Source: Phycisphaerales bacterium (GTDB lineage Bacteria; Planctomycetota; Phycisphaerae; Phycisphaerales; UBA1924). From it: a DNA stretch of 64,000 nucleotides. The position numbers were made by a program, and so were the translations under genes. The stretch spans positions 29,637 through 93,636 of the forward strand of contig JAVEWV010000009.1 in the NCBI GenBank assembly GCA_034004365.1, given 5' to 3'. This document shows positions 1-64,000 of the stretch, in pieces (positions within the stretch are counted from its first letter, which is position 1; each line of letters starts with the position of its first letter). Under the pieces are notes generated by a model, which made no database searches, was not told the DNA's origin, and was given only the letters and a program-made list of their open reading frames with translations.

Positions 1-4
1 GGGC

Positions 5-241
5 ATGCTCGCCCGATTCAACACCGCGCCCGACGGCGCGCCCGCCAGCACCTCCCGCGGCACGCGCGTCCTCTACGGGCCCGGGTACATCGCGGAGGTC
101 CCCAGCTTCGGCGATGGCGTGACGCAAGTGATGGTCTCGGTCAACGACGAGGAAACCGCGTGGCCCGTCCTGAGCCGCATGTGCAAGGCCCTCCGCCTGC
201 GCATGACCGACCTCGACACCGGGCAGAGCTTCGGCGGATGA
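5..241 (+). CDS. hypothetical protein, possibly the 3' part of a gene starting left of the window
   Basis: 78-aa ORF with the same G/C third-position bias as the recognisable genes. The frame stays open to nt 2, so the ATG at 5 may be internal. No motif recognised. Confidence 0.4.
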   Translation: MLARFNTAPDGAPASTSRGTRVLYGPGYIAEVPSFGDGVTQVMVSVNDEETAWPVLSRMCKALRLRMTDLDTGQSFGG

Positions 242-289
242 CGCGCGCGGAATGATGAACACCCCGCTCGCCTTGGATGTAGGAATGCC

Positions 290-589
290 ATGCCGACGTA
301 CGTGTACGAGATCCTGAACAAGGCTGGCGAGGGCACGGGCAAGACCTTCGAGCTCGTACAGTCCATGAAGGACGCCCCGCTCACGAAGCACCCCGACACG
401 GGCGAGCCCGTCAGGCGCGTGCCGCAGGCGCCGACGATCGCGGGCAAGTGGTCGGACATGAAGGGCAAGAGCGCGCTGTCGAACAAGAACCTCGAGCGAC
501 TCGGCTTCACCAAGTACGAGAACCGAGGCGGCGTGCTCGAGCGCACCGCGGGCAACCAGGGCCCCAAGACCGTGACGCCGGACGATTGA
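290..589 (+). CDS. FmdB-family-like small protein lacking the zinc-ribbon cysteines
   Basis: MPTYVYE...FELVQSMKDAPLT..P.TGEPVRRV follows the FmdB (CxxC_CxxC_SSSS) pattern MPxYEYxC..CG..FE..Q.M.DAPL..CP.CG..V.R. The 99-aa product contains no Cys at all. Confidence 0.6.
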   Translation: MPTYVYEILNKAGEGTGKTFELVQSMKDAPLTKHPDTGEPVRRVPQAPTIAGKWSDMKGKSALSNKNLERLGFTKYENRGGVLERTAGNQGPKTVTPDD

Positions 590-623
590 TCGAGTGTTCG
601 CCGTGATGCGCCGAGCGTGCGCC

Positions 624-1199
624 CTACTTGTCCTCCCGCCGATCGCTCTCGATTACCGGCAGATCCAGGAACACCGCCACCCGATCCGCGATCGTGCGCA
701 CGCGCGCGTCGCGCCCGTTGCTCGTCTCGTCGAGCACCACCGCCCGGCGCGGCTTACTGATCAGCAGCCTCGCGCGGCACGCATCATGCGAGCTCATTCC
801 CCCGCCGCGTCCGCCCCCGCCCGGATTGCGTTCCGTGTACCGCTCGATCGACACATGCTTGATGCTCTCCAGCGAGAACTCGAAGGGCTTGGGTACGTCA
901 ATGATCGGCGAGCGCGAGTGGTACCGCCCCTTGCCATTGACCTTATCGAGCGAGAGCGACTCGCGCCCGACCGCGAGCGACACGACACCGAACACGAGGA
1001 ACAGGAGCCCGAGCGCCACGCCGAGCGCGGTCATGACCACGCGGAACCCGAAGCCGCTCGTGCGCAGCAGGTGCACGCACACGACCGAGAACACGACGCT
1101 GAACAGCACGCCCAGGAACGTCGCGAAGACGAGCCATCCCACCCCGCCGGGAATGCCGCGGAGGACGAGCGTGTCGCCGGTGTCGTGGGTGATGCGCAT
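624..1199 (-). CDS. hypothetical membrane protein
   Basis: 191-aa ORF. It has two clear hydrophobic helices (GWLVFATFLGVLFSVVFSVVCV, VVMTALGVALGLLFLVFGVVSLAV) followed by a soluble C-terminal domain. Good GC3 bias. The competing plus-strand ORFs are Arg/Pro-rich shadows. Confidence 0.5.
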   Translation of the reverse strand: MRITHDTGDTLVLRGIPGGVGWLVFATFLGVLFSVVFSVVCVHLLRTSGFGFRVVMTALGVALGLLFLVFGVVSLAVGRESLSLDKVNGKGRYHSRSPIIDVPKPFEFSLESIKHVSIERYTERNPGGGGRGGGMSSHDACRARLLISKPRRAVVLDETSNGRDARVRTIADRVAVFLDLPVIESDRREDK

Positions 1200-1271
1200 G
1201 CCTGGTGTGATGTTCGGAAGTGATGGTTCACGGTTGCGAGGAACGAGGCCGACACGAGCGAAGCACGCTCC

Positions 1272-2546
1272 TCACGACCCCGGGCCGTACTGCCCGGGCG
1301 GGGTCGTGTCTTCCATCGGCCTCTGCGGGCGCGCGCCGCCCGCGCCGGGCCCACTTGGCGAGCGGTTCGCCTTCGTTTGAGGCGACGTCAGCGCACGAGC
1401 GCGTGTGATCGCCCGCTTCCCGAACTTCTGCGCAATCGCGTCGCTCGCGGCGTCAATCGCCCGCGAACGCTCGGTTTCCCTCGCCGTAAACAGGCCCTCC
1501 TGCGGCGGCTCGCTCGTGAGGTTCGACGCCTGCACGCCGATCAGGCGAACGGGCTGGAACGACGCGCGTGCCCAGTCGGCGAAGATGCCGCGGGCCGCGG
1601 AGGTGATGTCCGAGGTCGCGCTGGTCGGTTCGCTGAGCGTTCTCGCGCGGGCGATGGTCTCGAAATCCCCGTAACGGATCTTGAGCGAGATGGTGTGCGC
1701 GTATCGCCCGTGCCGACGAAGCCTCCGCGCAACCTGCTCGGACTGGTCAGTGAGGATCGCGCGGATCTCGTCGGGGTCGGTGAGATTCTCGAAGAACGTC
1801 TGCTCGTGGCTGATGGACTTCGCGTCTCGATCGGCGTGCACGGGGCGGTCGTCGATGCCGCGCGCCAGGCGGTGCAGATGCTCGCCGAAGTCGCCGAAGC
1901 GTGCGCGGAGCGTTTCGAGCGGGAGCGCGCGCAGGTCCGCGATCGTGCGCACGCCGAAGCGTGCGAGCGATTGCTCCGCCGCGGGCCCGACGCCCCAGAT
2001 CCGTCCCACGGGCAGCGGATCGAGCGTCGCCTGGATCGTGTCCTCCGTGATGACGACGAGCGCGTCGGGCTTGCGCAGATCGCTCGCGAGCTTCGCGAGG
2101 AACTTGTTGGGCGCGACGCCGACCGAGCACGTCAGCCCCGTCCTCGCGCGCACCATCTCGCGGATGCGCTTCGCCACCTCCGGCGCGGGCCCGAGCAACC
2201 GCTCGCTGCCCGTCAGGTCGACGAACGCCTCGTCGATCGACACGGGCTGCACCAATGGCGAGAAGCCGTGCAGGATGTCGAATACCTGGTGCGAGAGTTC
2301 GCCGTAGCGATCGCCCCGCGGCTTGCGCAGCACCGCGTGCGGGCACAGCCGCACAGCGACCGCGGTGGGCATCGCGCTCTTGCAGCCGAACGCCCGGGCC
2401 TCGTACGACGCCGCGGCAATGACGCCCCTGCGCGACGTCCCGCCGACGAGCACGGGCTTCCCGCGCAGTTCCGGAAAGTCGAGCTGCTCAACCGACGCGA
2501 AGAACGCGTCGAGATCCACATGAAGGATGGCGCGGTGGGTGCTCAC
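1272..2546 (-). CDS. dinB: DNA polymerase IV (Y-family translesion polymerase)
   Basis: N-terminal ILHVDLDAFFASVEQ and downstream VSIDEAFVDLTG are the Y-family catalytic Asp/Glu motifs. Little-finger region with PVGRIWGVGP. Confidence 0.9.
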   Translation of the reverse strand: MSTHRAILHVDLDAFFASVEQLDFPELRGKPVLVGGTSRRGVIAAASYEARAFGCKSAMPTAVAVRLCPHAVLRKPRGDRYGELSHQVFDILHGFSPLVQPVSIDEAFVDLTGSERLLGPAPEVAKRIREMVRARTGLTCSVGVAPNKFLAKLASDLRKPDALVVITEDTIQATLDPLPVGRIWGVGPAAEQSLARFGVRTIADLRALPLETLRARFGDFGEHLHRLARGIDDRPVHADRDAKSISHEQTFFENLTDPDEIRAILTDQSEQVARRLRRHGRYAHTISLKIRYGDFETIARARTLSEPTSATSDITSAARGIFADWARASFQPVRLIGVQASNLTSEPPQEGLFTARETERSRAIDAASDAIAQKFGKRAITRARALTSPQTKANRSPSGPGAGGARPQRPMEDTTPPGQYGPGS

Positions 2547-2582
2547 GCGCCGTGCTCCCTCGGGCGACGCGCGTCGGCTCGA

Positions 2583-2837
2583 CTACTTCTTGCCGACGGC
2601 GGTGTCGTACTCATCCTTCTTGATCTTGGAAACCTCGGAGTTCTGGACGGTCACGGTGCTCCCCGACTTGGCGTCCTTGAACTCGATGGCCCCGCCGGCC
2701 TTGTGCCCGATGCTCGTGGTGTAGTACTGCTTGCCGGAATCCGGATCGGACACCCGGTAGTACGACGAGCACCCCGCCAGGGCCAGCAGGATCGAGGAAG
2801 CGGCGACGATGCGAACCCGGCTCGCGACACGGCTCAT
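2583..2837 (-). CDS. small lipoprotein
   Basis: 84 aa. Signal peptide ending in the lipobox LLALAGC|SS. Lys-rich mature part. Confidence 0.6.
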   Translation of the reverse strand: MSRVASRVRIVAASSILLALAGCSSYYRVSDPDSGKQYYTTSIGHKAGGAIEFKDAKSGSTVTVQNSEVSKIKKDEYDTAVGKK

Positions 2838-2944
2838 GTGGTGCTCCTGTCAGTCGTTCCCGGCATGCGACGACGGACCAAACCCGATCATCCGCCAGAC
2901 AAAACTGTATCTCGCCGACAGGCCCGACGCAAGCGCCCCGCGAC

Positions 2945-3925
2945 CTATCGCGGAAACACGAGCGTGATGTTCAGCCGCAGACCCCAGTCGGGCGCGCCGT
3001 CCGGCGCCGCGACGTACTGGCGATACCCCAGCGAGAAACTCACCGTCTGGTCACCGATGCGCACAACCTTCGATCCCATCAGGTTGATCGGCACCGTCCA
3101 TTCCTCCGCCTCCCAGTCGTACGTCGTCTCGGTGTTGATCGTCGCGCTCCAGCCGTCGCCAATGTTGTACGACGCGAACGGCTGCAGGAACGTCGCGTTG
3201 ATCCTCGGGCGATCCACGTCGAACGAGTCGTAGTCCTGCGTCTCGCCGATCGACCAGATGTGGTTCGCGAGCATGCCGTAGGTCCACTTGCCATCCGCAA
3301 CGAGCGCGACCGCGGTGGGCCCGAGGCCCCACTGGTCGGCGCCGAGGACGTCGTCCGTCGCGGTCGGGATGTACACCACCGGGCCCACGCCCCACGTGAG
3401 CTTTGAGTTGGTCTTGGGCGACAGGAACAGCGATTGCACCGTGTCGCCCAGCCCGAACGTGTCATCGCTCGTGAACGCCGACGCATCCGCGTTCTGATAA
3501 ATGACCGGCAGGATGGTCCGGCTGATGCCGAGCCACTCGTCGCTGATGTCGAACGGGATCACGGGCTGGATGTTGAGCGTCGTGCGCACGCCGTCGCCGT
3601 CACTCCCGGAGCCAAAGTCAGTATTGAACTGCAACGGCACGCTGATGAGGTTCGCGATGGGGTTCGCGAGCGCCTTGGCGATGTCGTCCGCGGAACGCTG
3701 CGGCGCAGCCTGCGCCCCGCCAGCGTCCGCCGCCTTCGCGTCGGGGCCGGACTCCTGCGTCTTCGTCGCTTCGGGTTGCAGGAAGGGTCGCGGGCCCTCA
3801 AGGCGGATGGGAGCGTCCGCCCGGGCGAAGCCCATGCCCCCCGCGTCATTCGCCTCCTGTGCGAAGCACGCCGCACCCGCCGCGGCGATCGTGATCCATG
3901 CGAGTCGGTGCGTCAGGCGCATCAC
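2945..3925 (-). CDS. putative outer-membrane beta-barrel protein (transporter / MetA-pathway-like family)
   Basis: Signal peptide (LAWITIAAAGAACFAQEA) and an alternating beta-strand pattern through to the C-terminus (LRLNITLVFPR). The family call is from memory of similar barrels, not from a search. Confidence 0.55.
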   Translation of the reverse strand: MMRLTHRLAWITIAAAGAACFAQEANDAGGMGFARADAPIRLEGPRPFLQPEATKTQESGPDAKAADAGGAQAAPQRSADDIAKALANPIANLISVPLQFNTDFGSGSDGDGVRTTLNIQPVIPFDISDEWLGISRTILPVIYQNADASAFTSDDTFGLGDTVQSLFLSPKTNSKLTWGVGPVVYIPTATDDVLGADQWGLGPTAVALVADGKWTYGMLANHIWSIGETQDYDSFDVDRPRINATFLQPFASYNIGDGWSATINTETTYDWEAEEWTVPINLMGSKVVRIGDQTVSFSLGYRQYVAAPDGAPDWGLRLNITLVFPR

Positions 3926-3980
3926 GAGGTCCTCCCTCGCACGAGTCTACCGGAGAATCACCGGCACGATCGGCAGAGAT

Positions 3981-5663
3981 TCATCCCCGCGCGTCCTTCT
4001 GCGCCGACGCCTTCGCTGTCGCCGACGGGTCGATGTGCTCGCCCGCGTCCGCCGGCAGCGTGATCGTGAACGTCGTGCCCACGCCCTCGTTCGATTCGAC
4101 CGCGATCCGCCCGCGATGCTCCTCCACCAGCCGCTTCGTCACCGCGAGCCCGAGGCCCGTGCCGCGCTGGCCCTTGGTCGTCCGGAACGGCTCGAAGATC
4201 CACCGCGCACGGTCCGGCGGGATGCCCGGCCCGTTGTCGATCACGCGGATCTCCGCGTACGTCGGCCCCTGCCCGAGCAGCGGGTCCGTCGTGCGATACA
4301 GCGTGCGCACCGTCACGATCCCGCCCTCGGGCACCGCCTCGACCGCGTTCGTCAGAAGGTTCATGAGCGCCTGGTGGATCATCCCCGCGTCGATCGGGAT
4401 CGGCGGCATCTCTGGATCAAGGTCCAGCACGAGCGCAAGGTTCCGCCTCGCGCACAGCGACTCGAGCAACTGCGCACAGTCCTCCACGATCAATCCCAGC
4501 GGCGAGAGCTCCAGCTCGATCGCCGCCGGCCGGCTGAACGCCAGCATGTTCATCGTGAGCGACACGATCCGATCGAGGTTCCGCCTGAGGATGTCCCACC
4601 CGCCGCGCGCGATCTTCAGGTCCTCGCGCTTCAGGCCCATGTCCACCACATCCGCGCCCCCGCGCAGCCCCTGAAGGATGTTCTTGATCGAGTGCGACAA
4701 GACCGCGATCGTCTCGCCCACCGCGGCCAGCCGCTCCGCGTGCAGCTTGTCGGCGTACAGCTCGTTGTTCGCGAGTGCCAGCCCGGTGTGCATCGCGACC
4801 GCGTTCATGAGCGCGAGCTGCTCCGCCGTGAACGTGTAGTTAGCGATCGAGGAATCGATGTAGATCGCGCCGAACGTCCGCTCGCGGAACTTGATGGGCG
4901 AGCAGATCGCGCTGCGGATCGACATCCGCTGCACGCTGTCGCCCGACGCGAACCGCGGATCGCTCATCGCGTTGGTCGACAGCACGCCCTCGCCCTGACG
5001 CATCGCGTGCTGGATGATCGTGCGCGACACGCCGATCGACGCGTCGTCGGTCTCGCGAGGCGGCGTCTTGTGCTGCGCCACCACGGGCTCGAGCTCCCCC
5101 GCGCTGTTCCGCAGAACGATCACGCCCCGCTCCGGACGGAACTCCGCGAACACCAGCTCCATCACGCTCCGCAGGAGCGCGTCCCGCTCGTTGAACTTGC
5201 TCGTCGTGAGCTGCGTGAGCTGGTAGATGATCCGCAGATGCTCCAGCGCCGCGGCCCGCGGCTCGGGCTCCGCGAGGATCATGCTGTCGTCGTTGCTCGG
5301 GATCGTCCGCTCGATCTCGCTCTCGATCTCGCCCGGACGCAGCAGCCGCACCGGCGGCAGGTCCCGCACGTGCCCCGGAGCGCCGAACACGAACACCGTC
5401 GCCCCCACCCGCACCTGGTCGCCCGGCTGCAGCTCCACGCGATGCCGGATCGGCGCACCGTTCACGTACGTCCCGTTCTGAGACTCCAGGTCACGCAGGA
5501 ACCACCGCCCGGCATCCGGCGTCAGCTCCGCGTGCCGGCGCGAGATCGTCTGGTCCGTGAACGGGAGCGCCTCGGTCGAGCGCCCGATGAGCTGCGGCTC
5601 GCCCTCGGGCAGCGGGAACACCCGCCCGGAATCGGAGCCCTGGATGACGGTGAGGGTGTGCAT
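3981..5663 (-). CDS. FHA-GAF sensor histidine kinase
   Basis: Start chosen at MHTLTVIQGSD (ATG complement at 5661-5663). FHA signature: GRS....I.D..ISRRHAEL....WFLRDLESQNGTYVNG. GAF-like middle region. H-box LSHSIKN, N-box NLLTNAVEA, G1 DNGPGI, G2 GTGLGL. The 971-aa track ORF extends over holA on the other strand, so I trimmed it. Confidence 0.85.
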   Translation of the reverse strand: MHTLTVIQGSDSGRVFPLPEGEPQLIGRSTEALPFTDQTISRRHAELTPDAGRWFLRDLESQNGTYVNGAPIRHRVELQPGDQVRVGATVFVFGAPGHVRDLPPVRLLRPGEIESEIERTIPSNDDSMILAEPEPRAAALEHLRIIYQLTQLTTSKFNERDALLRSVMELVFAEFRPERGVIVLRNSAGELEPVVAQHKTPPRETDDASIGVSRTIIQHAMRQGEGVLSTNAMSDPRFASGDSVQRMSIRSAICSPIKFRERTFGAIYIDSSIANYTFTAEQLALMNAVAMHTGLALANNELYADKLHAERLAAVGETIAVLSHSIKNILQGLRGGADVVDMGLKREDLKIARGGWDILRRNLDRIVSLTMNMLAFSRPAAIELELSPLGLIVEDCAQLLESLCARRNLALVLDLDPEMPPIPIDAGMIHQALMNLLTNAVEAVPEGGIVTVRTLYRTTDPLLGQGPTYAEIRVIDNGPGIPPDRARWIFEPFRTTKGQRGTGLGLAVTKRLVEEHRGRIAVESNEGVGTTFTITLPADAGEHIDPSATAKASAQKDARG

Positions 5664-5741
5664 GCGCGCTCGGGCGGGTCGTCCGCCTTGCAAGGGTACA
5701 GGCCCCGCGGCGCACCGGTTCCCGCGGGATAAACTCGCCGC

Positions 5742-6794
5742 ATGGCCCGCCGCGAAGCCGCCAGCCCGTTCCCCGCCATGCACGCGGGCATGCGCGTCGT
5801 GCTCCTCCACGGCAAGGACGCCCTGCTCCGACAGCTCCTCACCGAGCAGCTCGTCGAGGCCCTCAAGGCCGAGCACGGCGAGATCCAGCGGGCGTCCTTC
5901 CTCGGCGGGCAGTGCACCCTCGCCGACGTGCTTGATGAGTGCCGCAGCTTCGGCCTGCTCGCCGAGCACAAGCTCATCGTCATAGACGACGCCGACCAGC
6001 TCGTCCGCGAGGACACCCGCCCCGCGCTCGAGCGCTACGCCGCCTCGCCCTCCGACGGCGCCACGCTCGTGCTCCGCGCCGAACGCTGGTACCCCGGCAA
6101 CCTCGACAAGGCGATCGCCAAGGCTGGCCTCGCGCACAAGTGCGACGCGCTCGACGAGGCGACCGCCGCCATGTGGGCGACCAAACGCTGTGAGAAGCGC
6201 CACGGGGCGCCCATCGACCGGCGCGCCGCGGCGATGCTCGTCGATCGCGTGGGCACCGACCTCGCCACCCTCGATTCGGAGCTCGCCCGCCTCGCGGCCC
6301 ACGCCCTCTCCGCGAGCGGAACCGTCACGCCCGAGGCTGTCGCCGAGCTCGTCGGCGCACGACGCGAGGAAGAGGTCTGGGGCGTGCAGGAAACACTGCT
6401 CCGCGCGGGCATGGCGGGCGACGCCGACGCGGCCCTCGCCCACCTCCGCCGCCTCATCGACGTCTCGCGCCAGCCGCCCACACTCATCCAGTTCGCCCTG
6501 ACCGACCTCGCCCGAAAGATGCACCACCTCGCCGTCGGGCAGGCCCAGGGACAGAACGCGTTCTCCCTCGCCGGCAAACTCCGCATCTGGCCCCGCGAGC
6601 GAGCCGCGGCGATGGGCGAGGCCGCCGGTCGCGCTGGCCCCCGCGCCACCGCCGACCTCCTGCACGCCTGCGTCGATGCCGACCGGCGCATGAAGAGCGG
6701 CCTGGGCAGCGACGAGCGCACCCTCGAGCGTGAAACCGTGCTCTTCGTCCGCACCCTTTCCGGGGTGGGGACGCGGGGCGGCGCGGGTCGATAA
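5742..6794 (+). CDS. holA: DNA polymerase III delta subunit
   Basis: VVLLHGKDALLRQ... then ...KLIVIDDADQL and ...TLVL.AE, the typical HolA clamp-loader delta N-terminal pattern. The start may be one of the internal Met (5778 or 5790). Confidence 0.7.
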   Translation: MARREAASPFPAMHAGMRVVLLHGKDALLRQLLTEQLVEALKAEHGEIQRASFLGGQCTLADVLDECRSFGLLAEHKLIVIDDADQLVREDTRPALERYAASPSDGATLVLRAERWYPGNLDKAIAKAGLAHKCDALDEATAAMWATKRCEKRHGAPIDRRAAAMLVDRVGTDLATLDSELARLAAHALSASGTVTPEAVAELVGARREEEVWGVQETLLRAGMAGDADAALAHLRRLIDVSRQPPTLIQFALTDLARKMHHLAVGQAQGQNAFSLAGKLRIWPRERAAAMGEAAGRAGPRATADLLHACVDADRRMKSGLGSDERTLERETVLFVRTLSGVGTRGGAGR

Positions 6795-6860
6795 ACCCGG
6801 AAGAGACTCGCCGGGGATCGGCGGGGCCAACGACATTCCCGCGGAGCAGGAGGCGACGCG

Positions 6861-8147
6861 ATGGAACGACACGACGCACGCTCGATCACGACGCACGCCC
6901 CGCCCTACCCATCACCGAGGGCCCTCGCCGCGGGTGCGCTCGCGGGATGCCTCGCCCTGCACCTCGCCGGGTGCATGACCGGCCCCGACGCCCAATCCAA
7001 TGACGGGCCCTCCGCCGGGCTCAACGCCCTCATGAGCGAGGACGGCGGGGGCATCCGCGCCACCGACGTCGACACGCCCGCACCCGACGATTCCGCCGCG
7101 GCGGCCCTCGCGCAAGCCGCCGAGGAGTCCGCCCGACTCGTCGAGCAGTACCTCGCCAGCCAGCGCGCAGAAGGCACGAGCGATGCCCCCGACGCGACCG
7201 CCTCGAACAACGCGTCGCCGGGCGGGAGCCGGATCGTCGCGCCCACCACAACCGATCCCGCGCCCATCCAGACCGACATCGCCGCGAATCCCGAAGCGAC
7301 CCTCGCGAACGCCCCGGTATCTGTGAACGCCGCGCCCGATCCCGAGATGGAACGCCGCGAGGCGATCGCGCTGCTCGCGCGCGAGCTCTCCGTCGGTGTC
7401 GCCGCGGGCGACGCGCCCTTCCGCAGCGCGCTGGGCCTCCTCGGGCTCGACGAGATCGAGCCCGGCACGGGCTGGTCGACCCTGGCGAGCGCTCTTTCGG
7501 GCGAGCTCGCGCCGGGCGAACGCCGGACCATCGAGTCGCTGCGTGATCTCCTCACCCGCGTCGCGCACCCGAATTCCGCTGGAATTTCCGGCATTTCTGG
7601 TGTTCCGGGCGATCCCGCCGCGCTCGCCGACGCGTACGCCACGGAGCTGGAGAAGCTCGCCTCGGCGCTCCCGGTGCGGATCGTGCGCGCAGAGCTATGC
7701 ACGCGCGTCGAGGGCTTCGGACAGTTCGAGCCGATCGCGTCGCGTCGCCTCATCGCCGGACGCCCACACCGCATGATCGTGTATGTCGAGGTCGATCGCT
7801 TCGCGCACCGCGCGATCGACGATTCCTCCGCAGGCCGCAGCCTCGCGGCACAATCCAGCCAATCCACGGGCGACATGTACGAGGTGGAACTGACGCAGGA
7901 GCTCCGCCTGCAGCACGACGTTGACGGCGCGCTGGCGATGATGCGCCCCGCGGAGCGCGTGCGCGAATCGCTCCGGAGCGTGCGCCGCGATTTCTACGTC
8001 GTGCAGGAGATCGAGCTGCCCGCGACGCTCGCCACGGGCGGGTACACCCTCCGCGTGCGGATGCGCGACGCGGTGGGGGGGACCACCGCCGAGGCGGCGA
8101 TCGGGATCACGCTCGTCGCCGACGCGGCGACCGCCCGGGCGGAATGA
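6861..8147 (+). CDS. hypothetical lipoprotein
   Basis: 428 aa. N-terminus has the lipobox-like LALHLAGC|MTG. Then a long Ala/Pro/Asp-rich linker and a C-terminal beta-rich domain. No family recognised. Confidence 0.5.
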   Translation: MERHDARSITTHAPPYPSPRALAAGALAGCLALHLAGCMTGPDAQSNDGPSAGLNALMSEDGGGIRATDVDTPAPDDSAAAALAQAAEESARLVEQYLASQRAEGTSDAPDATASNNASPGGSRIVAPTTTDPAPIQTDIAANPEATLANAPVSVNAAPDPEMERREAIALLARELSVGVAAGDAPFRSALGLLGLDEIEPGTGWSTLASALSGELAPGERRTIESLRDLLTRVAHPNSAGISGISGVPGDPAALADAYATELEKLASALPVRIVRAELCTRVEGFGQFEPIASRRLIAGRPHRMIVYVEVDRFAHRAIDDSSAGRSLAAQSSQSTGDMYEVELTQELRLQHDVDGALAMMRPAERVRESLRSVRRDFYVVQEIELPATLATGGYTLRVRMRDAVGGTTAEAAIGITLVADAATARAE

Positions 8148-8319
8148 GCCCGCGCCGTCCGGTCGGCTTGACCACAATGGTGCCCGGGCCTGCCAGATCG
8201 GCGTGCGTCGGCCAATCTGCGCGTTCTGTATCGCCCATACCGGCGGCGAATCTATGCCCTATTTAGGTGGTTCACTGCCCCCTTTCGGCCCCTGCGCGCG
8301 AACCCGAGCTTCGGGCAAC

Positions 8320-8335
8320 TGGCACACCGTGTGCA
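8320..8335 (+). promoter_or_regulatory. candidate sigma-54 (-24/-12) promoter element upstream of clpC
   Basis: TGGCACaccgtGTGCA. The GG and GC are at the canonical spacing of TGGCAC-N5-TTGC, with one mismatch in the -12 element. It lies about 200 nt upstream of the clpC ATG, and rpoN is encoded in this window. Confidence 0.25.
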
Positions 8336-8536
8336 ACCGATAGAGCATCACCGGGCCCACGATGCGTCTCCCACGGTTTGGGGAGGGTCCGCGGGCCCAC
8401 GGGCACCCGCAGGGGGGCCCGGGCGGGTTGGTTGGAGGATGTGCGGCACGGTCCGGGACTCTGCCGCATCAGAAGGGGTGCGTTCGTCGAACGCATAGTG
8501 AGCGGGGCGCAAGGTGTCGCCCCGAGGAGAAGTGCG

Positions 8537-11104
8537 ATGTTTGAACGCTTCACGGATCGCGCGCGGAAGGTGATGGCCCTGGCCAACCAGGAGGCGCAGC
8601 GCTTCAACCACGAGTACATCGGGACCGAGCACATCCTCCTCGGGCTGGTCAAGGAGGGCTCGGGGGTCGGCGCCAACGTGCTCAAGAACCTCGACGTGGA
8701 CCTGCGCAAGGTCCGCCTTGAGGTCGAGAAGCTCGTCAAGGCCGGGCCCGAGATGGTCACGATGGGCAAGCTGCCCCAGACCCCCCGCGCCAAGAAGGTC
8801 ATCGAGTACGCCATCGAAGAGGCCCGCAACCTCAACCACAACTACGTCGGCACCGAGCACCTGCTGCTCGGGCTCCTGCGTGAGCACGACGGCGTCGCGG
8901 CCCAGGTCCTCATGAACCTCGGGCTCAAGCTCGAAGAGGTCCGCGAGGAGGTCCTCAACCTGCTCGGCGCCGGGAGCGAGCAGTCCGAAGAGGCCGGCAT
9001 CGCGGGCGGTGGCGCCAACGGTGGCAACGGCGGGGCCGAGGGCAAGCGCGGGCAGAACCGCTCCAAGACCCCCGCGCTCGACTCGTTCGGACGCGATCTC
9101 ACCGAGCTTGCCAAGGAAGGCTCGCTCGATCCCGTCATCGGACGCGCGAAGGAAATCGAGCGCGTCGTGCAGGTCCTCTGCCGGCGCACGAAGAACAACC
9201 CCGTCCTCCTGGGCGAGGCGGGCGTGGGCAAGACCGCGATCGTCGAGGGCATGGCCCAGCGCATCATCGCGGGCGACGTCCCCGAGATCCTGCTCAACAA
9301 GCGCATCGTCGTGCTCGACCTCGCGATGATGGTCGCGGGCACGAAGTATCGCGGCCAGTTCGAAGAGCGCATCAAGGCGGTCATGAACGAGGTGCGTCGC
9401 GCCAAGGACGTCATCCTCTTCATCGACGAGCTGCACACGCTCGTCGGCGCGGGTGGCGCCGAGGGCGCCATCGACGCCAGCAACGTGCTCAAGCCCTCGC
9501 TGGCCCGCGGCGAGATCCAGTGCATCGGCGCCACGACCTTCGACGAGTACCGCAAGTACATCGAGAAGGACGCGGCCCTCGCGCGGCGTTTCCAGCCCAT
9601 CCCCGTCGATCCGCCCAGCCCCGACCAGACCGTCGAGATCATCAAGGGCCTGCGCGATCGCTACGAGAGCCACCACCGCGTGCGGATCACCGACGAGGCG
9701 ATCAAGGCCGCGGTCGAGCTGTCCAACCGCTACATCTCCGGTCGCGTCCAGCCCGACAAGTCGATCGACGTGATCGACGAGGCGGGCGCACGGGTACGCA
9801 TCCGCAACATGACCAAGCCGCCGAACCTCGCGGACATCGAGGGCCAGATCGAGAAGCTCGCGATCGAGAAGGACGAGGCCGTCAAGGCCGCGGACTACGA
9901 GCGCGCCGCCGAGCTGCGCGACAAGGCCGAGCAGCTCCGCAAGAAGAAGGAAGAGATCCAGAAGGAGTGGAAGGCCCAGTCCCAGGAGATCGACGGCACC
10001 GTCGATGAGGACGTGATCGCCGAGGTCGTGTCGTCGATGACCGGCGTGCCGCTCAAGCGTCTCGAGAAGGAGGAGGCCGCGCGCCTGCTCGATCTCGAGA
10101 AGGAGCTGCACAAGAAGGTCATCAGTCAGGACGAGGCGATCAAGACCATCAGCAAGGCGATCCGTCGCGCCCGCGCGGGCCTGAAGGATCCCAAGCGCCC
10201 GATGGGCTCGTTCATCTTCGTCGGGCCCTCGGGCGTGGGCAAGACGCTCGTCGCCAAGAGCCTCGCCGAGTTCATGTTCGGCGACGAAGAGGCGCTCATC
10301 ACGCTCGACATGTCCGAGTACATGGAGAAGCACAACGTGAGCCGCCTCGTCGGCGCGCCCCCCGGCTACGTCGGCTACGAAGAAGGCGGGCAGCTCACCG
10401 AGCGCGTGCGTCGCCGCCCCTATAGCGTGATCCTCCTCGACGAGGTCGAGAAGGCCCACCCCGACGTCTTCAACATGCTCCTCCAGATCATGGAAGAAGG
10501 ACGCCTCACCGACTCGTTCGGACGCAACGTCGACTTCCGCAACGTCATCCTCATCATGACCTCGAACATCGGCGCCGACCTCATCAAGGGCGGTGGCGGG
10601 TTCGGCTTCCAGAAGCGCTCCGAGGGCGTCAGCCACGAGAACATCAAGGGCATCCTGATGAAGGAGATCGAGCGGTTCTTCCGCCCGGAATTCATCAACC
10701 GCCTCGATGACGTCATCGTGTTCCGCCCGCTCACGCGCGATGATCTCGTGCAGATCGTCGACTACGAAGTCGCGAAGGTCACGCAGCGCCTCAAGGAACA
10801 GGGCATCGTCCTGAACCTCGACGAGAAGGCCAAGGAGTTCCTGATCGAGAAGGGCTACAACCCCGACTTCGGCGCACGCCCGCTCCGCCGCGCGATCGGG
10901 CAGTACGTCGAGGACCCGCTCAGCGAGATGCTGCTCTCGGGCGACCTGCACAACATGCACCTCATCAGGGTCACGCACCGCAAGGCCGAGGCGCAGGAAG
11001 GCCAGGAGCCCGCGGGCGACGACCACCTGAGTTTCGTGCCCGAGGCGGGCGAGACCCCCGCCAACGGGAACAAGCCCGAGCAGGAACCCGCGAAGGTCTC
11101 GTAA
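8537..11104 (+). CDS. clpC: ATP-dependent Clp protease ATP-binding subunit ClpC
   Basis: Start at [37 protein letters not shown] (Clp_N repeat), preceded by GAGGAGAAG. Two AAA+ modules ([13 protein letters not shown] and [13 protein letters not shown]). UVR-type short linker ([19 protein letters not shown]) rather than the long ClpB coiled coil. Confidence 0.9.
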
Positions 11105-11139
11105 GAATCCGGTGAGTGTTCAGACGAGTTTGCGCACAA

Positions 11140-11176
11140 CGACGCCCCGGGGAAGGCCCCGGGGCGTCGCGTTTGG
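11140..11176. terminator. hairpin between convergent clpC and the next gene
   Basis: Perfect 12-bp stem GACGCCCCGGGG-aagg-CCCCGGGGCGTC followed by GCGTTTGG. The T-tract is weak on both strands. Confidence 0.55.
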
Positions 11177-11198
11177 ATTCAGGATGTTCCCGCTCGGA

Positions 11199-11720
11199 TC
11201 AGCGACGGCGACGGGTCACGACGAGGCCCATCGCGCCGAAGGCGGCGAGAGCGCCCGGCGCGGGCACCGCGCGATACGTCACACGAACGAAGCCCTGGCG
11301 GTACAGCGCATCCGGAGTCGAGCTCGCGTCATCGAACGACTCGTAGGTCGTCAGGAACACGAGGCCGTCCGACGAGATGGTGTTGGCGCCGATCGATCCG
11401 AAGTAGGCGAACACGCCGGACGAGTCGGGCGCGCCGAAGAGGGAGGGGTCAATGTCAGCATCGAAGCTCGCGTCGTCGTTGGTGTCGATGGCGATCTGGG
11501 CCTCGCTGTTCCAGCTCGGGTCGAAGGACTCGTAGGAAACGTCCCACTCGACAGCGACGACCACGCCCGCGACGCCGAAGTCGTGCGTCAGGGTGGGGAA
11601 GTTGGTACCGAAGCCGCCTTCGCTGACCAGTCCGGTCATGTCGAAGGTGTGGAACAGGGTCTGCGCGCTGGCGCTCGTGGCGATCACGATGCCAGCAACC
11701 GTTCCGAGAGTCTTGATCAT
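11199..11720 (-). CDS. secreted protein with PEP-CTERM-like (P-A-P) C-terminal sorting signal
   Basis: Signal peptide MIKTLGTVAGIVIATSASAQ. C-terminus VPAPGALAAFGAMGLVVTRRRR, i.e. Pro motif, hydrophobic helix, Arg cluster, stop. Confidence 0.65.
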   Translation of the reverse strand: MIKTLGTVAGIVIATSASAQTLFHTFDMTGLVSEGGFGTNFPTLTHDFGVAGVVVAVEWDVSYESFDPSWNSEAQIAIDTNDDASFDADIDPSLFGAPDSSGVFAYFGSIGANTISSDGLVFLTTYESFDDASSTPDALYRQGFVRVTYRAVPAPGALAAFGAMGLVVTRRRR

Positions 11721-11985
11721 GTCTTGTCTCCTCGTTCAAACAAACACTATCTGGAGCGACATGGCACCGCACCACGCACACTCGGGTCCTCTCAGCCTTC
11801 GAGCATGACGCGGGTGCGTGCGGAGCCGACCGCTCCCACCCGGGCTTCATGCCCGACTCCATTTCTCGGTCCCCCTCGCCCGCACAGGGCGCCCAGGTCC
11901 GCACGCCTCCGTGAATCGTTCTGGGCCGGGGTTGCGGGCGGGACAATCCCGAGACCCGCTCAAGCCTCCATCTCTACTCAATCCC

Positions 11986-12027
11986 GTAAAAAGCACAACG
12001 CCCCAAGACCGTCCCGGGGCGTTGTGT
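11986..12027 (-). terminator. rho-independent terminator of the 12119-12649 gene
   Basis: On the minus strand, an 11-bp stem CACAACGCCCC/GGGGCGTTGTG followed by CTTTTTAC. Confidence 0.6.
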
Positions 12028-12118
12028 GTGGCAGAGTGATGATCCCGCAGGAGTCGCGGGGGTCTCACACGAACTGTCTCGACCGCCTTGGGAACGGTCG
12101 TTGAGTGCGTTCGAGAAC

Positions 12119-12649
12119 TTAGCGGCGGCGACGACCAGCGACCAGACCACCGAGGCCCAGCAGGGCGACGGAGGCGGGCGCGGGGATGTTGCCGAAGATC
12201 ACGCTGGCGCCCTGGGGGCCGTAGTAATCGTTGCGATAGTCCATGGTCACGCCGTTGTCGAACGTGGTGGTGACGGCGTAGTACTGGGTGTTCGCGGTGA
12301 GGTTCAGGCCGACGACATCGGAGGTGCCGATGCCGCCCGAGCCATCGTCATCGCTGCCGATGCCGTTGGCCGTGGGGTTCGCGGGGTTGAAGCTGCCGGC
12401 GTACACGAACAGGAACCCGTCGTCCGTCTGGGTCGACAGGATGTCGTAGGTGCCGGTCGTGTTGACGTAGAACGGACGGACGTCGAAGAAGACGTTCGTG
12501 CCGACGCCGGACAGGCCGCTGAAGCCCTCGAGGGCACGGTTGTACGTCGCCTCGGAGCCATCGATCGAGCCGATGTCCGTTGCGAGCTGACCAAACGCGG
12601 CCCCTGCGAGCAGGGCGACCGCCAACCCACCACTGAGCAGATTCTTCAT
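12119..12649 (-). CDS. secreted protein with PEP-CTERM-like (P-A-P) C-terminal sorting signal
   Basis: Signal peptide MKNLLSGGLAVALLAGAAFGQ. C-terminus IPAPASVALLGLGGLVAGRRRR. GGAGAGGAGAGAAGGAC precedes the ATG. Confidence 0.65.
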   Translation of the reverse strand: MKNLLSGGLAVALLAGAAFGQLATDIGSIDGSEATYNRALEGFSGLSGVGTNVFFDVRPFYVNTTGTYDILSTQTDDGFLFVYAGSFNPANPTANGIGSDDDGSGGIGTSDVVGLNLTANTQYYAVTTTFDNGVTMDYRNDYYGPQGASVIFGNIPAPASVALLGLGGLVAGRRRR

Positions 12650-12952
12650 GTCCTTCTCTCCTCTCCCACCGCAACGCCACCGCCCCGGAACGTCGGGGGC
12701 GTGGGCGAGCTTCTGGTTTTCGCGGGAGTGCGACCCCGGGAACCCAAACCCGGGACACCGATCCGCGACCCCTGACGGGGTAGTCTTGTCTCACCCATGA
12801 GAGTAACGGGGCCGGCCCAAACCACCAAAGGCTTTTTGACTGGTTTTGCCTATCCCAGCAGAGATTCCGGCCCGGCATAGATTCTCGGGCCCATCGCAAG
12901 AACCCCCCCGGCGCCGGGCCTTAGGAACGCGCCAGCGGGTTAGGATTCGCCC

Positions 12953-14824
12953 ATGCCCGTCCTGCTCCGCTGGCTCTTGAACCTCGGGCCCACCAACCCG
13001 ATCGCCGTACGCCTGGTCCAGAATGGCTCCCGGCGAGGCCGCCATAACCTCGTGCGCAGCATCTACTTAGCCGTACTCATCATCGCCCTCCTCTGGGCAC
13101 TGCTCTTGAACACCGGGGCCGGGGCGCTCAGGTACCGCGAGCTCGCCCACGCCGGGGCCAGCAGCTTCACCGCGATCGCCTACCTCCAGATCGGGCTCAT
13201 CTGCGTGCTCGCGCCGGTCTTCTTCTCCGCCGCGATCGCGCAGGAGTCGAGCCCACGCACCTGGGAAGTCCTCCTCACCACGCCCATGAGCGCCGGGCAG
13301 ATCGTGCTCGGGAACCTTATCGGACGCCTCTTCTTCGTCCTCGCCCTGCTCTTCTCGTCGCTACCCCTGTTCGCGATCACGCAGTACTTCGGCGGTGTCC
13401 CCGGACGAACGATCTTCGCGAGTTACGCCATCGCCGGATGCGCCGCGGTGCTCGTGGGCTCGGCGGCGATCGCCCTGGCGGTGAGCCGACTCGTCGGCAA
13501 GCGGGCCGTGTTCACGTTCTACATCTGCGTCGTCAGCACGATCGCGATCACGGCGGGCGTCGACGCCTGGCTCCGCAACGCCGGGCTCGGCGCAGGTGGT
13601 GGGGGCGTCACGTGGATGACCGCCCTCAACCCCTTCCTCGCGCTGCACGCGATGCTCGACCCCGCGACCTACCCGCGCGCCACCCCCGGCTCGCGCGTCG
13701 GGCTCGCGGCATGGTTCCTTGAGCGACCGATCACCACCTGGTGCGCGCTGAGCCTGGGCACGTCATTCGTGCTTATGGTGGCGAGCACACTGACGGTCCG
13801 CGCGGGCGGGCTGCGCAGCGTCGCACAGGGATCGTCGGGCGTGCCGCTGCATCGACGCCTGATGGGCCTGGGCGCCAGCGGCGCAGAACACCGCGCGCCC
13901 CGCACGGTGTGGCACAACCCGATCGCCTGGCGCGAGGCCGCTGCACGCAATGCCACGCTCTGGCGCATCATCGCGCGATGGTCGTTCATCGGCGCGGGCG
14001 GCCTCTTCGGCATCGCGCTGCTCGCGCTCTACCACGGCGGCGCTTTAAAGCACGACGAGTTCCGCCTCGCGCTCAACGTCACGCTGTGGGCCGAGATCGG
14101 CGTCATCACCCTCGTCGCGCTCAACATGTCCGCCACCGCCATCAGCCGTGAACGAGAGGACGGCACGCTCGACCTCCTGCTCACCACGCCGCTCACGCCC
14201 TCGATGTACCTGACCGGAAAGCTCCGCGGGCTCATCGCGTACCTCCTGCCCATGCTCTCGGTCCCCCTCGGCACGCTCGCGCTCGCCTCGCTCTATGTCC
14301 TCGCGGAAGGGTTGGGGCGCGCCGGTGGCGTGAATGTGAGCGAGACGATGTACGCCTCGGGCGGCTCCACGCAGATCAATGTGCCGGTGGTGCTGCCCGA
14401 GGGCGCGCTCGCCGCGAGCGTGGTATGCGTCGCGTTCACCGCGCTGTGCGTCATGATCGGGCTGCAATGGTCGCTCAAGAGCCGCGGGACGATCGGCTCG
14501 GTCGTCGCGAGCGTGGGTGTGGTGGGCGCGATCGTCCTCGTGCTCGGCGCGTGCGGCTTCAAGAGCGGGCAGGACTTCCCGGTCATCGGGCCCGCGCTCG
14601 TCGCGCTCAGCCCGGGCTCGCTGATCCTCGCGATCACCGACGCCGGCCGCGGCATGATCCAGACCGTCCAGTCCGGCCCCGACGGCCTCGGCACCGCGAG
14701 GATCTCGCTCCTGATCGGTGCCGTGCTGAGTGCGGGCGCATACCTTGGTGTCGTGTACGCGCTGCACGCGTCCATGGTCCGCACATTCGACGTCACGACA
14801 CGCAAGCTCGCGGGCGCCAAGTAG
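12953..14824 (+). CDS. polytopic membrane protein (ABC-2-type permease-like)
   Basis: 623 aa with at least 10 hydrophobic helices by eye. The resemblance to ABC-2 permeases is weak and from memory. No ATPase gene is adjacent. Confidence 0.5.
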   Translation: MPVLLRWLLNLGPTNPIAVRLVQNGSRRGRHNLVRSIYLAVLIIALLWALLLNTGAGALRYRELAHAGASSFTAIAYLQIGLICVLAPVFFSAAIAQESSPRTWEVLLTTPMSAGQIVLGNLIGRLFFVLALLFSSLPLFAITQYFGGVPGRTIFASYAIAGCAAVLVGSAAIALAVSRLVGKRAVFTFYICVVSTIAITAGVDAWLRNAGLGAGGGGVTWMTALNPFLALHAMLDPATYPRATPGSRVGLAAWFLERPITTWCALSLGTSFVLMVASTLTVRAGGLRSVAQGSSGVPLHRRLMGLGASGAEHRAPRTVWHNPIAWREAAARNATLWRIIARWSFIGAGGLFGIALLALYHGGALKHDEFRLALNVTLWAEIGVITLVALNMSATAISREREDGTLDLLLTTPLTPSMYLTGKLRGLIAYLLPMLSVPLGTLALASLYVLAEGLGRAGGVNVSETMYASGGSTQINVPVVLPEGALAASVVCVAFTALCVMIGLQWSLKSRGTIGSVVASVGVVGAIVLVLGACGFKSGQDFPVIGPALVALSPGSLILAITDAGRGMIQTVQSGPDGLGTARISLLIGAVLSAGAYLGVVYALHASMVRTFDVTTRKLAGAK

Positions 14825-14852
14825 ACGCGCCCGCGTTGTGGAGCGAAGCAAC

Positions 14853-15650
14853 ATGCCGAGCGTGGAAGAGAACCTGCGTCGATGGACCGAGCACGAATGG
14901 CCCGCGGGCGGCGAAGAGTGGTCGACCGTCGGCGGCGGGAGCCGCGCGATCTGGCACGGCATCATCTACCCGCGCCTCATGCACTTCCTCCCGCCCGTCC
15001 GCGAGCCCGGGCACGTGCTCGAGATCGCGCCCGGGTTCGGCCGCTGGACCCAGTACCTGCTCCCGCTCTCACGCAGGCTCACCCTCGTGGACCTCACGCC
15101 CCGCTGCATCGAAGAGTGCCGGGCACGGTTCGGGCGCGGCGGGCTGCTCCGCACGAAGATCGCCTACCACGTCAACGATGGGCGCTCGCTCGGCATGGTC
15201 GCCCCCAACAGCGTCGACCTCGCCTTCTCGTGGGACTCCCTCGTGCACGTCGAAGAGGACGTTATGCGTGACTATGCACGCGAACTCGCGCGCACGCTCC
15301 GCCCGGGCGGCGTCGCGATCCTCCATCACTCCAACCTCGCAACGTACATCGATCCCCACTCGGGCGAGCTGCAGACACAGGAGCACCACTGGCGGGCCCG
15401 GAGCATGTCTGCGGCAAAGATGCGTGAACATGCCGCGTCGGCGGGCCTGGACGTCGTCGTGCAGGAACTCCGGACCATGGGGACGACGCGCGACGAGGCC
15501 ATGATCGACTGCATCAGCCTGCTCCGGCGCCCCACGGGTTCACCCGGCGATCACGCGCCCGTCATCATCGAGAACAGCGCGTTCTGGCGCGAGATGCAGG
15601 CGATCGGACGCACGACCAAGGCCTATGTCGCGGACGATCGCGGAACGTAA
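14853..15650 (+). CDS. class I SAM-dependent methyltransferase
   Basis: Start at MPSVEENLRRW. SAM-binding motif I VLEIAPGFGRWT and an acidic loop (LTLVDL). Confidence 0.7.
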   Translation: MPSVEENLRRWTEHEWPAGGEEWSTVGGGSRAIWHGIIYPRLMHFLPPVREPGHVLEIAPGFGRWTQYLLPLSRRLTLVDLTPRCIEECRARFGRGGLLRTKIAYHVNDGRSLGMVAPNSVDLAFSWDSLVHVEEDVMRDYARELARTLRPGGVAILHHSNLATYIDPHSGELQTQEHHWRARSMSAAKMREHAASAGLDVVVQELRTMGTTRDEAMIDCISLLRRPTGSPGDHAPVIIENSAFWREMQAIGRTTKAYVADDRGT

Positions 15651-15717
15651 ACACTCGAAACATGTCCGCTGATGTACGTACAAATGCGGAACGAACACGA
15701 GGCCGCCGCGCCTTGAC

Positions 15718-15746
15718 TTGATTATCTTCTGCTCACCCGCTATTGA
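15718..15746 (+). promoter_or_regulatory. candidate sigma-70 promoter in an AT-rich patch
   Basis: TTGATT-N17-TATTGA, about 90 nt upstream of the ATG at 15837. It sits in one of the few AT-rich stretches of the window. Confidence 0.3.
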
Positions 15747-15836
15747 TGCGCTTCCGGCCGCGTTGGTTCGCGGCGTTTCCCCCAAGCATGACTTTGAGTA
15801 TGAGTAAGTGCGCTCCGGGGGGGAAGGATTGTTTTC

Positions 15837-16298
15837 ATGGCGAAGAAGAAGGGTCGTCGCCGCGCTGCCAAGCCGCGGGCGTCGAAGGGTGGCCTCTCCG
15901 GCCTGAGCGCCCGCGAGCTCGTGGCGGAGCTGCGCCGCAGGCAGGGCGCGATCGGCAAGCTCGAGGCGAAGCGTGACCGCCTCGCCCAGCAGGTCAACGA
16001 GCTGGATCGTGAGATCGCCGAGCACCGCCGCCTGCTGGGTGGCGGCGGCGCGGCGTCCGGGCGCCGGCGTGTTGGAGCGCTCCGCGGCCGCCCGCGCGGC
16101 GGACGCGAGTCCACGCTCGCGGACGCGCTGGTCCAGGTCCTCAGTGGGCAGGTGATGGGCGTGACCGAGGTCGCCGAGGCCGTGCAGAGCGCCGGCTACG
16201 TCACCAACTCGCCCAACTTCCGCACGATCGTGAACCAGACGCTGATCAAGGACGACCGCATCAAGAAGGTCGCACGCGGGCAGTACACCGCGAAGTAA
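15837..16298 (+). CDS. small basic protein with coiled coil and C-terminal winged-helix-like domain
   Basis: 153 aa. Lys/Arg-rich N-terminus (MAKKKGRRRAAKPRASKGG). Heptad-like segment ELVAELRRRQGAIGKLEAKRDRLAQQVNELDREIAEHRR. Gly/Arg linker. C-terminal LADALVQVLSGQVMGVTEVAEAVQSAGY...KKVARGQYTAK. GGGGGGAAGGA precedes the ATG. Confidence 0.55.
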   Translation: MAKKKGRRRAAKPRASKGGLSGLSARELVAELRRRQGAIGKLEAKRDRLAQQVNELDREIAEHRRLLGGGGAASGRRRVGALRGRPRGGRESTLADALVQVLSGQVMGVTEVAEAVQSAGYVTNSPNFRTIVNQTLIKDDRIKKVARGQYTAK

Positions 16299-16318
16299 CG
16301 CCAGCCCTACACAACACG

Positions 16319-16364
16319 CAAGGCCCGCGCGGCGGACGAACGATCGTCCCTCGCGCGGGCCTTG
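16319..16364. terminator. strong hairpin between convergent genes
   Basis: Perfect 13-bp stem CAAGGCCCGCGCG/CGCGCGGGCCTTG. The loop holds a nested GGACGA/TCGTCC stem. No clean T-tract. Confidence 0.5.
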
Positions 16365-16391
16365 TGCTTCACCAGTCCGACCGAAACGCGA

Positions 16392-16655
16392 TCAGCGCGT
16401 GTACGGGTACGGGCCCAGGCGGCTCGGACGATCGAACAGGAACGCCCGGCCCAGGTCCGCACGGAGCGAACGCGAGTTCGTGTTGTTCGTGATCGCGACG
16501 TTGTTCTTCACCTCGGGATTGCGCTCGGCGACCGTCCGAAGCTCGGGCGTCGGGTTCGAGCGGATCGCGCTCGCCGAGGTGCTGTTCGACGAGCAGCCCG
16601 CCACCAGGGCGATCGGGGCGGACACCAGGAGGACGACGACGTTTCGGCGACGCAT
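16392..16655 (-). CDS. small lipoprotein
   Basis: Internal start MRRRNVVVLLVSAPIALVAGC|SS (lipobox) chosen. The longer 151-aa version adds only an Arg/Ala/Gly-rich extension. Confidence 0.5.
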   Translation of the reverse strand: MRRRNVVVLLVSAPIALVAGCSSNSTSASAIRSNPTPELRTVAERNPEVKNNVAITNNTNSRSLRADLGRAFLFDRPSRLGPYPYTR

Positions 16656-17331
16656 GTGAACCTCGATTCTTCCAGTGCTCGTTCGGACAACGCGGGCTCG
16701 GGCGCTCACCCGCCGGGTCGGCGGACGCGCCGCGGCGGCTCCCGCGGGGCCCCGTTTGTATCGGCCCGCGGCCCGGGCGTCAATGCCGCCGAATCCCCCA
16801 TTCGCACGCCGACGAGGCCTGTTCGGGGGCTCGCGCGAGAAACTCACCGGACGTACATGGCCTCCGCCCCGGGCGGAAGTATGCTCTCTGGCTCGCGGCC
16901 CGGCGGGCCGACGCGTGGTGTTTCAGCGTCCGAACCTATAGAAAACCCCGCCCGGGAGCCCCGCATGCGGGCGTGCGAAGGCCATGCCTCCCTCGCGTGG
17001 AAGGCCGGGACTCGCCCAGGGGCACCCCCGTTCGAGCAGGGTTCGGTCGTAACCACGCGTTGGCCCGCTAGGCCGCCCCGCTCCTTGGAGGCAACGCCTC
17101 TCTCGAGCCGTTTGTGGGAAATCGGCGGCCTCCGCCCGCGAGCCCGCCGATCTGGCAGCCGCGGGCCTGCAATATCGACTTCATAACTGACTGCTAAACA
17201 GTGTTTTAGGTGCTGCTCATCCTGGCGCGCGGCTTGCATTCTTCTCTTGGGCGGCGAACCGGGGCACTGTGGACATGGTGTGGATGACCTGCACCGAACG
17301 AGTCCGCGGCCCGCCGCGAAAGGGGATTGGA

Positions 17332-20088
<2,757 letters not shown>

Positions 20089-20176
20089 GCGGGCGGGCCC
20101 GGTGATGGGTTGGATGGCCAGGGGGGCGGAAGGCCGAGCGGGGTGGTTGGCGGGCGCGCCGGTGTAGACTGGGCGC

Positions 20177-22462
20177 ATGTCGGGGGACACGCCAGACCAT
20201 GTGAACAATGGCCCACCCATGCCGGACCGGGACGGCGACGCCCCGGAGGGGCGCGTCGGCAGGGATCGTGTGCTGACGCCCGGGGAGCGGCGGCGTACCG
20301 CCCGGTTGCTGGAACTCGCGCAGGCCGAGTTTGGGGCGCTGTCCGAGCCGGACCGGTGGCTTATCCGCTGCGCGGCGCTGGGGGAACGGGCAGACTTCTC
20401 GCAGGATGACGACGGAGTCTATTTGAGGGAGCTTCGTCGGCGCCGGGATCTGCAACGAGAGGCGGACGCGCACGACGACGACGTCCGCGCGGGAAGGACG
20501 CCCGTCGGCGAACGTTCGACGGTCGAGCCGTGGCCCACGCCGCCGGTCCAGATCGACCCGCGCGTGGTCCGCTGGCTGCTGACTGATGCCCAGGCACTCA
20601 CTCTCGTCGACGCTCATGGCATCGATGTCTCGTGCGTCGAGATCGTGGGGCTCCTCGATATGCGGAACGCGTCGTTGCAGCGCGATCTGGGTGTGTTTCG
20701 GAGTTTGCTGCGCACGGGCGCTGACCTGCTGGGCGTCAAGGGCCGCGCGCTGAACTTTGGCGGCTCACAGCTGATAGGGAGGCGCGTGGATGGCGGCACG
20801 CCGTGTGCGCTGCTGGCCGACGGGGCCACATTCTCCGGTGGCGTGTTCCTGAGAAGCGGATTTCGCGCCGAAGGCGAGGTCCGCATGATCGGCGCGAGCG
20901 TGGGGGGCACCCTCGATTGTTCGGGCGGGTCATTCCGAAACCCGAACAGCCACGCGATCAGTGCCGACGGGGCACAGTTCGCGGGCAACGTGGACCTGAG
21001 AACCCACTTCCGCGCCGAGGGCGAGGTCCGCCTGCTCGGCGCGAGCGTGGGGGGCGATCTCATCTGTTTACGTGGGTCGTTCGTGAATCCTGGCAGCATC
21101 GCGGTCAGCGCCGACCGGGCCCAGATCTCGGGCGGCGTGTTCATGAACAACGGCTTCCGCGCCGAGAGTGAGGTGCGACTGCTCGGCGCGAGTGTGGGGG
21201 GGAACCTCGCTTGCTCGGGCGGGTCGTTCGTGAACACGGATGGTGACGCCATAGTGCTCGACGGAGCGGAAATCGCGGGCGGCGTGTTGATGAACAACGG
21301 TTTCTGCGCCGAGGGAGAGGTGCGGCTGATAGGCGCGAGTGTGGGGGTCAACCTCGAGTGCTCGGGCGGTTCATTCGTGAACGCGGCTGGCGACGCGATC
21401 ACACTCGACGGCGCGGAAGTGAAGGGTACCCTGTTGCTTCGTGGGCTCGTGAGGTGCGAGGGAGTCCTAGATCTCACGCGCTCGCGGATCGCCTACCTGA
21501 ACGACGAACCGGGCACCGATGCCGACCGCCCCGTGTGGCCCGAGAAGATCATGCTGGCCGACTGCCGGTACGACGCGCTGCACGGTGGCTCGCCCCTCGA
21601 CGCCCGAAGCCGCCTCGATTGGCTCGACAATCACGATCGAACGATGCGCGAGTACCTTCCGGACGGTCACCCGCCCGACCCTCAGCCTTACCGCCAGCTC
21701 GCCGAGGTCCTAAAGCGTCAGGGCTATGACGATGACGCCCGCACGGTGCTGCGTGTGTGCGCCGCGCGCCGGATGCAGCCGCTTCGTAAGCGTGCGTTCC
21801 GAGAGGGGCCCGCGCGGCCGCGGATATACCTCCTTTGGATCGTCGGGTTCGTTCTCGTGATGATCCTGCTCCAATACCTGATTGGGCGCGAGGGGCTCGT
21901 GCAGCGCTGGTTTGTGTGTCTTTGCATCTCGACCGTGCTGTACCTGCTCCTCGGGCTCGCGCCGGGCGCACAGCGTGTCTTTGTGAACTCGATCGAGTGG
22001 GCGCGGGTCTTCATGACCCAGTTCAGCTATTGGGGGATTGTCGGCCACGGCTACGCACGCTGGAGGGCGGCGCTCTGCGCGTTCGTGATCTTCGCGCTGG
22101 GCACGATCGTCTTCAACGTAAAATCCGACGTGAACATGCAGCCCGCGCAGGCCGTGGCGATGCGGGCGTGGACCATCCGCGCCGCGTCGGACATGACGCC
22201 AGCACAGGATGCCGACACCGAGTGGGTGCTGCGCTACCCGAAGTTTGATCCCGTGGTCTACTCGCTCGACACGCTGCTGCCTCTCGTCAGTTTTCACCAG
22301 GAGGACCACTGGACGCCGTCGGGGCGGGGACGATTGTGGGGGATCTCCTGGTGGGGCTGGTTCGTGAAGAACGTGTACCTGCCGCTGCACATCGCGGCGG
22401 GCTGGGTCATCGCGACGCTCTTCGTCGCGTCGTTCACGCGGCTGATGCGCTCGGAGGGATAG
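20177..22462 (+). CDS. repeat protein (beta-helix-like array) with C-terminal membrane domain
   Basis: 761 aa with no signal peptide. Four 49-aa tandem repeats. The C-terminal third has several hydrophobic helices (IYLLWIVGFVLVMILLQYLI, WFVCLCISTVLYLLLGLA, ALCAFVIFALGTIVF, LPLHIAAGWVIATLFVASF). Confidence 0.7.
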   Translation: MSGDTPDHVNNGPPMPDRDGDAPEGRVGRDRVLTPGERRRTARLLELAQAEFGALSEPDRWLIRCAALGERADFSQDDDGVYLRELRRRRDLQREADAHDDDVRAGRTPVGERSTVEPWPTPPVQIDPRVVRWLLTDAQALTLVDAHGIDVSCVEIVGLLDMRNASLQRDLGVFRSLLRTGADLLGVKGRALNFGGSQLIGRRVDGGTPCALLADGATFSGGVFLRSGFRAEGEVRMIGASVGGTLDCSGGSFRNPNSHAISADGAQFAGNVDLRTHFRAEGEVRLLGASVGGDLICLRGSFVNPGSIAVSADRAQISGGVFMNNGFRAESEVRLLGASVGGNLACSGGSFVNTDGDAIVLDGAEIAGGVLMNNGFCAEGEVRLIGASVGVNLECSGGSFVNAAGDAITLDGAEVKGTLLLRGLVRCEGVLDLTRSRIAYLNDEPGTDADRPVWPEKIMLADCRYDALHGGSPLDARSRLDWLDNHDRTMREYLPDGHPPDPQPYRQLAEVLKRQGYDDDARTVLRVCAARRMQPLRKRAFREGPARPRIYLLWIVGFVLVMILLQYLIGREGLVQRWFVCLCISTVLYLLLGLAPGAQRVFVNSIEWARVFMTQFSYWGIVGHGYARWRAALCAFVIFALGTIVFNVKSDVNMQPAQAVAMRAWTIRAASDMTPAQDADTEWVLRYPKFDPVVYSLDTLLPLVSFHQEDHWTPSGRGRLWGISWWGWFVKNVYLPLHIAAGWVIATLFVASFTRLMRSEG
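20867..21454 (+). repeat. four in-frame tandem 147-bp repeats inside the 20177-22462 gene
   Basis: Units start at 20867, 21014, 21161 and 21308. Each encodes AE(G/S)EVR(M/L)(I/L)GASVGG.L.C.GGSF.N......(I/V)..D(G/R)A......V......F(R/C). Confidence 0.85.
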
Positions 22463-22524
22463 CCGGCGCGTCCGTGGGCGCCAGCGTCGCGCGGGACGGC
22501 CCCGCCCGCCGGTATGCTGCGCGG

Positions 22525-24345
22525 ATGCTCTCGACACTCGCCGCGCTATCGCTCTTCGCGCCCTTGGCACCGCTCCCGAATGTTCCCTCGGTTGCGCCCT
22601 CGACCGCGCTCACGACTGCGCCCTCGATCGGGCCCACAACCATGCCCGCGCCGGCCCCCGGCGGGGCGGCGGGCCGGTTCGCGGTGGCGTGCGTCGCGGC
22701 GGACCATCCCGCGGCGTCCGAGGCGGGCGCGGAGATGCTGCGGGCGGGCGGGAACGCCGTCGACGCGGCGGTGGCGAGCGCGTTCGCGCTGAGCGTGGTG
22801 CGGCCCGAGTCGTGCGGGATCGGCGGCGGCGGGTTCATGGTGATCGTGCTGCCGGACGATCCGGTGCACGGCGGCGCGCGGACGACGATCGACATGCGCG
22901 AGATCTGCCCGCGCGCGATCGACGCGGACACGTTCACGAGGAACGACGTCGCCGACGCGAGCGTGCACGGCGGGATGTCGATCGCGACGCCCGGGAGCGT
23001 CGCGGGGCTGCTGCTCGCGCTGGAGCGGTACGGCACGCTGCCGCGCGAGCGCGTGCTCGAGCCAGCGATCCGGCTGGCGGAGGAGGGCTGGGTCGCCGAC
23101 GAGGCCCAGTCGCGGGTGGCCGCGGCGCAGCGGGAGTGCATCGCCGAGCGGGACGCGCGGGATGGCGGGGCGTTCGATCCGGTCGCGGGCGTGCTGCTCG
23201 ACGGCGTGCGGCTCGGTGAGCGGACGCGGAACCCGGACCAGGCGCGTGCGCTGCGGCTGATCGCCCTGCACGGCGCGAGCGCGTTCTACCGCGCCGATCT
23301 GCCCGAGGGCGAGATCGCCCGCGCGATCCTGTCGAGCGTGCGCGGGGCCGGCGGTGTGCTCGACGAGGACGATCTTTCGGGGTATCACGCGCGGGAGCTG
23401 CCGCCGCTGGAGTGGACGTTCGCGGGGCACGGGTTCGTCGGGATGGCACTGCCGTCGAGCGGCGGGCTGGCGATGTCGGTGGCGATGGGCATCCTCGACC
23501 GGATCGGATTCGTTGGTGGCGCCAGGGAGCGCGGGCTGGACGAGCTGGGCGTGCATCGGCTCGTCGAGTCGCTCAAGCACGCGTTCGCGGTGCGCGCGGG
23601 CTCGCTGGGTGACAGTGACAGCGCGCGGGCGCTGGTTGCGTTGCTTGCGGACGAGCGCTCGATCCGCGACATGGCGGGGCGGGTGGGCGACCATGTGATG
23701 CCGCCCGACATGTACGGCCCGGCCAGCCACGGCGCGGGGCACGAGGACGGCGGCACGAGCCATCTGTGCGCGGTCGATCGCTGGGGCGGCGCGGTCGCGT
23801 GCACGCAGACAATCAACACCGAGTATGGCTCGTGGGTGCTCGTCGAGGGGTTCGGCTTCGCGCTGAACAACGAGGTCGATGACTTCACGACCCGGCCCGG
23901 GCGGCCGAACGCGTTCGGGCTGATGCAATCGGCGGAGAACGCGCCGGGCCCGGGCAAGCGGCCGCTGTCGAGCATGTCGCCCACGATCGTGCTCGACGCG
24001 GCGGGCAGGGTGCGGCTGGTCGCCGGCGCGTCGGGCGGCCCGCGGATCATCTCGGGAACCACGCACGCGATCCTTGATGCGCTCGTGCTCGGCTGGGACG
24101 CGGAGCGGTGCGTCTCGACGCCGCGCGTCCATCACCAGTGGCTGCCCGACGAGGTCGTGATCGATCTCGGCCCGCGATCGACGGAGGAGAGTGTTGCGGG
24201 CATGGCCACGGACCTGCGCGCGCGTGGGCACAGCGTGCGAATAACGCCCGCGTTGAGCGTTGTGCAGATCATCATGCGGCGCGACGATGGGACGTGGGAC
24301 GCGGCGTGCGACCCTCGCAAGGGCGGATCGCCCGCGGGCTGGTGA
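22525..24345 (+). CDS. ggt: gamma-glutamyltransferase
   Basis: Start at MLSTLAALSLFAPLAP (signal-like). AADHPAASEAGAEMLRAGGNAVDAAVA N-terminal GGT signature. Autoprocessing context DGGTSHLCAVD. C-terminal GASGGPRIISG. Confidence 0.85.
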   Translation: MLSTLAALSLFAPLAPLPNVPSVAPSTALTTAPSIGPTTMPAPAPGGAAGRFAVACVAADHPAASEAGAEMLRAGGNAVDAAVASAFALSVVRPESCGIGGGGFMVIVLPDDPVHGGARTTIDMREICPRAIDADTFTRNDVADASVHGGMSIATPGSVAGLLLALERYGTLPRERVLEPAIRLAEEGWVADEAQSRVAAAQRECIAERDARDGGAFDPVAGVLLDGVRLGERTRNPDQARALRLIALHGASAFYRADLPEGEIARAILSSVRGAGGVLDEDDLSGYHARELPPLEWTFAGHGFVGMALPSSGGLAMSVAMGILDRIGFVGGARERGLDELGVHRLVESLKHAFAVRAGSLGDSDSARALVALLADERSIRDMAGRVGDHVMPPDMYGPASHGAGHEDGGTSHLCAVDRWGGAVACTQTINTEYGSWVLVEGFGFALNNEVDDFTTRPGRPNAFGLMQSAENAPGPGKRPLSSMSPTIVLDAAGRVRLVAGASGGPRIISGTTHAILDALVLGWDAERCVSTPRVHHQWLPDEVVIDLGPRSTEESVAGMATDLRARGHSVRITPALSVVQIIMRRDDGTWDAACDPRKGGSPAGW

Positions 24346-24513
24346 ACGGGCTTGGCGGCGTACAGACGATCGGGCCCGCCCCAAACGCGTGGCGCGGCGA
24401 GCTGTTCGTGCCTACCGGGCCGAACAACGACTCGGGCGCGACCCCATGCTCGAGGCCGCCCTGCGGCGATGGTCGATCGACGATATCGCACGCCGCACGA
24501 CGTACGCTTGGCC

Positions 24514-25473
24514 ATGCCTAGCGTCTTCCTCAACGGCCGGTTCCTCGAGCGTGACGACGCCCGCGTCTCGACCTTCGATGCGGGAATCCAGCACGCCGTC
24601 GGGCTCTTCGAGACCATGTCCGGCGTTGTGGAGGATGGCAAGGCGCGGGTGCGGGCGCTCGATCGCCACCTCGCGCGCATCGCGGAGAGCGCACGCGTGC
24701 TCGGGCTCAGCGACGCGCTCGCGACGCACGCGCTCGCCGAGGCGGTGCTGCAGACCATCGAGCACGCCGCGCCCGAGCTCGGGCCGGAGGGGCGTGCACG
24801 CGTCCGCCTGACCATCACGGGCGGTGATCTCAACCTGCTGCAACGCTCGCGCACCACGCCCGTCGATCCGACGATCCTCATCACCGCCCAGGCCCAGACC
24901 GCGTACCCCGCGGCGATGTTCGAGCGGGGCGCGCGCGTCGGCGTCGCGTCGTGGCGCGCGAATCCGTTCGACCCCACCGCCGGGCACAAAACGCTCAACT
25001 ACTGGACGCGACTGCGCGAACTGCAACTCGCCGCGCGAGAAGGGCTCGATGAGTCGCTCGTCTTCCAGATCACCAACCACCTCGCGGGCGGAAGCGTGAG
25101 CAACGCACTGCTCGTCAAGGATGGCGCGATCATCACGCCGATCGCGCGCGGTGAAGAGGCTGATATCGCGCGGACATCCGGTGGCGAGCACGACGCGAAC
25201 GGCGAGCCCGCTGGATCGCCCGGCGCACTCCCGAGCCCGGTCCTGCCCGGTGTGACGAGGTCGCTCGTGCTCGACGCCGCGAAGGAGATGGGCCTGCGCG
25301 TCGAACGCCGCATGGTGTCGATCGATGATGTGCTCGGCGCCGACGAGGCGATGCTCACCAACTCGAGCTGGGGCGTGCTGCCCATCGTGCAGGTCGCGGG
25401 GCACGCGATCGCCGGCGGAGCGCCCGGTCCGATCGCCGCGGCGATGCGCGCGCGATGGGCCGAACTCCTCTGA
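24514..25473 (+). CDS. aminotransferase class IV (aminodeoxychorismate lyase / D-amino-acid or branched-chain type)
   Basis: Start at MPSVFLNGRFLERDDARVSTFDAGIQHAVGLFETM. Catalytic Lys context AGHKTLNYW. LPGVTR motif. The specific subfamily cannot be assigned by eye. Confidence 0.7.
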   Translation: MPSVFLNGRFLERDDARVSTFDAGIQHAVGLFETMSGVVEDGKARVRALDRHLARIAESARVLGLSDALATHALAEAVLQTIEHAAPELGPEGRARVRLTITGGDLNLLQRSRTTPVDPTILITAQAQTAYPAAMFERGARVGVASWRANPFDPTAGHKTLNYWTRLRELQLAAREGLDESLVFQITNHLAGGSVSNALLVKDGAIITPIARGEEADIARTSGGEHDANGEPAGSPGALPSPVLPGVTRSLVLDAAKEMGLRVERRMVSIDDVLGADEAMLTNSSWGVLPIVQVAGHAIAGGAPGPIAAAMRARWAELL

Positions 25474-25506
25474 ACAACACAGCAACCGCGAACACTGCTC
25501 GAGAGA

Positions 25507-25845
25507 TCACTCGCCCCGCGGCCCGGAATCGACCACTCGAACATTCCGCCGGCCCCGCATGCGATCGCCAAATCGCGCGTTCCATCGAGCCCGAAGCCGG
25601 GCCCACGCGATCACGCAGATCGCGAGCACGATGACCGCGATCGCCAGCGGCAGGAACACGAACACCGCGAGCAGGACCCCGCCAACGAGCAGCAGCAGCC
25701 CAACGACGCCCGCGACGATCGTGCCGAGCATCGATCGCGGCGCACCATCGCCCGTTCCAAACTCGACGCGCTCGCTCGTCAACACGAGCACTTCGGGCGC
25801 GTGACGTACGGCGTCTTCGCCCGTATTTTCTTCGGGACCGCCCAT
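25507..25845 (-). CDS. small membrane protein
   Basis: Internal start MGGPEENTG chosen to avoid overlapping the upstream gene. Two hydrophobic helices (IVAGVVGLLLLVGGVLLAVFVFLPLAIAVIVLAICVIAW). Confidence 0.4.
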   Translation of the reverse strand: MGGPEENTGEDAVRHAPEVLVLTSERVEFGTGDGAPRSMLGTIVAGVVGLLLLVGGVLLAVFVFLPLAIAVIVLAICVIAWARLRARWNARFGDRMRGRRNVRVVDSGPRGE

Positions 25846-25897
25846 GCTCCATTGTTGGCGTTGAAGGCCGATGCGTTCCGCGTCCGCGCAAATGGTG

Positions 25898-26650
25898 CTA
25901 GCGACGGCGGCGACGCGTCCCTGCGAGCAGCAGGCCCAGCCCGCCGAGGCCCGCGGTGGTCGGCAGCGGAACGATCGTGCAGCCCCCATCCTGGCAGGTC
26001 ACGAAGTCCTGATGGTTGAGGTTCGAGAAGCCCGCGATCGGCGGGTTCAGGTTCTGCCCGATCGAGTTGAAGATGTTGTTCACGATCGCCTCGACGCTGT
26101 CGGACAGCGAATCGGGATGCACGAACGTGAACGTGCCGCCGAAGAGATTGAGGTTCTGCTGCGGCTGCGCGGGGTTGTAGTCGTACACGATCTCCCAGAG
26201 GGCGATCGCGAACGCCGCGGCGAGATCATCGCTCGCACTGCTGCTGAGCGCGTCTCCGCCGAAATCCGCGAAGATGTCCCGAACGGCGCCTGCGCGCATC
26301 AGCGAGAGGAAGTCTCCGGCGCCCAGCAGGGGGATGGTGTTCACCGCGCCGACGTTGTACCGCCGCGTGCTGCTCGACAACTCCTGCGAGAGCTCGATGC
26401 AGAAGACATTGAACTGCCCGACGTACTGGCTCGCGAGCGGGCCATCCGGATTGGACATGTCAACGACGTACTGCCCGGTCCAGCGCGTGACCGCAGAATT
26501 TCCGAGCTTGAACGTGAGGTTGTGCCCGCGGCCAATGCCAGGCTTGCCCGGCGCCGAAGTGCCGAGCCAACGCACATCGATCGAGTCGGCCGCAGCCCAC
26601 GAACACACACACGCGGTAGCGAGCGCCGAGACCAGTACGGATCGACGCAT
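25898..26650 (-). CDS. secreted protein with PEP-CTERM-like (P-L-P) sorting signal, paralogue A
   Basis: Start MRRSVLVSALATACVCSWAAA (signal). C-terminus CQDGGCTIVPLPTTAGLGGLGLLLAGTRRRRR. Shares FCIE, AAAFAIALWEIVYDYNP and other blocks with the next gene. Confidence 0.7.
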   Translation of the reverse strand: MRRSVLVSALATACVCSWAAADSIDVRWLGTSAPGKPGIGRGHNLTFKLGNSAVTRWTGQYVVDMSNPDGPLASQYVGQFNVFCIELSQELSSSTRRYNVGAVNTIPLLGAGDFLSLMRAGAVRDIFADFGGDALSSSASDDLAAAFAIALWEIVYDYNPAQPQQNLNLFGGTFTFVHPDSLSDSVEAIVNNIFNSIGQNLNPPIAGFSNLNHQDFVTCQDGGCTIVPLPTTAGLGGLGLLLAGTRRRRR

Positions 26651-26925
26651 AAATAACCCCCCAACCACACGCCCAAGGATTCCCCAACTCATTACCGGAC
26701 GCGTACTTGGTATCCTACCTGCATATACCCCGCGAAGCACGCGGGAACCGCCAGATTTATCGGCCCAACTCCCGCGGTCTGGGGATGCTCCCCCAAAGTC
26801 TCGTGGCATCCACCGCGATCGCGCCGTCATCACACCGGACAACGTCGCGCATCTCACGCGGAATGTGAACGAGGGAAAGATCCTGCCCGATTTCGGCGGG
26901 AACTTCGCCTGCTGCGTCGCGGTGA

Positions 26926-27672
26926 TCAGGCCCGACGACGACGCGTCCCGATCAGCCCGAGGCCCACGAGGCCAAGGCCCGCGGTGGTCGGCAGCGGGAC
27001 CGAGGTCATGTCGCACACGCCGTCGGCGCAGCTCGTCAGGAGGTCCTGGGTGTCGTCACCGCCACCCGCGGGCTCGTTGATGAGGCCCAGGATGTCCGAG
27101 TCGCCGCCCAGATCAATCGCGGCGATGAACTGGTCGACAAGGTCGACGATCTGCTGCGACAGGGCGGCCTGCACGAACGCGATATTCCCCGAGAAGATGT
27201 CGACGTTGTCATCGGGCTCGGTGGGGTCGTAGTCAAAGATGACCTCCCACAGCGCGATGTTGAACGCCGCCGCGAACGCGTTGCTCACGTTGCTGTCGAG
27301 CGCCTGCGCCCCGTACTCGGCGAACATTGCCCGCGCCGCGTCGGCGCGGCTGAAGCCCTTCGCGTCCGAAGGCGCCATGAACGGGAGCACCTCCGGCTGG
27401 ATCACGCCGTACTCCGCGTTGCCCGGATCCTCGTTCGGCTCGACGCAGAAGACGTTGTACATCCCGGTGAGCTGCGATCCGAGCGAGCCCGTGCCGTTCG
27501 AGAAGTTCACCCGGAGCTGCCCGAGGTGCCTCGTGGTGCCGCTCCCGAAGAACGTGTACGCGAGGTTCTGCCCGGGGCCGGTGCCCAGGTACGTGACGTC
27601 CACAGTGTCCGCGCACGCCGTGCCGCAAGCGACGATCATGCCCACAACCGATGCACACACACGAGTCGACAT
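26926..27672 (-). CDS. secreted protein with PEP-CTERM-like (P-L-P) sorting signal, paralogue B
   Basis: Start MSTRVCASVVGMIVACGTACA (signal). C-terminus CADGVCDMTSVPLPTTAGLGLVGLGLIGTRRRRA. Blocks FCVE and AAAFNIALWEVIFDYDP match paralogue A. Confidence 0.7.
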   Translation of the reverse strand: MSTRVCASVVGMIVACGTACADTVDVTYLGTGPGQNLAYTFFGSGTTRHLGQLRVNFSNGTGSLGSQLTGMYNVFCVEPNEDPGNAEYGVIQPEVLPFMAPSDAKGFSRADAARAMFAEYGAQALDSNVSNAFAAAFNIALWEVIFDYDPTEPDDNVDIFSGNIAFVQAALSQQIVDLVDQFIAAIDLGGDSDILGLINEPAGGGDDTQDLLTSCADGVCDMTSVPLPTTAGLGLVGLGLIGTRRRRA

Positions 27673-27827
27673 CACACACCCTCCCGTTTCGACATCGCGG
27701 GCACACACCCCGCGCCGATTCTCGGACGCCCCGATTCTAACTCTGGGCTCCGATAAATAAAAGTCCCACCCGAATTATTTTCTGCGATTTGCACAATCCC
27801 CTGACGCGGGGTGTGTATTTGCGCGGC

Positions 27828-27872
27828 ACCCCATATCTAGATGCCATTGCTTCTCGCCTACCCCATATCCAG
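27828..27872 (+). promoter_or_regulatory. two 13-nt direct repeats in the divergent promoter region upstream of dnaE
   Basis: ACCCCATATCTAG (27828-27840) and ACCCCATATCCAG (27860-27872), 32 bp apart start to start. They sit inside an AT-rich island. Confidence 0.25.
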
Positions 27873-27958
27873 CCACTTTCCTGGGGCGTACTCGCCCGCT
27901 ACCTTCTCTGGGTCGCCCCCTTGGGCCGAAGTATACCCAAACAAAATACGGACGCGAC

Positions 27959-32122
<4,164 letters not shown>

Positions 32123-32130
32123 TCGCGAGG

Positions 32131-32778
32131 CTAGTCCTCCATCCGCGGCGAGTGCCCCTCCCACCTGACCCGCAGCCCGTGCTCGATCCCCAGCAGGTCC
32201 AGCACCTTCCCCGCAACGAAGTCCACGATCTCCTCCACCGTCTTTGGCAGCAGATACAGCCCCGGGTTGGTCGGGCAGACCGTCGCGCCCGCGAGCGCCA
32301 AGTGCCGCATGTTCTCGATGTCCACCAGGCTTAGCGGGCTCTCGCGGTGGCACACGATCAGCGGGCGGCGCTCCTTCAGCGTCACCATCGCCGCGCGGGT
32401 CAGGAGGTTGCTCCCCGAGCCCGTCGCGATCGCGCCCAGGCTCGTTGACGAGCACGGCAGCACCACCATCCCATCGTGCAGGAACGAACCCGACGCGATC
32501 ACCGCGCCCACGTCCTTGTTCGGGTGCAGGACGAGACGCCGCGCGATCGAGCTGTCCGCGTCGCACTCCGCGAGCGCCGGGGCGAGCGAGGCGAGGTCGT
32601 AACGGGTGATCCCGCCCTCGTCGTGCAGCAGGCGCTTGCCGTACTCGCTGATGACGACGTGCAGCTCGTGCCCCGCGCCGAGCGTCTGCTCGATGAAACG
32701 CAGCGCGTACCACGCCCCGCTCGCGCCGGAGATGCCCAGCACGAAGCGGCGGGGGCGGGTTGTCGAAGCGTTGCTCAT
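32131..32778 (-). CDS. ubiX: flavin prenyltransferase UbiX
   Basis: Start MSNASTTRPRRFVLGISGASGAWYALRFIEQ (flavoprotein G-x-SGASG motif). Conserved ...VVLPCSSTSLGAIATG...RAAMVTLKERRPLI. Confidence 0.85.
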   Translation of the reverse strand: MSNASTTRPRRFVLGISGASGAWYALRFIEQTLGAGHELHVVISEYGKRLLHDEGGITRYDLASLAPALAECDADSSIARRLVLHPNKDVGAVIASGSFLHDGMVVLPCSSTSLGAIATGSGSNLLTRAAMVTLKERRPLIVCHRESPLSLVDIENMRHLALAGATVCPTNPGLYLLPKTVEEIVDFVAGKVLDLLGIEHGLRVRWEGHSPRMED

Positions 32779-32873
32779 GCTCGGTGCCCACCTGCGGTAC
32801 CCCGCCAGACGCGCGATACTATGGATAACGGCGATCCCGCGGCCTTCGCGGTTCGTCGCAAGGAGGTCCGCGG

Positions 32874-33509
32874 ATGAGGCGTGCGACAGGCCAAGACGGC
32901 CGAATCGGTCGGGCACAACCCGCCACCACGGTGCGAGGCCTCGCCCTGGGGCTCGTGATCGCCCTCGGAAGCGTGATCGGCGGCTGCGTCGGCTTCGCAA
33001 CCTATCCGCCCATCCAGGGCTCCCTCGCGGTCCGCGACCCCAACTCCCCCGCGATGGAGGAGGTCATGCGGGCCGCCCTCGCGTGGACCGTCACGAACTT
33101 CCCGCCCGAGTACGGCTCAAAGGCTCCCTCCGACGGGCCCTACGCGATCAACCTGCCCGAGGGCGTCCGCCGGCGTGTGTACCTGAGCGCGGCCAAGGAG
33201 TTGGGAGATCGCGCCCGCCCCATGACGCCCGAGAGCGAGTCGCTCCCGACGTACCACATCAAGCGGATCCGCATCAGCGAGAACCGCGCCGAGGTCGACG
33301 TGCTCCGCCCCGTCGCCGAGATCGGCGAGTCGCCCCTCGGCGAGCACATGCACCAGCAGATCACGGTGTACCTCGAGGGCGGCTGGAGCCCGTGGCACGT
33401 CGTGCGCCATCGCGCGTGGGCGATCGGCGCCTTCACCCCGCCGCCGCCGTACTACATGCCGATCGACGATCGCACACCGCCGCTGCCCGAGCCCAGCCCG
33501 CGCAACTGA
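32874..33509 (+). CDS. hypothetical lipoprotein
   Basis: 211 aa. N-terminal LALGLVIALGSVIGGC|VG lipobox-like signal. Pro-rich C-terminus. No family recognised and the start is uncertain. Confidence 0.45.
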   Translation: MRRATGQDGRIGRAQPATTVRGLALGLVIALGSVIGGCVGFATYPPIQGSLAVRDPNSPAMEEVMRAALAWTVTNFPPEYGSKAPSDGPYAINLPEGVRRRVYLSAAKELGDRARPMTPESESLPTYHIKRIRISENRAEVDVLRPVAEIGESPLGEHMHQQITVYLEGGWSPWHVVRHRAWAIGAFTPPPPYYMPIDDRTPPLPEPSPRN

Positions 33510-33533
33510 TCGCGCGCCCGCCGCGCACCACGC

Positions 33534-34592
33534 ATGACGACCGCGCCCCGCACATCCCGGGCCCGCTTGAACGCGAGCAACGCGCACACCGGCCCGATCC
33601 TGCCGAGCGAGGGCTTGCACGCACTCGGCACACTCAGCCCAGACCAGATCCGTGGCATCCTTGCCAGGGCCCGCGATCTGGCCTCTGTCGCGAACGACCC
33701 CGCGACGCGCCTCGATGCGCTCCGGGATCGCACGATCGCGACCTGCTTCTTTGAGAGCTCGACGCGCACCCGCCTGAGCTTCACGCTCGCCGCCGAGCGA
33801 TGCGGCGCCCGCGTGGTCGATCTGGGCACGTCCTCGAGCACGAGCAAGGGCGAGTCGATCGCCGACACCGCCCGCACGATCGCCGCGATGGGCGTGAGCG
33901 CGTTCATCGTGCGCAGCGCGCACGCCGGCGCGTCGTCGATCGTTGCGTCCGCGACGGACCGGCCCACCATCAACGCCGGCGATGGCAAGCACGAGCACCC
34001 CACGCAGGGCCTGCTCGACACGCTCACGCTCGCCCAGGCCGCGCGTCCCGACCGGGTGCGCGATGGCTCGTTCGACCTCACGGGCCTGCGGATCGCGATC
34101 GTGGGGGACGTCGCCAGCTCGCGTGTCGCGCGCAGCGCCATCGCCGCCATGACCCCGCTCGGCGCCGAGATCGTCTGTGTTGGTCCGCCCAACATGGTCC
34201 CGGCGTCGCTCGCCTCGCTCGTGCGAGAGCCGGGCAGCGTCCGCGTCGAGCGCGATCTCGACGCGCTCCTGCCCGGGCTTGACGCCGTCATGATGCTCCG
34301 CATCCAGTTCGAGCGGCATGCCGGAGCGGGCGGGGCCCCGGGGAGCAGCGAGGGCGTGCCCGGCTCGCCCCAGCTCGCGTCGCTCCGCGAGTATCGCGAG
34401 CGGTACGGGCTCACGCGAGAGCGTGCGTCCCGCCTGCGCCCGAACGCGTGGATCATGCACCCCGGACCGACGAACCTCGACATCGAGCTCGACGCGTCGC
34501 TCATCGACTGCGCCCGCTCGCTCGTCCGCCGCCAGGTCGCCAACGGGGTCGCGGTGCGGATGGCCGTGCTGCTCGACCTGCTCGGCACGTGA
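33534..34592 (+). CDS. pyrB: aspartate carbamoyltransferase catalytic subunit
   Basis: Carbamoyl-phosphate site FFESSTRTRLSF. KGES...DT. DGKHEHPTQGLLD. C-terminal HPGP. Confidence 0.85.
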   Translation: MTTAPRTSRARLNASNAHTGPILPSEGLHALGTLSPDQIRGILARARDLASVANDPATRLDALRDRTIATCFFESSTRTRLSFTLAAERCGARVVDLGTSSSTSKGESIADTARTIAAMGVSAFIVRSAHAGASSIVASATDRPTINAGDGKHEHPTQGLLDTLTLAQAARPDRVRDGSFDLTGLRIAIVGDVASSRVARSAIAAMTPLGAEIVCVGPPNMVPASLASLVREPGSVRVERDLDALLPGLDAVMMLRIQFERHAGAGGAPGSSEGVPGSPQLASLREYRERYGLTRERASRLRPNAWIMHPGPTNLDIELDASLIDCARSLVRRQVANGVAVRMAVLLDLLGT

Positions 34593-34647
34593 CGAACATT
34601 TGGTTGCGGATTTCCAGCGGCAACGCCGATCGGGCATACTCTTGCCC

Positions 34648-35265
34648 ATGGAGGACCGCGCTACATCCCAACCGGGCCTGCTGGTCATCATCAGCGGGCC
34701 CTCGGGGGTCGGAAAGACCACCATCACCCACGGCGTCGAGCGCGCCGTGCCCGGCGCGGTCTTCAGCGTCAGTTGCACCACACGCACCAAGACCGACGCC
34801 GACCGCGAGGGCGTGGACTACTTCTTCATTTCCGAGGCTCGCTTCGACGCGATGGTCCGTGAGGATCGCTTCCTCGAGCACGCCGAGGTCTTCGGTCGCA
34901 AGTACGGCACGCCCCGCGAGTGGGTGATGGACCGCCTCGCCGAGGGCAAGGTCGTCATCCTCGAGATCGACGTCGAGGGCGCGCGCCAGGTGAAGGAGAA
35001 GGTGCCGCACGCGTTCGGCGTGTTCGTGCTCCCACCCAGCGAGGACGTGCTGCTCAATCGCCTGCGCCATCGCAAACGCGAGGATGAGTCGCAGATCCAG
35101 AAGCGATTCGCCGAGGCAAAGCGCGAGATCGCACGCGCGAAGGAACTCTCCGCCTCGCACGGCGTGTACGACGCGTTCGTGACCAACGACGACCTCACCC
35201 GCGCCACGCGCGAGGCCGTGTCGCTCGTCGAGGCGAGGCGAGCGACCACCGCGACCCGCTCGTAA
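34648..35265 (+). CDS. gmk: guanylate kinase
   Basis: Start [25 protein letters not shown] (P-loop). SCTTR..R..E..G.DYFF. FLE.AEVFG..YGT. Confidence 0.88.
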   Translation: MEDRATSQPGLLVIISGPSGVGKTTITHGVERAVPGAVFSVSCTTRTKTDADREGVDYFFISEARFDAMVREDRFLEHAEVFGRKYGTPREWVMDRLAEGKVVILEIDVEGARQVKEKVPHAFGVFVLPPSEDVLLNRLRHRKREDESQIQKRFAEAKREIARAKELSASHGVYDAFVTNDDLTRATREAVSLVEARRATTATRS

Positions 35266-35272
35266 GGCTGTC

Positions 35273-36865
35273 TTAGAACTGCTTCCGCAGTCTCGCCGTG
35301 GGCACGCCCATCTGAGAGCGGTACTTCGCCACAGTTCGGCGAGCGATCTCGATGCCCCGCCCCCTGAGCGCCTCGACGAGCTGATCGTCGCTCATGGGGC
35401 TCTTCTTATCCTCAGCATCGATCACTTCCTGGAGCGCCGCACGCACCGCGTCGTAGCTCATGTCCTCGCCGCCCTCGGTCGACAGCCCGCCCGAGAAGAA
35501 CCGACGCAAGGGCACGATGCCCCGCGGCGTAAGCAGATGCTTGTCCGCCACGGCGCGCGAGACCGTCGCCACATGCACGCCCAATTGCTCTGCAACCTGC
35601 GTCATCGGGAGCGGTCGCAGCGCCTGCGGCCCATAGTCGAAGAAGTCCCGCTGCGCGTCGACCACCGCCCGCACCACCCGCAGCAGCGTGTGCTTCCGCT
35701 GGTTCACCGCGTCGATCAGCCACGCTGCGTTGCCGAGGTTGGTCTTGATGAACTCGCGGTCGCGCTTCTCCATCGCGCGGTCCCGCGCGAGCATCGCGTA
35801 CTCGCGGTTGATGCGCAGGCCCGGGATGCGCGAGTCATTCAGATACGCGACGTACCGGTCCGCATCCTCGTCGTACTCAACGATCGCGTCGGGCACGATC
35901 GATTCCGGGCTGTCGTCGACCAGGCGACGCGCGGGCGCGAGGCTCAGACGCCGCATGAGTTCGATCCCGCGCTTGATCTCGTCGAGCGACAGGCCCGTCC
36001 GGTCCGAGATCCGCGGGATGCGATTCTGCATCAGGTCATCAAGATGCTCGGCGACCAGCGTCCGCGCGATGCGAATCGTCGCGTCGCGATCGCCCGCGTC
36101 GTCCCAGCCCTCATCCTCCTCCAGCGCGTCGAGCTGCAGCAGCAGGCACTCCCGCGCGTCCCGCGCCGCCACCCCGGGCGGCTCAAGGAACAACTGCACC
36201 GCCGTCAGCGACTGCTCCAGCTTCTCGACGCTCGGGCGCGACGCCTCCGGCGCGCGCTCCGCGATCGTCTCGAGCGGGGTCCGCAGGTACCCGTCGTCGT
36301 CGAGGAACGAGATCACCATCACGCCCAGCGGGCGCAGATCCTCCGCCACGTCGCACAGCGCCCACTGCCCGAGCAGTTGCTCGTGCAGCGACGCCGAACG
36401 CGCGGGCGCCTGCATTATCGCGTCGAGCTTGCCGTCGCGCTCGCCCGCGGGCGTGCGCGTCATCGGCTCGTACGACTCGAACCGCTCCATGCCCGAAGCG
36501 CTGTACTCGTTTTCCATCGCGTCTGGGTTCGAGGCCTCGTAGCTCTCGAGCCGCGCGAAGTCGTCCCCATCGCCCACAGACAGCGCGCTCGATTCCAGCC
36601 GCGCGTCGTCCGAAGCCTCGCCGCTTTGAGCGTCCGTCGCGATCTCCGGGTCCGCCGCGCCCGGCGCGTCCGAAGCCTCGCCCTCCGCGCTCCCGTCACC
36701 GGGCTCGACGAGTTCCAGCGTCGGGTTGTTCTCCAGCTCCTGCTCGATCCGCTCCTGCAGCTCCGCGAGGGACATCTGCAGGATCTCCATCGACTGGATC
36801 ATCCGCGGCGCCAGCTTCATCTGCTGGCCGAGCTTCATGTGCTGGGACGCTTCGAAACGCATCAT
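35273..36865 (-). CDS. rpoN: RNA polymerase sigma-54 factor
   Basis: Region I MKLGQQMKLAPRMIQSMEILQMSLAELQERIEQELENNPTLE. Acidic region II. C-terminal RpoN box ARRTVAKYRSQMGVP. Confidence 0.9.
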   Translation of the reverse strand: MMRFEASQHMKLGQQMKLAPRMIQSMEILQMSLAELQERIEQELENNPTLELVEPGDGSAEGEASDAPGAADPEIATDAQSGEASDDARLESSALSVGDGDDFARLESYEASNPDAMENEYSASGMERFESYEPMTRTPAGERDGKLDAIMQAPARSASLHEQLLGQWALCDVAEDLRPLGVMVISFLDDDGYLRTPLETIAERAPEASRPSVEKLEQSLTAVQLFLEPPGVAARDARECLLLQLDALEEDEGWDDAGDRDATIRIARTLVAEHLDDLMQNRIPRISDRTGLSLDEIKRGIELMRRLSLAPARRLVDDSPESIVPDAIVEYDEDADRYVAYLNDSRIPGLRINREYAMLARDRAMEKRDREFIKTNLGNAAWLIDAVNQRKHTLLRVVRAVVDAQRDFFDYGPQALRPLPMTQVAEQLGVHVATVSRAVADKHLLTPRGIVPLRRFFSGGLSTEGGEDMSYDAVRAALQEVIDAEDKKSPMSDDQLVEALRGRGIEIARRTVAKYRSQMGVPTARLRKQF

Positions 36866-36948
36866 GCTCCCTGGCGGATCCGCCGCGCGTGGGCGCGGCC
36901 GCCCCTTCGATCATCTCTTCCGATCTCGCGCAAGGCTACCCGATCGCC

Positions 36949-37584
36949 TCATCCCACGGACTGACGCCCCACGATCGCGTCCGCCAGCACCGCCCGGCTC
37001 GCAAACTCGAGCTGCCCGCCCGACGGCAGCCCCCGCGCAAGCCGCGAGACCTTGACGCCCCGAGCCCCCAGCTCCTCCGCCAGCAGCAGCCCCGTCCCAT
37101 CACCCTCGAACGTCGGATTGAGCCCGAGGATCACCTCTTCAATCGCGACACCCTCGCGCCGCGACTTCTCCACGCGCTCCAGCAGCGACGAGATCGTCAG
37201 GTCCCCCGGGCCCACGCCCTCAAGCGGGCTCACGCGCCCCATCAGCACGTGGTACAGGCCCCGGTACATCCCCGTCTGTTCCAGCGCGATCAGGTCCCGC
37301 GGCTGCTCCACCACGAGCACGAGCCGCCGATCCCGCTCCCCCGACGCACAGATCACGCACGGGTCATCGTCCGCGAGGTTCCAGCACACCGAGCAGTGCC
37401 GCACGCTCCGCTTCACGTCCGCGATCGCCTTTGCCAGCGCCAGCGCGTCGTCGGGCGTCGCCTTGAGCACGTGGAACGCCAGCCGCTCCGCGCTCCGCGG
37501 CCCGATCCCGGGCAGGCGGGCCAGCTCGCGGATCAACCGCTCCACCGGCTCGGGATACGCACGGCTCGACCTGCCCTCGCCCAT
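36949..37584 (-). CDS. recR: recombination protein RecR
   Basis: HhH LPGIGPRSAERLAFH. C4 zinc finger CSVCWNLADDDPCVIC. Toprim LVLVVEQPRDLIALE. Walker-B-like tail. Confidence 0.9.
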   Translation of the reverse strand: MGEGRSSRAYPEPVERLIRELARLPGIGPRSAERLAFHVLKATPDDALALAKAIADVKRSVRHCSVCWNLADDDPCVICASGERDRRLVLVVEQPRDLIALEQTGMYRGLYHVLMGRVSPLEGVGPGDLTISSLLERVEKSRREGVAIEEVILGLNPTFEGDGTGLLLAEELGARGVKVSRLARGLPSGGQLEFASRAVLADAIVGRQSVG

Positions 37585-37640
37585 AAGCCGATTCTACGCG
37601 ACGCGCAAGATCGCCCGTCCCGCCCGCTAGGATTGATCCC

Positions 37641-38276
37641 ATGCCCCGGCGCGTCCATGCCATCATCGCCGTCGCGGCCCTCGCCGCGAGCGCCGCCCTG
37701 ATCTCGGCGCAGGCCTGGCCCAACGTCGTCCCGAAGAACTTCGGCGTTGTCGCCGAGGGCAGGGTCTATCGCTCGGGCGAGCTCACGACCGAGGCAACCC
37801 GCCGCGTCGTCGAGGCCAACAACATTCGCACGATCATCGACCTGGGCGCGTACGAGCCCGGTTCGCCCGACGAACGCCGCGCCCAGGCCGCTGCTGATGC
37901 GCTGGGCGTCGATCGCTTCGTGTTCCGTCTTGAGGGCGACGCGACGGGCGATCCCGATCACTACGTCCGCGCCCTCACCCTCATGGCCGACCCCGCCCAC
38001 CAGCCCGTGCTCGTTCATTGTGCCGCGGGCGCGCAGCGGACGAGCTGCGCCGTCGCGATGTATCGCCACGCCATCGAGGGCATGGACCTCGACACCGCCT
38101 ACGCCGAGTCGTTGAACTACCGCCACGTCCCGAGCAAGAACCCGAAGCTCCGAATGATGATCGACACCTTCGCCGATCGCGTCGCCGAGGCCTGGCAGCA
38201 CGGCGTCGATCTCGAGGGGCGTCCGCTCGACATGACGCCCGAGAACGCCGAACCCGCGTCCGAGCCCGGCGCATGA
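37641..38276 (+). CDS. secreted protein-tyrosine/dual-specificity phosphatase-like protein
   Basis: Signal peptide MPRRVHAIIAVAALAASAALISAQA. Catalytic P-loop HCAAGAQRTS (C-x5-R-S/T). Confidence 0.7.
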   Translation: MPRRVHAIIAVAALAASAALISAQAWPNVVPKNFGVVAEGRVYRSGELTTEATRRVVEANNIRTIIDLGAYEPGSPDERRAQAAADALGVDRFVFRLEGDATGDPDHYVRALTLMADPAHQPVLVHCAAGAQRTSCAVAMYRHAIEGMDLDTAYAESLNYRHVPSKNPKLRMMIDTFADRVAEAWQHGVDLEGRPLDMTPENAEPASEPGA

Positions 38277-39868
38277 CCGCTCGCGCGGCACGATCCATGA
38301 GCGTGCGCACGCCCCTGACCATCGCGCTCGCGTGGGCGATCGTGTACCTCCCCGCCCTGGGCTCGCGCGGGCTCGCCGCCAGCGAGGGACACCGCGTCCT
38401 GCCCGCGATCGAGATGCTCCGCTCGGGTGATTTCGTCGTCCCGCGCCTGTTCGGGCAGATCTATCTCCGCAAGCCGCCCGGCATGTTCTGGGCCATCGCC
38501 GCGTCGATGTCCGTCCTGGGCGAGACCGAGCTCGCCGCCCGCTTCGTCAGCGCGTTCGCCACGCTGCTCGCCGGGCTCGCGTGCGCGTGGTTCGCGCACC
38601 GCTGGTACGCACCGCTCGCCGCACGCGCGCCCTTGTCTCGCGCCTCGCCCGCCCTCGCCGCCGGGCTGTCGTTCGTGCTCATGCCCATGCTCTGGGCCCC
38701 GGGGCGGAGCGCCGAGATCGAGTCCCTGCACAACCTGTGCGTCCTCGTCGCGTCGCTCGCGATCCTCGACGCCTCGCTCATGCGCAACGCACGCCCGCGC
38801 ACGACCATCTCTATCGCATTACTCGCGTTCCTCGCCACCGCGGGCGCCGTGCTCGTCAAGGGACCGGCGGGCGTGCCCGTCCTCGGTGCAGCAGTTGTCG
38901 GCGCCTGCGCCGCGCAACGTTCACTCGTGCCGCTGCGCCGAGTGAGTGTCGTCCCCCCAATGCTCGCGGGCCTTGCGCTCGGCGCGGGCGTCATTCTCTG
39001 GTGCTGGTCGCGGGCGCGCGAAACGGGCGAGCCCATCGTGCTCCAGGGCGTCAGCGAGTTCCTCTGGAGCCTGCCCCGCCTCGGGCAGACGCTCCTGCTC
39101 CCGCTCGCCGCGTGGGCCATGGCGCTCCCAATGTCGATCGCACTGCTGTTCCCCCTCGCGCCCTTCGCCTCGCGCGACGATCTCGCCCGAGACGAGTCCG
39201 CGCCCGCGCGAGCCGTTGCATGGACCATCCTGCTCGCGCTCGCAATCTACGTCATCCTCGGCGTGCACAACCCGCGCTACGCGATGCCAGCGATGTGCCT
39301 CGTCCCCATGCTCGTGCCCTACGCACTGCTCGGGCGCACGCTGTTCATGCCCCTCCGCGCCCGCCTCGCGACGCTCTGCACCCTCGGCTCGCCCGGCGCG
39401 TTCGTCGGCCTGGTCCTCGTCGGCGCCGGCGCACACATCGCCATCGAGGTCCACAGGTTCCGCGACGACCGCGATCCTGCGTACACCGGCCGCCCCGCGG
39501 GCCTCGCGCTCGGCGAATCGCTCGAACAGCACGCACGCGCGACAAACAACATGAGCGACGATTCGCCGCTCCTGATCTACGCCGACCACGCCGTCGAAGC
39601 GCGCCCTGAGGTCCTCTGGTACGCATCGAGCGTGCTCGAGCGTGCGCACACTCCCGCGCGCGTCCGCTGGCTCCCCGGGCTTGCCGACGCGAATGACCTG
39701 CCCGCCGGCGCGGTGCTCGTCCTTCGCGCCGACAGCGCGAGCCCCGAGCTCCGTGCGAGGGCCGCTCGCGATCCCGACGCCGCGTCTCACGAGCTCTGGC
39801 GCGGGCGCGTGCACGAGTTCGAGCTCGTCGCCCTCACCACGCCCTCCGCCGTTCCATCCGCGGAGTAG
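38273..39868 (+). CDS. GT-C fold glycosyltransferase (GT39/GT83, ArnT/PMT-like)
   Basis: The ATG overlaps the stop of the phosphatase gene (ATGA). N-terminal pattern SEGHRVLPAIEMLRSGDFVVPRLFGQIYLRKPPGMFW matches the ArnT-type DE.RY..IA.EML.SGDW.VP...G..Y..KPPL.YW. At least 10 TM helices. Confidence 0.7.
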   Translation: MTARAARSMSVRTPLTIALAWAIVYLPALGSRGLAASEGHRVLPAIEMLRSGDFVVPRLFGQIYLRKPPGMFWAIAASMSVLGETELAARFVSAFATLLAGLACAWFAHRWYAPLAARAPLSRASPALAAGLSFVLMPMLWAPGRSAEIESLHNLCVLVASLAILDASLMRNARPRTTISIALLAFLATAGAVLVKGPAGVPVLGAAVVGACAAQRSLVPLRRVSVVPPMLAGLALGAGVILWCWSRARETGEPIVLQGVSEFLWSLPRLGQTLLLPLAAWAMALPMSIALLFPLAPFASRDDLARDESAPARAVAWTILLALAIYVILGVHNPRYAMPAMCLVPMLVPYALLGRTLFMPLRARLATLCTLGSPGAFVGLVLVGAGAHIAIEVHRFRDDRDPAYTGRPAGLALGESLEQHARATNNMSDDSPLLIYADHAVEARPEVLWYASSVLERAHTPARVRWLPGLADANDLPAGAVLVLRADSASPELRARAARDPDAASHELWRGRVHEFELVALTTPSAVPSAE

Positions 39869-39872
39869 CGTT

Positions 39873-40784
39873 ATGCCCGAGCTCCCCGAGGTCGAGACGC
39901 TCCGCCGATCCCTCGAGCCCGCGCTCCTGGGCGCACGCGTTGATCGCGTCCTTATCTTCCGGCGCGACGTCATCGTCACCTCCGACGACCCGCCCGGCGG
40001 CTTCTCGCGCCAGCGCACGAGCCACCGACCCGCGCCGCTCGAGCTGCGCACGCTCCTCGAAGGCGCGACGATCGACGCCCTCCTCCGCCACGGCAAGGAG
40101 ATCGCGATCAGCACCCGCGACGGACGCGCCCTCCGCGTCCACCTCGGCATGACCGGGCAGCTCCGCACCCGCGCGCATGCCAACACGCAGCGCACAACGC
40201 CCGATGAGCCGCCCGCACCGCACGAGCACGTCCGCTGGACGCTCCGCCGCGCAGGGGAACGCCCGGTCCAACTCTCCTTCATCGACCCGCGTCGTTTCGG
40301 CGGCGTGTGGACCTCTCCCACGCGCGACGATCTCCTCGCCCGCTGGGCCGCGCTCGGGCCCGACGCGGTCTCGATCACGCCCAGCGATCTCGCAAAGCGC
40401 CTGTCCCGTTCCCGCCGCCCCATCAAGGCCGCGCTGCTCGATCAGGGCGTCCTCGCGGGCGTGGGCAACATCTACGCCGACGAGGCCCTCTTCATCGCCC
40501 GCATTGCGCCTCGGCGTCTCGCCTCCCGCCTCACACCCCGGGAGATCAACGCCCTGGCCGACGCCATTCGCCAGACGCTCGCCCAAGCGATCCAGGCCCG
40601 CGGCTCGACCCTCCGCGACTTTGCCGACGCCGAGGGCAACGCGGGATACGCCCAGCTCGCTCACGCCGTGTACGGACGGGGCGGCGAGCCCTGCGTCCGC
40701 TGCGGAGCGCGCCTGCGTTCCGCGGTCATCGCCCAGCGAACCACCGTGTGGTGTCCCGCGTGCCAGCGATCCTCCGAAGCCTGA
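39873..40784 (+). CDS. mutM: formamidopyrimidine-DNA glycosylase
   Basis: Catalytic N-terminus MPELPEVE. H2TH region. C-terminal zinc finger CVRCGARL...RTTVWCPAC. Confidence 0.88.
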   Translation: MPELPEVETLRRSLEPALLGARVDRVLIFRRDVIVTSDDPPGGFSRQRTSHRPAPLELRTLLEGATIDALLRHGKEIAISTRDGRALRVHLGMTGQLRTRAHANTQRTTPDEPPAPHEHVRWTLRRAGERPVQLSFIDPRRFGGVWTSPTRDDLLARWAALGPDAVSITPSDLAKRLSRSRRPIKAALLDQGVLAGVGNIYADEALFIARIAPRRLASRLTPREINALADAIRQTLAQAIQARGSTLRDFADAEGNAGYAQLAHAVYGRGGEPCVRCGARLRSAVIAQRTTVWCPACQRSSEA

Positions 40785-40799
40785 ACAACCCCGCGGCGA

Positions 40800-41205
40800 A
40801 GAGTGTCCACAGTTTTCCCACAACGCCAGCGGGGGAGATGTGCATGAATCGGACCAAAGCGTCGGGCTTTGTTCCGCGTCCGTGCCTTTCCACTCCTTCA
40901 GGAAGAAGAACTGGTGGTGGTAGTTGTAGAGGGCGTCGGATTGTGGATATATCGCAGCGGAGGTCGACAAATCACGTCAAAGCCGCCAGTTAGGGAGGAG
41001 CCCGCATCTGCGTCGCTTGTCGACTGCGGGTCGCCCCTGATCGCTCGCGGGCACGCTGCCCACACAGAGTCTGCACGACGCGAATTGTCGCGGGCATGAC
41101 GCTCCGGCGACGCACCGGAACAGGGCGCAGAGCGACGGGTTGTCCACATCGCGCCCTCATCCTTGCGCCATGGCCTGAACAGGGGAAGGGCGTCATCCAC
41201 GCGCG
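40800..41205. other. candidate chromosomal origin (oriC): DnaA-box cluster
   Basis: The 515-bp gap between mutM and the 3' end of dnaA is non-coding. DnaA-box-like 9-mers: GTGTCCACA (40803-40811, 7/9), TGTGGATAT (40942-40950, 8/9 to TGTGGATAA), TTGTCCACA (41140-41148, 8/9), TCATCCACG (41193-41201, 7/9). A locally AT-richer stretch lies around 40890-40980. Confidence 0.4.
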
Positions 41206-41299
41206 CAGTGATGCCCATTGTGGTGGGCAGTGTCCGCATGCACACACGCCGCCTCAAATGGGCGATGCCGTCGGTTCCGGGCTCTGCAATGGAACGCGA

Positions 41300-42679
41300 T
41301 CAGGCCGCGGTCGAGCCGTGCACCCGCTGCTCGAGGTGCTGGATCGTCGCCGCGAAGCCCTGGTCTGACGCGACCTTGGTCTCGATCGTCCGCACCGCGT
41401 GCATGACGGTGGTGTGGTCCCGCCCGCCGAAGTGCCCGCCGATCTCCTCGAGCGACAGCCTCGTGTGCTGGCGCGCGAGGTACATGCACACCTGCCTGGG
41501 CAGCGCGATCGACCGCTGGCGCCTCCGCCCCTGCAGATCGACGGTGCGCACGCCGAAGTACTCGGTCACCGCGGCGACGATCGCCTGCACGCTCGGCTCT
41601 GCGGGCTGCGCGGCGGTCCGCTGCCCGAGCGCAACGCGCGCGAGGGCGAGGTCGACCGGGCGATCCTCGATCATCGCGTGCATCTGCACCTTCGTGAGCG
41701 CGCCCTCCAGCTCGCGGATGTTGCTCGCGACCCGCTCCGCGATGAATGACGCAACCTCGTCGGGCACCTTCAGCCCGCGCAGGCGCGCCTTCGAGCGCAC
41801 GATCGCGACGCGCGTCTCGAACTCGGGCGGCTCCACCTCCGCGACCAGCCCCCACTTGAACCTGCTGACGAGGCGTTCCTCGAGCTGCGGGATCTCCTCG
41901 GGGGCCGCGTCCGACGACAGGATGATCTGCTTCCGCGCCTGGTGCAGCGCGTTGAACGTGTGGAAGAACTCTTCCTGGATGCGGTCCTTGCCCGCGAGGA
42001 AGTGGATGTCGTCGATCACGAGCACGTCCACATCGCGGAAGCGATGGCGGAACTCGGGCATCGTGCTCGTCTCGATCGCCTCGACGAGCTGCGTGATGAA
42101 CCCCTCCGACGAGAGGTAATAGATGAGCGCGTCCGGACGCCGATCCGCAACGCGCAGGCAGATCGCCTGCAGCAGGTGCGTCTTGCCCAGCCCGACGCCG
42201 CCGTGCACGAACAGCGGGTTGTACGCGAGCCCGAGGTTGTCCGCGACCGCGACCGACGCCGCGTACGCGAGGCGGTTGCCCGCGCCCACGATGAAGTTCT
42301 CGAACTCGCAGTCGGGGTTGATGACCAGCGAATCCGCGTGCGTGTTCAGGCGGGGCGCGGTGGCGCGGCGCGGCGTATCGCTCGTCCGAGGCGACGAGGG
42401 CTCGGGCGACGCATCGTCCTCCGGGCCGACGAAGCGCACGCCCAGCAACTGCTGCGTCACGGCCTGGATCGCCTCGTTGAACGCGCCGAGGCACTGGCGA
42501 TGCAGATAGTCCCGCTGGATGGTGCTCGATGAGCGCAGCGTCAGCGCGCCGCCCGACAGGCGCACGGGTTCGAGCTCCTCGAACCACTGCCGGCACAGGT
42601 TTGGATGGTTCGTGCGCAGATGCGCAAGAACTCCATCCCAGATCTTGCGATCAGGGTCGCCCATCCCTCGACGCCCCAT
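41300..42679 (-). CDS. dnaA: chromosomal replication initiator protein DnaA
   Basis: Walker A GGVGLGKTHLLQAI. Walker B LVIDDIHFL. Sensor regions. C-terminal DNA-binding domain (IALPRQVCMYLAR...SLEEIGGHFGGRDHTTVMHAVR). Confidence 0.92.
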   Translation of the reverse strand: MGRRGMGDPDRKIWDGVLAHLRTNHPNLCRQWFEELEPVRLSGGALTLRSSSTIQRDYLHRQCLGAFNEAIQAVTQQLLGVRFVGPEDDASPEPSSPRTSDTPRRATAPRLNTHADSLVINPDCEFENFIVGAGNRLAYAASVAVADNLGLAYNPLFVHGGVGLGKTHLLQAICLRVADRRPDALIYYLSSEGFITQLVEAIETSTMPEFRHRFRDVDVLVIDDIHFLAGKDRIQEEFFHTFNALHQARKQIILSSDAAPEEIPQLEERLVSRFKWGLVAEVEPPEFETRVAIVRSKARLRGLKVPDEVASFIAERVASNIRELEGALTKVQMHAMIEDRPVDLALARVALGQRTAAQPAEPSVQAIVAAVTEYFGVRTVDLQGRRRQRSIALPRQVCMYLARQHTRLSLEEIGGHFGGRDHTTVMHAVRTIETKVASDQGFAATIQHLEQRVHGSTAA

Positions 42680-42822
42680 TCATCATTCGCCGAGCAACGC
42701 CCGACGCGGGTCCACCAACGCATCCGATCGCCCGTCCGCACGCACGCGGGCCCACACACCGGAACGATCGGGCCAAAACGTACTTCGCGACGCCCGCGGT
42801 GTCAACGCGGCGCGCCGCGTTT

Positions 42823-43932
42823 TCACGACCCACGCGGCACGCTCACGCGCGACGGCGTCACGCCCGCCGCACGCTCCGCATCAGCAAGCTGACGCTCGTA
42901 CCGCTCGCGGTTCTGCTTGGAGTCCATGAGAAACAACACCTTGCGCGCGAGCTGGTCGCCCACGCGCTCGCGCAGCTTCTTCATCGCCACGCCCAGATTC
43001 GTGCGGCGCGACACGTGCGTGACCACCAGATACTCGCACTCCAGCACGCGGAGCCACTCCGCGATGTCCTCGATGTGCATGTGCATCCCGATCTTTGCCC
43101 GACCGCGATGGTCGCTGTCAAAGAACGTGCACTCGCTGATCACGATCTGGCACTTCCGCACGTCGTCACGCACCAGGTGCGGGCCCGGAGCCGTGTCGCC
43201 CACGAACGCGATGTGCGGCACCTCGAACGTCCGCGTGATCTCGATGTTCCGCTCTTTCAGCTCCATCAGCTTGTCCTGAGGGAGCCCGACATACTCGTCC
43301 TTGAGCTTCGAGCGGTTCTCGACCACTACATATCCCATCGACGGGCTCGTGTGCTCCGTCGGGAAGCCACGCAGGAAAAGATTGTTCTTGATCTCGATCT
43401 GGTGTTTCGCGTCGTCAAAGGGATCGAGCTCGACCACCTCATACGGCGTCTTCTGCTGCTCGAGGTCCACAAACCCCGCCATCATCTTGTGGATCGCCGG
43501 CGCGATGCGTGAATCGCACACGATCGTTCCCGTGCCCATGCCCTGGAAACGCCGCTGCGAGCACCAGTAGGCCAGTCCACCGATGTGGTCCATGTGCCCG
43601 TGCGTGATCGCCGCGAACTTGCTGGGGAGCGCGAACCGCGGGCACACGCCCATGTCGAAGCACACGTCCACCTCGGGAACCTGCACCACCGTCGCCTCTC
43701 CCGCGACGGAGAACCCCTGGACGCGGTACGGCGGCAGATACAAAAACCCGATCGAGGGCTCACGCGGCGGCGGCTTGGGAAGCACGTCGAATCCTCCGGG
43801 CCCGGGCTCTCGCCCGAGCGGATGCTCCCGACGCCGGACGGCACGCACGCGCCGGACGCCCGACCCCGGGGGTGCGATCGTACCGCGCACCGCGCACCGA
43901 TCAACACGCCCCGCCGGGCCCGAGGGGCGCAT
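42823..43932 (-). CDS. MBL-fold metallo-hydrolase (RNase Z-like)
   Basis: HxHxDH motif ITHGHMDHIGG. Later His/Asp ligands (FPTEHT, FVGDT, THVS). The start at MRPSGPAG is my choice and is uncertain. Confidence 0.65.
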   Translation of the reverse strand: MRPSGPAGRVDRCAVRGTIAPPGSGVRRVRAVRRREHPLGREPGPGGFDVLPKPPPREPSIGFLYLPPYRVQGFSVAGEATVVQVPEVDVCFDMGVCPRFALPSKFAAITHGHMDHIGGLAYWCSQRRFQGMGTGTIVCDSRIAPAIHKMMAGFVDLEQQKTPYEVVELDPFDDAKHQIEIKNNLFLRGFPTEHTSPSMGYVVVENRSKLKDEYVGLPQDKLMELKERNIEITRTFEVPHIAFVGDTAPGPHLVRDDVRKCQIVISECTFFDSDHRGRAKIGMHMHIEDIAEWLRVLECEYLVVTHVSRRTNLGVAMKKLRERVGDQLARKVLFLMDSKQNRERYERQLADAERAAGVTPSRVSVPRGS

Positions 43933-43960
43933 CGCGCCGCGAGCGCAACTACCCTCGCAC

Positions 43961-44776
43961 GTGAGCGAACACGAAACCAGCCCGCCGCCCGCGAGCCCCG
44001 CCCCCGATGCGGAGCCCGCCGCCCCGAGCGAGTCCGCCTCGCAGATCTTCCAGAAGCTCGGCGCCGCGGGATACCTCGCGATCGCCGCCGCCGTCATGCC
44101 CGCAATCGGCGGCATCGCGCTCCTGGGCACGCTCAACATCACCGGCCCCTGGCTCCGCTCGCACGAGGTCGCCGGCTGGCTGCTCTACGTCGTGTGCTTC
44201 GTCGTCCTCGCAGGGCTCGCGCTCCTGCCGACGTACGCGCAGGCTGTCCTCGGCGGCTGGGCCTTCGGCTTCGCGTGGGGCTTCCCCGGCGCGCTGCTCG
44301 GCTTCGTGGGCGGATCGCTCGTGGGTTACTTCGTCGCGCGTCGCGCCTCGGGCGATCGCGTCATGAACGTCGTGCACGAGCATCCCAAGTGGTCCGCTGT
44401 GCGCGACGCGCTCGTGGGCCAGGGCTTCTGGAAGACCCTCGGCATCGTCACGCTCCTCCGCCTCCCGCCCAACTCGCCCTTCGCGCTGACGAACCTTGTC
44501 ATGGCGAGCGTGCAGGTGAAGCTCCCCGCGTTCGTGCTCGGCACGCTCATCGGCATGGCCCCCCGCACCGCCGGAGCCGTCTACGTCGCCTCGCTCATCC
44601 AGGGCGAGCTCACGAGCGACACCGCCAAGGCCGCGCGTCCGGGCTGGTTCATCCCGGTCACCATCGCGTCGACAGTCGTCGTGCTCATCATCGTCGGGTC
44701 GATCGCGAACCGCGCGCTCAAGAAGGCGACGAACGCTCAGCGTTCTACCCCCGCCACGCCGCCAGGAACAGCGTGA
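43961..44776 (+). CDS. TVP38/TMEM64 (DedA-related) family membrane protein
   Basis: GTG start chosen (VSEHETSPPP...). Core LLPTYAQAVLGGWAFGFAWGFPGALLGFVGGSLVGYFVAR and LRLPPNSPFALTNLVMA resemble the SNARE-associated/TVP38 family. The upstream part of the track ORF is the shadow of the MBL gene. Confidence 0.6.
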   Translation: MSEHETSPPPASPAPDAEPAAPSESASQIFQKLGAAGYLAIAAAVMPAIGGIALLGTLNITGPWLRSHEVAGWLLYVVCFVVLAGLALLPTYAQAVLGGWAFGFAWGFPGALLGFVGGSLVGYFVARRASGDRVMNVVHEHPKWSAVRDALVGQGFWKTLGIVTLLRLPPNSPFALTNLVMASVQVKLPAFVLGTLIGMAPRTAGAVYVASLIQGELTSDTAKAARPGWFIPVTIASTVVVLIIVGSIANRALKKATNAQRSTPATPPGTA

Positions 44777-45725
44777 TCGCCGCGAAGATCAGCGCCGCGA
44801 GCTGGAACGCCCGGTCGTGCACCGCCAGCTCCGTCGGGTCGTCGTACGTCCCGCGCTCCAGCAGCACCATGCAGCGCAAGAGCGCGTACGTCGCCGGCAG
44901 CATCGTGAGCCACAGCAGATTGAATCCCTGCACGTACACGTCGTGCTGCGCCTGCACATACCCCGCGTAGGTCAGCAGCGTCGCGACCGCCGTCACGACC
45001 ACGCTCATGCGCAGCAGGTCGTCCGTGTACGCCTGCTGCACGCCGCGGACCGCGGCGGGATCGAACGCGCGCCCCTCTCGTTCCGCCTCCACCGCGATCA
45101 CGCGCCGCTCGCCGAGCCGCTTGCCGAACGCGAGGAACATCGCGAGGAAGAACGTGCTGTTGAGCAGCCACGTCGTGGGCACGATCGCTACCGCCGCGCA
45201 CCCGCCCAGCACGCGGATCACGAATCCCGTGCTGAGGACCATGACGTCCGCCATCACGATGTGCTTGAGCGCGAGCGAGTACGCCCACACGCTCGCGACG
45301 TACACGCCGATCGCCGCGAGCGTCCACCCCGCGGCACTCCAGCCCGAGAGCGGCGCCACCAGCATCGCCAGCAGCACGCTCGCGATCGTGAGCCCGCCCG
45401 CCCACACCCGCGCCTGCGCAGGAGTGACATAGCCCGCCGCGAGGGGGCGGTTCCGTTTGCGCGGGTGCGCGCGGTCCTTCTCGATGTCGAACAGGTCGTT
45501 GACGACGTAACACGCGCTCGCCGCGAGCGAGAACGCCGCCGCGGCGACCATCGCGGGCAGCATCACCCGCCACGCCGGCTCGCTCGTGTCGCGCAGGTGG
45601 TACAGCGGGCCCAGCAGCACGAACGCGCTCTTGGACCACTGCGTCGGGCGCGCAAGCTTCAGAAGGTGCATCCAGAGCGGACGCGACGCGCGAGGGTCCG
45701 GGTTGGCGCTCACCGCCTCGCTCAT
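44745..45725 (-). CDS. UbiA-family polyprenyl-phosphate phosphoribosyltransferase (decaprenyl-phosphate PRPP transferase-like)
   Basis: KLARPTQWSKSAFVLLGPL and the Asp-rich motif YVVNDLFDIEKDRAHPRKRNRPLAAG closely follow the DPPR-synthase branch of UbiA enzymes. About 8 TM helices. Confidence 0.8.
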   Translation of the reverse strand: MSEAVSANPDPRASRPLWMHLLKLARPTQWSKSAFVLLGPLYHLRDTSEPAWRVMLPAMVAAAAFSLAASACYVVNDLFDIEKDRAHPRKRNRPLAAGYVTPAQARVWAGGLTIASVLLAMLVAPLSGWSAAGWTLAAIGVYVASVWAYSLALKHIVMADVMVLSTGFVIRVLGGCAAVAIVPTTWLLNSTFFLAMFLAFGKRLGERRVIAVEAEREGRAFDPAAVRGVQQAYTDDLLRMSVVVTAVATLLTYAGYVQAQHDVYVQGFNLLWLTMLPATYALLRCMVLLERGTYDDPTELAVHDRAFQLAALIFAAITLFLAAWRG

Positions 45726-46426
45726 GCGCGATCATTCCCCCGCCCATCGCGCGGCGCCCTCGCCTCTGCGCTCAGCGAATCCGACGGCGCATCGAGCGCA
45801 GCGCCCACCCCCGCGTCCGGCACGCGCAGCACGCTCATGTACTGCAGCCCGCGCCCGAACACCAGGTTCCACCCCACGGGGTAGAGGTTGATCCCGTCAT
45901 GGTGTGCCACGGGCTCGAGCCCCAGCCGCCCGAGCTTCTCACGCCACTGGCGCGGCGAGTTATACCTGTACAAGCACGGCACGCCGTACGGTGCGTTCGC
46001 CGCCCAGTCCATGAGCGCGATCCGCCGCTGTGCGAGCACGCCCTTCACCTGATGGTCCTTGATGACCACGAACCGACGCGCAACCCGCGCACACTCCGCG
46101 ATCAGGCGGTCCTCCTCCGGCTCGTGGTGCAGCACGTCCGCGACGATCACCACGTCGTACGAATCGTCCGAGAACGGCAGCCGCTTGCCCGCCTCACCCT
46201 CCGGGTACGCGTGCACGGTGATGGGCTCGCCCCCGCGCGGCACGCGCTCCAGCCCCTCGACCACCACGCCCTTCGGGCATCGCGGATCATCCATGATCGC
46301 GCGGCCCAGCGTGCCATTTCCGCAGCCGACATCGAGTACGCGATCGTCCTCCCTGATATGAGGGAGGACGAGATCAACGAGCACGCGGAGCCTGCGTTCA
46401 TAGACAGGACGGTGCAGGCTCTTCAT
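45722..46426 (-). CDS. class I SAM-dependent methyltransferase
   Basis: Start MKSLHRPVYERR. Motif I VLDVGCGNGTLG. Motif post-II VVIVADVLHH. Its stop overlaps the UbiA-family start by 4 nt (ATGA). Confidence 0.7.
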   Translation of the reverse strand: MKSLHRPVYERRLRVLVDLVLPHIREDDRVLDVGCGNGTLGRAIMDDPRCPKGVVVEGLERVPRGGEPITVHAYPEGEAGKRLPFSDDSYDVVIVADVLHHEPEEDRLIAECARVARRFVVIKDHQVKGVLAQRRIALMDWAANAPYGVPCLYRYNSPRQWREKLGRLGLEPVAHHDGINLYPVGWNLVFGRGLQYMSVLRVPDAGVGAALDAPSDSLSAEARAPRDGRGNDRA

Positions 46427-46653
46427 CACGCCGGGAAGCAATTCGTAATCTCCACTGCGCAATGTGTTTGCGCGTCGTTCTCGTGATCTCGGATCGGAAG
46501 ATCGACCATTCCGGGCACGGGCGATCGCCTTCTCGGTCCGCTTCGTATCGTCCGCACGCAGGGGGGAACTGCTCGGTTCGCGCACATCGCGTGCCGATCT
46601 TTGTTTTCGACGCGTCGCGCGAGTTCGCGCGTTCTCGGTCGCTGGGCCTTCTG

Positions 46654-48246
46654 GTGCAAGGGGAAGACATCCTGCCACCCGCTCATGTCGCATCCCGTCC
46701 CTGGCCCGTGCTCGCCGCGATCGCGCTCACGATCGCGATCACCCTGCCCTTCATCCTCTGGCCCCACTTCGATGGGCGCGGGCGCGCCTCCTACGACCAG
46801 AAGAACTACCACGAGCGCGTCGTCCGCCAGTTTGAGGCCGAGTGGCCCACACCCGATGTGGGGGATTACCTCAGCGCCACCACGCCGGGCTATCACCTCG
46901 CGCTCGCCGCGGCGGCGAAGCTCGGGCTTGAGTCGACCCGCGCGTTACGCATTGCCGGGCTTGGGTTTGTGATCGCGCTGGTTGGGATCGTCGCGTGGAC
47001 CGTCTGGGTCCGAACGGGGCGCGACAACTGGTTCGCCTTCGCCGTCACGCTGCCGCTGATCGCGTCCGTGTACGTCAACAACTCCGCGGTCTGGCTCCTG
47101 CCCGACAACGCGGCATGGTGCCTCGTCACACTGATCCTGGCGCTCGCCACCCGGGAGCGATGGTCGGCGTCCGCGCTCGTCGCGATGGGGCTCGCGCTCG
47201 TCGGGCTCGTGCTCGCGCGGCAGATCCACGCGTGGGCGGCCGGGGCGATCTATGCGTGTTGCTGGATGAACGGTAACACGCTGTGGCCCAGGGATGTGCG
47301 AGAACTCCGCGGGCGGGTCGGGCGTGTGGCCCTTGGAGCAGTGGTTTCGCTCCCCGCCTTCGGGGTGCTCGCGTGGTTTGTCTCGATCTGGGGCGGGCTC
47401 ACGCCCCCCCGGTTCCAGGGTCGCTACGGCGGGTTCAACTGGGCGACGCCAGCGTTCTTCCTTGCGCTGCTCGGCCTCGGGTCCGCGTTCTTCCTCGGGT
47501 ATCTCATCCCTACTTTGGGGCGTCTATGGCGCGAGGGGCCGACGCCGCTGGCGCTGGCCGCCCTCGGCGGATTCATCGTAAGCGTCATTCCAGAAACGTC
47601 TTATGACCAGATGGCGGGACGCTGGACCGGACTGTGGGGCGTGGTGCGGATGGTCCCGGTGTTCGCCGATCGCTCGCCGCTCCTGATCGCGATGTCGGCA
47701 TGGGGCGGGGCGATGCTCTACGCGTGGTCCGCGGCGGTGGGGGGGCGATTCCGCTGGGTGATGCTGGGATCGATCGCGGGCTTCGTCGCGGCCCAGACCA
47801 CGAGCCCGGAGCTGTGGCAGCGTTATCACGAGCCGTTCGTGCTGATCGTGCTCGCGCTCTGGGCGGCGGAAGTGGTCCGCGAGGAGCGACGGGCGGGCCC
47901 CGTGAATCGGGGGGATGAGGCGGCGGAGGACGCCGCGGGCGGCTCGCGGTTCCCCCGGCGCCTGCTGGGCCTGGCGCGGATGGGCGATCCGGCGATGCTC
48001 GCGCTGCTCCTCGGGCTCATCACGGCCCGGGGCTACTGGACCGCCCGGGTGACGACGCTCCACCCGCTGGAGGAGATCCAGGACGTGATCGATCGGGTCC
48101 CGCGCGCCGAGCGTGGGCGGAACGCGGCAGAATCTGGCCCGGATGCCGGGGTGCCACGAACCGGGGCGGGCGGGGGGCCGCTAGATGGAGTCCCCGCTTC
48201 GGCGGGTGATGGTGATGCCGGGGGCGGATCGGACCGAGAAGAATGA
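46654..48246 (+). CDS. polytopic membrane protein, GT-C glycosyltransferase-like
   Basis: At least 9 hydrophobic helices, with a first loop [34 protein letters not shown]. There is no in-frame ATG near the first helix, so the GTG at 46654 (or 46708) is only a guess. Function is inferred from topology and context. Confidence 0.45.
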
Positions 48247-48295
48247 GCCCGGCGCGCCGCCCGCTGGCGTCCCGGCAGACGAGAGGACGTTGGCG

Positions 48296-49345
<1,050 letters not shown>

Positions 49346-49425
49346 GGCGAGCGACGCAGGGTCGGGCGCTAAGGACGGGATCATCTGAATTTGTTGGCGG
49401 CAAGCGAGGCGATGAGGAGGCGGCG

Positions 49426-50700
49426 ATGTCGGGCGTTGCGCGCGAATTGATGCATGGCGCGGCACGCGCGTTCTCCTCAATGTCGCGTTCACGCGCGAAC
49501 GACGGCGCGTTGATCATTCCGCCGGCAGGTCCGGGCAGCCTGGGCGATGAAGCGATGTGCGAGGCGGTCGCGTGCATGCTGCGTCGTGCGGGGGTTTCTC
49601 CGATCACACTGCTGGCGCGGCCGGGGCTCGCGCCGTGGCCCGATCTCGGGGGCGTCGGGGCGTACGTCGACCCATCTGGCGGAGGAGTCGTTCGTTCGGC
49701 GCGGGTGCTGTCGCTCATGCGACGTCATCGGTACCTCTTCGTGATCGGGGCGGACTGTATTGACGGGCACTACAGCGTTGCGAACTCGGTGCAACTGATC
49801 ACTCTCGTTGATTGTGGCGCACGGATGGGATGTATTGCAACCCTCGTTGGAAGCAGCTACAAGGCCGGCGCACGCTCGGAGACAGCGCGGGCCTTGCGGA
49901 GAGTGCACCCGCCAGCGAGATTGTGCTCGCGCGATCCGGTGAGCCAGGAACGCATGAGCGCGGCGAGCGGGCGGACGATTCAACTCGTCGCGGACGCGGC
50001 GTTCATGCTCGAGCCGAGGGAGCTGATGAGCGATCAGGAGCTCGTTCGTGGATGGATCGAGGCACAGGGCGACCGGCCGATCCTTGGCGTCAACTTCAAT
50101 CACCAAGTCCTGCACGGTGCTTCGCAAGAGAGCGTTGATGCACTGCACGCCTCCTACGTCGAGGTGATCAGACGCTCGCATCGCGAGCTTGATGCTTCGA
50201 TCCTCTTGATTCCGCACGACTACCGGCGCGAGCCCAACGACGCAACCTACGCGGATCGACTCTTCGCGCGGCTCTCGCCCGAGCTTGGCGATCGGATCCT
50301 GCGTCTTCCGGGTCGGCGGACGCCGGGTGAGATCAAGCACGTCGCGGGCATGGTTGACGTCGTGCTGACGGGGCGGATGCACCTGGCGATCGCGTGCCTC
50401 GGGCGCGGAACGCCGCCGGCGTGCGTGACGTATCAGGGCAAGTTCGAGGGGCTGATGAGGCACTTCGGGCTCGAGGGTATGACGCTTGATCCCGAGCGCG
50501 CGTGCGATGCGGACGCGCTGTGGGTGATGGTGTCGGGCGCAATGTCGCGGAGCGCGGCGATGCGCGAGCAGATCCGCTCGCGACTGGAATCGATCCAGGC
50601 GATGAGCCGCCAGAACTTCCCGGACGAGCTGCGCTCGAAGATCGAGGCGTCGCTGTCAGCGGAGCGGGACGGCGCGCCACGGGAGCGTGTCGCGGTGTGA
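49426..50700 (+). CDS. polysaccharide pyruvyl transferase family protein
   Basis: GSLGDEAM near the N-terminus and the C-terminal VVLTGRMHLAIACLGRGTPPACVTYQGKF block are typical of the WcaK/CsaB-type pyruvyl transferase family. Confidence 0.65.
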   Translation: MSGVARELMHGAARAFSSMSRSRANDGALIIPPAGPGSLGDEAMCEAVACMLRRAGVSPITLLARPGLAPWPDLGGVGAYVDPSGGGVVRSARVLSLMRRHRYLFVIGADCIDGHYSVANSVQLITLVDCGARMGCIATLVGSSYKAGARSETARALRRVHPPARLCSRDPVSQERMSAASGRTIQLVADAAFMLEPRELMSDQELVRGWIEAQGDRPILGVNFNHQVLHGASQESVDALHASYVEVIRRSHRELDASILLIPHDYRREPNDATYADRLFARLSPELGDRILRLPGRRTPGEIKHVAGMVDVVLTGRMHLAIACLGRGTPPACVTYQGKFEGLMRHFGLEGMTLDPERACDADALWVMVSGAMSRSAAMREQIRSRLESIQAMSRQNFPDELRSKIEASLSAERDGAPRERVAV

Positions 50701-50739
50701 TGGGGCGCCCTGCCGGCGCATTGAGAGATCGCACAGGGC

Positions 50740-52281
50740 ATGACGCCGCGGACGCAGAATCTCGGGCAGAAGACCGCTCGTGGCATGGCGATGCTGACGG
50801 CGCAGACGCTGCTCGGCAAGGTGATCAGCTCGCTCGGGCAGCTCGTGCTCGCGTGGATCCTCGTGCCAGAGGCGTTCGGTCTCGTCGCGCTGGCGTACAC
50901 CGTGATGTCGTTCAGCCGCATCATCGAGCAGATCGGGCTGCGGGAGATCCTCATCCGCGCACAGGACCGCTTCGAGCGCTGGGAGAACAGCGCGATGTGG
51001 CTCGCCGGGCTGCTGGGACTGGGCGTGGGCGTCGTGACGCTCGCGACGGCTCCACTGGCGGCAACGCTGTTCGAGGCGCCGGGGATCACAGGGCTGATCT
51101 GGGTGCTCGCGGCGGCGACGCCGTTCTGGAGCCTGTCGCAGATTTGTGAGGCCAAGCTGGAGCGCGACCTGCGGTTTGCGCGAGTGACGACGATCCAGTT
51201 CGGTGCGCAGACGGGGCAGGTCGTGCTCTCGGTGGTATTCGCGCTCATCGGATTCGGCGCGTACTCGTTTGTAGCGCCGCGCCTGGTGGTGGGAATCGTG
51301 AAGCTGGTATATGTGTGGCGCATGGTGCGGCCCCGGGTGCGGAAGAGCCCACAACTGCATCGCTGGGGCGCGCTGGTCCGCCAGGGGCTTCCGATCACGG
51401 GCGCGGTGCTGTTCCAGACGATCACCGCGAACGCGGACTACTTCGTGCTGGGCCTGATCGCGACAAAGGCAGTGGTTGGTTTCTACTTCTTCGCGTTCAA
51501 CCAGAGCACGCAGATCGTGCAGATCTTTGCGAGCAACCTGATGCGGGTCATGGTCCCGAGCCTGAGCACGCTCAAGGACGATCCGAAGCGACAGGTGGAC
51601 GCCTTCCTGAGGGGGACGCGCCTGCTGGCGTGCGCGGCGGCCCCACTGTGCGTGATGCAAGCAGCGTGCGCCGGGCCAACGCTGCGCCTGCTCTACGGCG
51701 AGCGATGGGTGGAGGCGATCCCGCTCCTGCAGATCCTGTCGTCCGCGGCGGTCTTTGGGTTCATCTCATGGCCCACGATCTCGCTGCTTATGGCGCAGGG
51801 ACGCTATACGACGCGGATGGTGCTGACGGGATGTGCGGCGGGCGTGTTCACGCTTGTGGTCACGATTGGTGCGCTCGTGGGACGGGAGTTCGAGGCCCCG
51901 GCGCTCGGGGCGGCGATCGCGGTCGCGTGCTATCGCGTGGTGATGAGCCCCATGCAGGCGTACGTGGCATGCCGCAGTGCTGGGGTGCGGTGGGCGACGA
52001 TCCTGCACGTCTTCTTCATGGCCGCGCTGGGCGCGGGGCTGACGATCGGTCCGGCGTGGTGGCTTGGCACGACCCTGCCCGGGCTTGTGCTGCACGACGC
52101 CGGGGGGCACGGCATCGTGCATGAGCTGATGCACGTCGCGATCGTGCTGACGCTTGGCCCGTCGCTGTATGTCGCGTGGCTGCGGCTGTCGCAGCGCGAG
52201 CTGTGGCGCGAGCTGGTGTCGCGCGGGCTGGGCGTGCTGCCGGGCGGCGTGGCGCGTCGCGTGCCGGCGTGGGTGCGGTAG
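50740..52281 (+). CDS. oligosaccharide flippase (Wzx-like, MOP superfamily)
   Basis: 513 aa with about 12-14 TM helices. The N-terminal pattern GQKTARGMAMLTAQTLLGKVISSLGQLVLAWILVPEAFGLVALA is typical of polysaccharide biosynthesis (Wzx) proteins. Confidence 0.7.
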   Translation: MTPRTQNLGQKTARGMAMLTAQTLLGKVISSLGQLVLAWILVPEAFGLVALAYTVMSFSRIIEQIGLREILIRAQDRFERWENSAMWLAGLLGLGVGVVTLATAPLAATLFEAPGITGLIWVLAAATPFWSLSQICEAKLERDLRFARVTTIQFGAQTGQVVLSVVFALIGFGAYSFVAPRLVVGIVKLVYVWRMVRPRVRKSPQLHRWGALVRQGLPITGAVLFQTITANADYFVLGLIATKAVVGFYFFAFNQSTQIVQIFASNLMRVMVPSLSTLKDDPKRQVDAFLRGTRLLACAAAPLCVMQAACAGPTLRLLYGERWVEAIPLLQILSSAAVFGFISWPTISLLMAQGRYTTRMVLTGCAAGVFTLVVTIGALVGREFEAPALGAAIAVACYRVVMSPMQAYVACRSAGVRWATILHVFFMAALGAGLTIGPAWWLGTTLPGLVLHDAGGHGIVHELMHVAIVLTLGPSLYVAWLRLSQRELWRELVSRGLGVLPGGVARRVPAWVR

Positions 52282-52297
52282 CGATCGCGGCGCGGGC

Positions 52298-53512
52298 TCA
52301 GCCGTGCTTGGCCCACTCCCAGGTCTTGACCGCGCTCGTGTCCCTGCCGAGGCGCTGGCAAAGGTTGGCGGCGAAGCATGCGCGGGTGTTCGCGGGATCG
52401 TGAAAGACACGAAGGCGGCGCGTGGCGTCGGTGGGCGCCCACGACGGGGCACGCTCGAGCGATTCGGTAAGGCCGCGAGCGAAGGCCTGTTCATCGCTCA
52501 CGTTACACGTCCAGCCGAGTCCGAAGTGCGGCACGACCGCCCGGAACCATCCATAGTCGCCCGTGAGCACCGGGCGGTTCGCGGCCATGGCGCGGAGGCA
52601 GATGTTCGAGAGCCCGACGTGGTTGGGATGGCAGGTGCACACAACGTCGGCGGCACTCATCGACCACGCGAGCTCATCGTCGGAGATGTAGCGATCCATC
52701 ACGATGACGCGACCCTCGCGCACGAGCGGCGCGAGTGCGCCATCGAGCAGCGTGCGCACGATCGTGTCCGTCCGGCCGGCGAGGAGCAGGCGATCGTTCG
52801 ACGCAAGCTTTGCGGACGCGAACGCCTTGAGCAGCAGGTCCGCGCCCTTGCGCGTCGAGATTGCGCCGGAGAGGGAAATGAGCCGGCCGTCCTCGGGGAG
52901 AGAGAGGCGCGAGCGGGCATCGCGCTTGTCCATGTCGGGCACGTCATCGACAGGGTCGGGCAGGACGCTCGCGCGGCGGGCGAGGGGATGGCCGTGGGCG
53001 GCGAGCCACTCGTACGCGACCACGTCTACGTACTGCACGCGGGCGAGCGGCGCGTGGGTGAGGGCCGCGAGGCGAAGCCGGCGATACACACGATCGCGTA
53101 CTCCGCTTGCGGGGTAGGCGTACGGCCCGCGGTGCATGCAGGCCTCGACCGACACGCGCTTGCGACGGAAGTGCGCGGCGGTGCGCGAGCCGGGCAGCCC
53201 GAGGATCTGCGCGAGCCCGTCCGCGGAGGGCAGGAACACGTGGTCGGCGTGGTGGGCGTCGATCGCGTGCTCGAGCGCGTGGTTGGCAGCGCGACCCTTG
53301 TTGAGTGTGCCCTTGGCGCGTTCGAACGGAACGCCGTGGAACTGGAAGCGATCCCCGAGCGGGGCAAGCTGGACACGAAAGGCGTCGGTGTCGAGCGCGT
53401 CCTGTCCGAGCACCACGCTGACCTCACAGAGGCCCTCGAGCGCGGGAAGGAGCTGTCGGACGTAGGTGAGTCGGTGCCCGCCGGCGTCGGGCTCGAAGAT
53501 CAGCGCGTGCAT
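52298..53512 (-). CDS. GT-B fold glycosyltransferase (GT4-like)
   Basis: 404 aa. N-terminal MHALIFEPDAGGHRLTY. C-terminal donor-binding region (RLLLAGR....DELAWSMSAADVVCTCH...GLSNICLRAMAANRPVLTGDYG). Confidence 0.65.
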   Translation of the reverse strand: MHALIFEPDAGGHRLTYVRQLLPALEGLCEVSVVLGQDALDTDAFRVQLAPLGDRFQFHGVPFERAKGTLNKGRAANHALEHAIDAHHADHVFLPSADGLAQILGLPGSRTAAHFRRKRVSVEACMHRGPYAYPASGVRDRVYRRLRLAALTHAPLARVQYVDVVAYEWLAAHGHPLARRASVLPDPVDDVPDMDKRDARSRLSLPEDGRLISLSGAISTRKGADLLLKAFASAKLASNDRLLLAGRTDTIVRTLLDGALAPLVREGRVIVMDRYISDDELAWSMSAADVVCTCHPNHVGLSNICLRAMAANRPVLTGDYGWFRAVVPHFGLGWTCNVSDEQAFARGLTESLERAPSWAPTDATRRLRVFHDPANTRACFAANLCQRLGRDTSAVKTWEWAKHG

Positions 53513-53687
53513 GGGCGAACAGGGTAGGTTGGCGGGGGGAGGGGGCGTTCTCGGACGGGCGGGTGAGCATGCAACGCCGGGCCGAGGGGGCGGAAATGCC
53601 GCGGAGTTCCTTGGGGGTCGGGCGTCGGTCGGTTACCCTCCGGCTGGCCCGCGCGGAGGATCGGCGGGCGGAGCAAGGAGAGACGAC

Positions 53688-54407
53688 ATGGCGCGGCGTT
53701 CGATGGCGGCGGCGGTGTCTCGCAGGCTCGCGTGCGCGGCGCTCGTGGGGGTCTCGGGCACCGCATGGGCGGACGACGTCGTGGTGGTCGACCTGACCGG
53801 CGTGCGTCTGCAGAACGGGCTGAACCAGAGCGTGACGAGCGGGGCGGACACCATCGACCCCGACACCCTGTACAGCTATGTGATCGACGGCATGGTGCGG
53901 GGTGAGTCGGGCCTGCTCGCGGCGTTGGTCCCGAATCCCAGGCCGCTGGGCGAGGTGCTTGAGCTGTTCGCGGCGGGCGCATCGAGCGCGCTGGTGGGCA
54001 CGGGGTGCAACCCGAGCGGGCAGGTGCCGTTCGACGTCGTCAACGCGCCGCTCTCCGGCTCGTCGGTGGTGCTGGGCATAACGGTGAATGCGTCGGTCAC
54101 GCTGTCGGCGGGGATCGATGCGAACGGTGTGGCATACTTCAGCGCGACGAACGTGGTGCTGACGCCGTCGTCGCTGGTGGGCTCGGCGGTGTTCACGAGC
54201 GGGAGCGTGACGGTGCGGGGGCTGCGTCCGTGCCTGGCGGACTGGGACGCGTCGGGCGGCACGCCCAACAGCAGTGATTTCCTTTCCTACCTAAACGATT
54301 GGTCGCTGGGCGACGCGTGCGCCGACCTCGCGCCGCCGGGCGGGGACGGCAACTTCGACTCGTCGGACTTCCTGGCATTCCTGAACGCGTACGCGGGCGG
54401 ATGCTGA
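53688..54407 (+). CDS. secreted protein with C-terminal Cys-bracketed dockerin-like module
   Basis: AAGGAGAG precedes the ATG. Signal peptide MARRSMAAAVSRRLACAALVGVSGTAWA. Last 58 aa: CLADWDASGGTPNSSDFLSYLNDWSLGDACADLAPPGGDGNFDSSDFLAFLNAYAGGC-stop. Confidence 0.7.
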   Translation: MARRSMAAAVSRRLACAALVGVSGTAWADDVVVVDLTGVRLQNGLNQSVTSGADTIDPDTLYSYVIDGMVRGESGLLAALVPNPRPLGEVLELFAAGASSALVGTGCNPSGQVPFDVVNAPLSGSSVVLGITVNASVTLSAGIDANGVAYFSATNVVLTPSSLVGSAVFTSGSVTVRGLRPCLADWDASGGTPNSSDFLSYLNDWSLGDACADLAPPGGDGNFDSSDFLAFLNAYAGGC

Positions 54408-54442
54408 TCGGGGCGCGGGAATTCCCTGTGGTGCCAGTGGAA

Positions 54443-54526
54443 TGCGGGCGACAGGAATCGAACCTGCACGGCCTTTCGGCCACGGGAACCTAAATCCCGC
54501 GCGTCTGCCAGTTCCGCCACGCCCGC
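54443..54526 (-). tRNA. tRNA-Leu (anticodon UAG)
   Basis: Hand-folded cloverleaf. Acceptor GCGGGCG/CGCCCGC. 3-bp D stem. Anticodon arm CGGGA-UUUAGGU-UCCCG. Long variable arm GGCC-GAAA-GGCC. T arm GCAGG-UUCGAUU-CCUGU. Discriminator A. CCA is not encoded. Confidence 0.85.
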
Positions 54527-54665
54527 GGATTCAGCGCAATCCTAACCATGCGGACCCGTGGTTCGCGGACGCGACCCTTGAACCACCCCGCACCCTCCCG
54601 GTAGGCTCGTGGCCGGTCGCGCAGAGTGTGTGACGCGAGCAGGGGTATCCAGGGAGGAGAGCGAT

Positions 54666-57230
54666 ATGGTGCGTGCGCGTGATGTTGTTGCCGCGTGTGG
54701 ATGTGTTGTCGCTGGCGCGAGCCTCGCGGCGGGACAGGCTTTCGGTCTCGAGCCGACGAGCGCGACGGGCGAGCTTGCGAGCCCGCGCATGGTCCTGCCC
54801 GCGCCGCAGCTCGAGCTGAACGCGGGAGCACCATGGGAGACGCGGGGCGGCCCGGGCGTTCCGACGGTGTACCAGCCCGGCGTCCCCGCGGAGGGTGACG
54901 CGCCCTCGGCGTCTCGCTTCACGCCGGACGGATCGCAGATCATCGTCGCGCACCGCGACACGAAGAACCTGATCGTGTACGACGCGAACACGCGGGCGTT
55001 CGTCCGCGAGATCGTGCTGTCGGGCTCGCCGCTCGACCTCGACGTCAGCGCCAACGGCATGTACGCCGTGACGGCGAACGGGATCGAGGACACCGCGTCG
55101 ATCGTGAATCTCGCGACGGGTGTGGAGGTCGCGACGGTTGCCGTGGGTGATACGCCGGGCATCGTGCGCATCACGCCCGACTCGACGAAGGCGGTCGTGG
55201 GCAACGCGCTGAGCGCCGACTTCTCGATCATCGACCTGGCGTCGAAGACGGAGGTCAACCGCTGGAGCGGCGGCGATTTCTCCGTGACGCTCTCGTTCGC
55301 GCCCGAGAACTCCACGGTGGAGATCCGGTACGGCACGTTCGAGCTGCCCGACAGCAACACCATCCTGCACCCGCGCCGGTTCTCGAGCCAGATAGCGCTC
55401 ATCGACATCGACACGGGCACCGACACGACGCTCGCTTCGGCCGCGAACCCCGCGGGCGTGGCGCTCATCCCGGGCGGGGGCACGAAGGCGTACATCTCCC
55501 ACGCGAGCAACACGCGCACGATCAGCGTCGTCGACCTCACGACCAAGACCATCAGCCAGACATGGTCCACCACGACCGACCTGACCGGACCGATCGCGGT
55601 CGAGATGGGCGGGGCGTCGGCGGTGGTCGCGGTGCAGAACGCGGTGCGGTTCGTCAACATGACCACCGGCGCCGAAAGCACCAACCGAAACACCGCGAGC
55701 GTGAACCAGATCTACACCACCGCGGACGGCTTCTACGCCATCTGCATCGGGTTCAACGGGAGCCTGCTCCAGTACGCGACGCAGGCCATCGTCAAGAACA
55801 CCAACACCCTGGTCTCCGCGTCGCACGGCTCGGTCTCGCCCGTCGACCAGCGGGCCGCGATGTTCTCGACGACCTTCGGCGAGGACATGGTCGTGGTGAG
55901 CACCGACGGACCCTCCGGCGGGCTCGAGAGCTTCACCCTCTCGGGGCCCGAGCCCGAGGTCGACAAGCCCCGCACCGTCGCGGTCAGCCCCGACGGCAGC
56001 AAGGCCGCGGTGGTGGGCATCCTGTCGGACAGCGTCACCGTCTACAACACCGCGACGGGTGCCGTGCTCGGACGGGCCAAGACGGGCATGCGTCCCGCGG
56101 AGGCCCAGTTCACGCCGGACGGGTCGAAGATCGTGGTCGCGAATCTCGATGACGCGTTCCTGACCATCGTGGACACGACAACCTTCGCGGTGACGAACGC
56201 GCCGATCTCGCGCCGCGGCGGGATCGTCGAGATCTCGCCCGACTCGCAGACCGCGTACGTCCCGGTTATCGCCGATGGCGACGGCGTGTGGCGCGTGAAC
56301 CTGAACACGGGCACGTCGTTCGGTGGCAAGCTGCTCACGCCCTCCGCCAGCGGCGGCATGGGCGGCGTGGGATACCTCTACCAGCAGAACAGCGGCGCGG
56401 CCCTTTCGCCCGACGGTCAGACCTTCGTCACCGCGAACAGCTTCGAGAACTCCATCTCGATCATCAACACCGCGACGTGGTCCGTCGTCGCGAACGTCCC
56501 GACGGGGTCCTTCCCGACCTACGTCGCGTTCAGCCCCGATTCATCCAAGATCTACGTCTCGATCAAGAACTTCAACACGACGAGCGGCGCCTCGGACCGC
56601 GTCTCGGTCGTCAGCAACGCCGGCGCCGCGAGCGCCGTGCTCAGCAACATCACCGTGGGCGACCAGCCCTGGGTGCTCATCCCCACCGCCGACGGCCAGA
56701 AGCTCTACGTGCTCAACTATGGCAGCCAGAACATCGGCGTGGTGAACCTGAACACCAACACGCAGGTGAGCACAATCCCGATGCCGAACCTCATCAGCGA
56801 CATGGCCTACTCCGCGAGCGCGAACTGCCTCGTCGTCAACACGGGCAACTCCACCGTCACCGTCGGCAACCCGGTCGGCATCGCCTTCGCGCAGGACGGC
56901 GAGCTGAACGTCATCGATACCACCACGGACACCGTGACCGAGATCATCGACGTCGACCACGTCTCTTCCGACGTCGCGATCGACGACGACCTCACCGTCG
57001 CCGCCCTCCCCGGCATCTTCAGCGACGAGTTCATCCTCGTCGATTTCACCCCGGGCTGCGCGGGCGACTGGGATAACAGCGGCGGGCTGAACAGCTCGGA
57101 CTTCCTCGCCTACCTGAACGACTACTCCGCCCAGAATCCTGTCGCGGACCTCGCCCCGCCCGGCGGTGACGGCCTGTTCAACAGCTCCGACTTCCTGGCC
57201 TTCCTGAACCTCTACGCCGCCGGCTGCTGA
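54666..57230 (+). CDS. YVTN-type beta-propeller repeat protein with C-terminal Cys-bracketed dockerin-like module
   Basis: AGGGAGGAGAG precedes the ATG. Signal-like N-terminus. Many repeats of the type SPDGSK..V(A)N...D.(V/I)(S/T)(V/I)(I/V)D..T..V. Last 57 aa: CAGDWDNSGGLNSSDFLAYLNDYSAQNPVADLAPPGGDGLFNSSDFLAFLNLYAAGC-stop. Confidence 0.8.
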   Translation: MVRARDVVAACGCVVAGASLAAGQAFGLEPTSATGELASPRMVLPAPQLELNAGAPWETRGGPGVPTVYQPGVPAEGDAPSASRFTPDGSQIIVAHRDTKNLIVYDANTRAFVREIVLSGSPLDLDVSANGMYAVTANGIEDTASIVNLATGVEVATVAVGDTPGIVRITPDSTKAVVGNALSADFSIIDLASKTEVNRWSGGDFSVTLSFAPENSTVEIRYGTFELPDSNTILHPRRFSSQIALIDIDTGTDTTLASAANPAGVALIPGGGTKAYISHASNTRTISVVDLTTKTISQTWSTTTDLTGPIAVEMGGASAVVAVQNAVRFVNMTTGAESTNRNTASVNQIYTTADGFYAICIGFNGSLLQYATQAIVKNTNTLVSASHGSVSPVDQRAAMFSTTFGEDMVVVSTDGPSGGLESFTLSGPEPEVDKPRTVAVSPDGSKAAVVGILSDSVTVYNTATGAVLGRAKTGMRPAEAQFTPDGSKIVVANLDDAFLTIVDTTTFAVTNAPISRRGGIVEISPDSQTAYVPVIADGDGVWRVNLNTGTSFGGKLLTPSASGGMGGVGYLYQQNSGAALSPDGQTFVTANSFENSISIINTATWSVVANVPTGSFPTYVAFSPDSSKIYVSIKNFNTTSGASDRVSVVSNAGAASAVLSNITVGDQPWVLIPTADGQKLYVLNYGSQNIGVVNLNTNTQVSTIPMPNLISDMAYSASANCLVVNTGNSTVTVGNPVGIAFAQDGELNVIDTTTDTVTEIIDVDHVSSDVAIDDDLTVAALPGIFSDEFILVDFTPGCAGDWDNSGGLNSSDFLAYLNDYSAQNPVADLAPPGGDGLFNSSDFLAFLNLYAAGC
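57057..57230 (+). repeat. dockerin-module coding repeat, copy 1
   Basis: 174 nt that align without gaps to 60348-60521. I hand-counted about 16 mismatches. The last ~54 nt differ at one position. Confidence 0.8.
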
Positions 57231-57271
57231 AGCCCCTCGGCGGCGAGAATCGCCACATCACGCCTCCGATT

Positions 57272-57308
57272 CCCCCGTCCGCCTCCGAGCGGGCGGGGGA
57301 TTTTCTTT
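57272..57308 (+). terminator. rho-independent terminator
   Basis: 11-bp stem CCCCCGTCCGC/GCGGGCGGGGG (one G-U pair), loop CTCCGA, then ATTTTCTTT. Confidence 0.65.
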
Positions 57309-57369
57309 GGGCGGGGGCATTGGGGGCGGGAAGGGTGAATGGCCGAAACCCTTGGGTGCCCGCGCCCGG

Positions 57370-57981
57370 ATGGGTATGCTGTTCGGGGCGTCCCTCGTGG
57401 CGCTCGAGCGCCAAGGACAGACTGGAGCCGGTCCGGTGAAACGCCGTCGCACATCGCACACCAGCCGACTCGCCCGCCTGCGGGCGCGGGTGGTGGATGT
57501 GGTGTGGGCGGTGGTGATCCTGGCATTCTCGCTCGCGAGCCAGGGCTGGGTCCCCGGCTCGGGGGCCTTCGGCGGGCAGTCCGGGCACAACGTCTGGGCC
57601 CGCTGCGGCTCGTCGATGTGCGCCTGCGAGTCGAACGTGCCGCTCGCCGAGCACCGGGGCGTCGCCGCCTTCCGTCAGAAGCTCTGCCCACTGTGCCCGG
57701 ACGACCCGGCCGACGTGCCGTGCGATCGGGACGAGCCGAGCCGTGACGATCGTTCCCCCGCGTTCAAGCCGCTGCTGGTCCTGGCGAAGAGCGGCGGACT
57801 GGGCGTGGCGTGCCCGACCGACCTCGCGTCGATGGGCGTCTCGCTCTGCCTGCTGGGCCTTTCGCGGCCCTCCATCAGCGTGGAGTGCGGGCCCGAGGTC
57901 CGGAGCGTCGCGTGCGCGACCCTGGATTCTCGCCCCGAGTCCCTGTCCCTCGCCGTCCCCGAGCCCCCGCCCCGAGCCTGA
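57370..57981 (+). CDS. hypothetical Cys-rich membrane-anchored protein
   Basis: Good GC3 bias. One hydrophobic helix (VVDVVWAVVILAFSLAS), then CGSSMCACES...KLCPLCPDD...VPCDRD and further Cys. Start moved to 57370 so that it does not overlap the upstream terminator. No family recognised. Confidence 0.4.
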   Translation: MGMLFGASLVALERQGQTGAGPVKRRRTSHTSRLARLRARVVDVVWAVVILAFSLASQGWVPGSGAFGGQSGHNVWARCGSSMCACESNVPLAEHRGVAAFRQKLCPLCPDDPADVPCDRDEPSRDDRSPAFKPLLVLAKSGGLGVACPTDLASMGVSLCLLGLSRPSISVECGPEVRSVACATLDSRPESLSLAVPEPPPRA

Positions 57982-58026
57982 CGAGCCGCGATCTCTTCGC
58001 GTGCGCGCCGGCGTGGAGCGTGCCTA

Positions 58027-58827
58027 TTGGCCCGTTCCTGCCCGACGCGTGTTCCGCTCGTTGCACTCCTGCTGCGGAGGCTTCTCCCGTTGCGCTTCGA
58101 ACGTCGGGCGAATCCGGGCCGATCGGGCTCGGGCTTCACGCTCATTGAATTGCTCGTGGTCATCGCGATCATCGCGCTGCTGATCGGCGTGCTCCTGCCC
58201 GCACTGGGCTCGGCACGTGAGAGTGCGCGGGGCGTCAAGTGCCTCGCGAACCTTCGCTCGATCGGGCAGTCGGTGGCGCTGTACCACAACGCCTTCGATG
58301 GGCACTACCCCCTCTCCAGCCACGCCACCGGATCGAGCATCGATCCCGGCGCATGGCTGTCGTCGCTGGTCGAGTACGGCCTGATCGACGACACCCGCTA
58401 CTGCCCGACCGACCTCCAGCGCAACAAGACGACAGCCGCCGATTTCGCACGCACGACCAGCTACATCACCAACGACCACTTCGAGCCGCTCACCGCGGGC
58501 ATCGACTTCGATCCGTTCAGCGGCCGCACGCTCCCCGGGGGGCGGACGCGCGCGATCACACGGATCGAGCAGATCCCGCGTCCGACGGCGACGATCTACG
58601 CGGTGGAAGCGGCGGACCCGCTCGATGCGGGCGCGGTGGTGGACCATCTGCACTCTGTGGGGTGGGCACGAGCGGAGCAGGTCGCGCAGCAGATCGCGGT
58701 CGAGCGGCACAAGGGATCGGCGTCGTACCTCTTCGCCGATTTGCACGCCGCGGCGATCCCGTGGGGCGCGTTGCGAGACGAGTTCTCGCCCGAGACGAGC
58801 CCGTTCAATCCCGAGACCGCGCGCTAG
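58027..58827 (+). CDS. prepilin-type N-terminal cleavage/methylation domain protein (H-X9-DG / DUF1559-like)
   Basis: [45 protein letters not shown] is the type IV pilin-like leader and helix. C-terminal [12 protein letters not shown] resembles H-X9-DG. A TTG at 58090 would give a more usual short leader. Confidence 0.8.
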
Positions 58828-58936
58828 CGCGGGAATCAACCAGTTCGTTGTGTGTGCTTTGTTGCGCGGGCGCGCTGCGCCCAGCGCTCATGAAAACGTC
58901 GCGATCGTTTGGGACGATCAGAGAGTGAGTTCAGCC

Positions 58937-59587
58937 ATGAAGATTCGTACGACCGCCGCCATCGTTCTCGCCGCCCTCGCCCCCGCCGCCCTCGCGCAGG
59001 ACCACGGGCACATGACCGTGGATACCGCGAGCGGCACGCCGGGCGATCAGATCGTCATCAGCACGTACCCCACCGAGACGAACTTCTCGATCGTGGGCGG
59101 CGTGCTGCACCGCGCGGGCGTCCCCGCCGTGTTCGACCTGACCGATTGGCAGCCCTCGGGCTCGTTCCAGGGCTGGTTCCTGGGCCAGACCATGACGCTC
59201 ACCGCCGACTTCTTCGTCGCGACGGGGCGCCTCGATGGGGGCAATTTCGCCTTCGAGGTCGCGGGCCTGACGCCCGAGGGCGGCGCCGGCCCGGGCCGCT
59301 TCGCGATGGTGAGCCAGCACGGCACCGACTTCGAGCTCGAGGCCGACAGCGACGGCGCGACTCGTGCGGATCGCACCTGGGTCATCGGCTTCAACATGCA
59401 TCCGCACGGGCAGCGCGTCATGCTCCAGGGCTCCGGGCTGTACCGCGTCGACCTCGTCGCGTGGGACACCAACGGCGTGTACACCGACTCTGCACCCGTT
59501 TCTTTCTACGTGCAGACGCCCGCGCCCGGCGCGCTCGCCACGCTCGGCGGTGGGCTTGTGCTCGTCTCGCGTCGCCGTCGGCGCTGA
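58937..59587 (+). CDS. secreted His-cluster domain protein with PEP-CTERM-like (P-A-P) sorting signal
   Basis: Signal MKIRTTAAIVLAALAPAALA|QDHGHMTVDT. C-terminus TPAPGALATLGGGLVLVSRRRRR. Paralogous to 59748-60521. Confidence 0.7.
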   Translation: MKIRTTAAIVLAALAPAALAQDHGHMTVDTASGTPGDQIVISTYPTETNFSIVGGVLHRAGVPAVFDLTDWQPSGSFQGWFLGQTMTLTADFFVATGRLDGGNFAFEVAGLTPEGGAGPGRFAMVSQHGTDFELEADSDGATRADRTWVIGFNMHPHGQRVMLQGSGLYRVDLVAWDTNGVYTDSAPVSFYVQTPAPGALATLGGGLVLVSRRRRR

Positions 59588-59747
59588 GCAGTTCGTGAAG
59601 CAACACACGCTCGGGGCTGAGCACCCGCGCGTGAACGATCAATGAGGTCTGGCGCGGCGTCGGAGAGATTCGCCGCCCGCCATTAAGGAACAAACCCGGC
59701 GCGCAGCACGCACGCCGCCAGAACGCAATGAGACACGGGAGATCGAC

Positions 59748-60521
59748 ATGAGCACACGAGCCATCGCGGGACTGATCGTCGCAGCGTTCGCCTCCGCGGC
59801 GATCGCGCAGGACCACCACCACATGACCGTCGACACCTTCACCAGCCTCGACGGGCCCAAGATCAAGATCGTCGTCGGATTCCTCGGAGGCGAGGAGTCC
59901 TTCTCGCTCGATGAAAATGGCACCCTGCTCTTTGACGGCACGCCGCACACGTACGAGCTGACGAGCGTCTTCTCGAGCGGCTCGCTCGCGGGCTGGGGCG
60001 CGGTGCAGGGACTCACGCTCACGAGCGACTACTACTTCGCGACCGGACGCCTCGTCGGAGGAAACTTCCACTTCGAGATCACCAATGCCGAGCGTCTGAA
60101 CGGCTCCACCTCCGCGTTCGCGCTGGGATACTTCCCGAGCGCGACGCCCTTCGTCGACGCGCGCAGCGACGGGGCCGATCGCGCCGCCCGCAGCTACACC
60201 GTCGGCAACGGCGGGCACCAGCACGGGCAGTTCATGGCGCTCCAGAATCCGGGCGTGTATCGCATCACCCTCGCCGCGTGGGATTCCAACGGTGTGTATC
60301 TCGATTCGGACCCCGTGAACTTCCTCGTCGAGGTCCCGGGCTGGACGTGCGCGGGCGACTGGGACGAGAGCGGCGAACTCAACAGCTCGGACTTCCTCGC
60401 CTACCTGAACGATTACTCGGCCCAGAACCCTGCTGCGGACCTCGCCCCGCCCGGGGGCGACGGGGTGTTCAACAGCTCCGACTTCCTCGCCTTCCTGAAC
60501 CTCTACGCCGCCGGCTGCTGA
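59748..60521 (+). CDS. secreted His-cluster domain protein with C-terminal Cys-bracketed dockerin-like module
   Basis: Signal MSTRAIAGLIVAAFASAAIA|QDHHHMTVDT. Last 57 aa: CAGDWDESGELNSSDFLAYLNDYSAQNPAADLAPPGGDGVFNSSDFLAFLNLYAAGC-stop. Confidence 0.75.
   Translation: MSTRAIAGLIVAAFASAAIAQDHHHMTVDTFTSLDGPKIKIVVGFLGGEESFSLDENGTLLFDGTPHTYELTSVFSSGSLAGWGAVQGLTLTSDYYFATGRLVGGNFHFEITNAERLNGSTSAFALGYFPSATPFVDARSDGADRAARSYTVGNGGHQHGQFMALQNPGVYRITLAAWDSNGVYLDSDPVNFLVEVPGWTCAGDWDESGELNSSDFLAYLNDYSAQNPAADLAPPGGDGVFNSSDFLAFLNLYAAGC
60348..60521 (+). repeat. dockerin-module coding repeat, copy 2
   Basis: See copy 1 (57057-57230). Confidence 0.8.
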
Positions 60522-60553
60522 TCGTCCGGCCCCGAAAACTCGTGTCCGATGCG

Positions 60554-60598
60554 AACCCGGGGCGCGCACCGCTGCACGCGTGCCCCGGGTTTCGCTTT
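60554..60598 (+). terminator. terminator-like hairpin
   Basis: About 13-bp stem AACCCGGGGCGCGC/GCGTGCCCCGGGTT with a 10-nt loop, followed by TCGCTTT. Confidence 0.55.
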
Positions 60599-60730
60599 GG
60601 GTGCTGGACGCCGGAAACCGCCCGGGCCGATAGCGAACAATGGTGCGCGGGGCCGGGCGGATGTGCCCGCGCGCGTGCCCGGGTGGGGTCGTGCGAGGGG
60701 GCCGAGCACCCCCGCGAAAGGAAGCCGGAG

Positions 60731-61690
60731 ATGTCGCTGCGACAGGGCCTTGCGATGAACGCGTCGCCTGTGGTGCTCCGCCTCGCGCTCGCGGTCGTTT
60801 TCTTGTGGGCGGGGCTTGGCAAGCTGACGCAGACGATGCCCGTGACGGGCGACGCCGCGGCACGCCTGGCGAACATGGGCGTGAACCTCGATCGGAGCGC
60901 GGGGCAGGGCTCGCCCGCGCGCGATCCGCGCAATCCGGCCCCCGAATCGCCCATCGATCCGCCCGAGAGCCGCGCGACGGACGCCGGGAGCGCGATGGGA
61001 TTGGCGATGATCCCGTCGTTCGGCACGATCACGCTGGGCCAGATCGAGCCCGCGCGGCCGAGCTCTCAGCCGACACAGGACGATCCGCAAGACTCGCCCG
61101 GCAACACCCCGAGCGGTGCGCAGTCGGGAACAACTTCTAAGCCGAGCACGCAGGCGTCCAGTCCGCTCAAGACCTCGGCGGATTTTCCCCAGACGATTGA
61201 GGTCCGCCGCGTGTATGGGGTCGCGCTCCTGCTCTCCAAGGGCGCGGTCCGCACGGGCACGAAGGACGATGCCTCGCCCAAGCCCGCGATCGTGCCCAGC
61301 GCGATCGTGCCGAGCGAGACCAGCCGAGTGCCCGTCTATCTCGCGTGGGCGGCGGCGCTCACAGAAGTGTTCGCTGGCGCAGCGGTGCTTGTTGGGCTGC
61401 TCACTCGTTTCGCCGGGCTCGCGCTCGTCTTTGTGATGCTCACCGCGATCTGGCTCACCACCAGCGGGCCCGCGTGGCAGGCAGGCACGGCTCGCCTGGG
61501 GTTCATTCCGGGGCACGACCCCTTCGACGGCCAGGCGTGGACCACACCCCTCATGCAGTTGATATGCCTTGCCATGTCGCTCTCGGTGTTCCTCACCGGC
61601 GCGGGCGCGTTGTCGTTCGACAACATGCTCTTCGGTGGATCCGCGCCCGCGAAGCCCACCAAGCCGGCACCCAAGCCCGAAGGCAAGTAA
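60731..61690 (+). CDS. DoxX-family membrane protein with a long low-complexity insert
   Basis: Start MSLRQGLAMNASPVVLRLALAVVFLWAGLGKL (the DoxX first helix with G.GK). C-terminal helices LTEVFAGAAVLVGLLTRFAGLALVFVMLTAIW and LICLAMSLSVFLTGAGALSFD. Pro/Ser/Thr/Gln-rich insert between them. Confidence 0.65.
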   Translation: MSLRQGLAMNASPVVLRLALAVVFLWAGLGKLTQTMPVTGDAAARLANMGVNLDRSAGQGSPARDPRNPAPESPIDPPESRATDAGSAMGLAMIPSFGTITLGQIEPARPSSQPTQDDPQDSPGNTPSGAQSGTTSKPSTQASSPLKTSADFPQTIEVRRVYGVALLLSKGAVRTGTKDDASPKPAIVPSAIVPSETSRVPVYLAWAAALTEVFAGAAVLVGLLTRFAGLALVFVMLTAIWLTTSGPAWQAGTARLGFIPGHDPFDGQAWTTPLMQLICLAMSLSVFLTGAGALSFDNMLFGGSAPAKPTKPAPKPEGK

Positions 61691-61714
61691 CCATTGCACA
61701 AAGAGGGCGCGTCC

Positions 61715-64000
61715 ATGCCGCGCACGCTCCGCACAATGCTCGTGCCCTCGGCGTGGTCGCTCGTGGTCCACGCGATGCTGCTCGCGCTGGTCGCGAGCGT
61801 GACGTGGCAGGTCGCCTCGCCTCGGCGCGCGCCCACGGAGGCGGCACTCTTCGACGATCCCGGCGCGATCGAGCCCGCGACGACCCTCGGCGCGCTTCCC
61901 GAACCGGGAGATATTCCAGCCCCAGCACAGGTCGCGCCCGCGCCGACGCCGATCGAGGTCGCCCCGCGCCCCCGCGGGAACGCGAGCGAGCTGCTCTCCA
62001 GCCCCTCGCGCGCAGCGGCTCCGGTGCCGCGCATCTCCCTCGTCGAGCCCGCGCCGAGCGGCGTGCGTTACGCGAGCATGCGCGCGGATCGTGCCGGACG
62101 CGTCGTGTTCCTTGTCGACGCGTCGGGCGCGATGACCACCAGCCTGAGCTTCGTGCTCGAGGAACTACAGCGATCGGTCGCACGCCTCGCGCCGTCGCAA
62201 CGCTTCGGCGTGGTGGTCTTCCGCGAGCGTCCCGCGACGAGCGGCCGCGCGTCCGAGGCCTTCGAGGCCTTCCGTATGGGCGACGCGACCATGCACGCGC
62301 CGACGCCCGCGACACGCCGCGCACTGGCGGAATGGATCTCCGCCCTTCGCCCCGAGGGGCGCAGCACCCCGATGGAAGGGCTCCGCGCGGCGCTCGCGAT
62401 GAAGCCCGACGCGGTGTTCCTGCTCGCGCGCAGCATCCCGCGATCGGGCGCGGAGCCCGCGTGGGGCCCGGGCATCAGCGCGATCCTCGCCGAGCTGGAC
62501 CGCCTGAATCCCGTCGATGATCGCACGGGCCTGCGACGCACCACGATCAAGGCGATCCAGTTCATCGACGAGGACCCGACCGGAACGATGCAGGCGATCG
62601 CCCGCGCGCACGGCAACGCGCCGGAGTCGTACCGCGTCATGACCATCGACGCGCTGGGGCGCGACGCCGCCGAAGCGGGCGCCGCAGAGCAGGCCGTTAC
62701 CGAAGCACCGCCCACACTGCGACGCGCCGACGCCGCGCTCGCGGAACTCGCTCAGCGCGGGCTCGACATCCGCGCGATGTTCGGCATCCTCCTGCCCAAC
62801 GAGCGGGACGACGTGCGTGCGCGTGCGACCGAGGCAGCGGAGCTCCTGCGCACGACACCACCAGCCGAAGGGTACGAGGACGCCAACACACTCCTGCTCG
62901 CGCGGGCCGACCTGCTCCTGGCGCTGTGCGACCATCGCGCAATCGATCTCTCCGCACTTACACGCGTGCGGGCGTCGCTCGAAGCCATGTCACCCGCCAC
63001 GCCGCGTGGCGACCCGGCGCGCTCGAGCATGATCGCGATCGCGGCACAGCGCGACGCCGACGCCCTCGCTCGCATCGCCGATGCGCGAACAGCGCTGCGG
63101 GCGTGGGAGGAATCTTCGGGATCGGAAGACGTCGCAGAGCGAGGATCGATCGAGGTGGAGATCGCACTCGCGTCCCTCGCCCATCGGACCACGAGCGATG
63201 CGGATCGACTTGCGGCACAACTGCGCGAGTCGAGTGCGGTTTCATCCGTCGTACTCGCGACAGCGATGACGCGTGCGATGCTCTTGCGGAGCGAGGCTCC
63301 AGAGCGGGCGCTTCGTCCCATCATCAGCCTCGCGGGTGACGCATCCGTGGGCAACACGCCGGAGGTGCGCGAATCGGTCACGAGCGCCCTGCTCGCGGAA
63401 GCCATCGACCCCACGTGGCCGCCCGAGCGTCTCCCGCGCGAGGCGATGCTCGCGCTGGCTTCGAGGCTCGAAAGCGAACGCCCGGACGAGGCCGCGCGCG
63501 TCCTGCTGCTCGCGCACGACACCAACCCGAGCGCACGCGCCGCCGCCGAGCTGTTGTGGCGTGCCGCAAGCTTGTTGGAACGCGGTGCGAACAACGACGA
63601 GTCACGCCTCGCCGCCGCACGAGTGCTCGCGAGAATCGCCATAGAGCATCCTGGCGACGCGCGAGCGGAGGAAGCGGTCAATGCGGCGGCCTCTCGCCTT
63701 GCTCCACTCGCAACGAACGAGTCCACGCGGGACGCCGCGGTACAAGCGTCCGCGCGGGCCGTCCTCGCCAATCTTCTTGACGAAACAATCGGGCGGTCTG
63801 CACCAAAGCCCTCCGCAGATCTCATGCTCCTTCGTGTAGAGTTGCTGCTCGACGATGACACCGCCGAGTCGCGAGCTCGCGCCGCCGCGATGCTCCGCAC
63901 ATTACCAACACGTCATGATCCGGACGAACACGCGCCGCGCGTGCTGTGGCTCGCGTCGCGCGCCTGCGAGTCGCCCACGACCAACGCGATCGACAAGGCG
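61715..64000 (+). CDS. membrane-anchored vWA-domain protein with long helical repeat region (3' end beyond the window)
   Basis: Not in the supplied ORF track. My translation from the ATG at 61715 stays open for 762 codons to nt 64000. N-terminal helix AWSLVVHAMLLALVASVTW, then a Pro-rich linker. vWA-like block RVVFLVDASGAMTTSLSFVLEELQRSVARLAPSQRFGVVVF...GRSTPMEGLRAALAMKPDAVFLLA. Then an Ala/Leu/Arg-rich helical region. Confidence 0.7.
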   Translation, partial: MPRTLRTMLVPSAWSLVVHAMLLALVASVTWQVASPRRAPTEAALFDDPGAIEPATTLGALPEPGDIPAPAQVAPAPTPIEVAPRPRGNASELLSSPSRAAAPVPRISLVEPAPSGVRYASMRADRAGRVVFLVDASGAMTTSLSFVLEELQRSVARLAPSQRFGVVVFRERPATSGRASEAFEAFRMGDATMHAPTPATRRALAEWISALRPEGRSTPMEGLRAALAMKPDAVFLLARSIPRSGAEPAWGPGISAILAELDRLNPVDDRTGLRRTTIKAIQFIDEDPTGTMQAIARAHGNAPESYRVMTIDALGRDAAEAGAAEQAVTEAPPTLRRADAALAELAQRGLDIRAMFGILLPNERDDVRARATEAAELLRTTPPAEGYEDANTLLLARADLLLALCDHRAIDLSALTRVRASLEAMSPATPRGDPARSSMIAIAAQRDADALARIADARTALRAWEESSGSEDVAERGSIEVEIALASLAHRTTSDADRLAAQLRESSAVSSVVLATAMTRAMLLRSEAPERALRPIISLAGDASVGNTPEVRESVTSALLAEAIDPTWPPERLPREAMLALASRLESERPDEAARVLLLAHDTNPSARAAAELLWRAASLLERGANNDESRLAAARVLARIAIEHPGDARAEEAVNAAASRLAPLATNESTRDAAVQASARAVLANLLDETIGRSAPKPSADLMLLRVELLLDDDTAESRARAAAMLRTLPTRHDPDEHAPRVLWLASRACESPTTNAIDKA

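What the first reader, a model, noticed from the sequence alone, without database searches (positions are those of the whole stretch)
53688..60521. Shared ~57-aa Cys...GC dockerin-like C-terminal module on three unrelated secreted proteins
Three proteins with unrelated passenger domains all terminate in the same module. The passengers are a domain of about 180 aa with no recognised family, a YVTN-type beta-propeller array of about 800 aa, and a His-cluster domain of about 175 aa. The module is C-x-x-DWD-x-SG-x-x-NSSDFL-x-YLND-...-DLAPPGGDG-x-F-(N/D)-SSDFLAFLN-x-YA-x-GC-stop.

The module has two segments resembling EF-hand/dockerin calcium loops followed by an F-L-x-x-L-N helix. It is bracketed by a first Cys and by a Cys that is the very last residue, which suggests a disulfide-closed, calcium-dependent docking or sorting unit. 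I recall that tails of this kind have been given a generic 'GC-type dockerin' label in automated annotation. To my knowledge no receptor, cohesin-like partner or processing enzyme has been demonstrated, and none is recognisable in this window. Together with the PEP-CTERM-like tails, this points to two parallel surface-display systems in one organism.
Basis: partly seen in the sequence, partly recalled or inferred. Interest (0 to 1): 0.7.

Follow-up and report, generated by a model that had tools for sequence, protein, structure and literature searches.

The report
GC-type dockerin tails on secreted proteins
Three neighbouring secreted proteins of a Phycisphaerales bacterium end in the same small calcium-loop "dockerin" module bracketed by two cysteines; NCBI already catalogues this tail type, and it probably plugs many different proteins onto one receptor on the cell envelope that nobody has yet identified.

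Summary
Three + strand genes (53688-54407, 54666-57230, 59748-60521) have passengers with no significant similarity to each other and end in the same 57-58 aa module, C-x-x-D...G-C-stop. The module is already known. All three tails pass NCBIfam NF041540, "GC-type dockerin domain-anchored protein" (44-55 bits, cut-off 29), and GenBank already names these proteins that way (MAG, Phycisphaerales bacterium).

The module belongs to the dockerin/F-hand family. Pfam Dockerin_1 is sub-threshold on these tails but hits canonical relatives. A family profile finds solved dockerins (E 3e-6 to 1e-3). The AlphaFold model (pLDDT 92.7) is loop-helix-linker-loop-helix, and its best PDB matches are dockerins, though the Foldseek E-values are not significant.

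An exhaustive search found 1,618 clusters, and about 95% of the best 150 carry the module at the C-terminus. The two cysteines are present together or absent together, which suggests a disulfide version of the dockerin terminal "clasp". At least 16 carriers appear to come from this one genome, among them a metallopeptidase and lamin-tail and PA14 proteins.

A paralogue of the third passenger, 161 bp upstream, carries a PEP-CTERM-like tail instead. No cohesin or other receptor is in the window. Docking is inferred, not shown.

Verdict: correct but already catalogued; moderate interest.

The parts
53688..54407 (+). Gene A, 239 aa. It has a Sec-type signal peptide (MARRSMAAAVSRRLACAALVGVSGTAWA|DD), a beta-rich passenger of about 150 aa with no known family, and a GC-type dockerin tail.
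   Evidence: ORF and start. GenBank product is 239 aa, 'GC-type dockerin domain-anchored protein'. There are 20 orthologues in Phycisphaerae. AlphaFold pLDDT is 88.1, with no PDB fold match.
54231..54404 (+). Module of A, 58 aa: CLADWDASGGTPNSSDFLSYLNDWSLGDACADLAPPGGDGNFDSSDFLAFLNAYAGGC.
   Evidence: NF041540, 43.9 bits against a cut-off of 29, profile positions 1-67. Coordinates.
54666..57230 (+). Gene B, 854 aa: signal peptide, a YVTN/YncE-type beta-propeller array, and a GC-type dockerin tail.
   Evidence: TIGR02276, PF21783 and PF10282 hits. GenBank accession MDX9911681.1.
57057..57227 (+). Module of B, 57 aa.
   Evidence: NF041540, 48.3 bits. Compared with C: 44 identical codons, 9 synonymous and 4 non-synonymous differences.
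57271..57300 (+). Terminator-like hairpin 40 nt after the stop codon of B. The stem has 12 pairs, 10 of them G-C, followed by TTTTCTTT.
58937..59587 (+). Gene D, 216 aa. It is a paralogue of passenger C but ends in a PEP-CTERM/MYXO-CTERM-like tail (TPAPGALATLGGGLVLVSRRRRR) instead of the dockerin.
   Evidence: 44% identity to passenger C, E 4e-42. Tail scores 17.9 bits against TIGR03901, cut-off 20. Regex match.
59748..60521 (+). Gene C, 257 aa: signal peptide (…AAIA|QDHHH), a His-rich passenger of about 180 aa, and a GC-type dockerin tail.
   Evidence: GenBank accession MDX9911685.1. The mature protein has only two Cys, and both are the bracket Cys.
60348..60518 (+). Module of C, 57 aa. Loop 1 is D-W-D-E-S-G-E-L-N-S-S-D, followed by helix 1 and a linker. 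Loop 2 is D-L-APP-G-G-D-G-V-F-N-S-S-D, followed by helix 3 and G-C.
   Evidence: NF041540, 54.8 bits. AlphaFold pLDDT 92.7, helices at 15-26, 30-32 and 45-57 of the 59-aa construct. Best Foldseek hits are dockerins.

Best explanation
The three tails are members of the curated GC-type dockerin family (NCBIfam NF041540). This family is a Phycisphaerae/Planctomycetota branch of the dockerin (duplicated F-hand, calcium-loop plus helix) superfamily.

Proposed mechanism:
1. Each protein is exported by its N-terminal Sec signal peptide. This is read from the sequence.
2. In the oxidising periplasm, the Cys two residues before the Gly/Ala that precedes loop 1 pairs with the C-terminal Cys. That would be a covalent version of the N/C-terminal 'intramolecular clasp' that stabilises clostridial dockerins. 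This step is inferred.
3. The two loops bind calcium. Loop 1 is canonical (D-x-D-x-S-G-x-x-N-x-x-D). Loop 2 carries a 3-residue A-P-P insertion with Gly at ligand position 3, so its site is non-canonical. This step is inferred.
4. The folded module plugs its passenger onto one shared receptor on the cell envelope. The receptor is most likely a cohesin-like module of an anchored scaffold. In this way dozens of unrelated cargo proteins of this genome would be displayed together. This step is inferred by homology; no receptor was found.

The tail is one of two interchangeable localisation devices in this organism. The other is a PEP-CTERM-like tail.
For: **Family membership.** Scores are 43.9, 48.3 and 54.8 bits against a cut-off of 29, over the full profile. 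GenBank uses the same name.

**Homology to real dockerins.**
- Pfam Dockerin_1 gives E 0.025 on tail C.
- PF00404 is precomputed on 22 of 54 relatives and hits 7 of 66 carriers at E<=1e-4.
- The family profile hits solved dockerins: 2y3n_B at 3e-6, 3ul4_B at 8.6e-5, 1ohz_B at 8.9e-5 across both loops, and also 2mte, 1daq, 2ccl, 6kg9 and 5nrm.

**Fold.** The AlphaFold model has pLDDT 92.7 and the order loop, helix, short helix, loop, helix. Six of the eight best PDB matches are dockerins, with TM about 0.5.

**Position.** 144 of 152 proteins have the module at the C-terminus. In all, 1,618 clusters match.

**Cysteine pairing.** Both Cys are present in 153 modules and both absent in 4. The two bracket Cys are the only Cys in mature C. 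The first Cys lies in the -3 to -1 segment that forms the clasp in every intact dockerin structure (PMC3821032).

**A shared partner.**
- At least 16 carriers have GenBank accessions in one block (MDX9910252-MDX9912877), which I take as one genome. They lie on at least 11 contig lengths.
- Their tails are 70-90% identical although the passengers are unrelated.
- B and C differ by 9 synonymous and 4 non-synonymous codon changes, and the similarity stops at the module edges.
- Loop positions 10-11 correspond to the cohesin-recognition residues of clostridial dockerins (from my own knowledge of those complexes). They vary between modules but match between the two repeats of one module in 89 of 143 cases, against 20 +/- 3.5 in shuffles.

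**Anchor role.**
- Passenger C has a paralogue 161 bp upstream that carries a PEP-CTERM-like tail instead.
- Orthologues of A carry GC-type tails or Cys-less dockerin tails interchangeably.

**Cargo.** Among 66 carriers scanned across the family, the cargo includes M12B, M14 and S8 peptidases and a lamin-tail domain protein. The M12B, M14 and lamin-tail classes match those in the hypothesised Phycisphaerae 'planctosome' (PMC6461901).
Against: - No cohesin or any other candidate receptor is in the window or in the neighbour loci inspected. I could not scan the rest of the genome.
- Pfam Dockerin_1 is below its gathering score on all three tails (15.2 against 22.9 bits).
- The Foldseek E-values are not significant (0.65 or worse). 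This is usual for a 59-residue domain but is still not proof.
- Loop 2 departs from the calcium-loop consensus.
- I could not measure the Cys-Cys distance, because the model coordinates are not exposed.
- A test of Cys-count parity across carriers was uninformative (66 even, 51 odd).
- The symmetry at positions 10-11 could reflect intragenic conversion or structural constraint rather than a dual binding mode.
- No paper or experiment on this family was found.
Confidence: 0.6

Rival explanations
1. The module anchors proteins by binding a non-protein envelope component, such as a cell-surface or capsular polysaccharide or peptidoglycan, rather than a cohesin-like protein. It would be the analogue of SLH domains binding pyruvylated polymers.
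For: No cohesin is recognisable in the window. Genes A to C lie directly downstream of a polysaccharide cluster that includes GDP-mannose 4,6-dehydratase, a polysaccharide pyruvyl transferase, a Wzx-type flippase and a glycosyltransferase. A conserved tail on many cargo proteins fits any single shared ligand.
Against: The other carriers are scattered over at least 11 contigs, so the adjacency to the polysaccharide cluster is probably coincidental. All solved relatives found are protein-binding dockerins or EF-hand proteins. I know of no dockerin that binds a glycan.
Confidence: 0.15
2. The tail is a calcium- and disulfide-stabilised folding or stability cap with no dedicated partner, for example to protect against carboxypeptidases or to aid solubility.
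For: The Cys bracket and calcium loops would give a very stable terminal knob. No receptor is known.
Against: A stability cap does not explain three observations. Tail sequences are near-identical across at least 16 unrelated cargo proteins of one genome. Helix-start positions 10-11 are lineage-specific yet symmetric within a module. The tail is exchanged with sorting-type tails on orthologous or paralogous passengers.
Confidence: 0.12
3. The tail is a secretion or sorting signal read by a translocation or processing machine and possibly removed. It would be analogous to T9SS C-terminal domains or PEP-CTERM/exosortase signals.
For: It is strictly C-terminal. It occurs on many secreted cargo proteins. 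It alternates with a PEP-CTERM-like tail on paralogues.
Against: It has no transmembrane helix or basic cluster, so it is not a PEP-CTERM-type signal (sequence). Its fold is a dockerin-like helical pair, not the beta-sandwich of T9SS C-terminal domains. Tandem and N-terminal copies exist (P0003, P0060, P0108), which a terminal signal would not need. No sortase-like enzyme lies nearby.
Confidence: 0.1
4. The resemblance is a chance or low-complexity artefact, or a gene-calling artefact of a high-GC genome.
For: The genome is about 68-70% G+C and has many spurious ORFs.
Against: Curated-model scores are well above cut-off. There are 1,618 homologous clusters. The third-position GC of these frames is 0.86-0.92. 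Shine-Dalgarno-like sequences lie upstream of the starts. A terminator-like hairpin follows B. Synonymous changes outnumber non-synonymous ones in the module.
Confidence: 0.01

Closest known systems
NCBIfam NF041540, 'GC-type dockerin domain-anchored protein' (dockerin_GC)
   Same: All three tails match the whole 67-position profile above the curated cut-off. They are C-terminal, end in Gly-Cys, and come from a Phycisphaerales genome. GenBank already uses this name for them.
   Different: These tails belong to a sub-type with a 3-residue A-P-P insertion in loop 2 (ADLAPPGGDG) and Ser instead of Asp at loop-1 position 5. A further one-residue insertion in loop 1 is present in A and many paralogues but not in B or C. 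The family has no published function or partner.
Type I dockerins of clostridial cellulosomes (Pfam PF00404; for example the Xyn10B dockerin 1OHZ_B and the C. cellulolyticum dockerin 2VN5)
   Same: Both have two duplicated loop-helix (F-hand) segments with Asp at loop positions 1 and 12, a size of about 57 aa, and a C-terminal position on diverse cargo. Tails are near-identical within one genome, and positions 10-11 are symmetric within a module. Profile and fold searches retrieve these dockerins first.
   Different: The tails score below the Pfam gathering threshold. A Cys...Cys bracket replaces the non-covalent terminal clasp. The host is a diderm planctomycete. The cargo is peptidases, propellers and adhesin-like domains rather than glycoside hydrolases. 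No cognate cohesin has been identified.
'Planctosome' hypothesis for Phycisphaerae (Nemodlikiaceae), Andrei et al., ISME J 2019 (PMC6461901)
   Same: It proposes non-cellulosomal cohesin-dockerin assembly in Phycisphaerae. The cargo classes match: M12B reprolysin-like and M14 peptidases, and lamin-tail-domain proteins.
   Different: That model is itself only bioinformatic. It does not describe the Gly-Cys or Cys-bracketed dockerin type. In it the lamin-tail protein carries a cohesin, whereas here a lamin-tail protein (P0004) carries the dockerin. Whether this MAG has cohesins was not testable.
PEP-CTERM/exosortase (and MYXO-CTERM) C-terminal sorting signals
   Same: Both are C-terminal tails shared by many unrelated secreted proteins. 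In this window one occurs on a paralogue of passenger C, so the two act as alternative anchors.
   Different: The GC tail is a folded soluble domain of 57 aa. It has no transmembrane helix or Arg cluster, and no processing enzyme is implied.
EF-hand calcium-binding proteins (Pfam PF00036/PF13405; calmodulin, E. histolytica CaBP)
   Same: They share the 12-residue calcium-loop logic. There are weak Pfam hits (E 0.03-0.13) and profile hits to EF-hand chains in the PDB.
   Different: The module has no entering helix before either loop, and the two loops are spaced as in dockerins. EF-hand hits cover one loop or need a gap.

Membership tests
NCBIfam NF041540 GC-type dockerin | Score at or above the curated cut-off (29 bits) over the full profile | tested here: met
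   43.9, 48.3 and 54.8 bits, profile positions 1-67 of 67.
NCBIfam NF041540 GC-type dockerin | Module at the extreme C-terminus, ending in Gly-Cys | tested here: met
   All three end in GC-stop. Family-wide, 144 of 152 proteins have the module within 3 residues of the end, and 100 of 150 end exactly in GC.
NCBIfam NF041540 GC-type dockerin | Occurrence in Phycisphaerae/Planctomycetota on diverse secreted passengers | tested here: met
   Named sources are all Phycisphaerales, Phycisphaerae or Planctomycetota. True modules among 118 DNA-pattern loci occur only in such genomes. Passengers are diverse. The taxon sample is small.
Dockerin type I (Pfam PF00404) | Score at or above the Pfam gathering threshold (22.9 bits) | tested here: not met
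   The best score is 15.2 bits, E 0.025, on tail C; there is no hit on A or B. Canonical relatives of the same family do carry PF00404.
Dockerin type I (Pfam PF00404) | Two duplicated segments, each a calcium-binding loop followed by a helix, joined by a short linker | tested here: met
   Sequence repeats NSSDFLAYLNDYS and NSSDFLAFLNLYA match at 10 of 13 positions. The AlphaFold model has a loop at 1-14, helix at 15-26, short helix at 30-32, loop at 33-44 and helix at 45-57.
Dockerin type I (Pfam PF00404) | Calcium ligands at loop positions 1, 3, 5, 9 and 12 in both loops | tested here: inconclusive
   Loop 1 has D, D, S, N, D, which is compatible. Loop 2 has D at 1, D at 5, N at 9 and D at 12, but an A-P-P insertion after position 2 and Gly at position 3. 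Actual calcium binding cannot be tested here.
Dockerin type I (Pfam PF00404) | Fold similar to solved dockerins | tested here: inconclusive
   Six of the eight best PDB matches are dockerins (2vn5, 2mte, 2ozn, 4uyq, 4dh2, 5m2s), with TM 0.47-0.54, but E-values are 0.65 or worse. The sequence profile hits dockerin chains at E 3e-6 to 1e-3.
Dockerin type I (Pfam PF00404) | Binds a cognate cohesin module | not testable with these tools
   No cohesin is in the window.
Cellulosome system | Dockerin-bearing cargo is mainly carbohydrate-active enzymes assembled on a multi-cohesin scaffoldin | tested here: not met
   Cargo is peptidases (M12B, S8, M14), beta-propellers, and lamin-tail, PA14, GSDH and FGE-sulfatase domains. 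No scaffoldin was seen.
PEP-CTERM / exosortase sorting signal | P-E-P-like motif, transmembrane helix and basic cluster at the C-terminus | tested here: not met
   The GC tails have none of these. Five other ORFs in the window do, and one of them passes TIGR02595.
EF-hand (Pfam PF00036/PF13405) | Helix-loop-helix with an entering helix; score above threshold | tested here: not met
   Scores are 12.5-14.1 bits against cut-offs of about 25. The model has no helix before loop 1.

The most novel reading that the evidence does not exclude
GC-type dockerins do not use a classical cohesin. They would define a Phycisphaerae-specific, disulfide-locked display system with a new kind of receptor (protein or glycan). 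That system would assemble dozens of peptidases and binding proteins on a diderm cell surface, in parallel with an exosortase-type system. The A-P-P-insertion sub-type of this genome would be a private specificity class.
Probability: 0.25. Interest if true: 0.65.

Novelty: already known. Interest (0 to 1): 0.38.

Why it matters
Dockerins are best known from Gram-positive cellulosomes. Here the same device is used on a large scale by diderm planctomycetes: 1,618 clusters at 50% identity, and at least 16 cargo proteins in this genome. The cargo is peptidases, propellers and adhesin-like domains, and the module appears to be locked by a disulfide. The receptor is unknown. Finding it would show how Phycisphaerae organise their surface enzymes and would test the 'planctosome' idea. 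It could also provide a compact, covalently clasped docking pair for protein engineering. For this scan, the main point is that the finding is correct but is already captured by routine annotation.

Tried and rejected
- **Single-module protein search.** It found nothing, because the word index needs shared 5-mers. The exhaustive HMM search and an alignment query replaced it.
- **Both genome-contig scans.** Neither was designed well. The A1 patterns gave 44 stretches, none confirmed by tblastn. The DNA pattern for DFLAFLN mostly hit Streptomyces by chance. Only the seven Phycisphaerae/Planctomycetota loci held real modules.
- **Exact look-up of protein C.** Its contig was not on record.
- **Neighbourhoods of three relatives (P0155, P0174, P0213).** They showed no conserved neighbour and no cohesin.
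- **Hypothesis that passenger A is a cohesin, making A an adaptor.** Rejected. The model is confident (pLDDT 88) but no cohesin is among the 50 PDB matches listed, and no match has TM above 0.3.
- **Cys-count parity as a disulfide test.** Uninformative: 66 even against 51 odd.
- **ORF 57208-57981 in the gap between B and the pseudopilin gene.** No family matched and the translation looks implausible; it is probably not a gene.
- **Peer et al. on non-cellulosomal dockerins (PMC3035643).** Not held in the library.
- **Rfam scan.** It found only a tRNA in the window.


Full report
**1. The observation**

The window is about 68-70% G+C. Three + strand ORFs end in nearly the same peptide followed directly by a stop codon:
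- A: ...RPCLADWDASGGTPNSSDFLSYLNDWSLGDACADLAPPGGDGNFDSSDFLAFLNAYAGGC
- B: ...PGCAGDWDNSGGLNSSDFLAYLNDYSAQNPVADLAPPGGDGLFNSSDFLAFLNLYAAGC
- C: ...WTCAGDWDESGELNSSDFLAYLNDYSAQNPAADLAPPGGDGVFNSSDFLAFLNLYAAGC

With the most plausible starts, the genes are A 53688-54407 (239 aa), B 54666-57230 (854 aa) and C 59748-60521 (257 aa). These starts are ATG codons preceded by GGAG-like sequences, and they agree with the GenBank products. The modules are at 54231-54404, 57057-57227 and 60348-60518.

The three modules share 87% mean column identity. A six-frame regex scan finds SSDF[LF] only in these three tails, twice in each.

The passengers show no significant similarity to each other:
- A has no Pfam or NCBIfam family.
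- B is a YVTN/YncE-type beta-propeller array.
- C has no family above threshold.

All three begin with Sec-type signal peptides, judged by inspection of the sequence.

**2. What the module is called**

All three tails match NCBIfam NF041540, "GC-type dockerin domain-anchored protein". Scores are 43.9, 48.3 and 54.8 bits against a curated cut-off of 29, over the whole 67-position profile.

The window comes from a metagenome-assembled "Phycisphaerales bacterium". GenBank already names A, B and C with exactly this product name (MDX9911681.1 is B, MDX9911685.1 is C, and P0209 is A).

No paper in the library mentions the family by name or accession.

**3. Is it really a dockerin?**

On these three tails Pfam Dockerin_1 is sub-threshold. 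The best result is E 0.025 and 15.2 bits against 22.9, covering profile positions 1-50 of 57. EF-hand models score similarly weakly.

The exhaustive profile search shows that the window tails are a sub-type of a much larger family. The family consensus is C-x-A-D-W-N-x-D-G-x-V-N-T-x-D-F-L-A-F-L-N-x-W-x-A-G-D-P-x-A-D-L-N-G-D-G-x-V-N-T-x-D-F-L-A-F-L-N-x-W-x-A-G-C. That is two textbook D-x-N-x-D-G-x-x-N-x-x-D loops, each followed by a helix.

Three results tie that larger family to real dockerins:
- The canonical relatives do carry Pfam PF00404: 22 of 54 hits have it precomputed, and 7 of 66 carriers match at E<=1e-4.
- A profile of 45 diverse modules hits solved dockerins significantly and over both loops: 2y3n_B at 3e-6, 3ul4_B at 8.6e-5, 1ohz_B at 8.9e-5, plus 2mte, 1daq, 2ccl, 6kg9 and 5nrm. 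EF-hand proteins are also hit.
- AlphaFold2 on module C with 47 aligned sequences gives pLDDT 92.7. The order is loop (1-14), helix (15-26), short helix (30-32), loop (33-44), helix (45-57). This is the dockerin arrangement, with the exiting helices starting at loop position 10.

In Foldseek against the PDB, six of the eight best matches are dockerins (2vn5, 2mte, 2ozn, 4uyq, 4dh2, 5m2s), with TM 0.47-0.54. The E-values (0.65 or worse) are not significant for so small a domain.

I conclude that the module is a homologue of dockerins (F-hand pair). It does not formally meet the Pfam type I threshold.

**4. Peculiarities of the window sub-type**

Compared with the family consensus, the tails of this genome differ in three ways:
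- Ser replaces Asp at loop-1 position 5.
- A and many paralogues have a one-residue insertion in loop 1 (SGGxPNSSD). B and C do not.
- Loop 2 has a three-residue A-P-P insertion (ADL-APP-GGDG), which leaves Gly at ligand position 3.

Loop 1 is still compatible with calcium binding. The loop 2 site is non-canonical, and whether it binds calcium is open.

**5. The cysteine bracket**

In the 45-sequence alignment the only invariant columns are the two Cys, the Asp at loop-1 position 12 and the Asp at loop-2 position 1.

Among 162 near-complete modules, 153 have both Cys and 4 have neither. Four of the five apparent singles are overlapping hits on two three-repeat modules (P0038, P0128) whose outer ends carry the pair. 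The fifth is the first module of P0003, which has an upstream Cys and no C-terminal Cys.

Of 150 proteins, 100 end exactly in GC and 36 have one extra residue after the Cys. A free Cys carboxylate is therefore not required.

In mature protein C the two bracket Cys are the only cysteines.

Slutzki et al. (PMC3821032) showed that in every intact dockerin structure, residues -3 to -1 before the first loop contact the C-terminal residues. This non-covalent "intramolecular clasp" stabilises the calcium-bound fold and cohesin binding. That paper does not mention a disulfide. The first Cys of the GC module sits at -2 in that numbering.

The most economical reading is a disulfide clasp formed in the oxidising periplasm of a diderm. 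This is inferred. I could not measure the distance because the model coordinates are not exposed.

**6. Distribution and cargo**

The three-module profile finds 1,618 clusters (50% identity representatives) at E<=1e-3 among 1.84 billion proteins. In 144 of 152 retrieved proteins the module ends within 3 residues of the C-terminus.

The exceptions include tandem copies (P0003, P0060, P0130). P0108 has an extra N-terminal copy besides its C-terminal one. Other exceptions are distant proteins with several weak repeats, such as P0040.

Every source that names an organism says Phycisphaerales, Phycisphaerae or Planctomycetota. Among 118 loci pulled from genomes by a loose DNA pattern, only the seven Phycisphaerae/Planctomycetota loci contain true modules.

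Of the 19 best-scoring A-P-P-type carriers that I looked up, 15 have accessions in one GenBank block (MDX9910252-MDX9912877). With A, that makes 16 carriers. They lie on contigs of at least 11 different lengths. I take the block as one genome; this is an inference from the contiguous accessions.

Passengers in that genome include an M12 metallopeptidase, a lamin-tail-domain protein and a PA14 protein. Across the family they also include S8 and M14 peptidases, FG-GAP, LVIVD and other propellers, GSDH, FGE-sulfatase and beta-helix proteins.

**7. Evidence that the tail is a localisation device with a shared partner**

- *Selection on the module alone.* B and C tails differ at 13 of 57 codons, 9 of them synonymous. 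Identity drops to about 35% immediately outside the module. The module is therefore a discrete unit under purifying selection, not a recent copy.
- *Tail exchange on a paralogue.* Passenger C is 44% identical (E 4e-42) to the passenger of gene D (58937-59587), 161 bp upstream. D ends instead in TPAPGALATLGGGLVLVSRRRRR, a PEP-CTERM/MYXO-CTERM-like tail.
- *Tail exchange among orthologues.* A has 20 orthologues across Phycisphaerae. Their tails are GC-type, or a Cys-less dockerin with a long linker, or a Cys-rich-loop variant. Tails are exchanged on a constant passenger.
- *Symmetry at the recognition positions.* Loop positions 10-11 are the ones that set cohesin specificity in clostridial dockerins (from my own knowledge of those complexes). 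Here they vary between modules (SS, FN, TL, TQ, TN, VS and others). Yet they are identical in the two repeats of one module in 89 of 143 cases, against 20 +/- 3.5 (maximum 32) in shuffles. Without the SS/SS class it is 47 of 101 against 7.5 +/- 2.5. This is the pattern expected for a symmetric, dual-mode binding surface co-evolving with a partner. Relatedness and intragenic conversion are confounders.

**8. The partner**

None is recognisable. I scanned essentially all plausible ORFs of the window. They are housekeeping genes and a polysaccharide cluster:
- Housekeeping: DnaA, the Pol III alpha subunit, sigma-54, two Clp-type AAA+ ATPases and gamma-glutamyltranspeptidase.
- Polysaccharide cluster: GDP-mannose dehydratase, pyruvyl transferase, flippase and glycosyltransferase.

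There is no cohesin and no exosortase. Neighbourhoods of three relatives were uninformative.

I tested whether the unknown passenger of A might itself be a cohesin. The model is confident (pLDDT 88.1) and beta-rich. It has no PDB match above TM 0.3, and no cohesin is among the 50 matches listed.

The literature offers a precedent but no proof. Andrei et al. (PMC6461901) proposed a cohesin/dockerin "planctosome" in Phycisphaerae, with M12B and M14 peptidases and a lamin-tail anchor. The Phycisphaerae isolate Limihaloglobus sulfuriphilus is reported to have a two-cohesin scaffoldin (PMC11557425). The cargo classes seen here fit that picture.

**9. Genomic setting of the finding**

A and B are separated by a tRNA-Leu(tag) gene on the opposite strand (54443-54526). 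B is followed by a strong terminator-like hairpin (57271-57300).

Between B and D lie about 800 bp with no convincing gene, followed by a prepilin-type N-methyl/DUF1559 pseudopilin gene (58027-58827).

The three carriers are therefore neighbours but not one operon. With at least 13 further carriers elsewhere in the genome, the clustering carries little functional weight.

**10. Verdict**

The module is a member of a curated family and is already annotated as such, so its identity is not new.

This analysis adds six points:
- a sequence and fold bridge to bona fide dockerins;
- the paired-cysteine (disulfide clasp) argument;
- the A-P-P-insertion sub-type;
- the within-module symmetry at positions 10-11;
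- the large cargo set in one genome;
- the exchange with PEP-CTERM-like and Cys-less dockerin tails.

Confidence is about 0.95 that this is an NF041540 dockerin-family module. It is about 0.6 for the full mechanism (export, disulfide clasp, calcium binding, docking to a shared envelope receptor). The receptor remains the open question.

Noticed in passing
window 54443-54526 (-): A tRNA-Leu gene (anticodon tag) lies on the opposite strand between gene A and gene B, so A and B are not co-transcribed.
   Followed up: yes
window 11202-11735 (-), 12122-12790 (-), 25901-27055 (-; stop-to-stop extent, start codon not set), 26929-27774 (-), 58937-59587 (+): Five ORFs end in the same kind of PEP-CTERM-like tail: [VT]P[AL]P, a Gly/Ala/Leu-rich hydrophobic stretch, then RRRR. 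Only 12122-12790 passes TIGR02595 (16.8 bits against 16). The others are sub-threshold for the PEP-CTERM and MYXO-CTERM models. No exosortase gene is in the window.
   Followed up: partly
window 53772-54230 (+) (passenger of A); proteins P0210-P0228: The passenger of A is a conserved Phycisphaerae-specific domain with 20 orthologues at 47-65% identity, all 224-251 aa. Its AlphaFold model is confident (pLDDT above 90 for most of residues 31-180). It has no match in the PDB above TM 0.3, so it may be a fold not yet represented there.
   Followed up: partly
proteins P0217, P0224, P0226, P0228 (orthologues of A; alignment A6): This is a dockerin variant in which calcium-ligand positions are replaced by cysteines: CPANCDxSTxxPxLNVxDFxCFL...ANCDCSxxxPxLNVxDFxCFxNxFAAGC. 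It suggests loops held by disulfides instead of calcium.
   Followed up: no
protein P0003 (MDX9912877.1, apparently the same MAG, another contig): This secreted 256-aa protein consists only of a signal peptide and three tandem dockerin-like modules that lack the Cys bracket. It could be an adaptor or a competitor in the same docking system.
   Followed up: no
window 41300-42679 (-), and cumulative GC skew minimum at about 44000-48000: dnaA lies next to the point where GC skew changes sign from negative to positive. The chromosomal replication origin is therefore probably within the window, a few kb from the finding.
   Followed up: no
window 48185-53512: A surface-polysaccharide cluster lies directly upstream of gene A. 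It holds GDP-mannose 4,6-dehydratase (48185-49345), polysaccharide pyruvyl transferase (49426-50700), a Wzx-type flippase (50740-52281) and a group 1 glycosyltransferase (52298-53512, - strand). Pyruvylated polymers are the ligands of SLH anchors in other bacteria, so this is a possible but untested link to anchoring.
   Followed up: no
window 57231-58026: About 800 bp between the terminator of B and the pseudopilin gene have no convincing gene and no Rfam match. The only long ORF there (57208-57981) has no family and an implausible translation.
   Followed up: partly
window 59748-60341 and 58937-59500 (passengers C and D): Both paralogues start their mature chain with QDH[GH]HMTVDT and share a second His cluster (GGHQHGQ and NMHPHGQ). 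This suggests a metal site. The only family signal is a weak hit to NCBIfam 'choice-of-anchor M' (16 bits against a cut-off of 55).
   Followed up: partly
window 8267-11104 (+) and 17191-20088 (+): Two paralogous ClpA/ClpB/ClpC-type double-AAA+ ATPase genes lie 6 kb apart.
   Followed up: no

Follow-up and report, generated by a model that had tools for sequence, protein, structure and literature searches.

Probable gene conversion of a GC-type dockerin tail between two unrelated neighbouring genes of a Phycisphaerales bacterium

Cohesin–dockerin pairs are known to carry a species-specific sequence flavour. In planctomycetes, the "Planctosome" hypothesis, put forward for the Nemodlikiaceae, rests on such pairs (PMC6461901). 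[quoted passage not shown] In our literature searches, we found no paper on "GC-type dockerins", no paper joining dockerins with gene conversion, and no description of the copy number (50–118 copies per genome of 3–4 Mb) and genome-specific variants that we report here for NF041540, the catalogued NCBIfam model of the GC-type dockerin domain.

We analysed a stretch of 64,000 nt (hereafter the window) from the draft genome of a Phycisphaerales bacterium (41 contigs, 69% G+C), in which an earlier note, made from the letters alone, had pointed to a nearly identical dockerin module at the ends of two otherwise unrelated genes, called here genes A and B. The features concerned are as follows.

54231–54407, + strand: module copy C, 58 codons and stop, an ordinary diverged member of the family
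54663–57056, + strand: passenger of gene A, with YVTN/YncE-type beta-propeller repeats (matches to Pfam YNCE and Lactonase and to NCBIfam beta_rpt_yvtn)
57057–57230, + strand: module copy A, 57 codons and stop, the GC-type dockerin at the C-terminus of the beta-propeller protein (gene A)
57271–57300, + strand: terminator-like hairpin of gene A, a 12-pair stem and then a U-run (TTTTCTTT), 40 nt past the stop
58937–59587, + strand: tandem paralogue of gene B, with a PEP-CTERM/MYXO-CTERM-like tail in place of the module
59748–60347, + strand: passenger of gene B, encoding a signal peptide and then a His-cluster domain
60348–60521, + strand: module copy B, 57 codons and stop, at the C-terminus of the His-cluster protein (gene B)
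60556–60598, + strand: terminator-like hairpin of gene B, stem at about 60556–60589, 34 nt past the stop, then UUUCGCUUU

Copies A and B form direct repeats separated by 3.3 kb. The likely start of gene A is the ATG at 54663, an alternative GTG at 54609 lying nearer to a tRNA gene. The tandem paralogue shares 44% amino-acid identity with gene B across the passenger, stopping at the residues VQTP, and its tail scores 17.9 bits against TIGR03901, under the cut-off of 20. Genes A and B are each followed by a G+C-rich hairpin and a U-run, as in intrinsic terminators, both within the 25–45 nt previously proposed. The hairpin of gene B was overlooked by a simple scanner and detected by its fold (−57.5 kcal/mol, z = −5.15); the two hairpins are unlike each other and not homologous.

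The three modules are members of NF041540, with scores of 48.3 (A), 54.8 (B) and 44.5 bits (C) for a curated cut-off of 29, and Phycisphaerales homologues of gene A are already named "GC-type dockerin domain-anchored protein" by NCBI. Like most other copies in the genome, they are C-terminal, open with a cysteine and close with Gly-Cys-stop. The AlphaFold2 model of copy B (pLDDT 95) predicts two loop-helix units, with helices at residues 13–24 and 43–55. Dockerins were the best matches in both structure and sequence searches (Foldseek: 2ozn_B, TM 0.54, E 1.8; PDB sequences), neither being significant for such a very small domain. Against Pfam Dockerin_1 (PF00404, gathering threshold 22.9 bits), copy B reaches 15.3 bits and copy A gives no hit; module variants of two relatives, G004 and G013, exceed this threshold (24.5 and 32.6 bits). 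In addition, the genome, which is 94.6% complete, contained no match to the Pfam cohesin PF00963 at E <= 0.01. The name dockerin given in the earlier note is consequently right in the sense of NF041540, but not in that of a Pfam dockerin with a cohesin partner in the same genome.

Exact comparison of copies A and B bore out the hand count, the 174 nt aligning with no gap and with 16 mismatches (90.8% identity), a sole one of which (position 141) falls within the final 54 nt. Third codon positions account for 12 of the 16 mismatches, the 57-residue peptides differ at four residues, identical runs extend over 32–33 nt, and the two copies have a one-codon deletion in common. Copy C, likewise said to be more diverged, is 67% identical to both, which is near the median for the family (69%). 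As had also been proposed, the passengers show no BLAST similarity and the likeness is confined to the module: ungapped identity of the flanks is 33–40% upstream and 20–39% downstream, which is the random level at 69% G+C, and the downstream flank comparison revealed no 3' untranslated sequence common to the two genes. Gapped blastn lengthened the alignment upstream by 23 nt only, by way of an 8-nt match (CTCGTCGA) sitting in the last beta-strand of both passengers. Since the orthologues of each passenger show the last strand to belong to that family, this match is attributed to chance, and true homology upstream of the module was dropped. Similarity ends right at the module borders, i.e. at the first Cys codon and at the stop codon. 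No internal tract boundary, the classical proof of conversion, was found in the A–B module, the 16 mismatches being spread rather than mosaic; the whole module behaves as a single unit.

Could such identity arise with no shared recent ancestry, from purifying selection on the peptide and G+C-rich codon bias? The baseline is indeed high, as unrelated copies of the family share 69% of their bases and about 64% of their codons at identical residues. Copies A and B, however, use the same codon at 44 of 53 identical residues (83%), against expectations of 35.1 under column-specific codon use (z 2.85) and 32.2 under pooled use (z 3.6), so that their similarity goes beyond codon bias, as the earlier note had argued. 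Among 3262 copy pairs (median identity 69%), the A–B pair ranks seventh. Each of the two has the other as its nearest copy (90.6% mutual identity, the second-nearest copies standing at 81% and 79.5%), and they group as sisters with 100/99 support in the copy tree. Together with the common deletion, these observations contradict selection and codon bias as the sole cause, which we consider most improbable. Their synonymous difference (pS 0.278, 11 of 39.5 sites; dS ~0.35) lies under the family median of 0.50, copy C standing at 0.56–0.57, and the data support a common ancestor of A and B much younger than the family. The draft state of the assembly would allow a repeated module to be collapsed or mis-joined, but the chance of such an artefact is negligible in view of the 16 differing sites, the intact reading frames, the distinct flanks and the gene B locus, which is colinear, with conserved gene order, with two independent metagenome contigs (L064, from ENA ERZ28614640, and L065, from ERZ795105).

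These contigs carry orthologues of gene B (B' on L064, B'' on L065) that end in the same 57-residue module form, at an identical junction (VEVPGWT|C). Similarly, the single-copy orthologues of gene A in five genomes from five other genera (G029, G034, G024, G017 and G010) all have a dockerin-like C-terminal tail bracketed by cysteines; protein searches for a gene A orthologue in close relatives, with the C-terminal half and with the last 249 residues, found nothing above 53% identity. The comparison of orthologous passengers called for earlier therefore revealed that both genes bore a tail before copies A and B became alike. This bears directly on the idea that gene B, once tailed with a PEP-CTERM-like anchor, gained its module when the 3' end of gene A was copied onto it by illegitimate recombination (copy-paste). 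Such an anchor is indeed found on the tandem paralogue and on the gene B orthologue of G013, and another pair of the genome (C22:11326/7835) has similarity overrunning the module at both ends, by 22 nt on the upstream side and 16 nt on the downstream side, as copy-paste predicts. Nevertheless, B' and B'' already possess the module at the same junction, the neighbouring paralogue keeps its PEP-CTERM-like tail, also on contig L064, and genes A and B have no 3' untranslated sequence in common. From B', B'' and their neighbouring paralogue, it follows that the two-anchor arrangement predates the A–B similarity; a first acquisition by gene B, the "recent domain transfer" of the earlier note, is contradicted by the junctions and very unlikely. 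As the recipient was already tailed, whichever gene it was, the event is one of homologous replacement.

Copies A and B are closer to each other than B is to its orthologous counterparts, as expected of gene conversion: A and B have 16 differing sites, whereas B–B' and B–B'' have 28 each (site-wise tests of paralogue versus orthologue closeness, 6:18, p 0.023, and 9:21, p 0.043). The module tree has the form (B',(B'',(A,B))), with support of 100/100 for the four-member clade and 98/91 for A+B, the latter reaching 93–98 in bootstrap over the trees with B' and B''. A is no more distant from B' than B is (25 versus 28 differences), and 5–6 polarised sites favour A+B. Taken together, these results make it probable that interlocus gene conversion, in the lineage leading to this genome, replaced one of the neighbouring tails by the other. 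Both genes already had a GC-type or dockerin-like tail, and the tail of A would have been overwritten by that of B, or the reverse, through non-reciprocal homologous recombination between the direct repeats. The tract would comprise the whole 171-nt module, ending where homology ends, and each copy would since have gathered about five private substitutions. We infer both the recombination mechanism and that it acted once this lineage had separated from the relatives carrying B' and B''.

The less likely alternative, and one that we regard as unlikely, is a single older event (transfer or conversion) that involved A and B before the split from the B' and B'' lineages and was followed by vertical descent; the closeness of A and B would then reflect rate differences or modules overwritten in the relatives. 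It is at odds with the difference counts, the site-wise tests and the bootstrap values above. On the other side, the AU test leaves a B+B'+B'' clade with A outside unrejected, so that the contrast between paralogues and orthologues is borderline by this test (171 sites; p 0.24 when all copies are included, 0.063 for a set of 16 rows), two polarised sites favour a B-only clade, and the pS of 0.278 between A and B is not significantly under that of the gene B orthologues' passengers (0.32–0.36). Moreover, one module-bearing gene of the genome (C24:20806) appears strictly vertical when compared with its congeneric orthologue (module pS 0.143, passenger pS 0.174). Among gene B orthologues, module pS exceeds passenger pS (0.55 versus 0.36), an excess that could stem from events in the relatives instead of in this genome. 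An exact-pattern scan of the metagenome contigs for the module 3' end common to A and B returned no match. As for age, the event cannot be called recent, as had first been suggested, the synonymous difference between A and B being larger than the 0.17 between the orthologues of one other module-bearing gene in a congeneric relative.

Gene conversion is also consistent with the behaviour of the family as a whole. The genome has 87 NF041540 matches, 86 of them over the cut-off, hence ~86 copies, and the genome-wide search for further near-identical copies recovered at least six other pairs whose similarity equals or approaches that of A–B, including four with unrelated passengers. The A–B pair is thus not special, but an ordinary event in a large tail family. 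The data support the earlier note's view of the tail as a portable module. Neighbours are over-represented among the near-identical pairs on unrelated passengers, which make up 3 of 28 pairs within 6 kb versus 4 of 3318 (odds ratio of 99, with p 2e-5); the trend had the same direction in G013, where the top pairs were again adjacent genes (overall p 0.076). On contig C30, three tandem paralogues have modules at pS 0.15–0.16 for passengers at pS 0.54–0.60 (34–48% amino-acid identity), and it is from these paralogues that the contrast in pS between module and adjacent sequence comes, the flanks of A and B not being homologous. Substrates for homologous recombination exist, since about 17% of copy pairs contain a stretch of 23 nt or more without mismatch, and the runs common to A and B are longer still. 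Most of the ~3400 copy pairs nevertheless stand at the codon-bias floor, so that homogenisation is sporadic and local. Of the domain transfer or ongoing conversion envisaged in the earlier note, conversion remains as the best explanation; its ongoing character does not.

The module copies are clustered in the genome and their sequence variants are genome-specific, which recalls the species-specific flavour of cohesin–dockerin pairs: for five of six genomes, the copies sampled group in a clade apart, and orthologous passengers bear each genome's own variant. It is possible, though we advance it tentatively, that the GC-type dockerin serves as a proteome-wide, genus-specific address tag, with episodic local conversion keeping its copies matched to a receptor, or a sorting machine, other than a cohesin. 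If so, A and B would display one visible step of tag–receptor co-evolution across the surface proteome. More generally, the locus provides an orthologue-controlled case in which homologous replacement probably exchanged a surface-anchor tail of Phycisphaerae between neighbours that are otherwise unrelated, placed in the context of a very large, clustered and genome-specific tail family. For annotation, similar tails carry no information on the kinship of passengers; for assembly, dozens of near-repeats of 170 nt occur within one draft genome; for biology, the case touches the question of the binding partners of these tails in cohesin-lacking planctomycetes.

Compared with cellulosomal type I dockerins (PF00404; e.g. 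1OHZ chain B), the module is predicted to have the same two loop-helix segments, its first repeat in A and B presents the 12-residue loop D-x-D-x-S-G-x-x-N-x-x-D, and its two internal repeats are alike (29–30 of 36 nt). It differs by a longer second loop and bracketing cysteines, and the system differs by passengers that are not carbohydrate-active enzymes and by a Pfam cohesin that was not found. The same lack of a detectable Pfam cohesin separates this genome from the "Planctosome", with which it has in common non-cellulolytic surface proteins bearing dockerins in Phycisphaerae (PMC6461901). As in the "choice-of-anchor" families and PEP-CTERM-type tails (NF038117, NF038134, TIGR03901), the C-terminal anchor of the gene B passenger varies, being a GC-type dockerin here, a PEP-CTERM-like tail in the tandem paralogue and G013, and a dockerin of another type in G021 and in G025, but the matches to these models are under their cut-offs and anchor choice is stable in close relatives. 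Finally, the A–B pair resembles concerted evolution by its paralogues closer than orthologues, its homology-bounded similarity and the effect of proximity. By contrast, the unit here is a 171-nt end module on unrelated genes with ~86 possible partners, and homogenisation is sporadic, with most pairs at the synonymous saturation floor. The case is a new instance of known phenomena, with no new mechanism.

Within the genome that holds the window (3.31 Mb in 41 contigs, 68.9% G+C; the window is C16:29637-93636, C-numbers designating contigs), the comparison centred on the tails of the beta-propeller gene (gene A) and of the His-cluster gene (gene B), together with a third copy:

54231-54407, third module copy (copy C), 67% identical to A and to B
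57057-57230, module copy A, 3' end of gene A
57271-57300, G+C-rich stem of a hairpin with U-run, after gene A
60348-60521, module copy B, 3' end of gene B
about 60556-60589, G+C-rich stem of a hairpin with U-run, after gene B

Copies A and B aligned without gaps, with 16 mismatches over 174 nt (90.8% identity in pairwise comparison), 12 of them at third codon positions, for 4 amino-acid differences and a single mismatch in the final 54 nt. Outside the module, ungapped identity dropped to 33-40% upstream and 20-39% downstream, the random level for such a G+C content, and a gapped search added only a chance 8-nt match upstream. The similarity is thus confined to the module, and the earlier note was accurate throughout in describing these tails, including the greater divergence of copy C and the terminator hairpin behind each gene.

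The module belongs to NCBIfam NF041540 ('GC-type dockerin domain-anchored protein'): copy A scored 48 bits, copy B 55 bits and copy C 44.5 bits, all above the family cut-off of 29 bits. It comprises 57-58 residues, starting with a Cys and ending in Gly-Cys-stop, and contains a pair of loop-helix segments that resemble each other, NSSDFLAYLN and NSSDFLAFLN; the internal repeats of each of copies A and B match each other at 29-30 of 36 nt. A confident AlphaFold2 model (pLDDT 95), for which 36 copies from this genome were used, placed helices at 13-24 and 43-55. The module would work in a dockerin-like manner. As labelled by NCBI, homologues indicate that the organism belongs to Phycisphaerae.

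The genome contains 87 NF041540 matches, 86 of them above cut-off, nearly all forming the C-terminus of otherwise unrelated proteins. Among 3262 copy pairs (median nucleotide identity 69%), A-B ranked seventh. Codon bias combined with peptide conservation might have produced such likeness, as unrelated copies already have 64% of their codons in common at identical residues. Nevertheless, A and B had 44 of 53 such codons in common, where column-specific codon use predicts 35.1 (z 2.85) and pooled use 32.2 (z 3.6). They are also reciprocal nearest neighbours, the next copy lying 10 points lower, and sisters in a tree of 69 copies (support 100/99), each with the same one-codon deletion in its first loop. 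Bias and conservation are therefore insufficient and were rejected as the cause, and the two tails descend from a common ancestor younger than the module family.

Two orthologues of gene B from ENA metagenomes, B' and B'', both in its 90% protein cluster, are informative on how this likeness arose. The contig carrying B' (L064) is 77.8% identical to the window across 1.8 kb with the same gene order (a paralogue with a PEP-CTERM-like tail, B', then a DoxX gene), and that carrying B'' (L065) is 81.8% identical. Both orthologues bear the same 57-residue module, deletion included, at the same junction (VEVPGWT|C); gene B was thus tailed before these lineages split, which excludes a first-time acquisition of its tail from gene A. 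The deletion gives the canonical 12-residue EF-hand spacing to the first loop of A, B, B' and B'', against 13 residues in most other genome copies. Likewise, five other genera each have a single-copy orthologue of gene A, and every one of these carries a Cys-bracketed dockerin-like module at its end (5/5), so the tail of gene A also predates the event. Whichever the direction of flow, the receiving gene already had a homologous tail, which would then have been overwritten; this corresponds to gene conversion as ordinarily understood.

Module differences between paralogues and orthologues, per 174 nt:

A-B, 16
A-B', 25
A-B'', 32
B-B', 28
B-B'', 28
B'-B'', 26

Site-wise tests opposed A-B to B-B' (6:18, p 0.023) and to B-B'' (9:21, p 0.043). 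A tree in which every other copy of the genome served as outgroup had the form (B',(B'',(A,B))), with support of 100/100 for the four-member clade and 98/91 for A+B (93/91 in a tree of 16 rows), and polarisation with eight outgroup copies gave 5-6 derived states common to A+B versus 2 to B+B'+B''. The alternative tree, with A outside the B clade, obtained AU p values of 0.24 (all copies) and 0.063 (16 rows). Over these 171 sites, a closer relationship of A to B than of B to its own orthologues is therefore suggestive, not conclusive. Synonymous divergence was higher in the module than in the passenger for both B-B' (0.55 vs 0.36) and B-B'' (0.42 vs 0.32), as expected if the tail of at least one lineage was replaced by a non-orthologous copy.

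Regarding age, Nei-Gojobori estimates for A-B were pS 0.278 (dS about 0.35) and pN 0.038. Across the family, pS has a median of 0.50, the saturation floor under the codon bias of this genome. The calibrator, a 1225-nt ENA contig (L060) colinear with the module-bearing gene C24:20806 (88.6% identity), showed a pS of 0.174 in the passenger and 0.143 in the module; this tail has stayed with its own gene, evolving vertically since the split. Judged from these divergences, the A-B ancestor is at least as old as a species split inside one genus, and the 'recent' transfer or 'ongoing' conversion proposed earlier is unsupported. The interpretation in the earlier note is supported in part: the module is portable, and the best explanation, with moderate confidence, is gene conversion between tails that both genes already possessed.

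The A-B event is not exceptional in this genome. Four further near-identical pairs have passengers without detectable similarity:

C22:11326/7835, 95.4%, 3.5 kb apart
C23:79190/81943, 93.1%, 2.7 kb apart
C30:17636/C32:13643, 93.1%
C3:15938/C41:110350, 89.7%

Among pairs with unrelated passengers, those within 6 kb reached 88% identity in 3 of 28 cases and all others in 4 of 3318 (odds ratio 99, p 2e-5); median pair identity was 76% at distances up to 6 kb, against 68-70% for pairs far apart. A neighbouring module lies within 6 kb of 46 of the 87 modules, and 17% of copy pairs have a stretch of 23 nt or more without any mismatch. Three tandem paralogues on C30 have modules 91-94% identical (pS 0.15-0.16) behind passengers of 34-48% amino-acid identity (pS 0.54-0.60). 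Close relatives seem not to share the same array: at the syntenic position, one of them (ENA contig L063, compared with C30:35542-38927) has a module-bearing protein of only 247 residues, much shorter than here. Adjacent genes again made up the most alike pairs in G013, a related genus, with a weak overall trend (p 0.076).

Across 24 genera of the same family, the number of modules per genome lay between 0 and more than 110, several genera having zero NF041540 matches and sister genera more than 100. The length of the module depends on the genome (174 nt here, against 162 nt in G004 and G013 and 210-213 nt in G002). In a tree of modules sampled at 8-12 per genome from six genomes, five of the genomes formed single clades (support 97-100), with 5 changes of genome label, the minimum. 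The tail of the gene A orthologue of G024 fell inside the G024 clade, apart from A, and that of G017 carried the G017 signature. Such patterns point to concerted evolution of the tail family within genomes over long times, which could result from conversion, turnover or co-evolution with one partner; as most within-genome pairs lie at the synonymous floor, any homogenisation would be slow and episodic. Two ENA metagenomes (contigs L061/L062, module at 520-701) encode a 213-residue protein whose tail is 90% identical to that of C32:13643 and whose passenger has no DNA match in this genome; here again a single module subtype is joined to different passengers, this time across organisms. Outside the window, C40:2894-3469 holds one 329-residue reading frame with three tandem internal dockerin-like modules devoid of bracketing cysteines, unlike the tails elsewhere, which are single and C-terminal; its product could be an adaptor or scaffold-like protein.

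Around the two genes, 58937-59587 and 59748-60521 are tandem paralogues (44% amino-acid identity) with the same His-cluster passenger and two anchors, a PEP-CTERM/MYXO-CTERM-like tail versus a GC-type dockerin. Gene order and anchor choice are both conserved in L064 (2-346 and 519-1292), and orthologues of this passenger in other genera carry yet other dockerin types. A tRNA-Leu gene (anticodon TAG; 54443-54526, minus strand) separates the copy C gene from gene A, whose listed start (GTG 54609) is probably too far upstream, ATG 54663 leading into a signal-peptide-like N-terminus. Between genes A and B, 58027-58827 is a DUF1559-like gene with the prepilin-type N-terminal FTLIELLVV typical of Planctomycetota.

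A search of the whole genome with Pfam cohesin (PF00963) gave no match despite its approximately 86 dockerin-like tails, and the more interesting question raised is what these tails bind when no cohesin can be recognised, and by what means they are kept matched to their partner. The module is only weakly related to cellulosomal type I dockerins: against Pfam Dockerin_1 (threshold 22.9 bits), B scored 15.3 bits and A had no match, while variants from two related genera passed. Its best PDB sequence matches were all dockerins, but at E 0.1-0.9, and its best fold match was dockerin 2ozn_B, but at E 1.8. The module family was already catalogued and the process already known; our results provide another instance of both.

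Follow-up and report, generated by a model that had tools for sequence, protein, structure and literature searches.

Two adjacent genes in a 64,000-nucleotide stretch of DNA from a Phycisphaerales bacterium (the window) encode paralogous proteins, P1 and P2, that carry the same passenger domain on two different C-terminal anchors. Judged from its sequence, the passenger is a distant, uncatalogued Phycisphaerae branch of the choice-of-anchor M / TIGR03769 domain, and it is probably a zinc-type metal-binding domain, for which Zn is the most likely metal and Cu or Ni is possible. We put at roughly 0.55 the probability that P1 and P2 hold a Zn-type site at two depths of the envelope and capture, buffer or relay metal together with partners encoded in the same cassette. 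The HxD/HxH domain to which the passenger would belong was first tied to zinc by experiment in 2025, in one Gram-positive pathogen (PMC12445094). Its extension to a diderm environmental phylum (Planctomycetota, Phycisphaerae) adds a new branch that has no Pfam or NCBIfam match to the passenger and no solved structure. P1 and P2 are small, single-domain and confidently modelled, and are thus practical targets for the first structure of the superfamily and for metal-binding work.

The two genes are the third and fourth of a conserved four-gene cassette, in which a Cys-rich membrane protein and a prepilin-like protein are followed by the passenger gene or genes. The features of the cassette in the window are as follows.

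57271 to 57300, forward strand: intrinsic-terminator-like hairpin and T-run, with a 12-bp stem (10 GC pairs) followed by TTTTCTTT
57436 to 57981, forward strand: cassette gene 1, small Cys-rich protein of 181 residues; N-terminal TM segment, C-terminal PEPPPR motif
58027 to 58827, forward strand: cassette gene 2, prepilin-type pseudopilin-like protein with the N-methylation motif GFTLIELL
58937 to 59587, forward strand: P1, cassette gene 3, 216 residues, with a signal peptide (1-20), a choice-of-anchor-M-like beta-sandwich passenger (about 21-194) and a PAP/hydrophobic/RRRRR tail (194-216)
59000 to 59014, forward strand: N-terminal motif of P1, D22-H23-G24-H25-M26, placed by conservation and global hhalign
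59219 to 59248 in P1 and 60039 to 60068 in P2: ATGRL(D/V)GGNF block
59399 to 59413, forward strand: second motif of P1, H155-P-H157-G-Q159, aligned to the invariant HxH of choice-of-anchor M and ZnuE/F/G
59459 to 59482 in P1 and 60276 to 60299 in P2: AWD(T/S)NGVY block
59516 to 59587, forward strand: C-terminal sorting/anchoring tail of P1, TPAPGALATLGGGLVLVSRRRRR
59748 to 60521, forward strand: P2, cassette gene 4, 257 residues, with a signal peptide, a P1-type passenger domain and a GC-type dockerin
59811 to 59825, forward strand: N-terminal motif of P2, D22-H23-H24-H25-M26
60216 to 60230, forward strand: second motif of P2, H157-Q-H159-G-Q161
60348 to 60521, forward strand: GC-type dockerin module of P2, C201 ... 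G256-C257

The ATG at 58937 is the correct start of P1: the longer open reading frame from 58625 runs into the upstream gene, and homologues begin at an MKIR-type signal peptide. By the -3/-1 rule mature P1 begins at Q21, and both window proteins are predicted to mature to Q-D-H. BLASTP aligned P1 and P2 with 44% identity over 198 residues (E 4e-43), which bears out the claim of an earlier note on this DNA that the adjacent genes encode paralogous domains. The four shared blocks quoted there were all recovered in a MAFFT alignment of the pair, although the gap in the one written (F/Y)F(V/-)ATGRL was wrong, P2 reading YYFATGRL ungapped.

The histidine motifs of the two proteins are conserved in the family alignment far beyond chance. 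Across 126 family members, H25 (P1 numbering) is found in 123 of 124 sequences, H23 in 112 (with Glu in a further 10), H155 in 120, H157 in 116 (with Asp or Glu in a further 10) and Q159 in 108, so that the four histidines singled out in the earlier note are nearly invariant in homologues. The two motifs, separated by 130-132 residues in P1 and P2, also covary: positions 155/157/159 are changed in 8 of the 10 sequences with Glu23 but in only 1 of the 112 with His23, and this is seen in at least two clades. Signal cleavage placed by the -3/-1 rule would leave the invariant histidine at position 3 of the mature protein in 65 of 124 sequences, at position 4 in 36 and at position 5 in 21; in the group of 65, mature residue 1 is usually His and in a few Glu. 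The homology to a zinc-binding domain described below and the covariation of the motifs both lend indirect support to the proposal that the His clusters form a metal site; for the redox-enzyme or metallophore-receptor function suggested along with it, we found no evidence.

The assignment of the passenger to the choice-of-anchor M group comes from profile-profile comparison. The passenger family aligned with the choice-of-anchor M repeats at a hhalign probability of 96.1% (E 3.3e-9), with HxH placed on HxH, and with 26 single-domain choice-of-anchor M proteins at 96.8% in local mode and 97.6% in global mode (E 1.5e-11, 158 columns). Confident profile alignment is restricted to the C-terminal 90-100 columns; the global alignment pairs H23 with the H and H25 with the D of HxD, in an N-terminal region that is of low confidence. 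Choice-of-anchor M repeats match the ZnuE/F/G/CmrA domains of Corynebacterium diphtheriae at 99.6% (E 1e-23), whereas the passenger family compared directly with the Znu domains reaches a probability of only 53-68%. The family profile also retrieves P0143 (E 4.6e-7), a six-repeat protein that scores 669 bits on the curated choice_anch_M model, NF038134. Weak, sub-cutoff matches to choice_anch_M were detected in 26 of 79 members and to TIGR03769 in 23 of 79, with best E-values among these relatives of 2e-4 for NF038134 and 2e-5 for TIGR03769, none of them reaching the curated cutoffs of 55 and 30.9 bits. P2 scores 16 bits on NF038134 and P1 has no match to it. No curated NCBIfam model recognises the passenger, and Pfam has no domain for it in either protein, returning only marginal HdeA, InlK_D3 and Gram_pos_anchor noise. 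Two sets of candidates were rejected during the searches: matches to NF038129 ("PEP-CTERM family") as full-length relatives, as in distant members the tail alone matches, and PKD-repeat matches from the exhaustive search as family members, as these cover only the terminal hairpin in the last 30-60 profile positions.

The passenger family shares with choice-of-anchor M the HxH, SDG...R and PGxY blocks (profile-profile 96-98%), and the C-terminal series of H-x-H, aromatic and PGxY reads HPHGQ...GSGLYRV in P1 and HQHGQ...NPGVYRI in P2. Its N-terminal half, however, has diverged past confident alignment, and the LHVHDE second-strand motif of many canonical choice-of-anchor M proteins is absent. 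In canonical choice-of-anchor M proteins the HxD lies several residues farther from the cleavage site than in the passenger family, and the shift of the site to the extreme N-terminus is thus family-specific; P0317, a bona fide choice-of-anchor M protein, has HAHVHV instead of GHxD right after the signal peptide.

The AF2 model of P1 (pLDDT 90.6) is predicted to be all-beta from residue 25 to 194 with a helix at 199-215, and that of P2 (pLDDT 92.1) has its beta-sandwich ahead of three helices (213-224, 233-236 and 243-255). Foldseek searches of the PDB with both models gave no convincing match (best TMq 0.32 and 0.29), and the weak matches are to generic Ig-like, glycosidase-accessory, pilin and cupredoxin domains. 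Since no solved relative of the models was found by Foldseek, the predicted site is without structural precedent: the fold matched no solved family from which a metal site might have been carried over. A sequence search of the PDB returned only dockerins, which match the tail.

The two tails are of different types. The tail of P2 passes the cutoff of the GC-type dockerin model NF041540 (54.8 bits, cutoff 29, residues 201-257), as expected from the Cys...GC dockerin-like module described in the earlier note, and contains a duplicated D-x-(D/N)-x-(D/S/N)-G...DF segment pair. Its profile matched the solved cellulosomal dockerins 6kg9, 2y3n and 6kge at an E-value of about 4e-4. The segment pair and this profile match liken the P2 tail to cellulosomal type-I dockerins, but the GC-type module has a bounding Cys at either end, with GC as its last residues, and the organism is not cellulosomal. 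A literature search found no publication on the GC-type dockerin, and we know of no cohesin-like partner for it. The tail of P1 has the tripartite PEP-CTERM architecture, TPAPG-ALATLGGGLVLVS-RRRRR at the extreme C-terminus, with PAP in place of PEP. The tail nevertheless remains below the cutoffs of TIGR02595 (12.2 bits against 16) and MYXO-CTERM (17.9 against 20). Deep-branching relatives (P0113, P0119, P0125, P0128, P0132, P0147 and P0161) carry VPEP...RRRR tails that score 19-24 bits, above the TIGR02595 cutoff.

A search among 1.84 billion proteins placed the passenger family at about 105 clusters at 50% identity. All named members are from Phycisphaerae or Planctomycetota, as are all 20 genome loci, which were obtained from a profile scan of genome contigs with a narrower family alignment. 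Across the family, 51 sequences have a PEP-CTERM-type tail, 60 a GC-type dockerin and 14 a plain dockerin, and a few (P0115, P0124) read as having a dockerin and a PEP-CTERM tail together. The description of the window pair as a choice-of-anchor case, with one passenger on different C-terminal anchors, thus extends to its homologues, and the passenger proves to be a remote homologue of the domain that NCBI names choice-of-anchor M. Proteins of the latter group likewise bear several alternative anchors, among them PEP-CTERM tails and, in at least one case (P0335), a GC-like dockerin.

The remainder of the cassette is conserved along with the passenger genes. The hairpin at 57271 to 57300 follows an upstream beta-propeller gene and marks the 5' boundary of the cassette, and no further forward-strand terminator was found between 57300 and the end of the scan at 61000. 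Gene 1 is found by HMM in 17 of 25 loci. Its family consists of about 100 clusters, all of hypothetical Phycisphaerae proteins, and its Cys-rich motif reads PCExCGCGCxSxxECWxxCCCHS; the window copy (P0273) is divergent, without the CCCHS block, and aligns with the copies from related loci at conserved Cys and PPP columns. The gene 2 product matches PF07963 (28.2 bits, cutoff 21.2) and TIGR02532 (25 bits, cutoff 16.3) and is near threshold for DUF1559 (22.9 bits, cutoff 23.3), its homologues having the H-X9-DG motif. Orthologues of this prepilin-like protein (46-54% identity) adjoin passenger family members in 23 of 25 loci. A literature search for the function of DUF1559/H-X9-DG proteins found nothing. 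At one locus the gene directly downstream encodes an HMA protein that is CopZ/MerP-like and may have a lipobox. The cassette provides a shared context for three uncharacterised planctomycete families, namely the GC-type dockerin proteins, a subfamily within the large group of prepilin-like H-X9-DG/DUF1559 proteins, and the Cys-rich membrane protein.

In the window and at eight annotated loci, no ABC transporter gene, no Zur box and no further zinc-related gene lies next to the passenger genes. Upstream inspection of 57180-58060 gave no sign of zinc regulation of the cassette, with no Zur-like AT-rich palindrome visible by eye, and a sigma-70 promoter scan found nothing. Rfam at gathering thresholds matched neither a riboswitch nor any other RNA in the vicinity of the cassette, apart from a tRNA at 54443-54526.

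The experimental reference for the domain is the set of HxD/HxH proteins ZnuE/F/G/CmrA/CmrA2 of C. diphtheriae (Peng, Lyman & Schmitt, J Bacteriol 2025; PMC12445094). ZnuE/F/G show a nanoDSF shift upon addition of Zn, and exchange of the motif histidines for alanine abolishes function in vivo; the His-to-Ala mutants still shift with Zn in vitro, and even there the motif is thus not proven as the binding site (PMC12445094). AlphaFold DB models of ZnuE and ZnuG place HxD and HxH in one pocket (PMC12445094), and the operon is repressed by Zur and zinc (PMC6711530). The C. diphtheriae locus encodes ZnuE, with a TM helix and a positively charged tail, alongside the sortase-anchored ZnuG, and the differently anchored copies have different phenotypes (PMC12445094).

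P1 and P2 resemble the Znu proteins in having a secreted beta-rich domain of about 150-180 residues that runs from an H-x-(D/H) strand at its N-terminus to an H-x-H, aromatic and PGxY series at its C-terminus, and in the presence at one locus of two anchor types, the TM helix and positive tail of ZnuE corresponding to the P1 tail and the wall anchor of ZnuG to the P2 dockerin. They differ in their N-terminal motif, which reads HxH instead of HxD and, across the family, lies 0-2 residues from the mature N-terminus; in that the passenger proteins are all single-domain and the host is a diderm planctomycete; and in their anchors, a PEP-CTERM-like tail and a GC-dockerin rather than TM and LPXTG. 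The neighbours are Cys-rich and prepilin-like proteins and not a ZnuABC transporter, and the anchored-repeat ABC transporter of choice-of-anchor M systems (TIGR03772/03773, TroA/ZnuA-type) has no counterpart around the window genes or at the eight annotated loci. That the same domain recurs on two anchors at one locus without an ABC transporter argues that placement in two layers of the envelope is intrinsic to the function of the domain.

The explanation that we favor is that P1 and P2 are secreted single-domain proteins with a divergent HxD/HxH-type beta-sandwich passenger, in which the N-terminal HxH, as counterpart of HxD, and the H-x-H-G-Q about 130 residues further on would converge to form one divalent-metal site, most likely for Zn2+ by homology. 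The two paralogues would put this site at two envelope depths: P1 would be held by its C-terminal hydrophobic helix and Arg cluster in a PEP-CTERM-like manner, comparable to the membrane-anchored ZnuE, and P2 would be docked via its GC-type dockerin to a partner, for which the wall-anchored ZnuG offers a parallel. Acting with the Cys-rich membrane protein and the prepilin-like protein, whose genes are putatively co-transcribed with theirs, they could capture metal, buffer it or relay it through the envelope. Cu or Ni could take the place of Zn, given that the site is 0-2 residues from the mature N-terminus and has thiol-rich neighbours. The cassette might even be an undescribed, Phycisphaerae-specific envelope metal system working at two depths, with the pseudopilin and the thiol-rich membrane protein replacing the Actinobacterial ABC transporter and with a metal preference that the N-terminal position of its site may have changed, for instance to favor Cu or Ni, but we regard this extension as speculative and rather improbable. 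A similar working model applies to the streptococcal Pht proteins, surface zinc binders with His motifs that either buffer the metal or deliver it to an uptake system. The likeness is by analogy only, their fold and motif (HxxHxH) being unrelated to those of the passenger; the authors of the ZnuF/G work also draw the comparison (PMC12445094).

The N-terminal position of the site raises the alternative that it binds Cu(II) or Ni(II) via the N-terminal amine, in a histidine-brace-like or ATCUN-like manner, and that the cassette serves copper handling or resistance. The histidine-brace copper proteins (CopC, the CuB site of PmoB with its N-terminal His and HxH, LPMOs) are also secreted beta-sandwiches with a His at or beside the mature N-terminus and a distal His pair. 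About half of the passenger family has the invariant histidine at mature position 3, the Q-D-H... start of the window proteins fits the X-X-H ATCUN pattern, and the N-terminal position distinguishes the family from canonical choice-of-anchor M; the Cys-rich membrane protein, the HMA neighbour at one locus and weak Foldseek matches to laccase/CueO cupredoxin domains (probability 0.4-0.8, TM about 0.3) are in keeping with copper as well. Histidine-brace families, however, keep His1 invariant, whereas in the passenger family the motif lies 0, 1 or 2 residues in from the N-terminus, depending on the sequence, the first His of the motif is Glu in 10 sequences, and residue 1 is predicted to be His in only about half of the members and not in P1 or P2, whose N-terminal Gln can cyclise and thereby block the amine. 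CopC, LPMO and PmoB are absent from the fold matches, and no histidine-brace family appears in the PDB sequence or Foldseek results. The HMA neighbour was seen at a single locus only, and the sole experimentally studied homologues are zinc proteins (PMC12445094). A copper-type site therefore seems unlikely to us. A purely structural or adhesive role, in which the passenger is an Ig/PKD-like surface domain and its histidines serve folding, pH sensing or contacts with a ligand such as a polysaccharide, has even less to recommend it and we consider it very improbable. The family profile picks up PKD-type repeat proteins (P0117, P0133, P0137) through the PGxYxVTLxAxDxxG hairpin, the fold matches are to generic Ig-like, pilin and glycosidase accessory domains, and neighbouring GC-dockerin proteins of the window have non-metal passengers; but the PKD matches span the last 30-60 profile positions only, and such a role would leave unexplained both the four near-invariant, covarying histidines in two HxH motifs and the homology to a domain that needs its histidines for zinc-dependent phenotypes (PMC12445094).

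It is also conceivable that the tails are redundant, interchangeable routes for a single function and that the tandem pair is a duplication with alternative anchors, as implied by the description of the anchors in the earlier note as functionally interchangeable. Anchors have indeed been swapped in evolution: tail types are interspersed on the passenger tree, where P0018 (GC) is nested among the PEP-type P0021/P0041/P0048 and L011 (GC) is sister to L005 (PEP). Single copies are found at 9 of 25 loci (three PEP, six dockerin), and P0115 and P0124 read as combining both tail types. However, PEP-type and dockerin-type copies are paired in 16 of the 25 non-redundant loci, with the PEP copy first in 13 of the 16. 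In one well-sampled clade of loci (L018/20/21/24/25/26) same-anchor orthologues are 75-88% identical and within-locus partners 39-46%, and both copies and their anchors have thus been retained since before those genomes diverged. The frequency of paired loci and the retention of the anchor by each copy indicate complementary roles rather than redundancy, and both the different phenotypes of the differently anchored C. diphtheriae copies and the recurrence of the PEP and GC pairing with another passenger at locus L008 speak against redundancy too. We therefore doubt that the tails are equivalent, and the two differently anchored copies look complementary.

The pairing of a PEP copy with a GC-dockerin copy can host an unrelated passenger. 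A second cassette at L008 (9833-12708) again pairs the two tail types, here on a passenger without detectable relationship to that of P1 and P2; its passengers were rejected as members of the family or of choice-of-anchor M at a hhalign probability of about 1%. Other GC-dockerin proteins encoded in the neighbourhood of the cassette in the window include a beta-propeller protein and other non-metal proteins. The PAP variant of the P1 tail is also present on two further open reading frames of the window, at 11199-11720 and 12119-12649, both on the reverse strand.

The products of genes 58937-59587 (+; P1, 216 aa) and 59748-60521 (+; P2, 257 aa) are 44% identical over 198 residues (BLASTP, E 4e-43), and both begin with a signal peptide ending in A-x-A followed by Q-D-H-x-H-M-T-V-D-T. 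The description of these ORFs in the earlier note as encoding paralogous domains is upheld, and the four sequence blocks it quoted as shared are all found in the alignment. The dockerin-like tail ascribed to P2 matches the GC-type dockerin model NF041540 (54.8 bits, cutoff 29), and the tail profile also matches solved cellulosomal dockerins. The exosortase-type tail proposed for P1 has the PEP-CTERM architecture (TPAPG, hydrophobic stretch, RRRRR) but scores below threshold (12.2 vs 16 bits); deep-branching relatives with VPEP...RRRR tails exceed the PEP-CTERM cutoff. Two more secreted proteins of the window end in the same kind of tail, so this organism uses the PAP variant of PEP-CTERM repeatedly as a sorting signal. 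The dockerin modules of two proteins encoded just upstream are nearly identical in sequence to that of P2.

Tail-bearing proteins and an RNA gene elsewhere in the window
11199-11720, - strand: secreted protein, 173 aa, (V/I)PAP, hydrophobic, RRRR tail as on P1
12119-12649, - strand: secreted protein, 176 aa, (V/I)PAP, hydrophobic, RRRR tail as on P1
53466-54407, + strand: GC-type dockerin protein, 43.9 bits on NF041540
54443-54526, - strand: tRNA gene; at gathering thresholds Rfam matches nothing else in the 64 kb
54609-57230, + strand: GC-type dockerin protein, 873 aa, YncE/lactonase-like double beta-propeller, 48.3 bits on NF041540

The domain common to P1 and P2, here called the passenger, is covered by no model in Pfam or NCBIfam. 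Searching 5.8 billion clustered proteins with a profile recovered 80 relatives; HMMER, run exhaustively on 1.84 billion representatives, gave only 105 matches at E <= 1e-3, of which about 60 are full length. All named sources, and all 20 loci from GTDB species genomes, are Phycisphaerae/Planctomycetota MAGs. The putative ligand residues (P1 numbering) are nearly invariant in the set of 126 single-domain members: H25 is kept in 123/124, H155 in 120 and Q159 in 108, while position 23 is His in 112 members and Glu in 10, and position 157 is His in 116 and Asp/Glu in 10. The N-terminal and C-terminal His motifs covary. Eight of the 10 Glu23 members are also altered at 155/157/159 (L-x-D-x-E or H-x-E), against only one of the 112 His23 members, and the joint change arose in at least two clades. 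Placing the mature N-terminus with a simple -3/-1 rule puts the HxH 0, 1 and 2 residues away from it in 65, 36 and 21 sequences, respectively.

Among the 79 first-round members, sub-threshold NCBIfam matches were consistent, with choice_anch_M (26), TIGR03769 (23) and TIGR03773 (12) recurring. The family HMM also found P0143 (E 4.6e-7), a protein of six repeats scoring 669 bits on choice_anch_M, and hhalign matched the family to these repeats with 96.1% probability (E 3.3e-9), residue for residue in the SDG..R..F....GGHxH...F..PGxY block. Comparison with 26 single-domain choice-of-anchor M proteins gave 96.8% in local mode and 97.6% in global mode (E 1.5e-11, 158 columns). In the global alignment, whose N-terminal part is of low confidence, H23-x-H25 falls on the H-x-D of the choice-of-anchor M GHxD(I/V)G motif; the bona fide choice-of-anchor M protein P0317 has HAHVHV at this position, directly after its signal peptide. 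Nine Znu-type domains (Fig. S1 of PMC12445094) matched the choice-of-anchor M repeats with 99.6% probability (E 1e-23), and matched the window family directly with 53-68% probability, HxH on HxH. These matches establish a homology chain that links the window family to choice-of-anchor M, and choice-of-anchor M in turn to the HxD/HxH domain of the Znu proteins. Ten choice-of-anchor M proteins (P0284, P0286-P0289, P0291, P0292, P0294, P0314 and P0317), two of them named Verrucomicrobia, share a C-terminal ...(F/Y)(F/Y)RL(R/W)... motif in place of PEP-CTERM or LPXTG, which may be a further sorting signal for this domain.

The domain superfamily and its link to zinc are already known (NCBIfam; PMC12445094). 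The HxD/HxH motif is common to Corynebacterium diphtheriae ZnuE, ZnuF, ZnuG, CmrA and CmrA2, where it brackets approximately 150 residues and both motifs share one pocket in AlphaFold DB models; zinc addition shifts the proteins in nanoDSF, and replacing His by Ala removes the in vivo phenotypes but leaves the in vitro zinc shifts (Peng, Lyman and Schmitt, J Bacteriol 2025, PMC12445094). Zur and zinc repress the C. diphtheriae operon and cmrA/cmrA2 (PMC6711530), and in Gardnerella, anchored-repeat ABC transporter and choice-of-anchor M genes are co-induced (PMC11979175). Previously undescribed are the sub-threshold planctomycete branch of choice-of-anchor M, the HxH variant at its N-terminus, the conserved pairs of PEP-tailed and dockerin copies, and the partner genes described below.

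AF2 models of P1 (pLDDT 90.6, pTM 0.82) and P2 (pLDDT 92.1) are all-beta sandwiches, with an extra C-terminal helix in P1 and dockerin-like helices in P2, and neither has a convincing Foldseek match in the PDB (TMq <= 0.32). The family profile also matched PKD-type repeat proteins with T9SS tails (P0117, P0133, P0137 and similar). These matches run through the last hairpin, whose PGxYxVTLxAWDxxG is similar to the PKD WDFGDG region, a hint that the C-terminal part of the fold may go back to a distant Ig/PKD-like ancestor.

The best-supported reading is that the passenger is a divergent metal-binding domain of the choice-of-anchor M type, for which homology makes Zn2+ the most likely metal. The main rival, a site binding Cu(II) or Ni(II) with participation of the N-terminal amine, draws on the shift of the site to the extreme N-terminus, where about half of the members have a predicted His1, on the X-X-H pattern of P1 and P2, and on the thiol-rich neighbors of the passenger genes; however, the variable offset and the replacement of the first His by Glu in some members speak against a strict histidine brace, and we consider this rival rather improbable. 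Because the His pairs are conserved and covary, a role in structure or adhesion alone is unlikely. For the zinc-type domain, the two anchors would station it at two envelope locations, and the Phycisphaerae-specific cassette may be used to capture metal, buffer it or relay it.

The passenger is a genuine choice-of-anchor domain. The 126 members comprise 60 with GC-type dockerins, 51 with PEP-CTERM-like tails and 14 with plain dockerins lacking the terminal Cys; P0115 (307 aa) and P0124 (298 aa) read as single polypeptides with both a dockerin-like duplicated segment and a PEP-CTERM tail at the end. The deepest branches have PEP-type tails throughout, tail types are interspersed in an NJ tree of passengers, and recent swaps are seen in P0018 (GC), which lies inside a PEP clade, and locus L011 (GC), sister to locus L005 (PEP). 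Tails have thus been swapped across the tree, but the proposal that they are functionally interchangeable is only partly supported, since most loci keep a copy of each type. Anchor typing by HMMs of 25 non-redundant loci found PEP-type and dockerin-type copies together in 16, adjacent in all except L016 (15/16) and with the PEP copy leading in 13; three loci have a PEP copy only and six a dockerin copy only. In the clade of L018, L020, L021, L024, L025 and L026, PEP copies are 75-88% and GC copies 75-84% identical between genomes, whereas partners within a locus are only 39-46% identical, so the duplication is older than those genomes and each paralog has retained its own anchor. The C. diphtheriae Znu system follows the same two-anchor logic: ZnuE, with a TM helix and positive tail, is membrane-located and needed for uptake, and ZnuG is a sortase-anchored wall protein (PMC12445094).

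P1 and P2 are the last of four same-strand genes, here called the cassette, that follow a strong terminator; no + strand terminator was found after 57300 in the region scanned, to 61000.

Features preceding P1, and homologs of the first cassette gene at other family loci
57271-57300, + strand: strong terminator from the terminator scan, ending the upstream beta-propeller gene
57436-57981, + strand: Cys-rich membrane protein, one N-terminal TM segment, first cassette gene
58027-58827, + strand: prepilin-type protein, N-methylation motif GFTLIELL, near-threshold DUF1559 match
Cys-rich homologs: L001 5620-6147, L002 4537-5169, L004 3469-4083
Cys-rich homologs: L005 4356-5096, L007 3613-4296, L008 9833-10432

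No Pfam or NCBIfam model matches the uncharacterized Cys-rich family, whose approximately 100 clusters consist entirely of hypothetical proteins from Phycisphaerae. Its motif is PCExCGCGCxSxxECWxxCCCHS..ER..W, then CxxC and a terminal PPPR; the window copy is degenerate, having lost the CCCHS block. The gene was detected in 17/25 loci, almost always first in the cassette. A prepilin-like gene adjoins a family member in 23/25 loci, with orthologs 46-54% identical. Its homologs carry H-X9-DG and conserved PxSSH, TN(D/E)HFEPL, PGGR, DH and RH-X9-DGH blocks, and the 58027-58827 protein is pseudopilin-like, of the DUF1559/H-X9-DG kind. Locus L008 holds a second cassette (9833-12708) with Cys-rich, prepilin-like, PEP-tailed and GC-dockerin genes in the same order, in which the two paralogous passengers (KHIMV...LHNWY) are not detectably homologous to either the window family or choice-of-anchor M. 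Pairing a PEP copy with a GC copy thus appears to belong to the cassette and not to one domain.

Neither in the window nor at the eight annotated loci does an ABC transporter or zinc regulator gene adjoin the family members. Downstream of P2, a gene at 60698-61690 (+) encodes a DoxX-family membrane protein that contains a long insert rich in Pro, Ser and Thr; this gene is not kept beside the cassette at other loci. At L003, the gene at 6798-7676, 3' of a three-copy family array, gives a weak, sub-cutoff DUF4198 match (E 3.7e-4); members of DUF4198 frequently carry annotations as Ni/Co-binding components of the periplasm. At one locus only, L005, a CopZ/MerP-like HMA protein (6751-7209; GMGCPNC) is encoded directly 3' of the genome's single PEP-type member, and may be a lipoprotein if ...LMMPGC is read as a lipobox.
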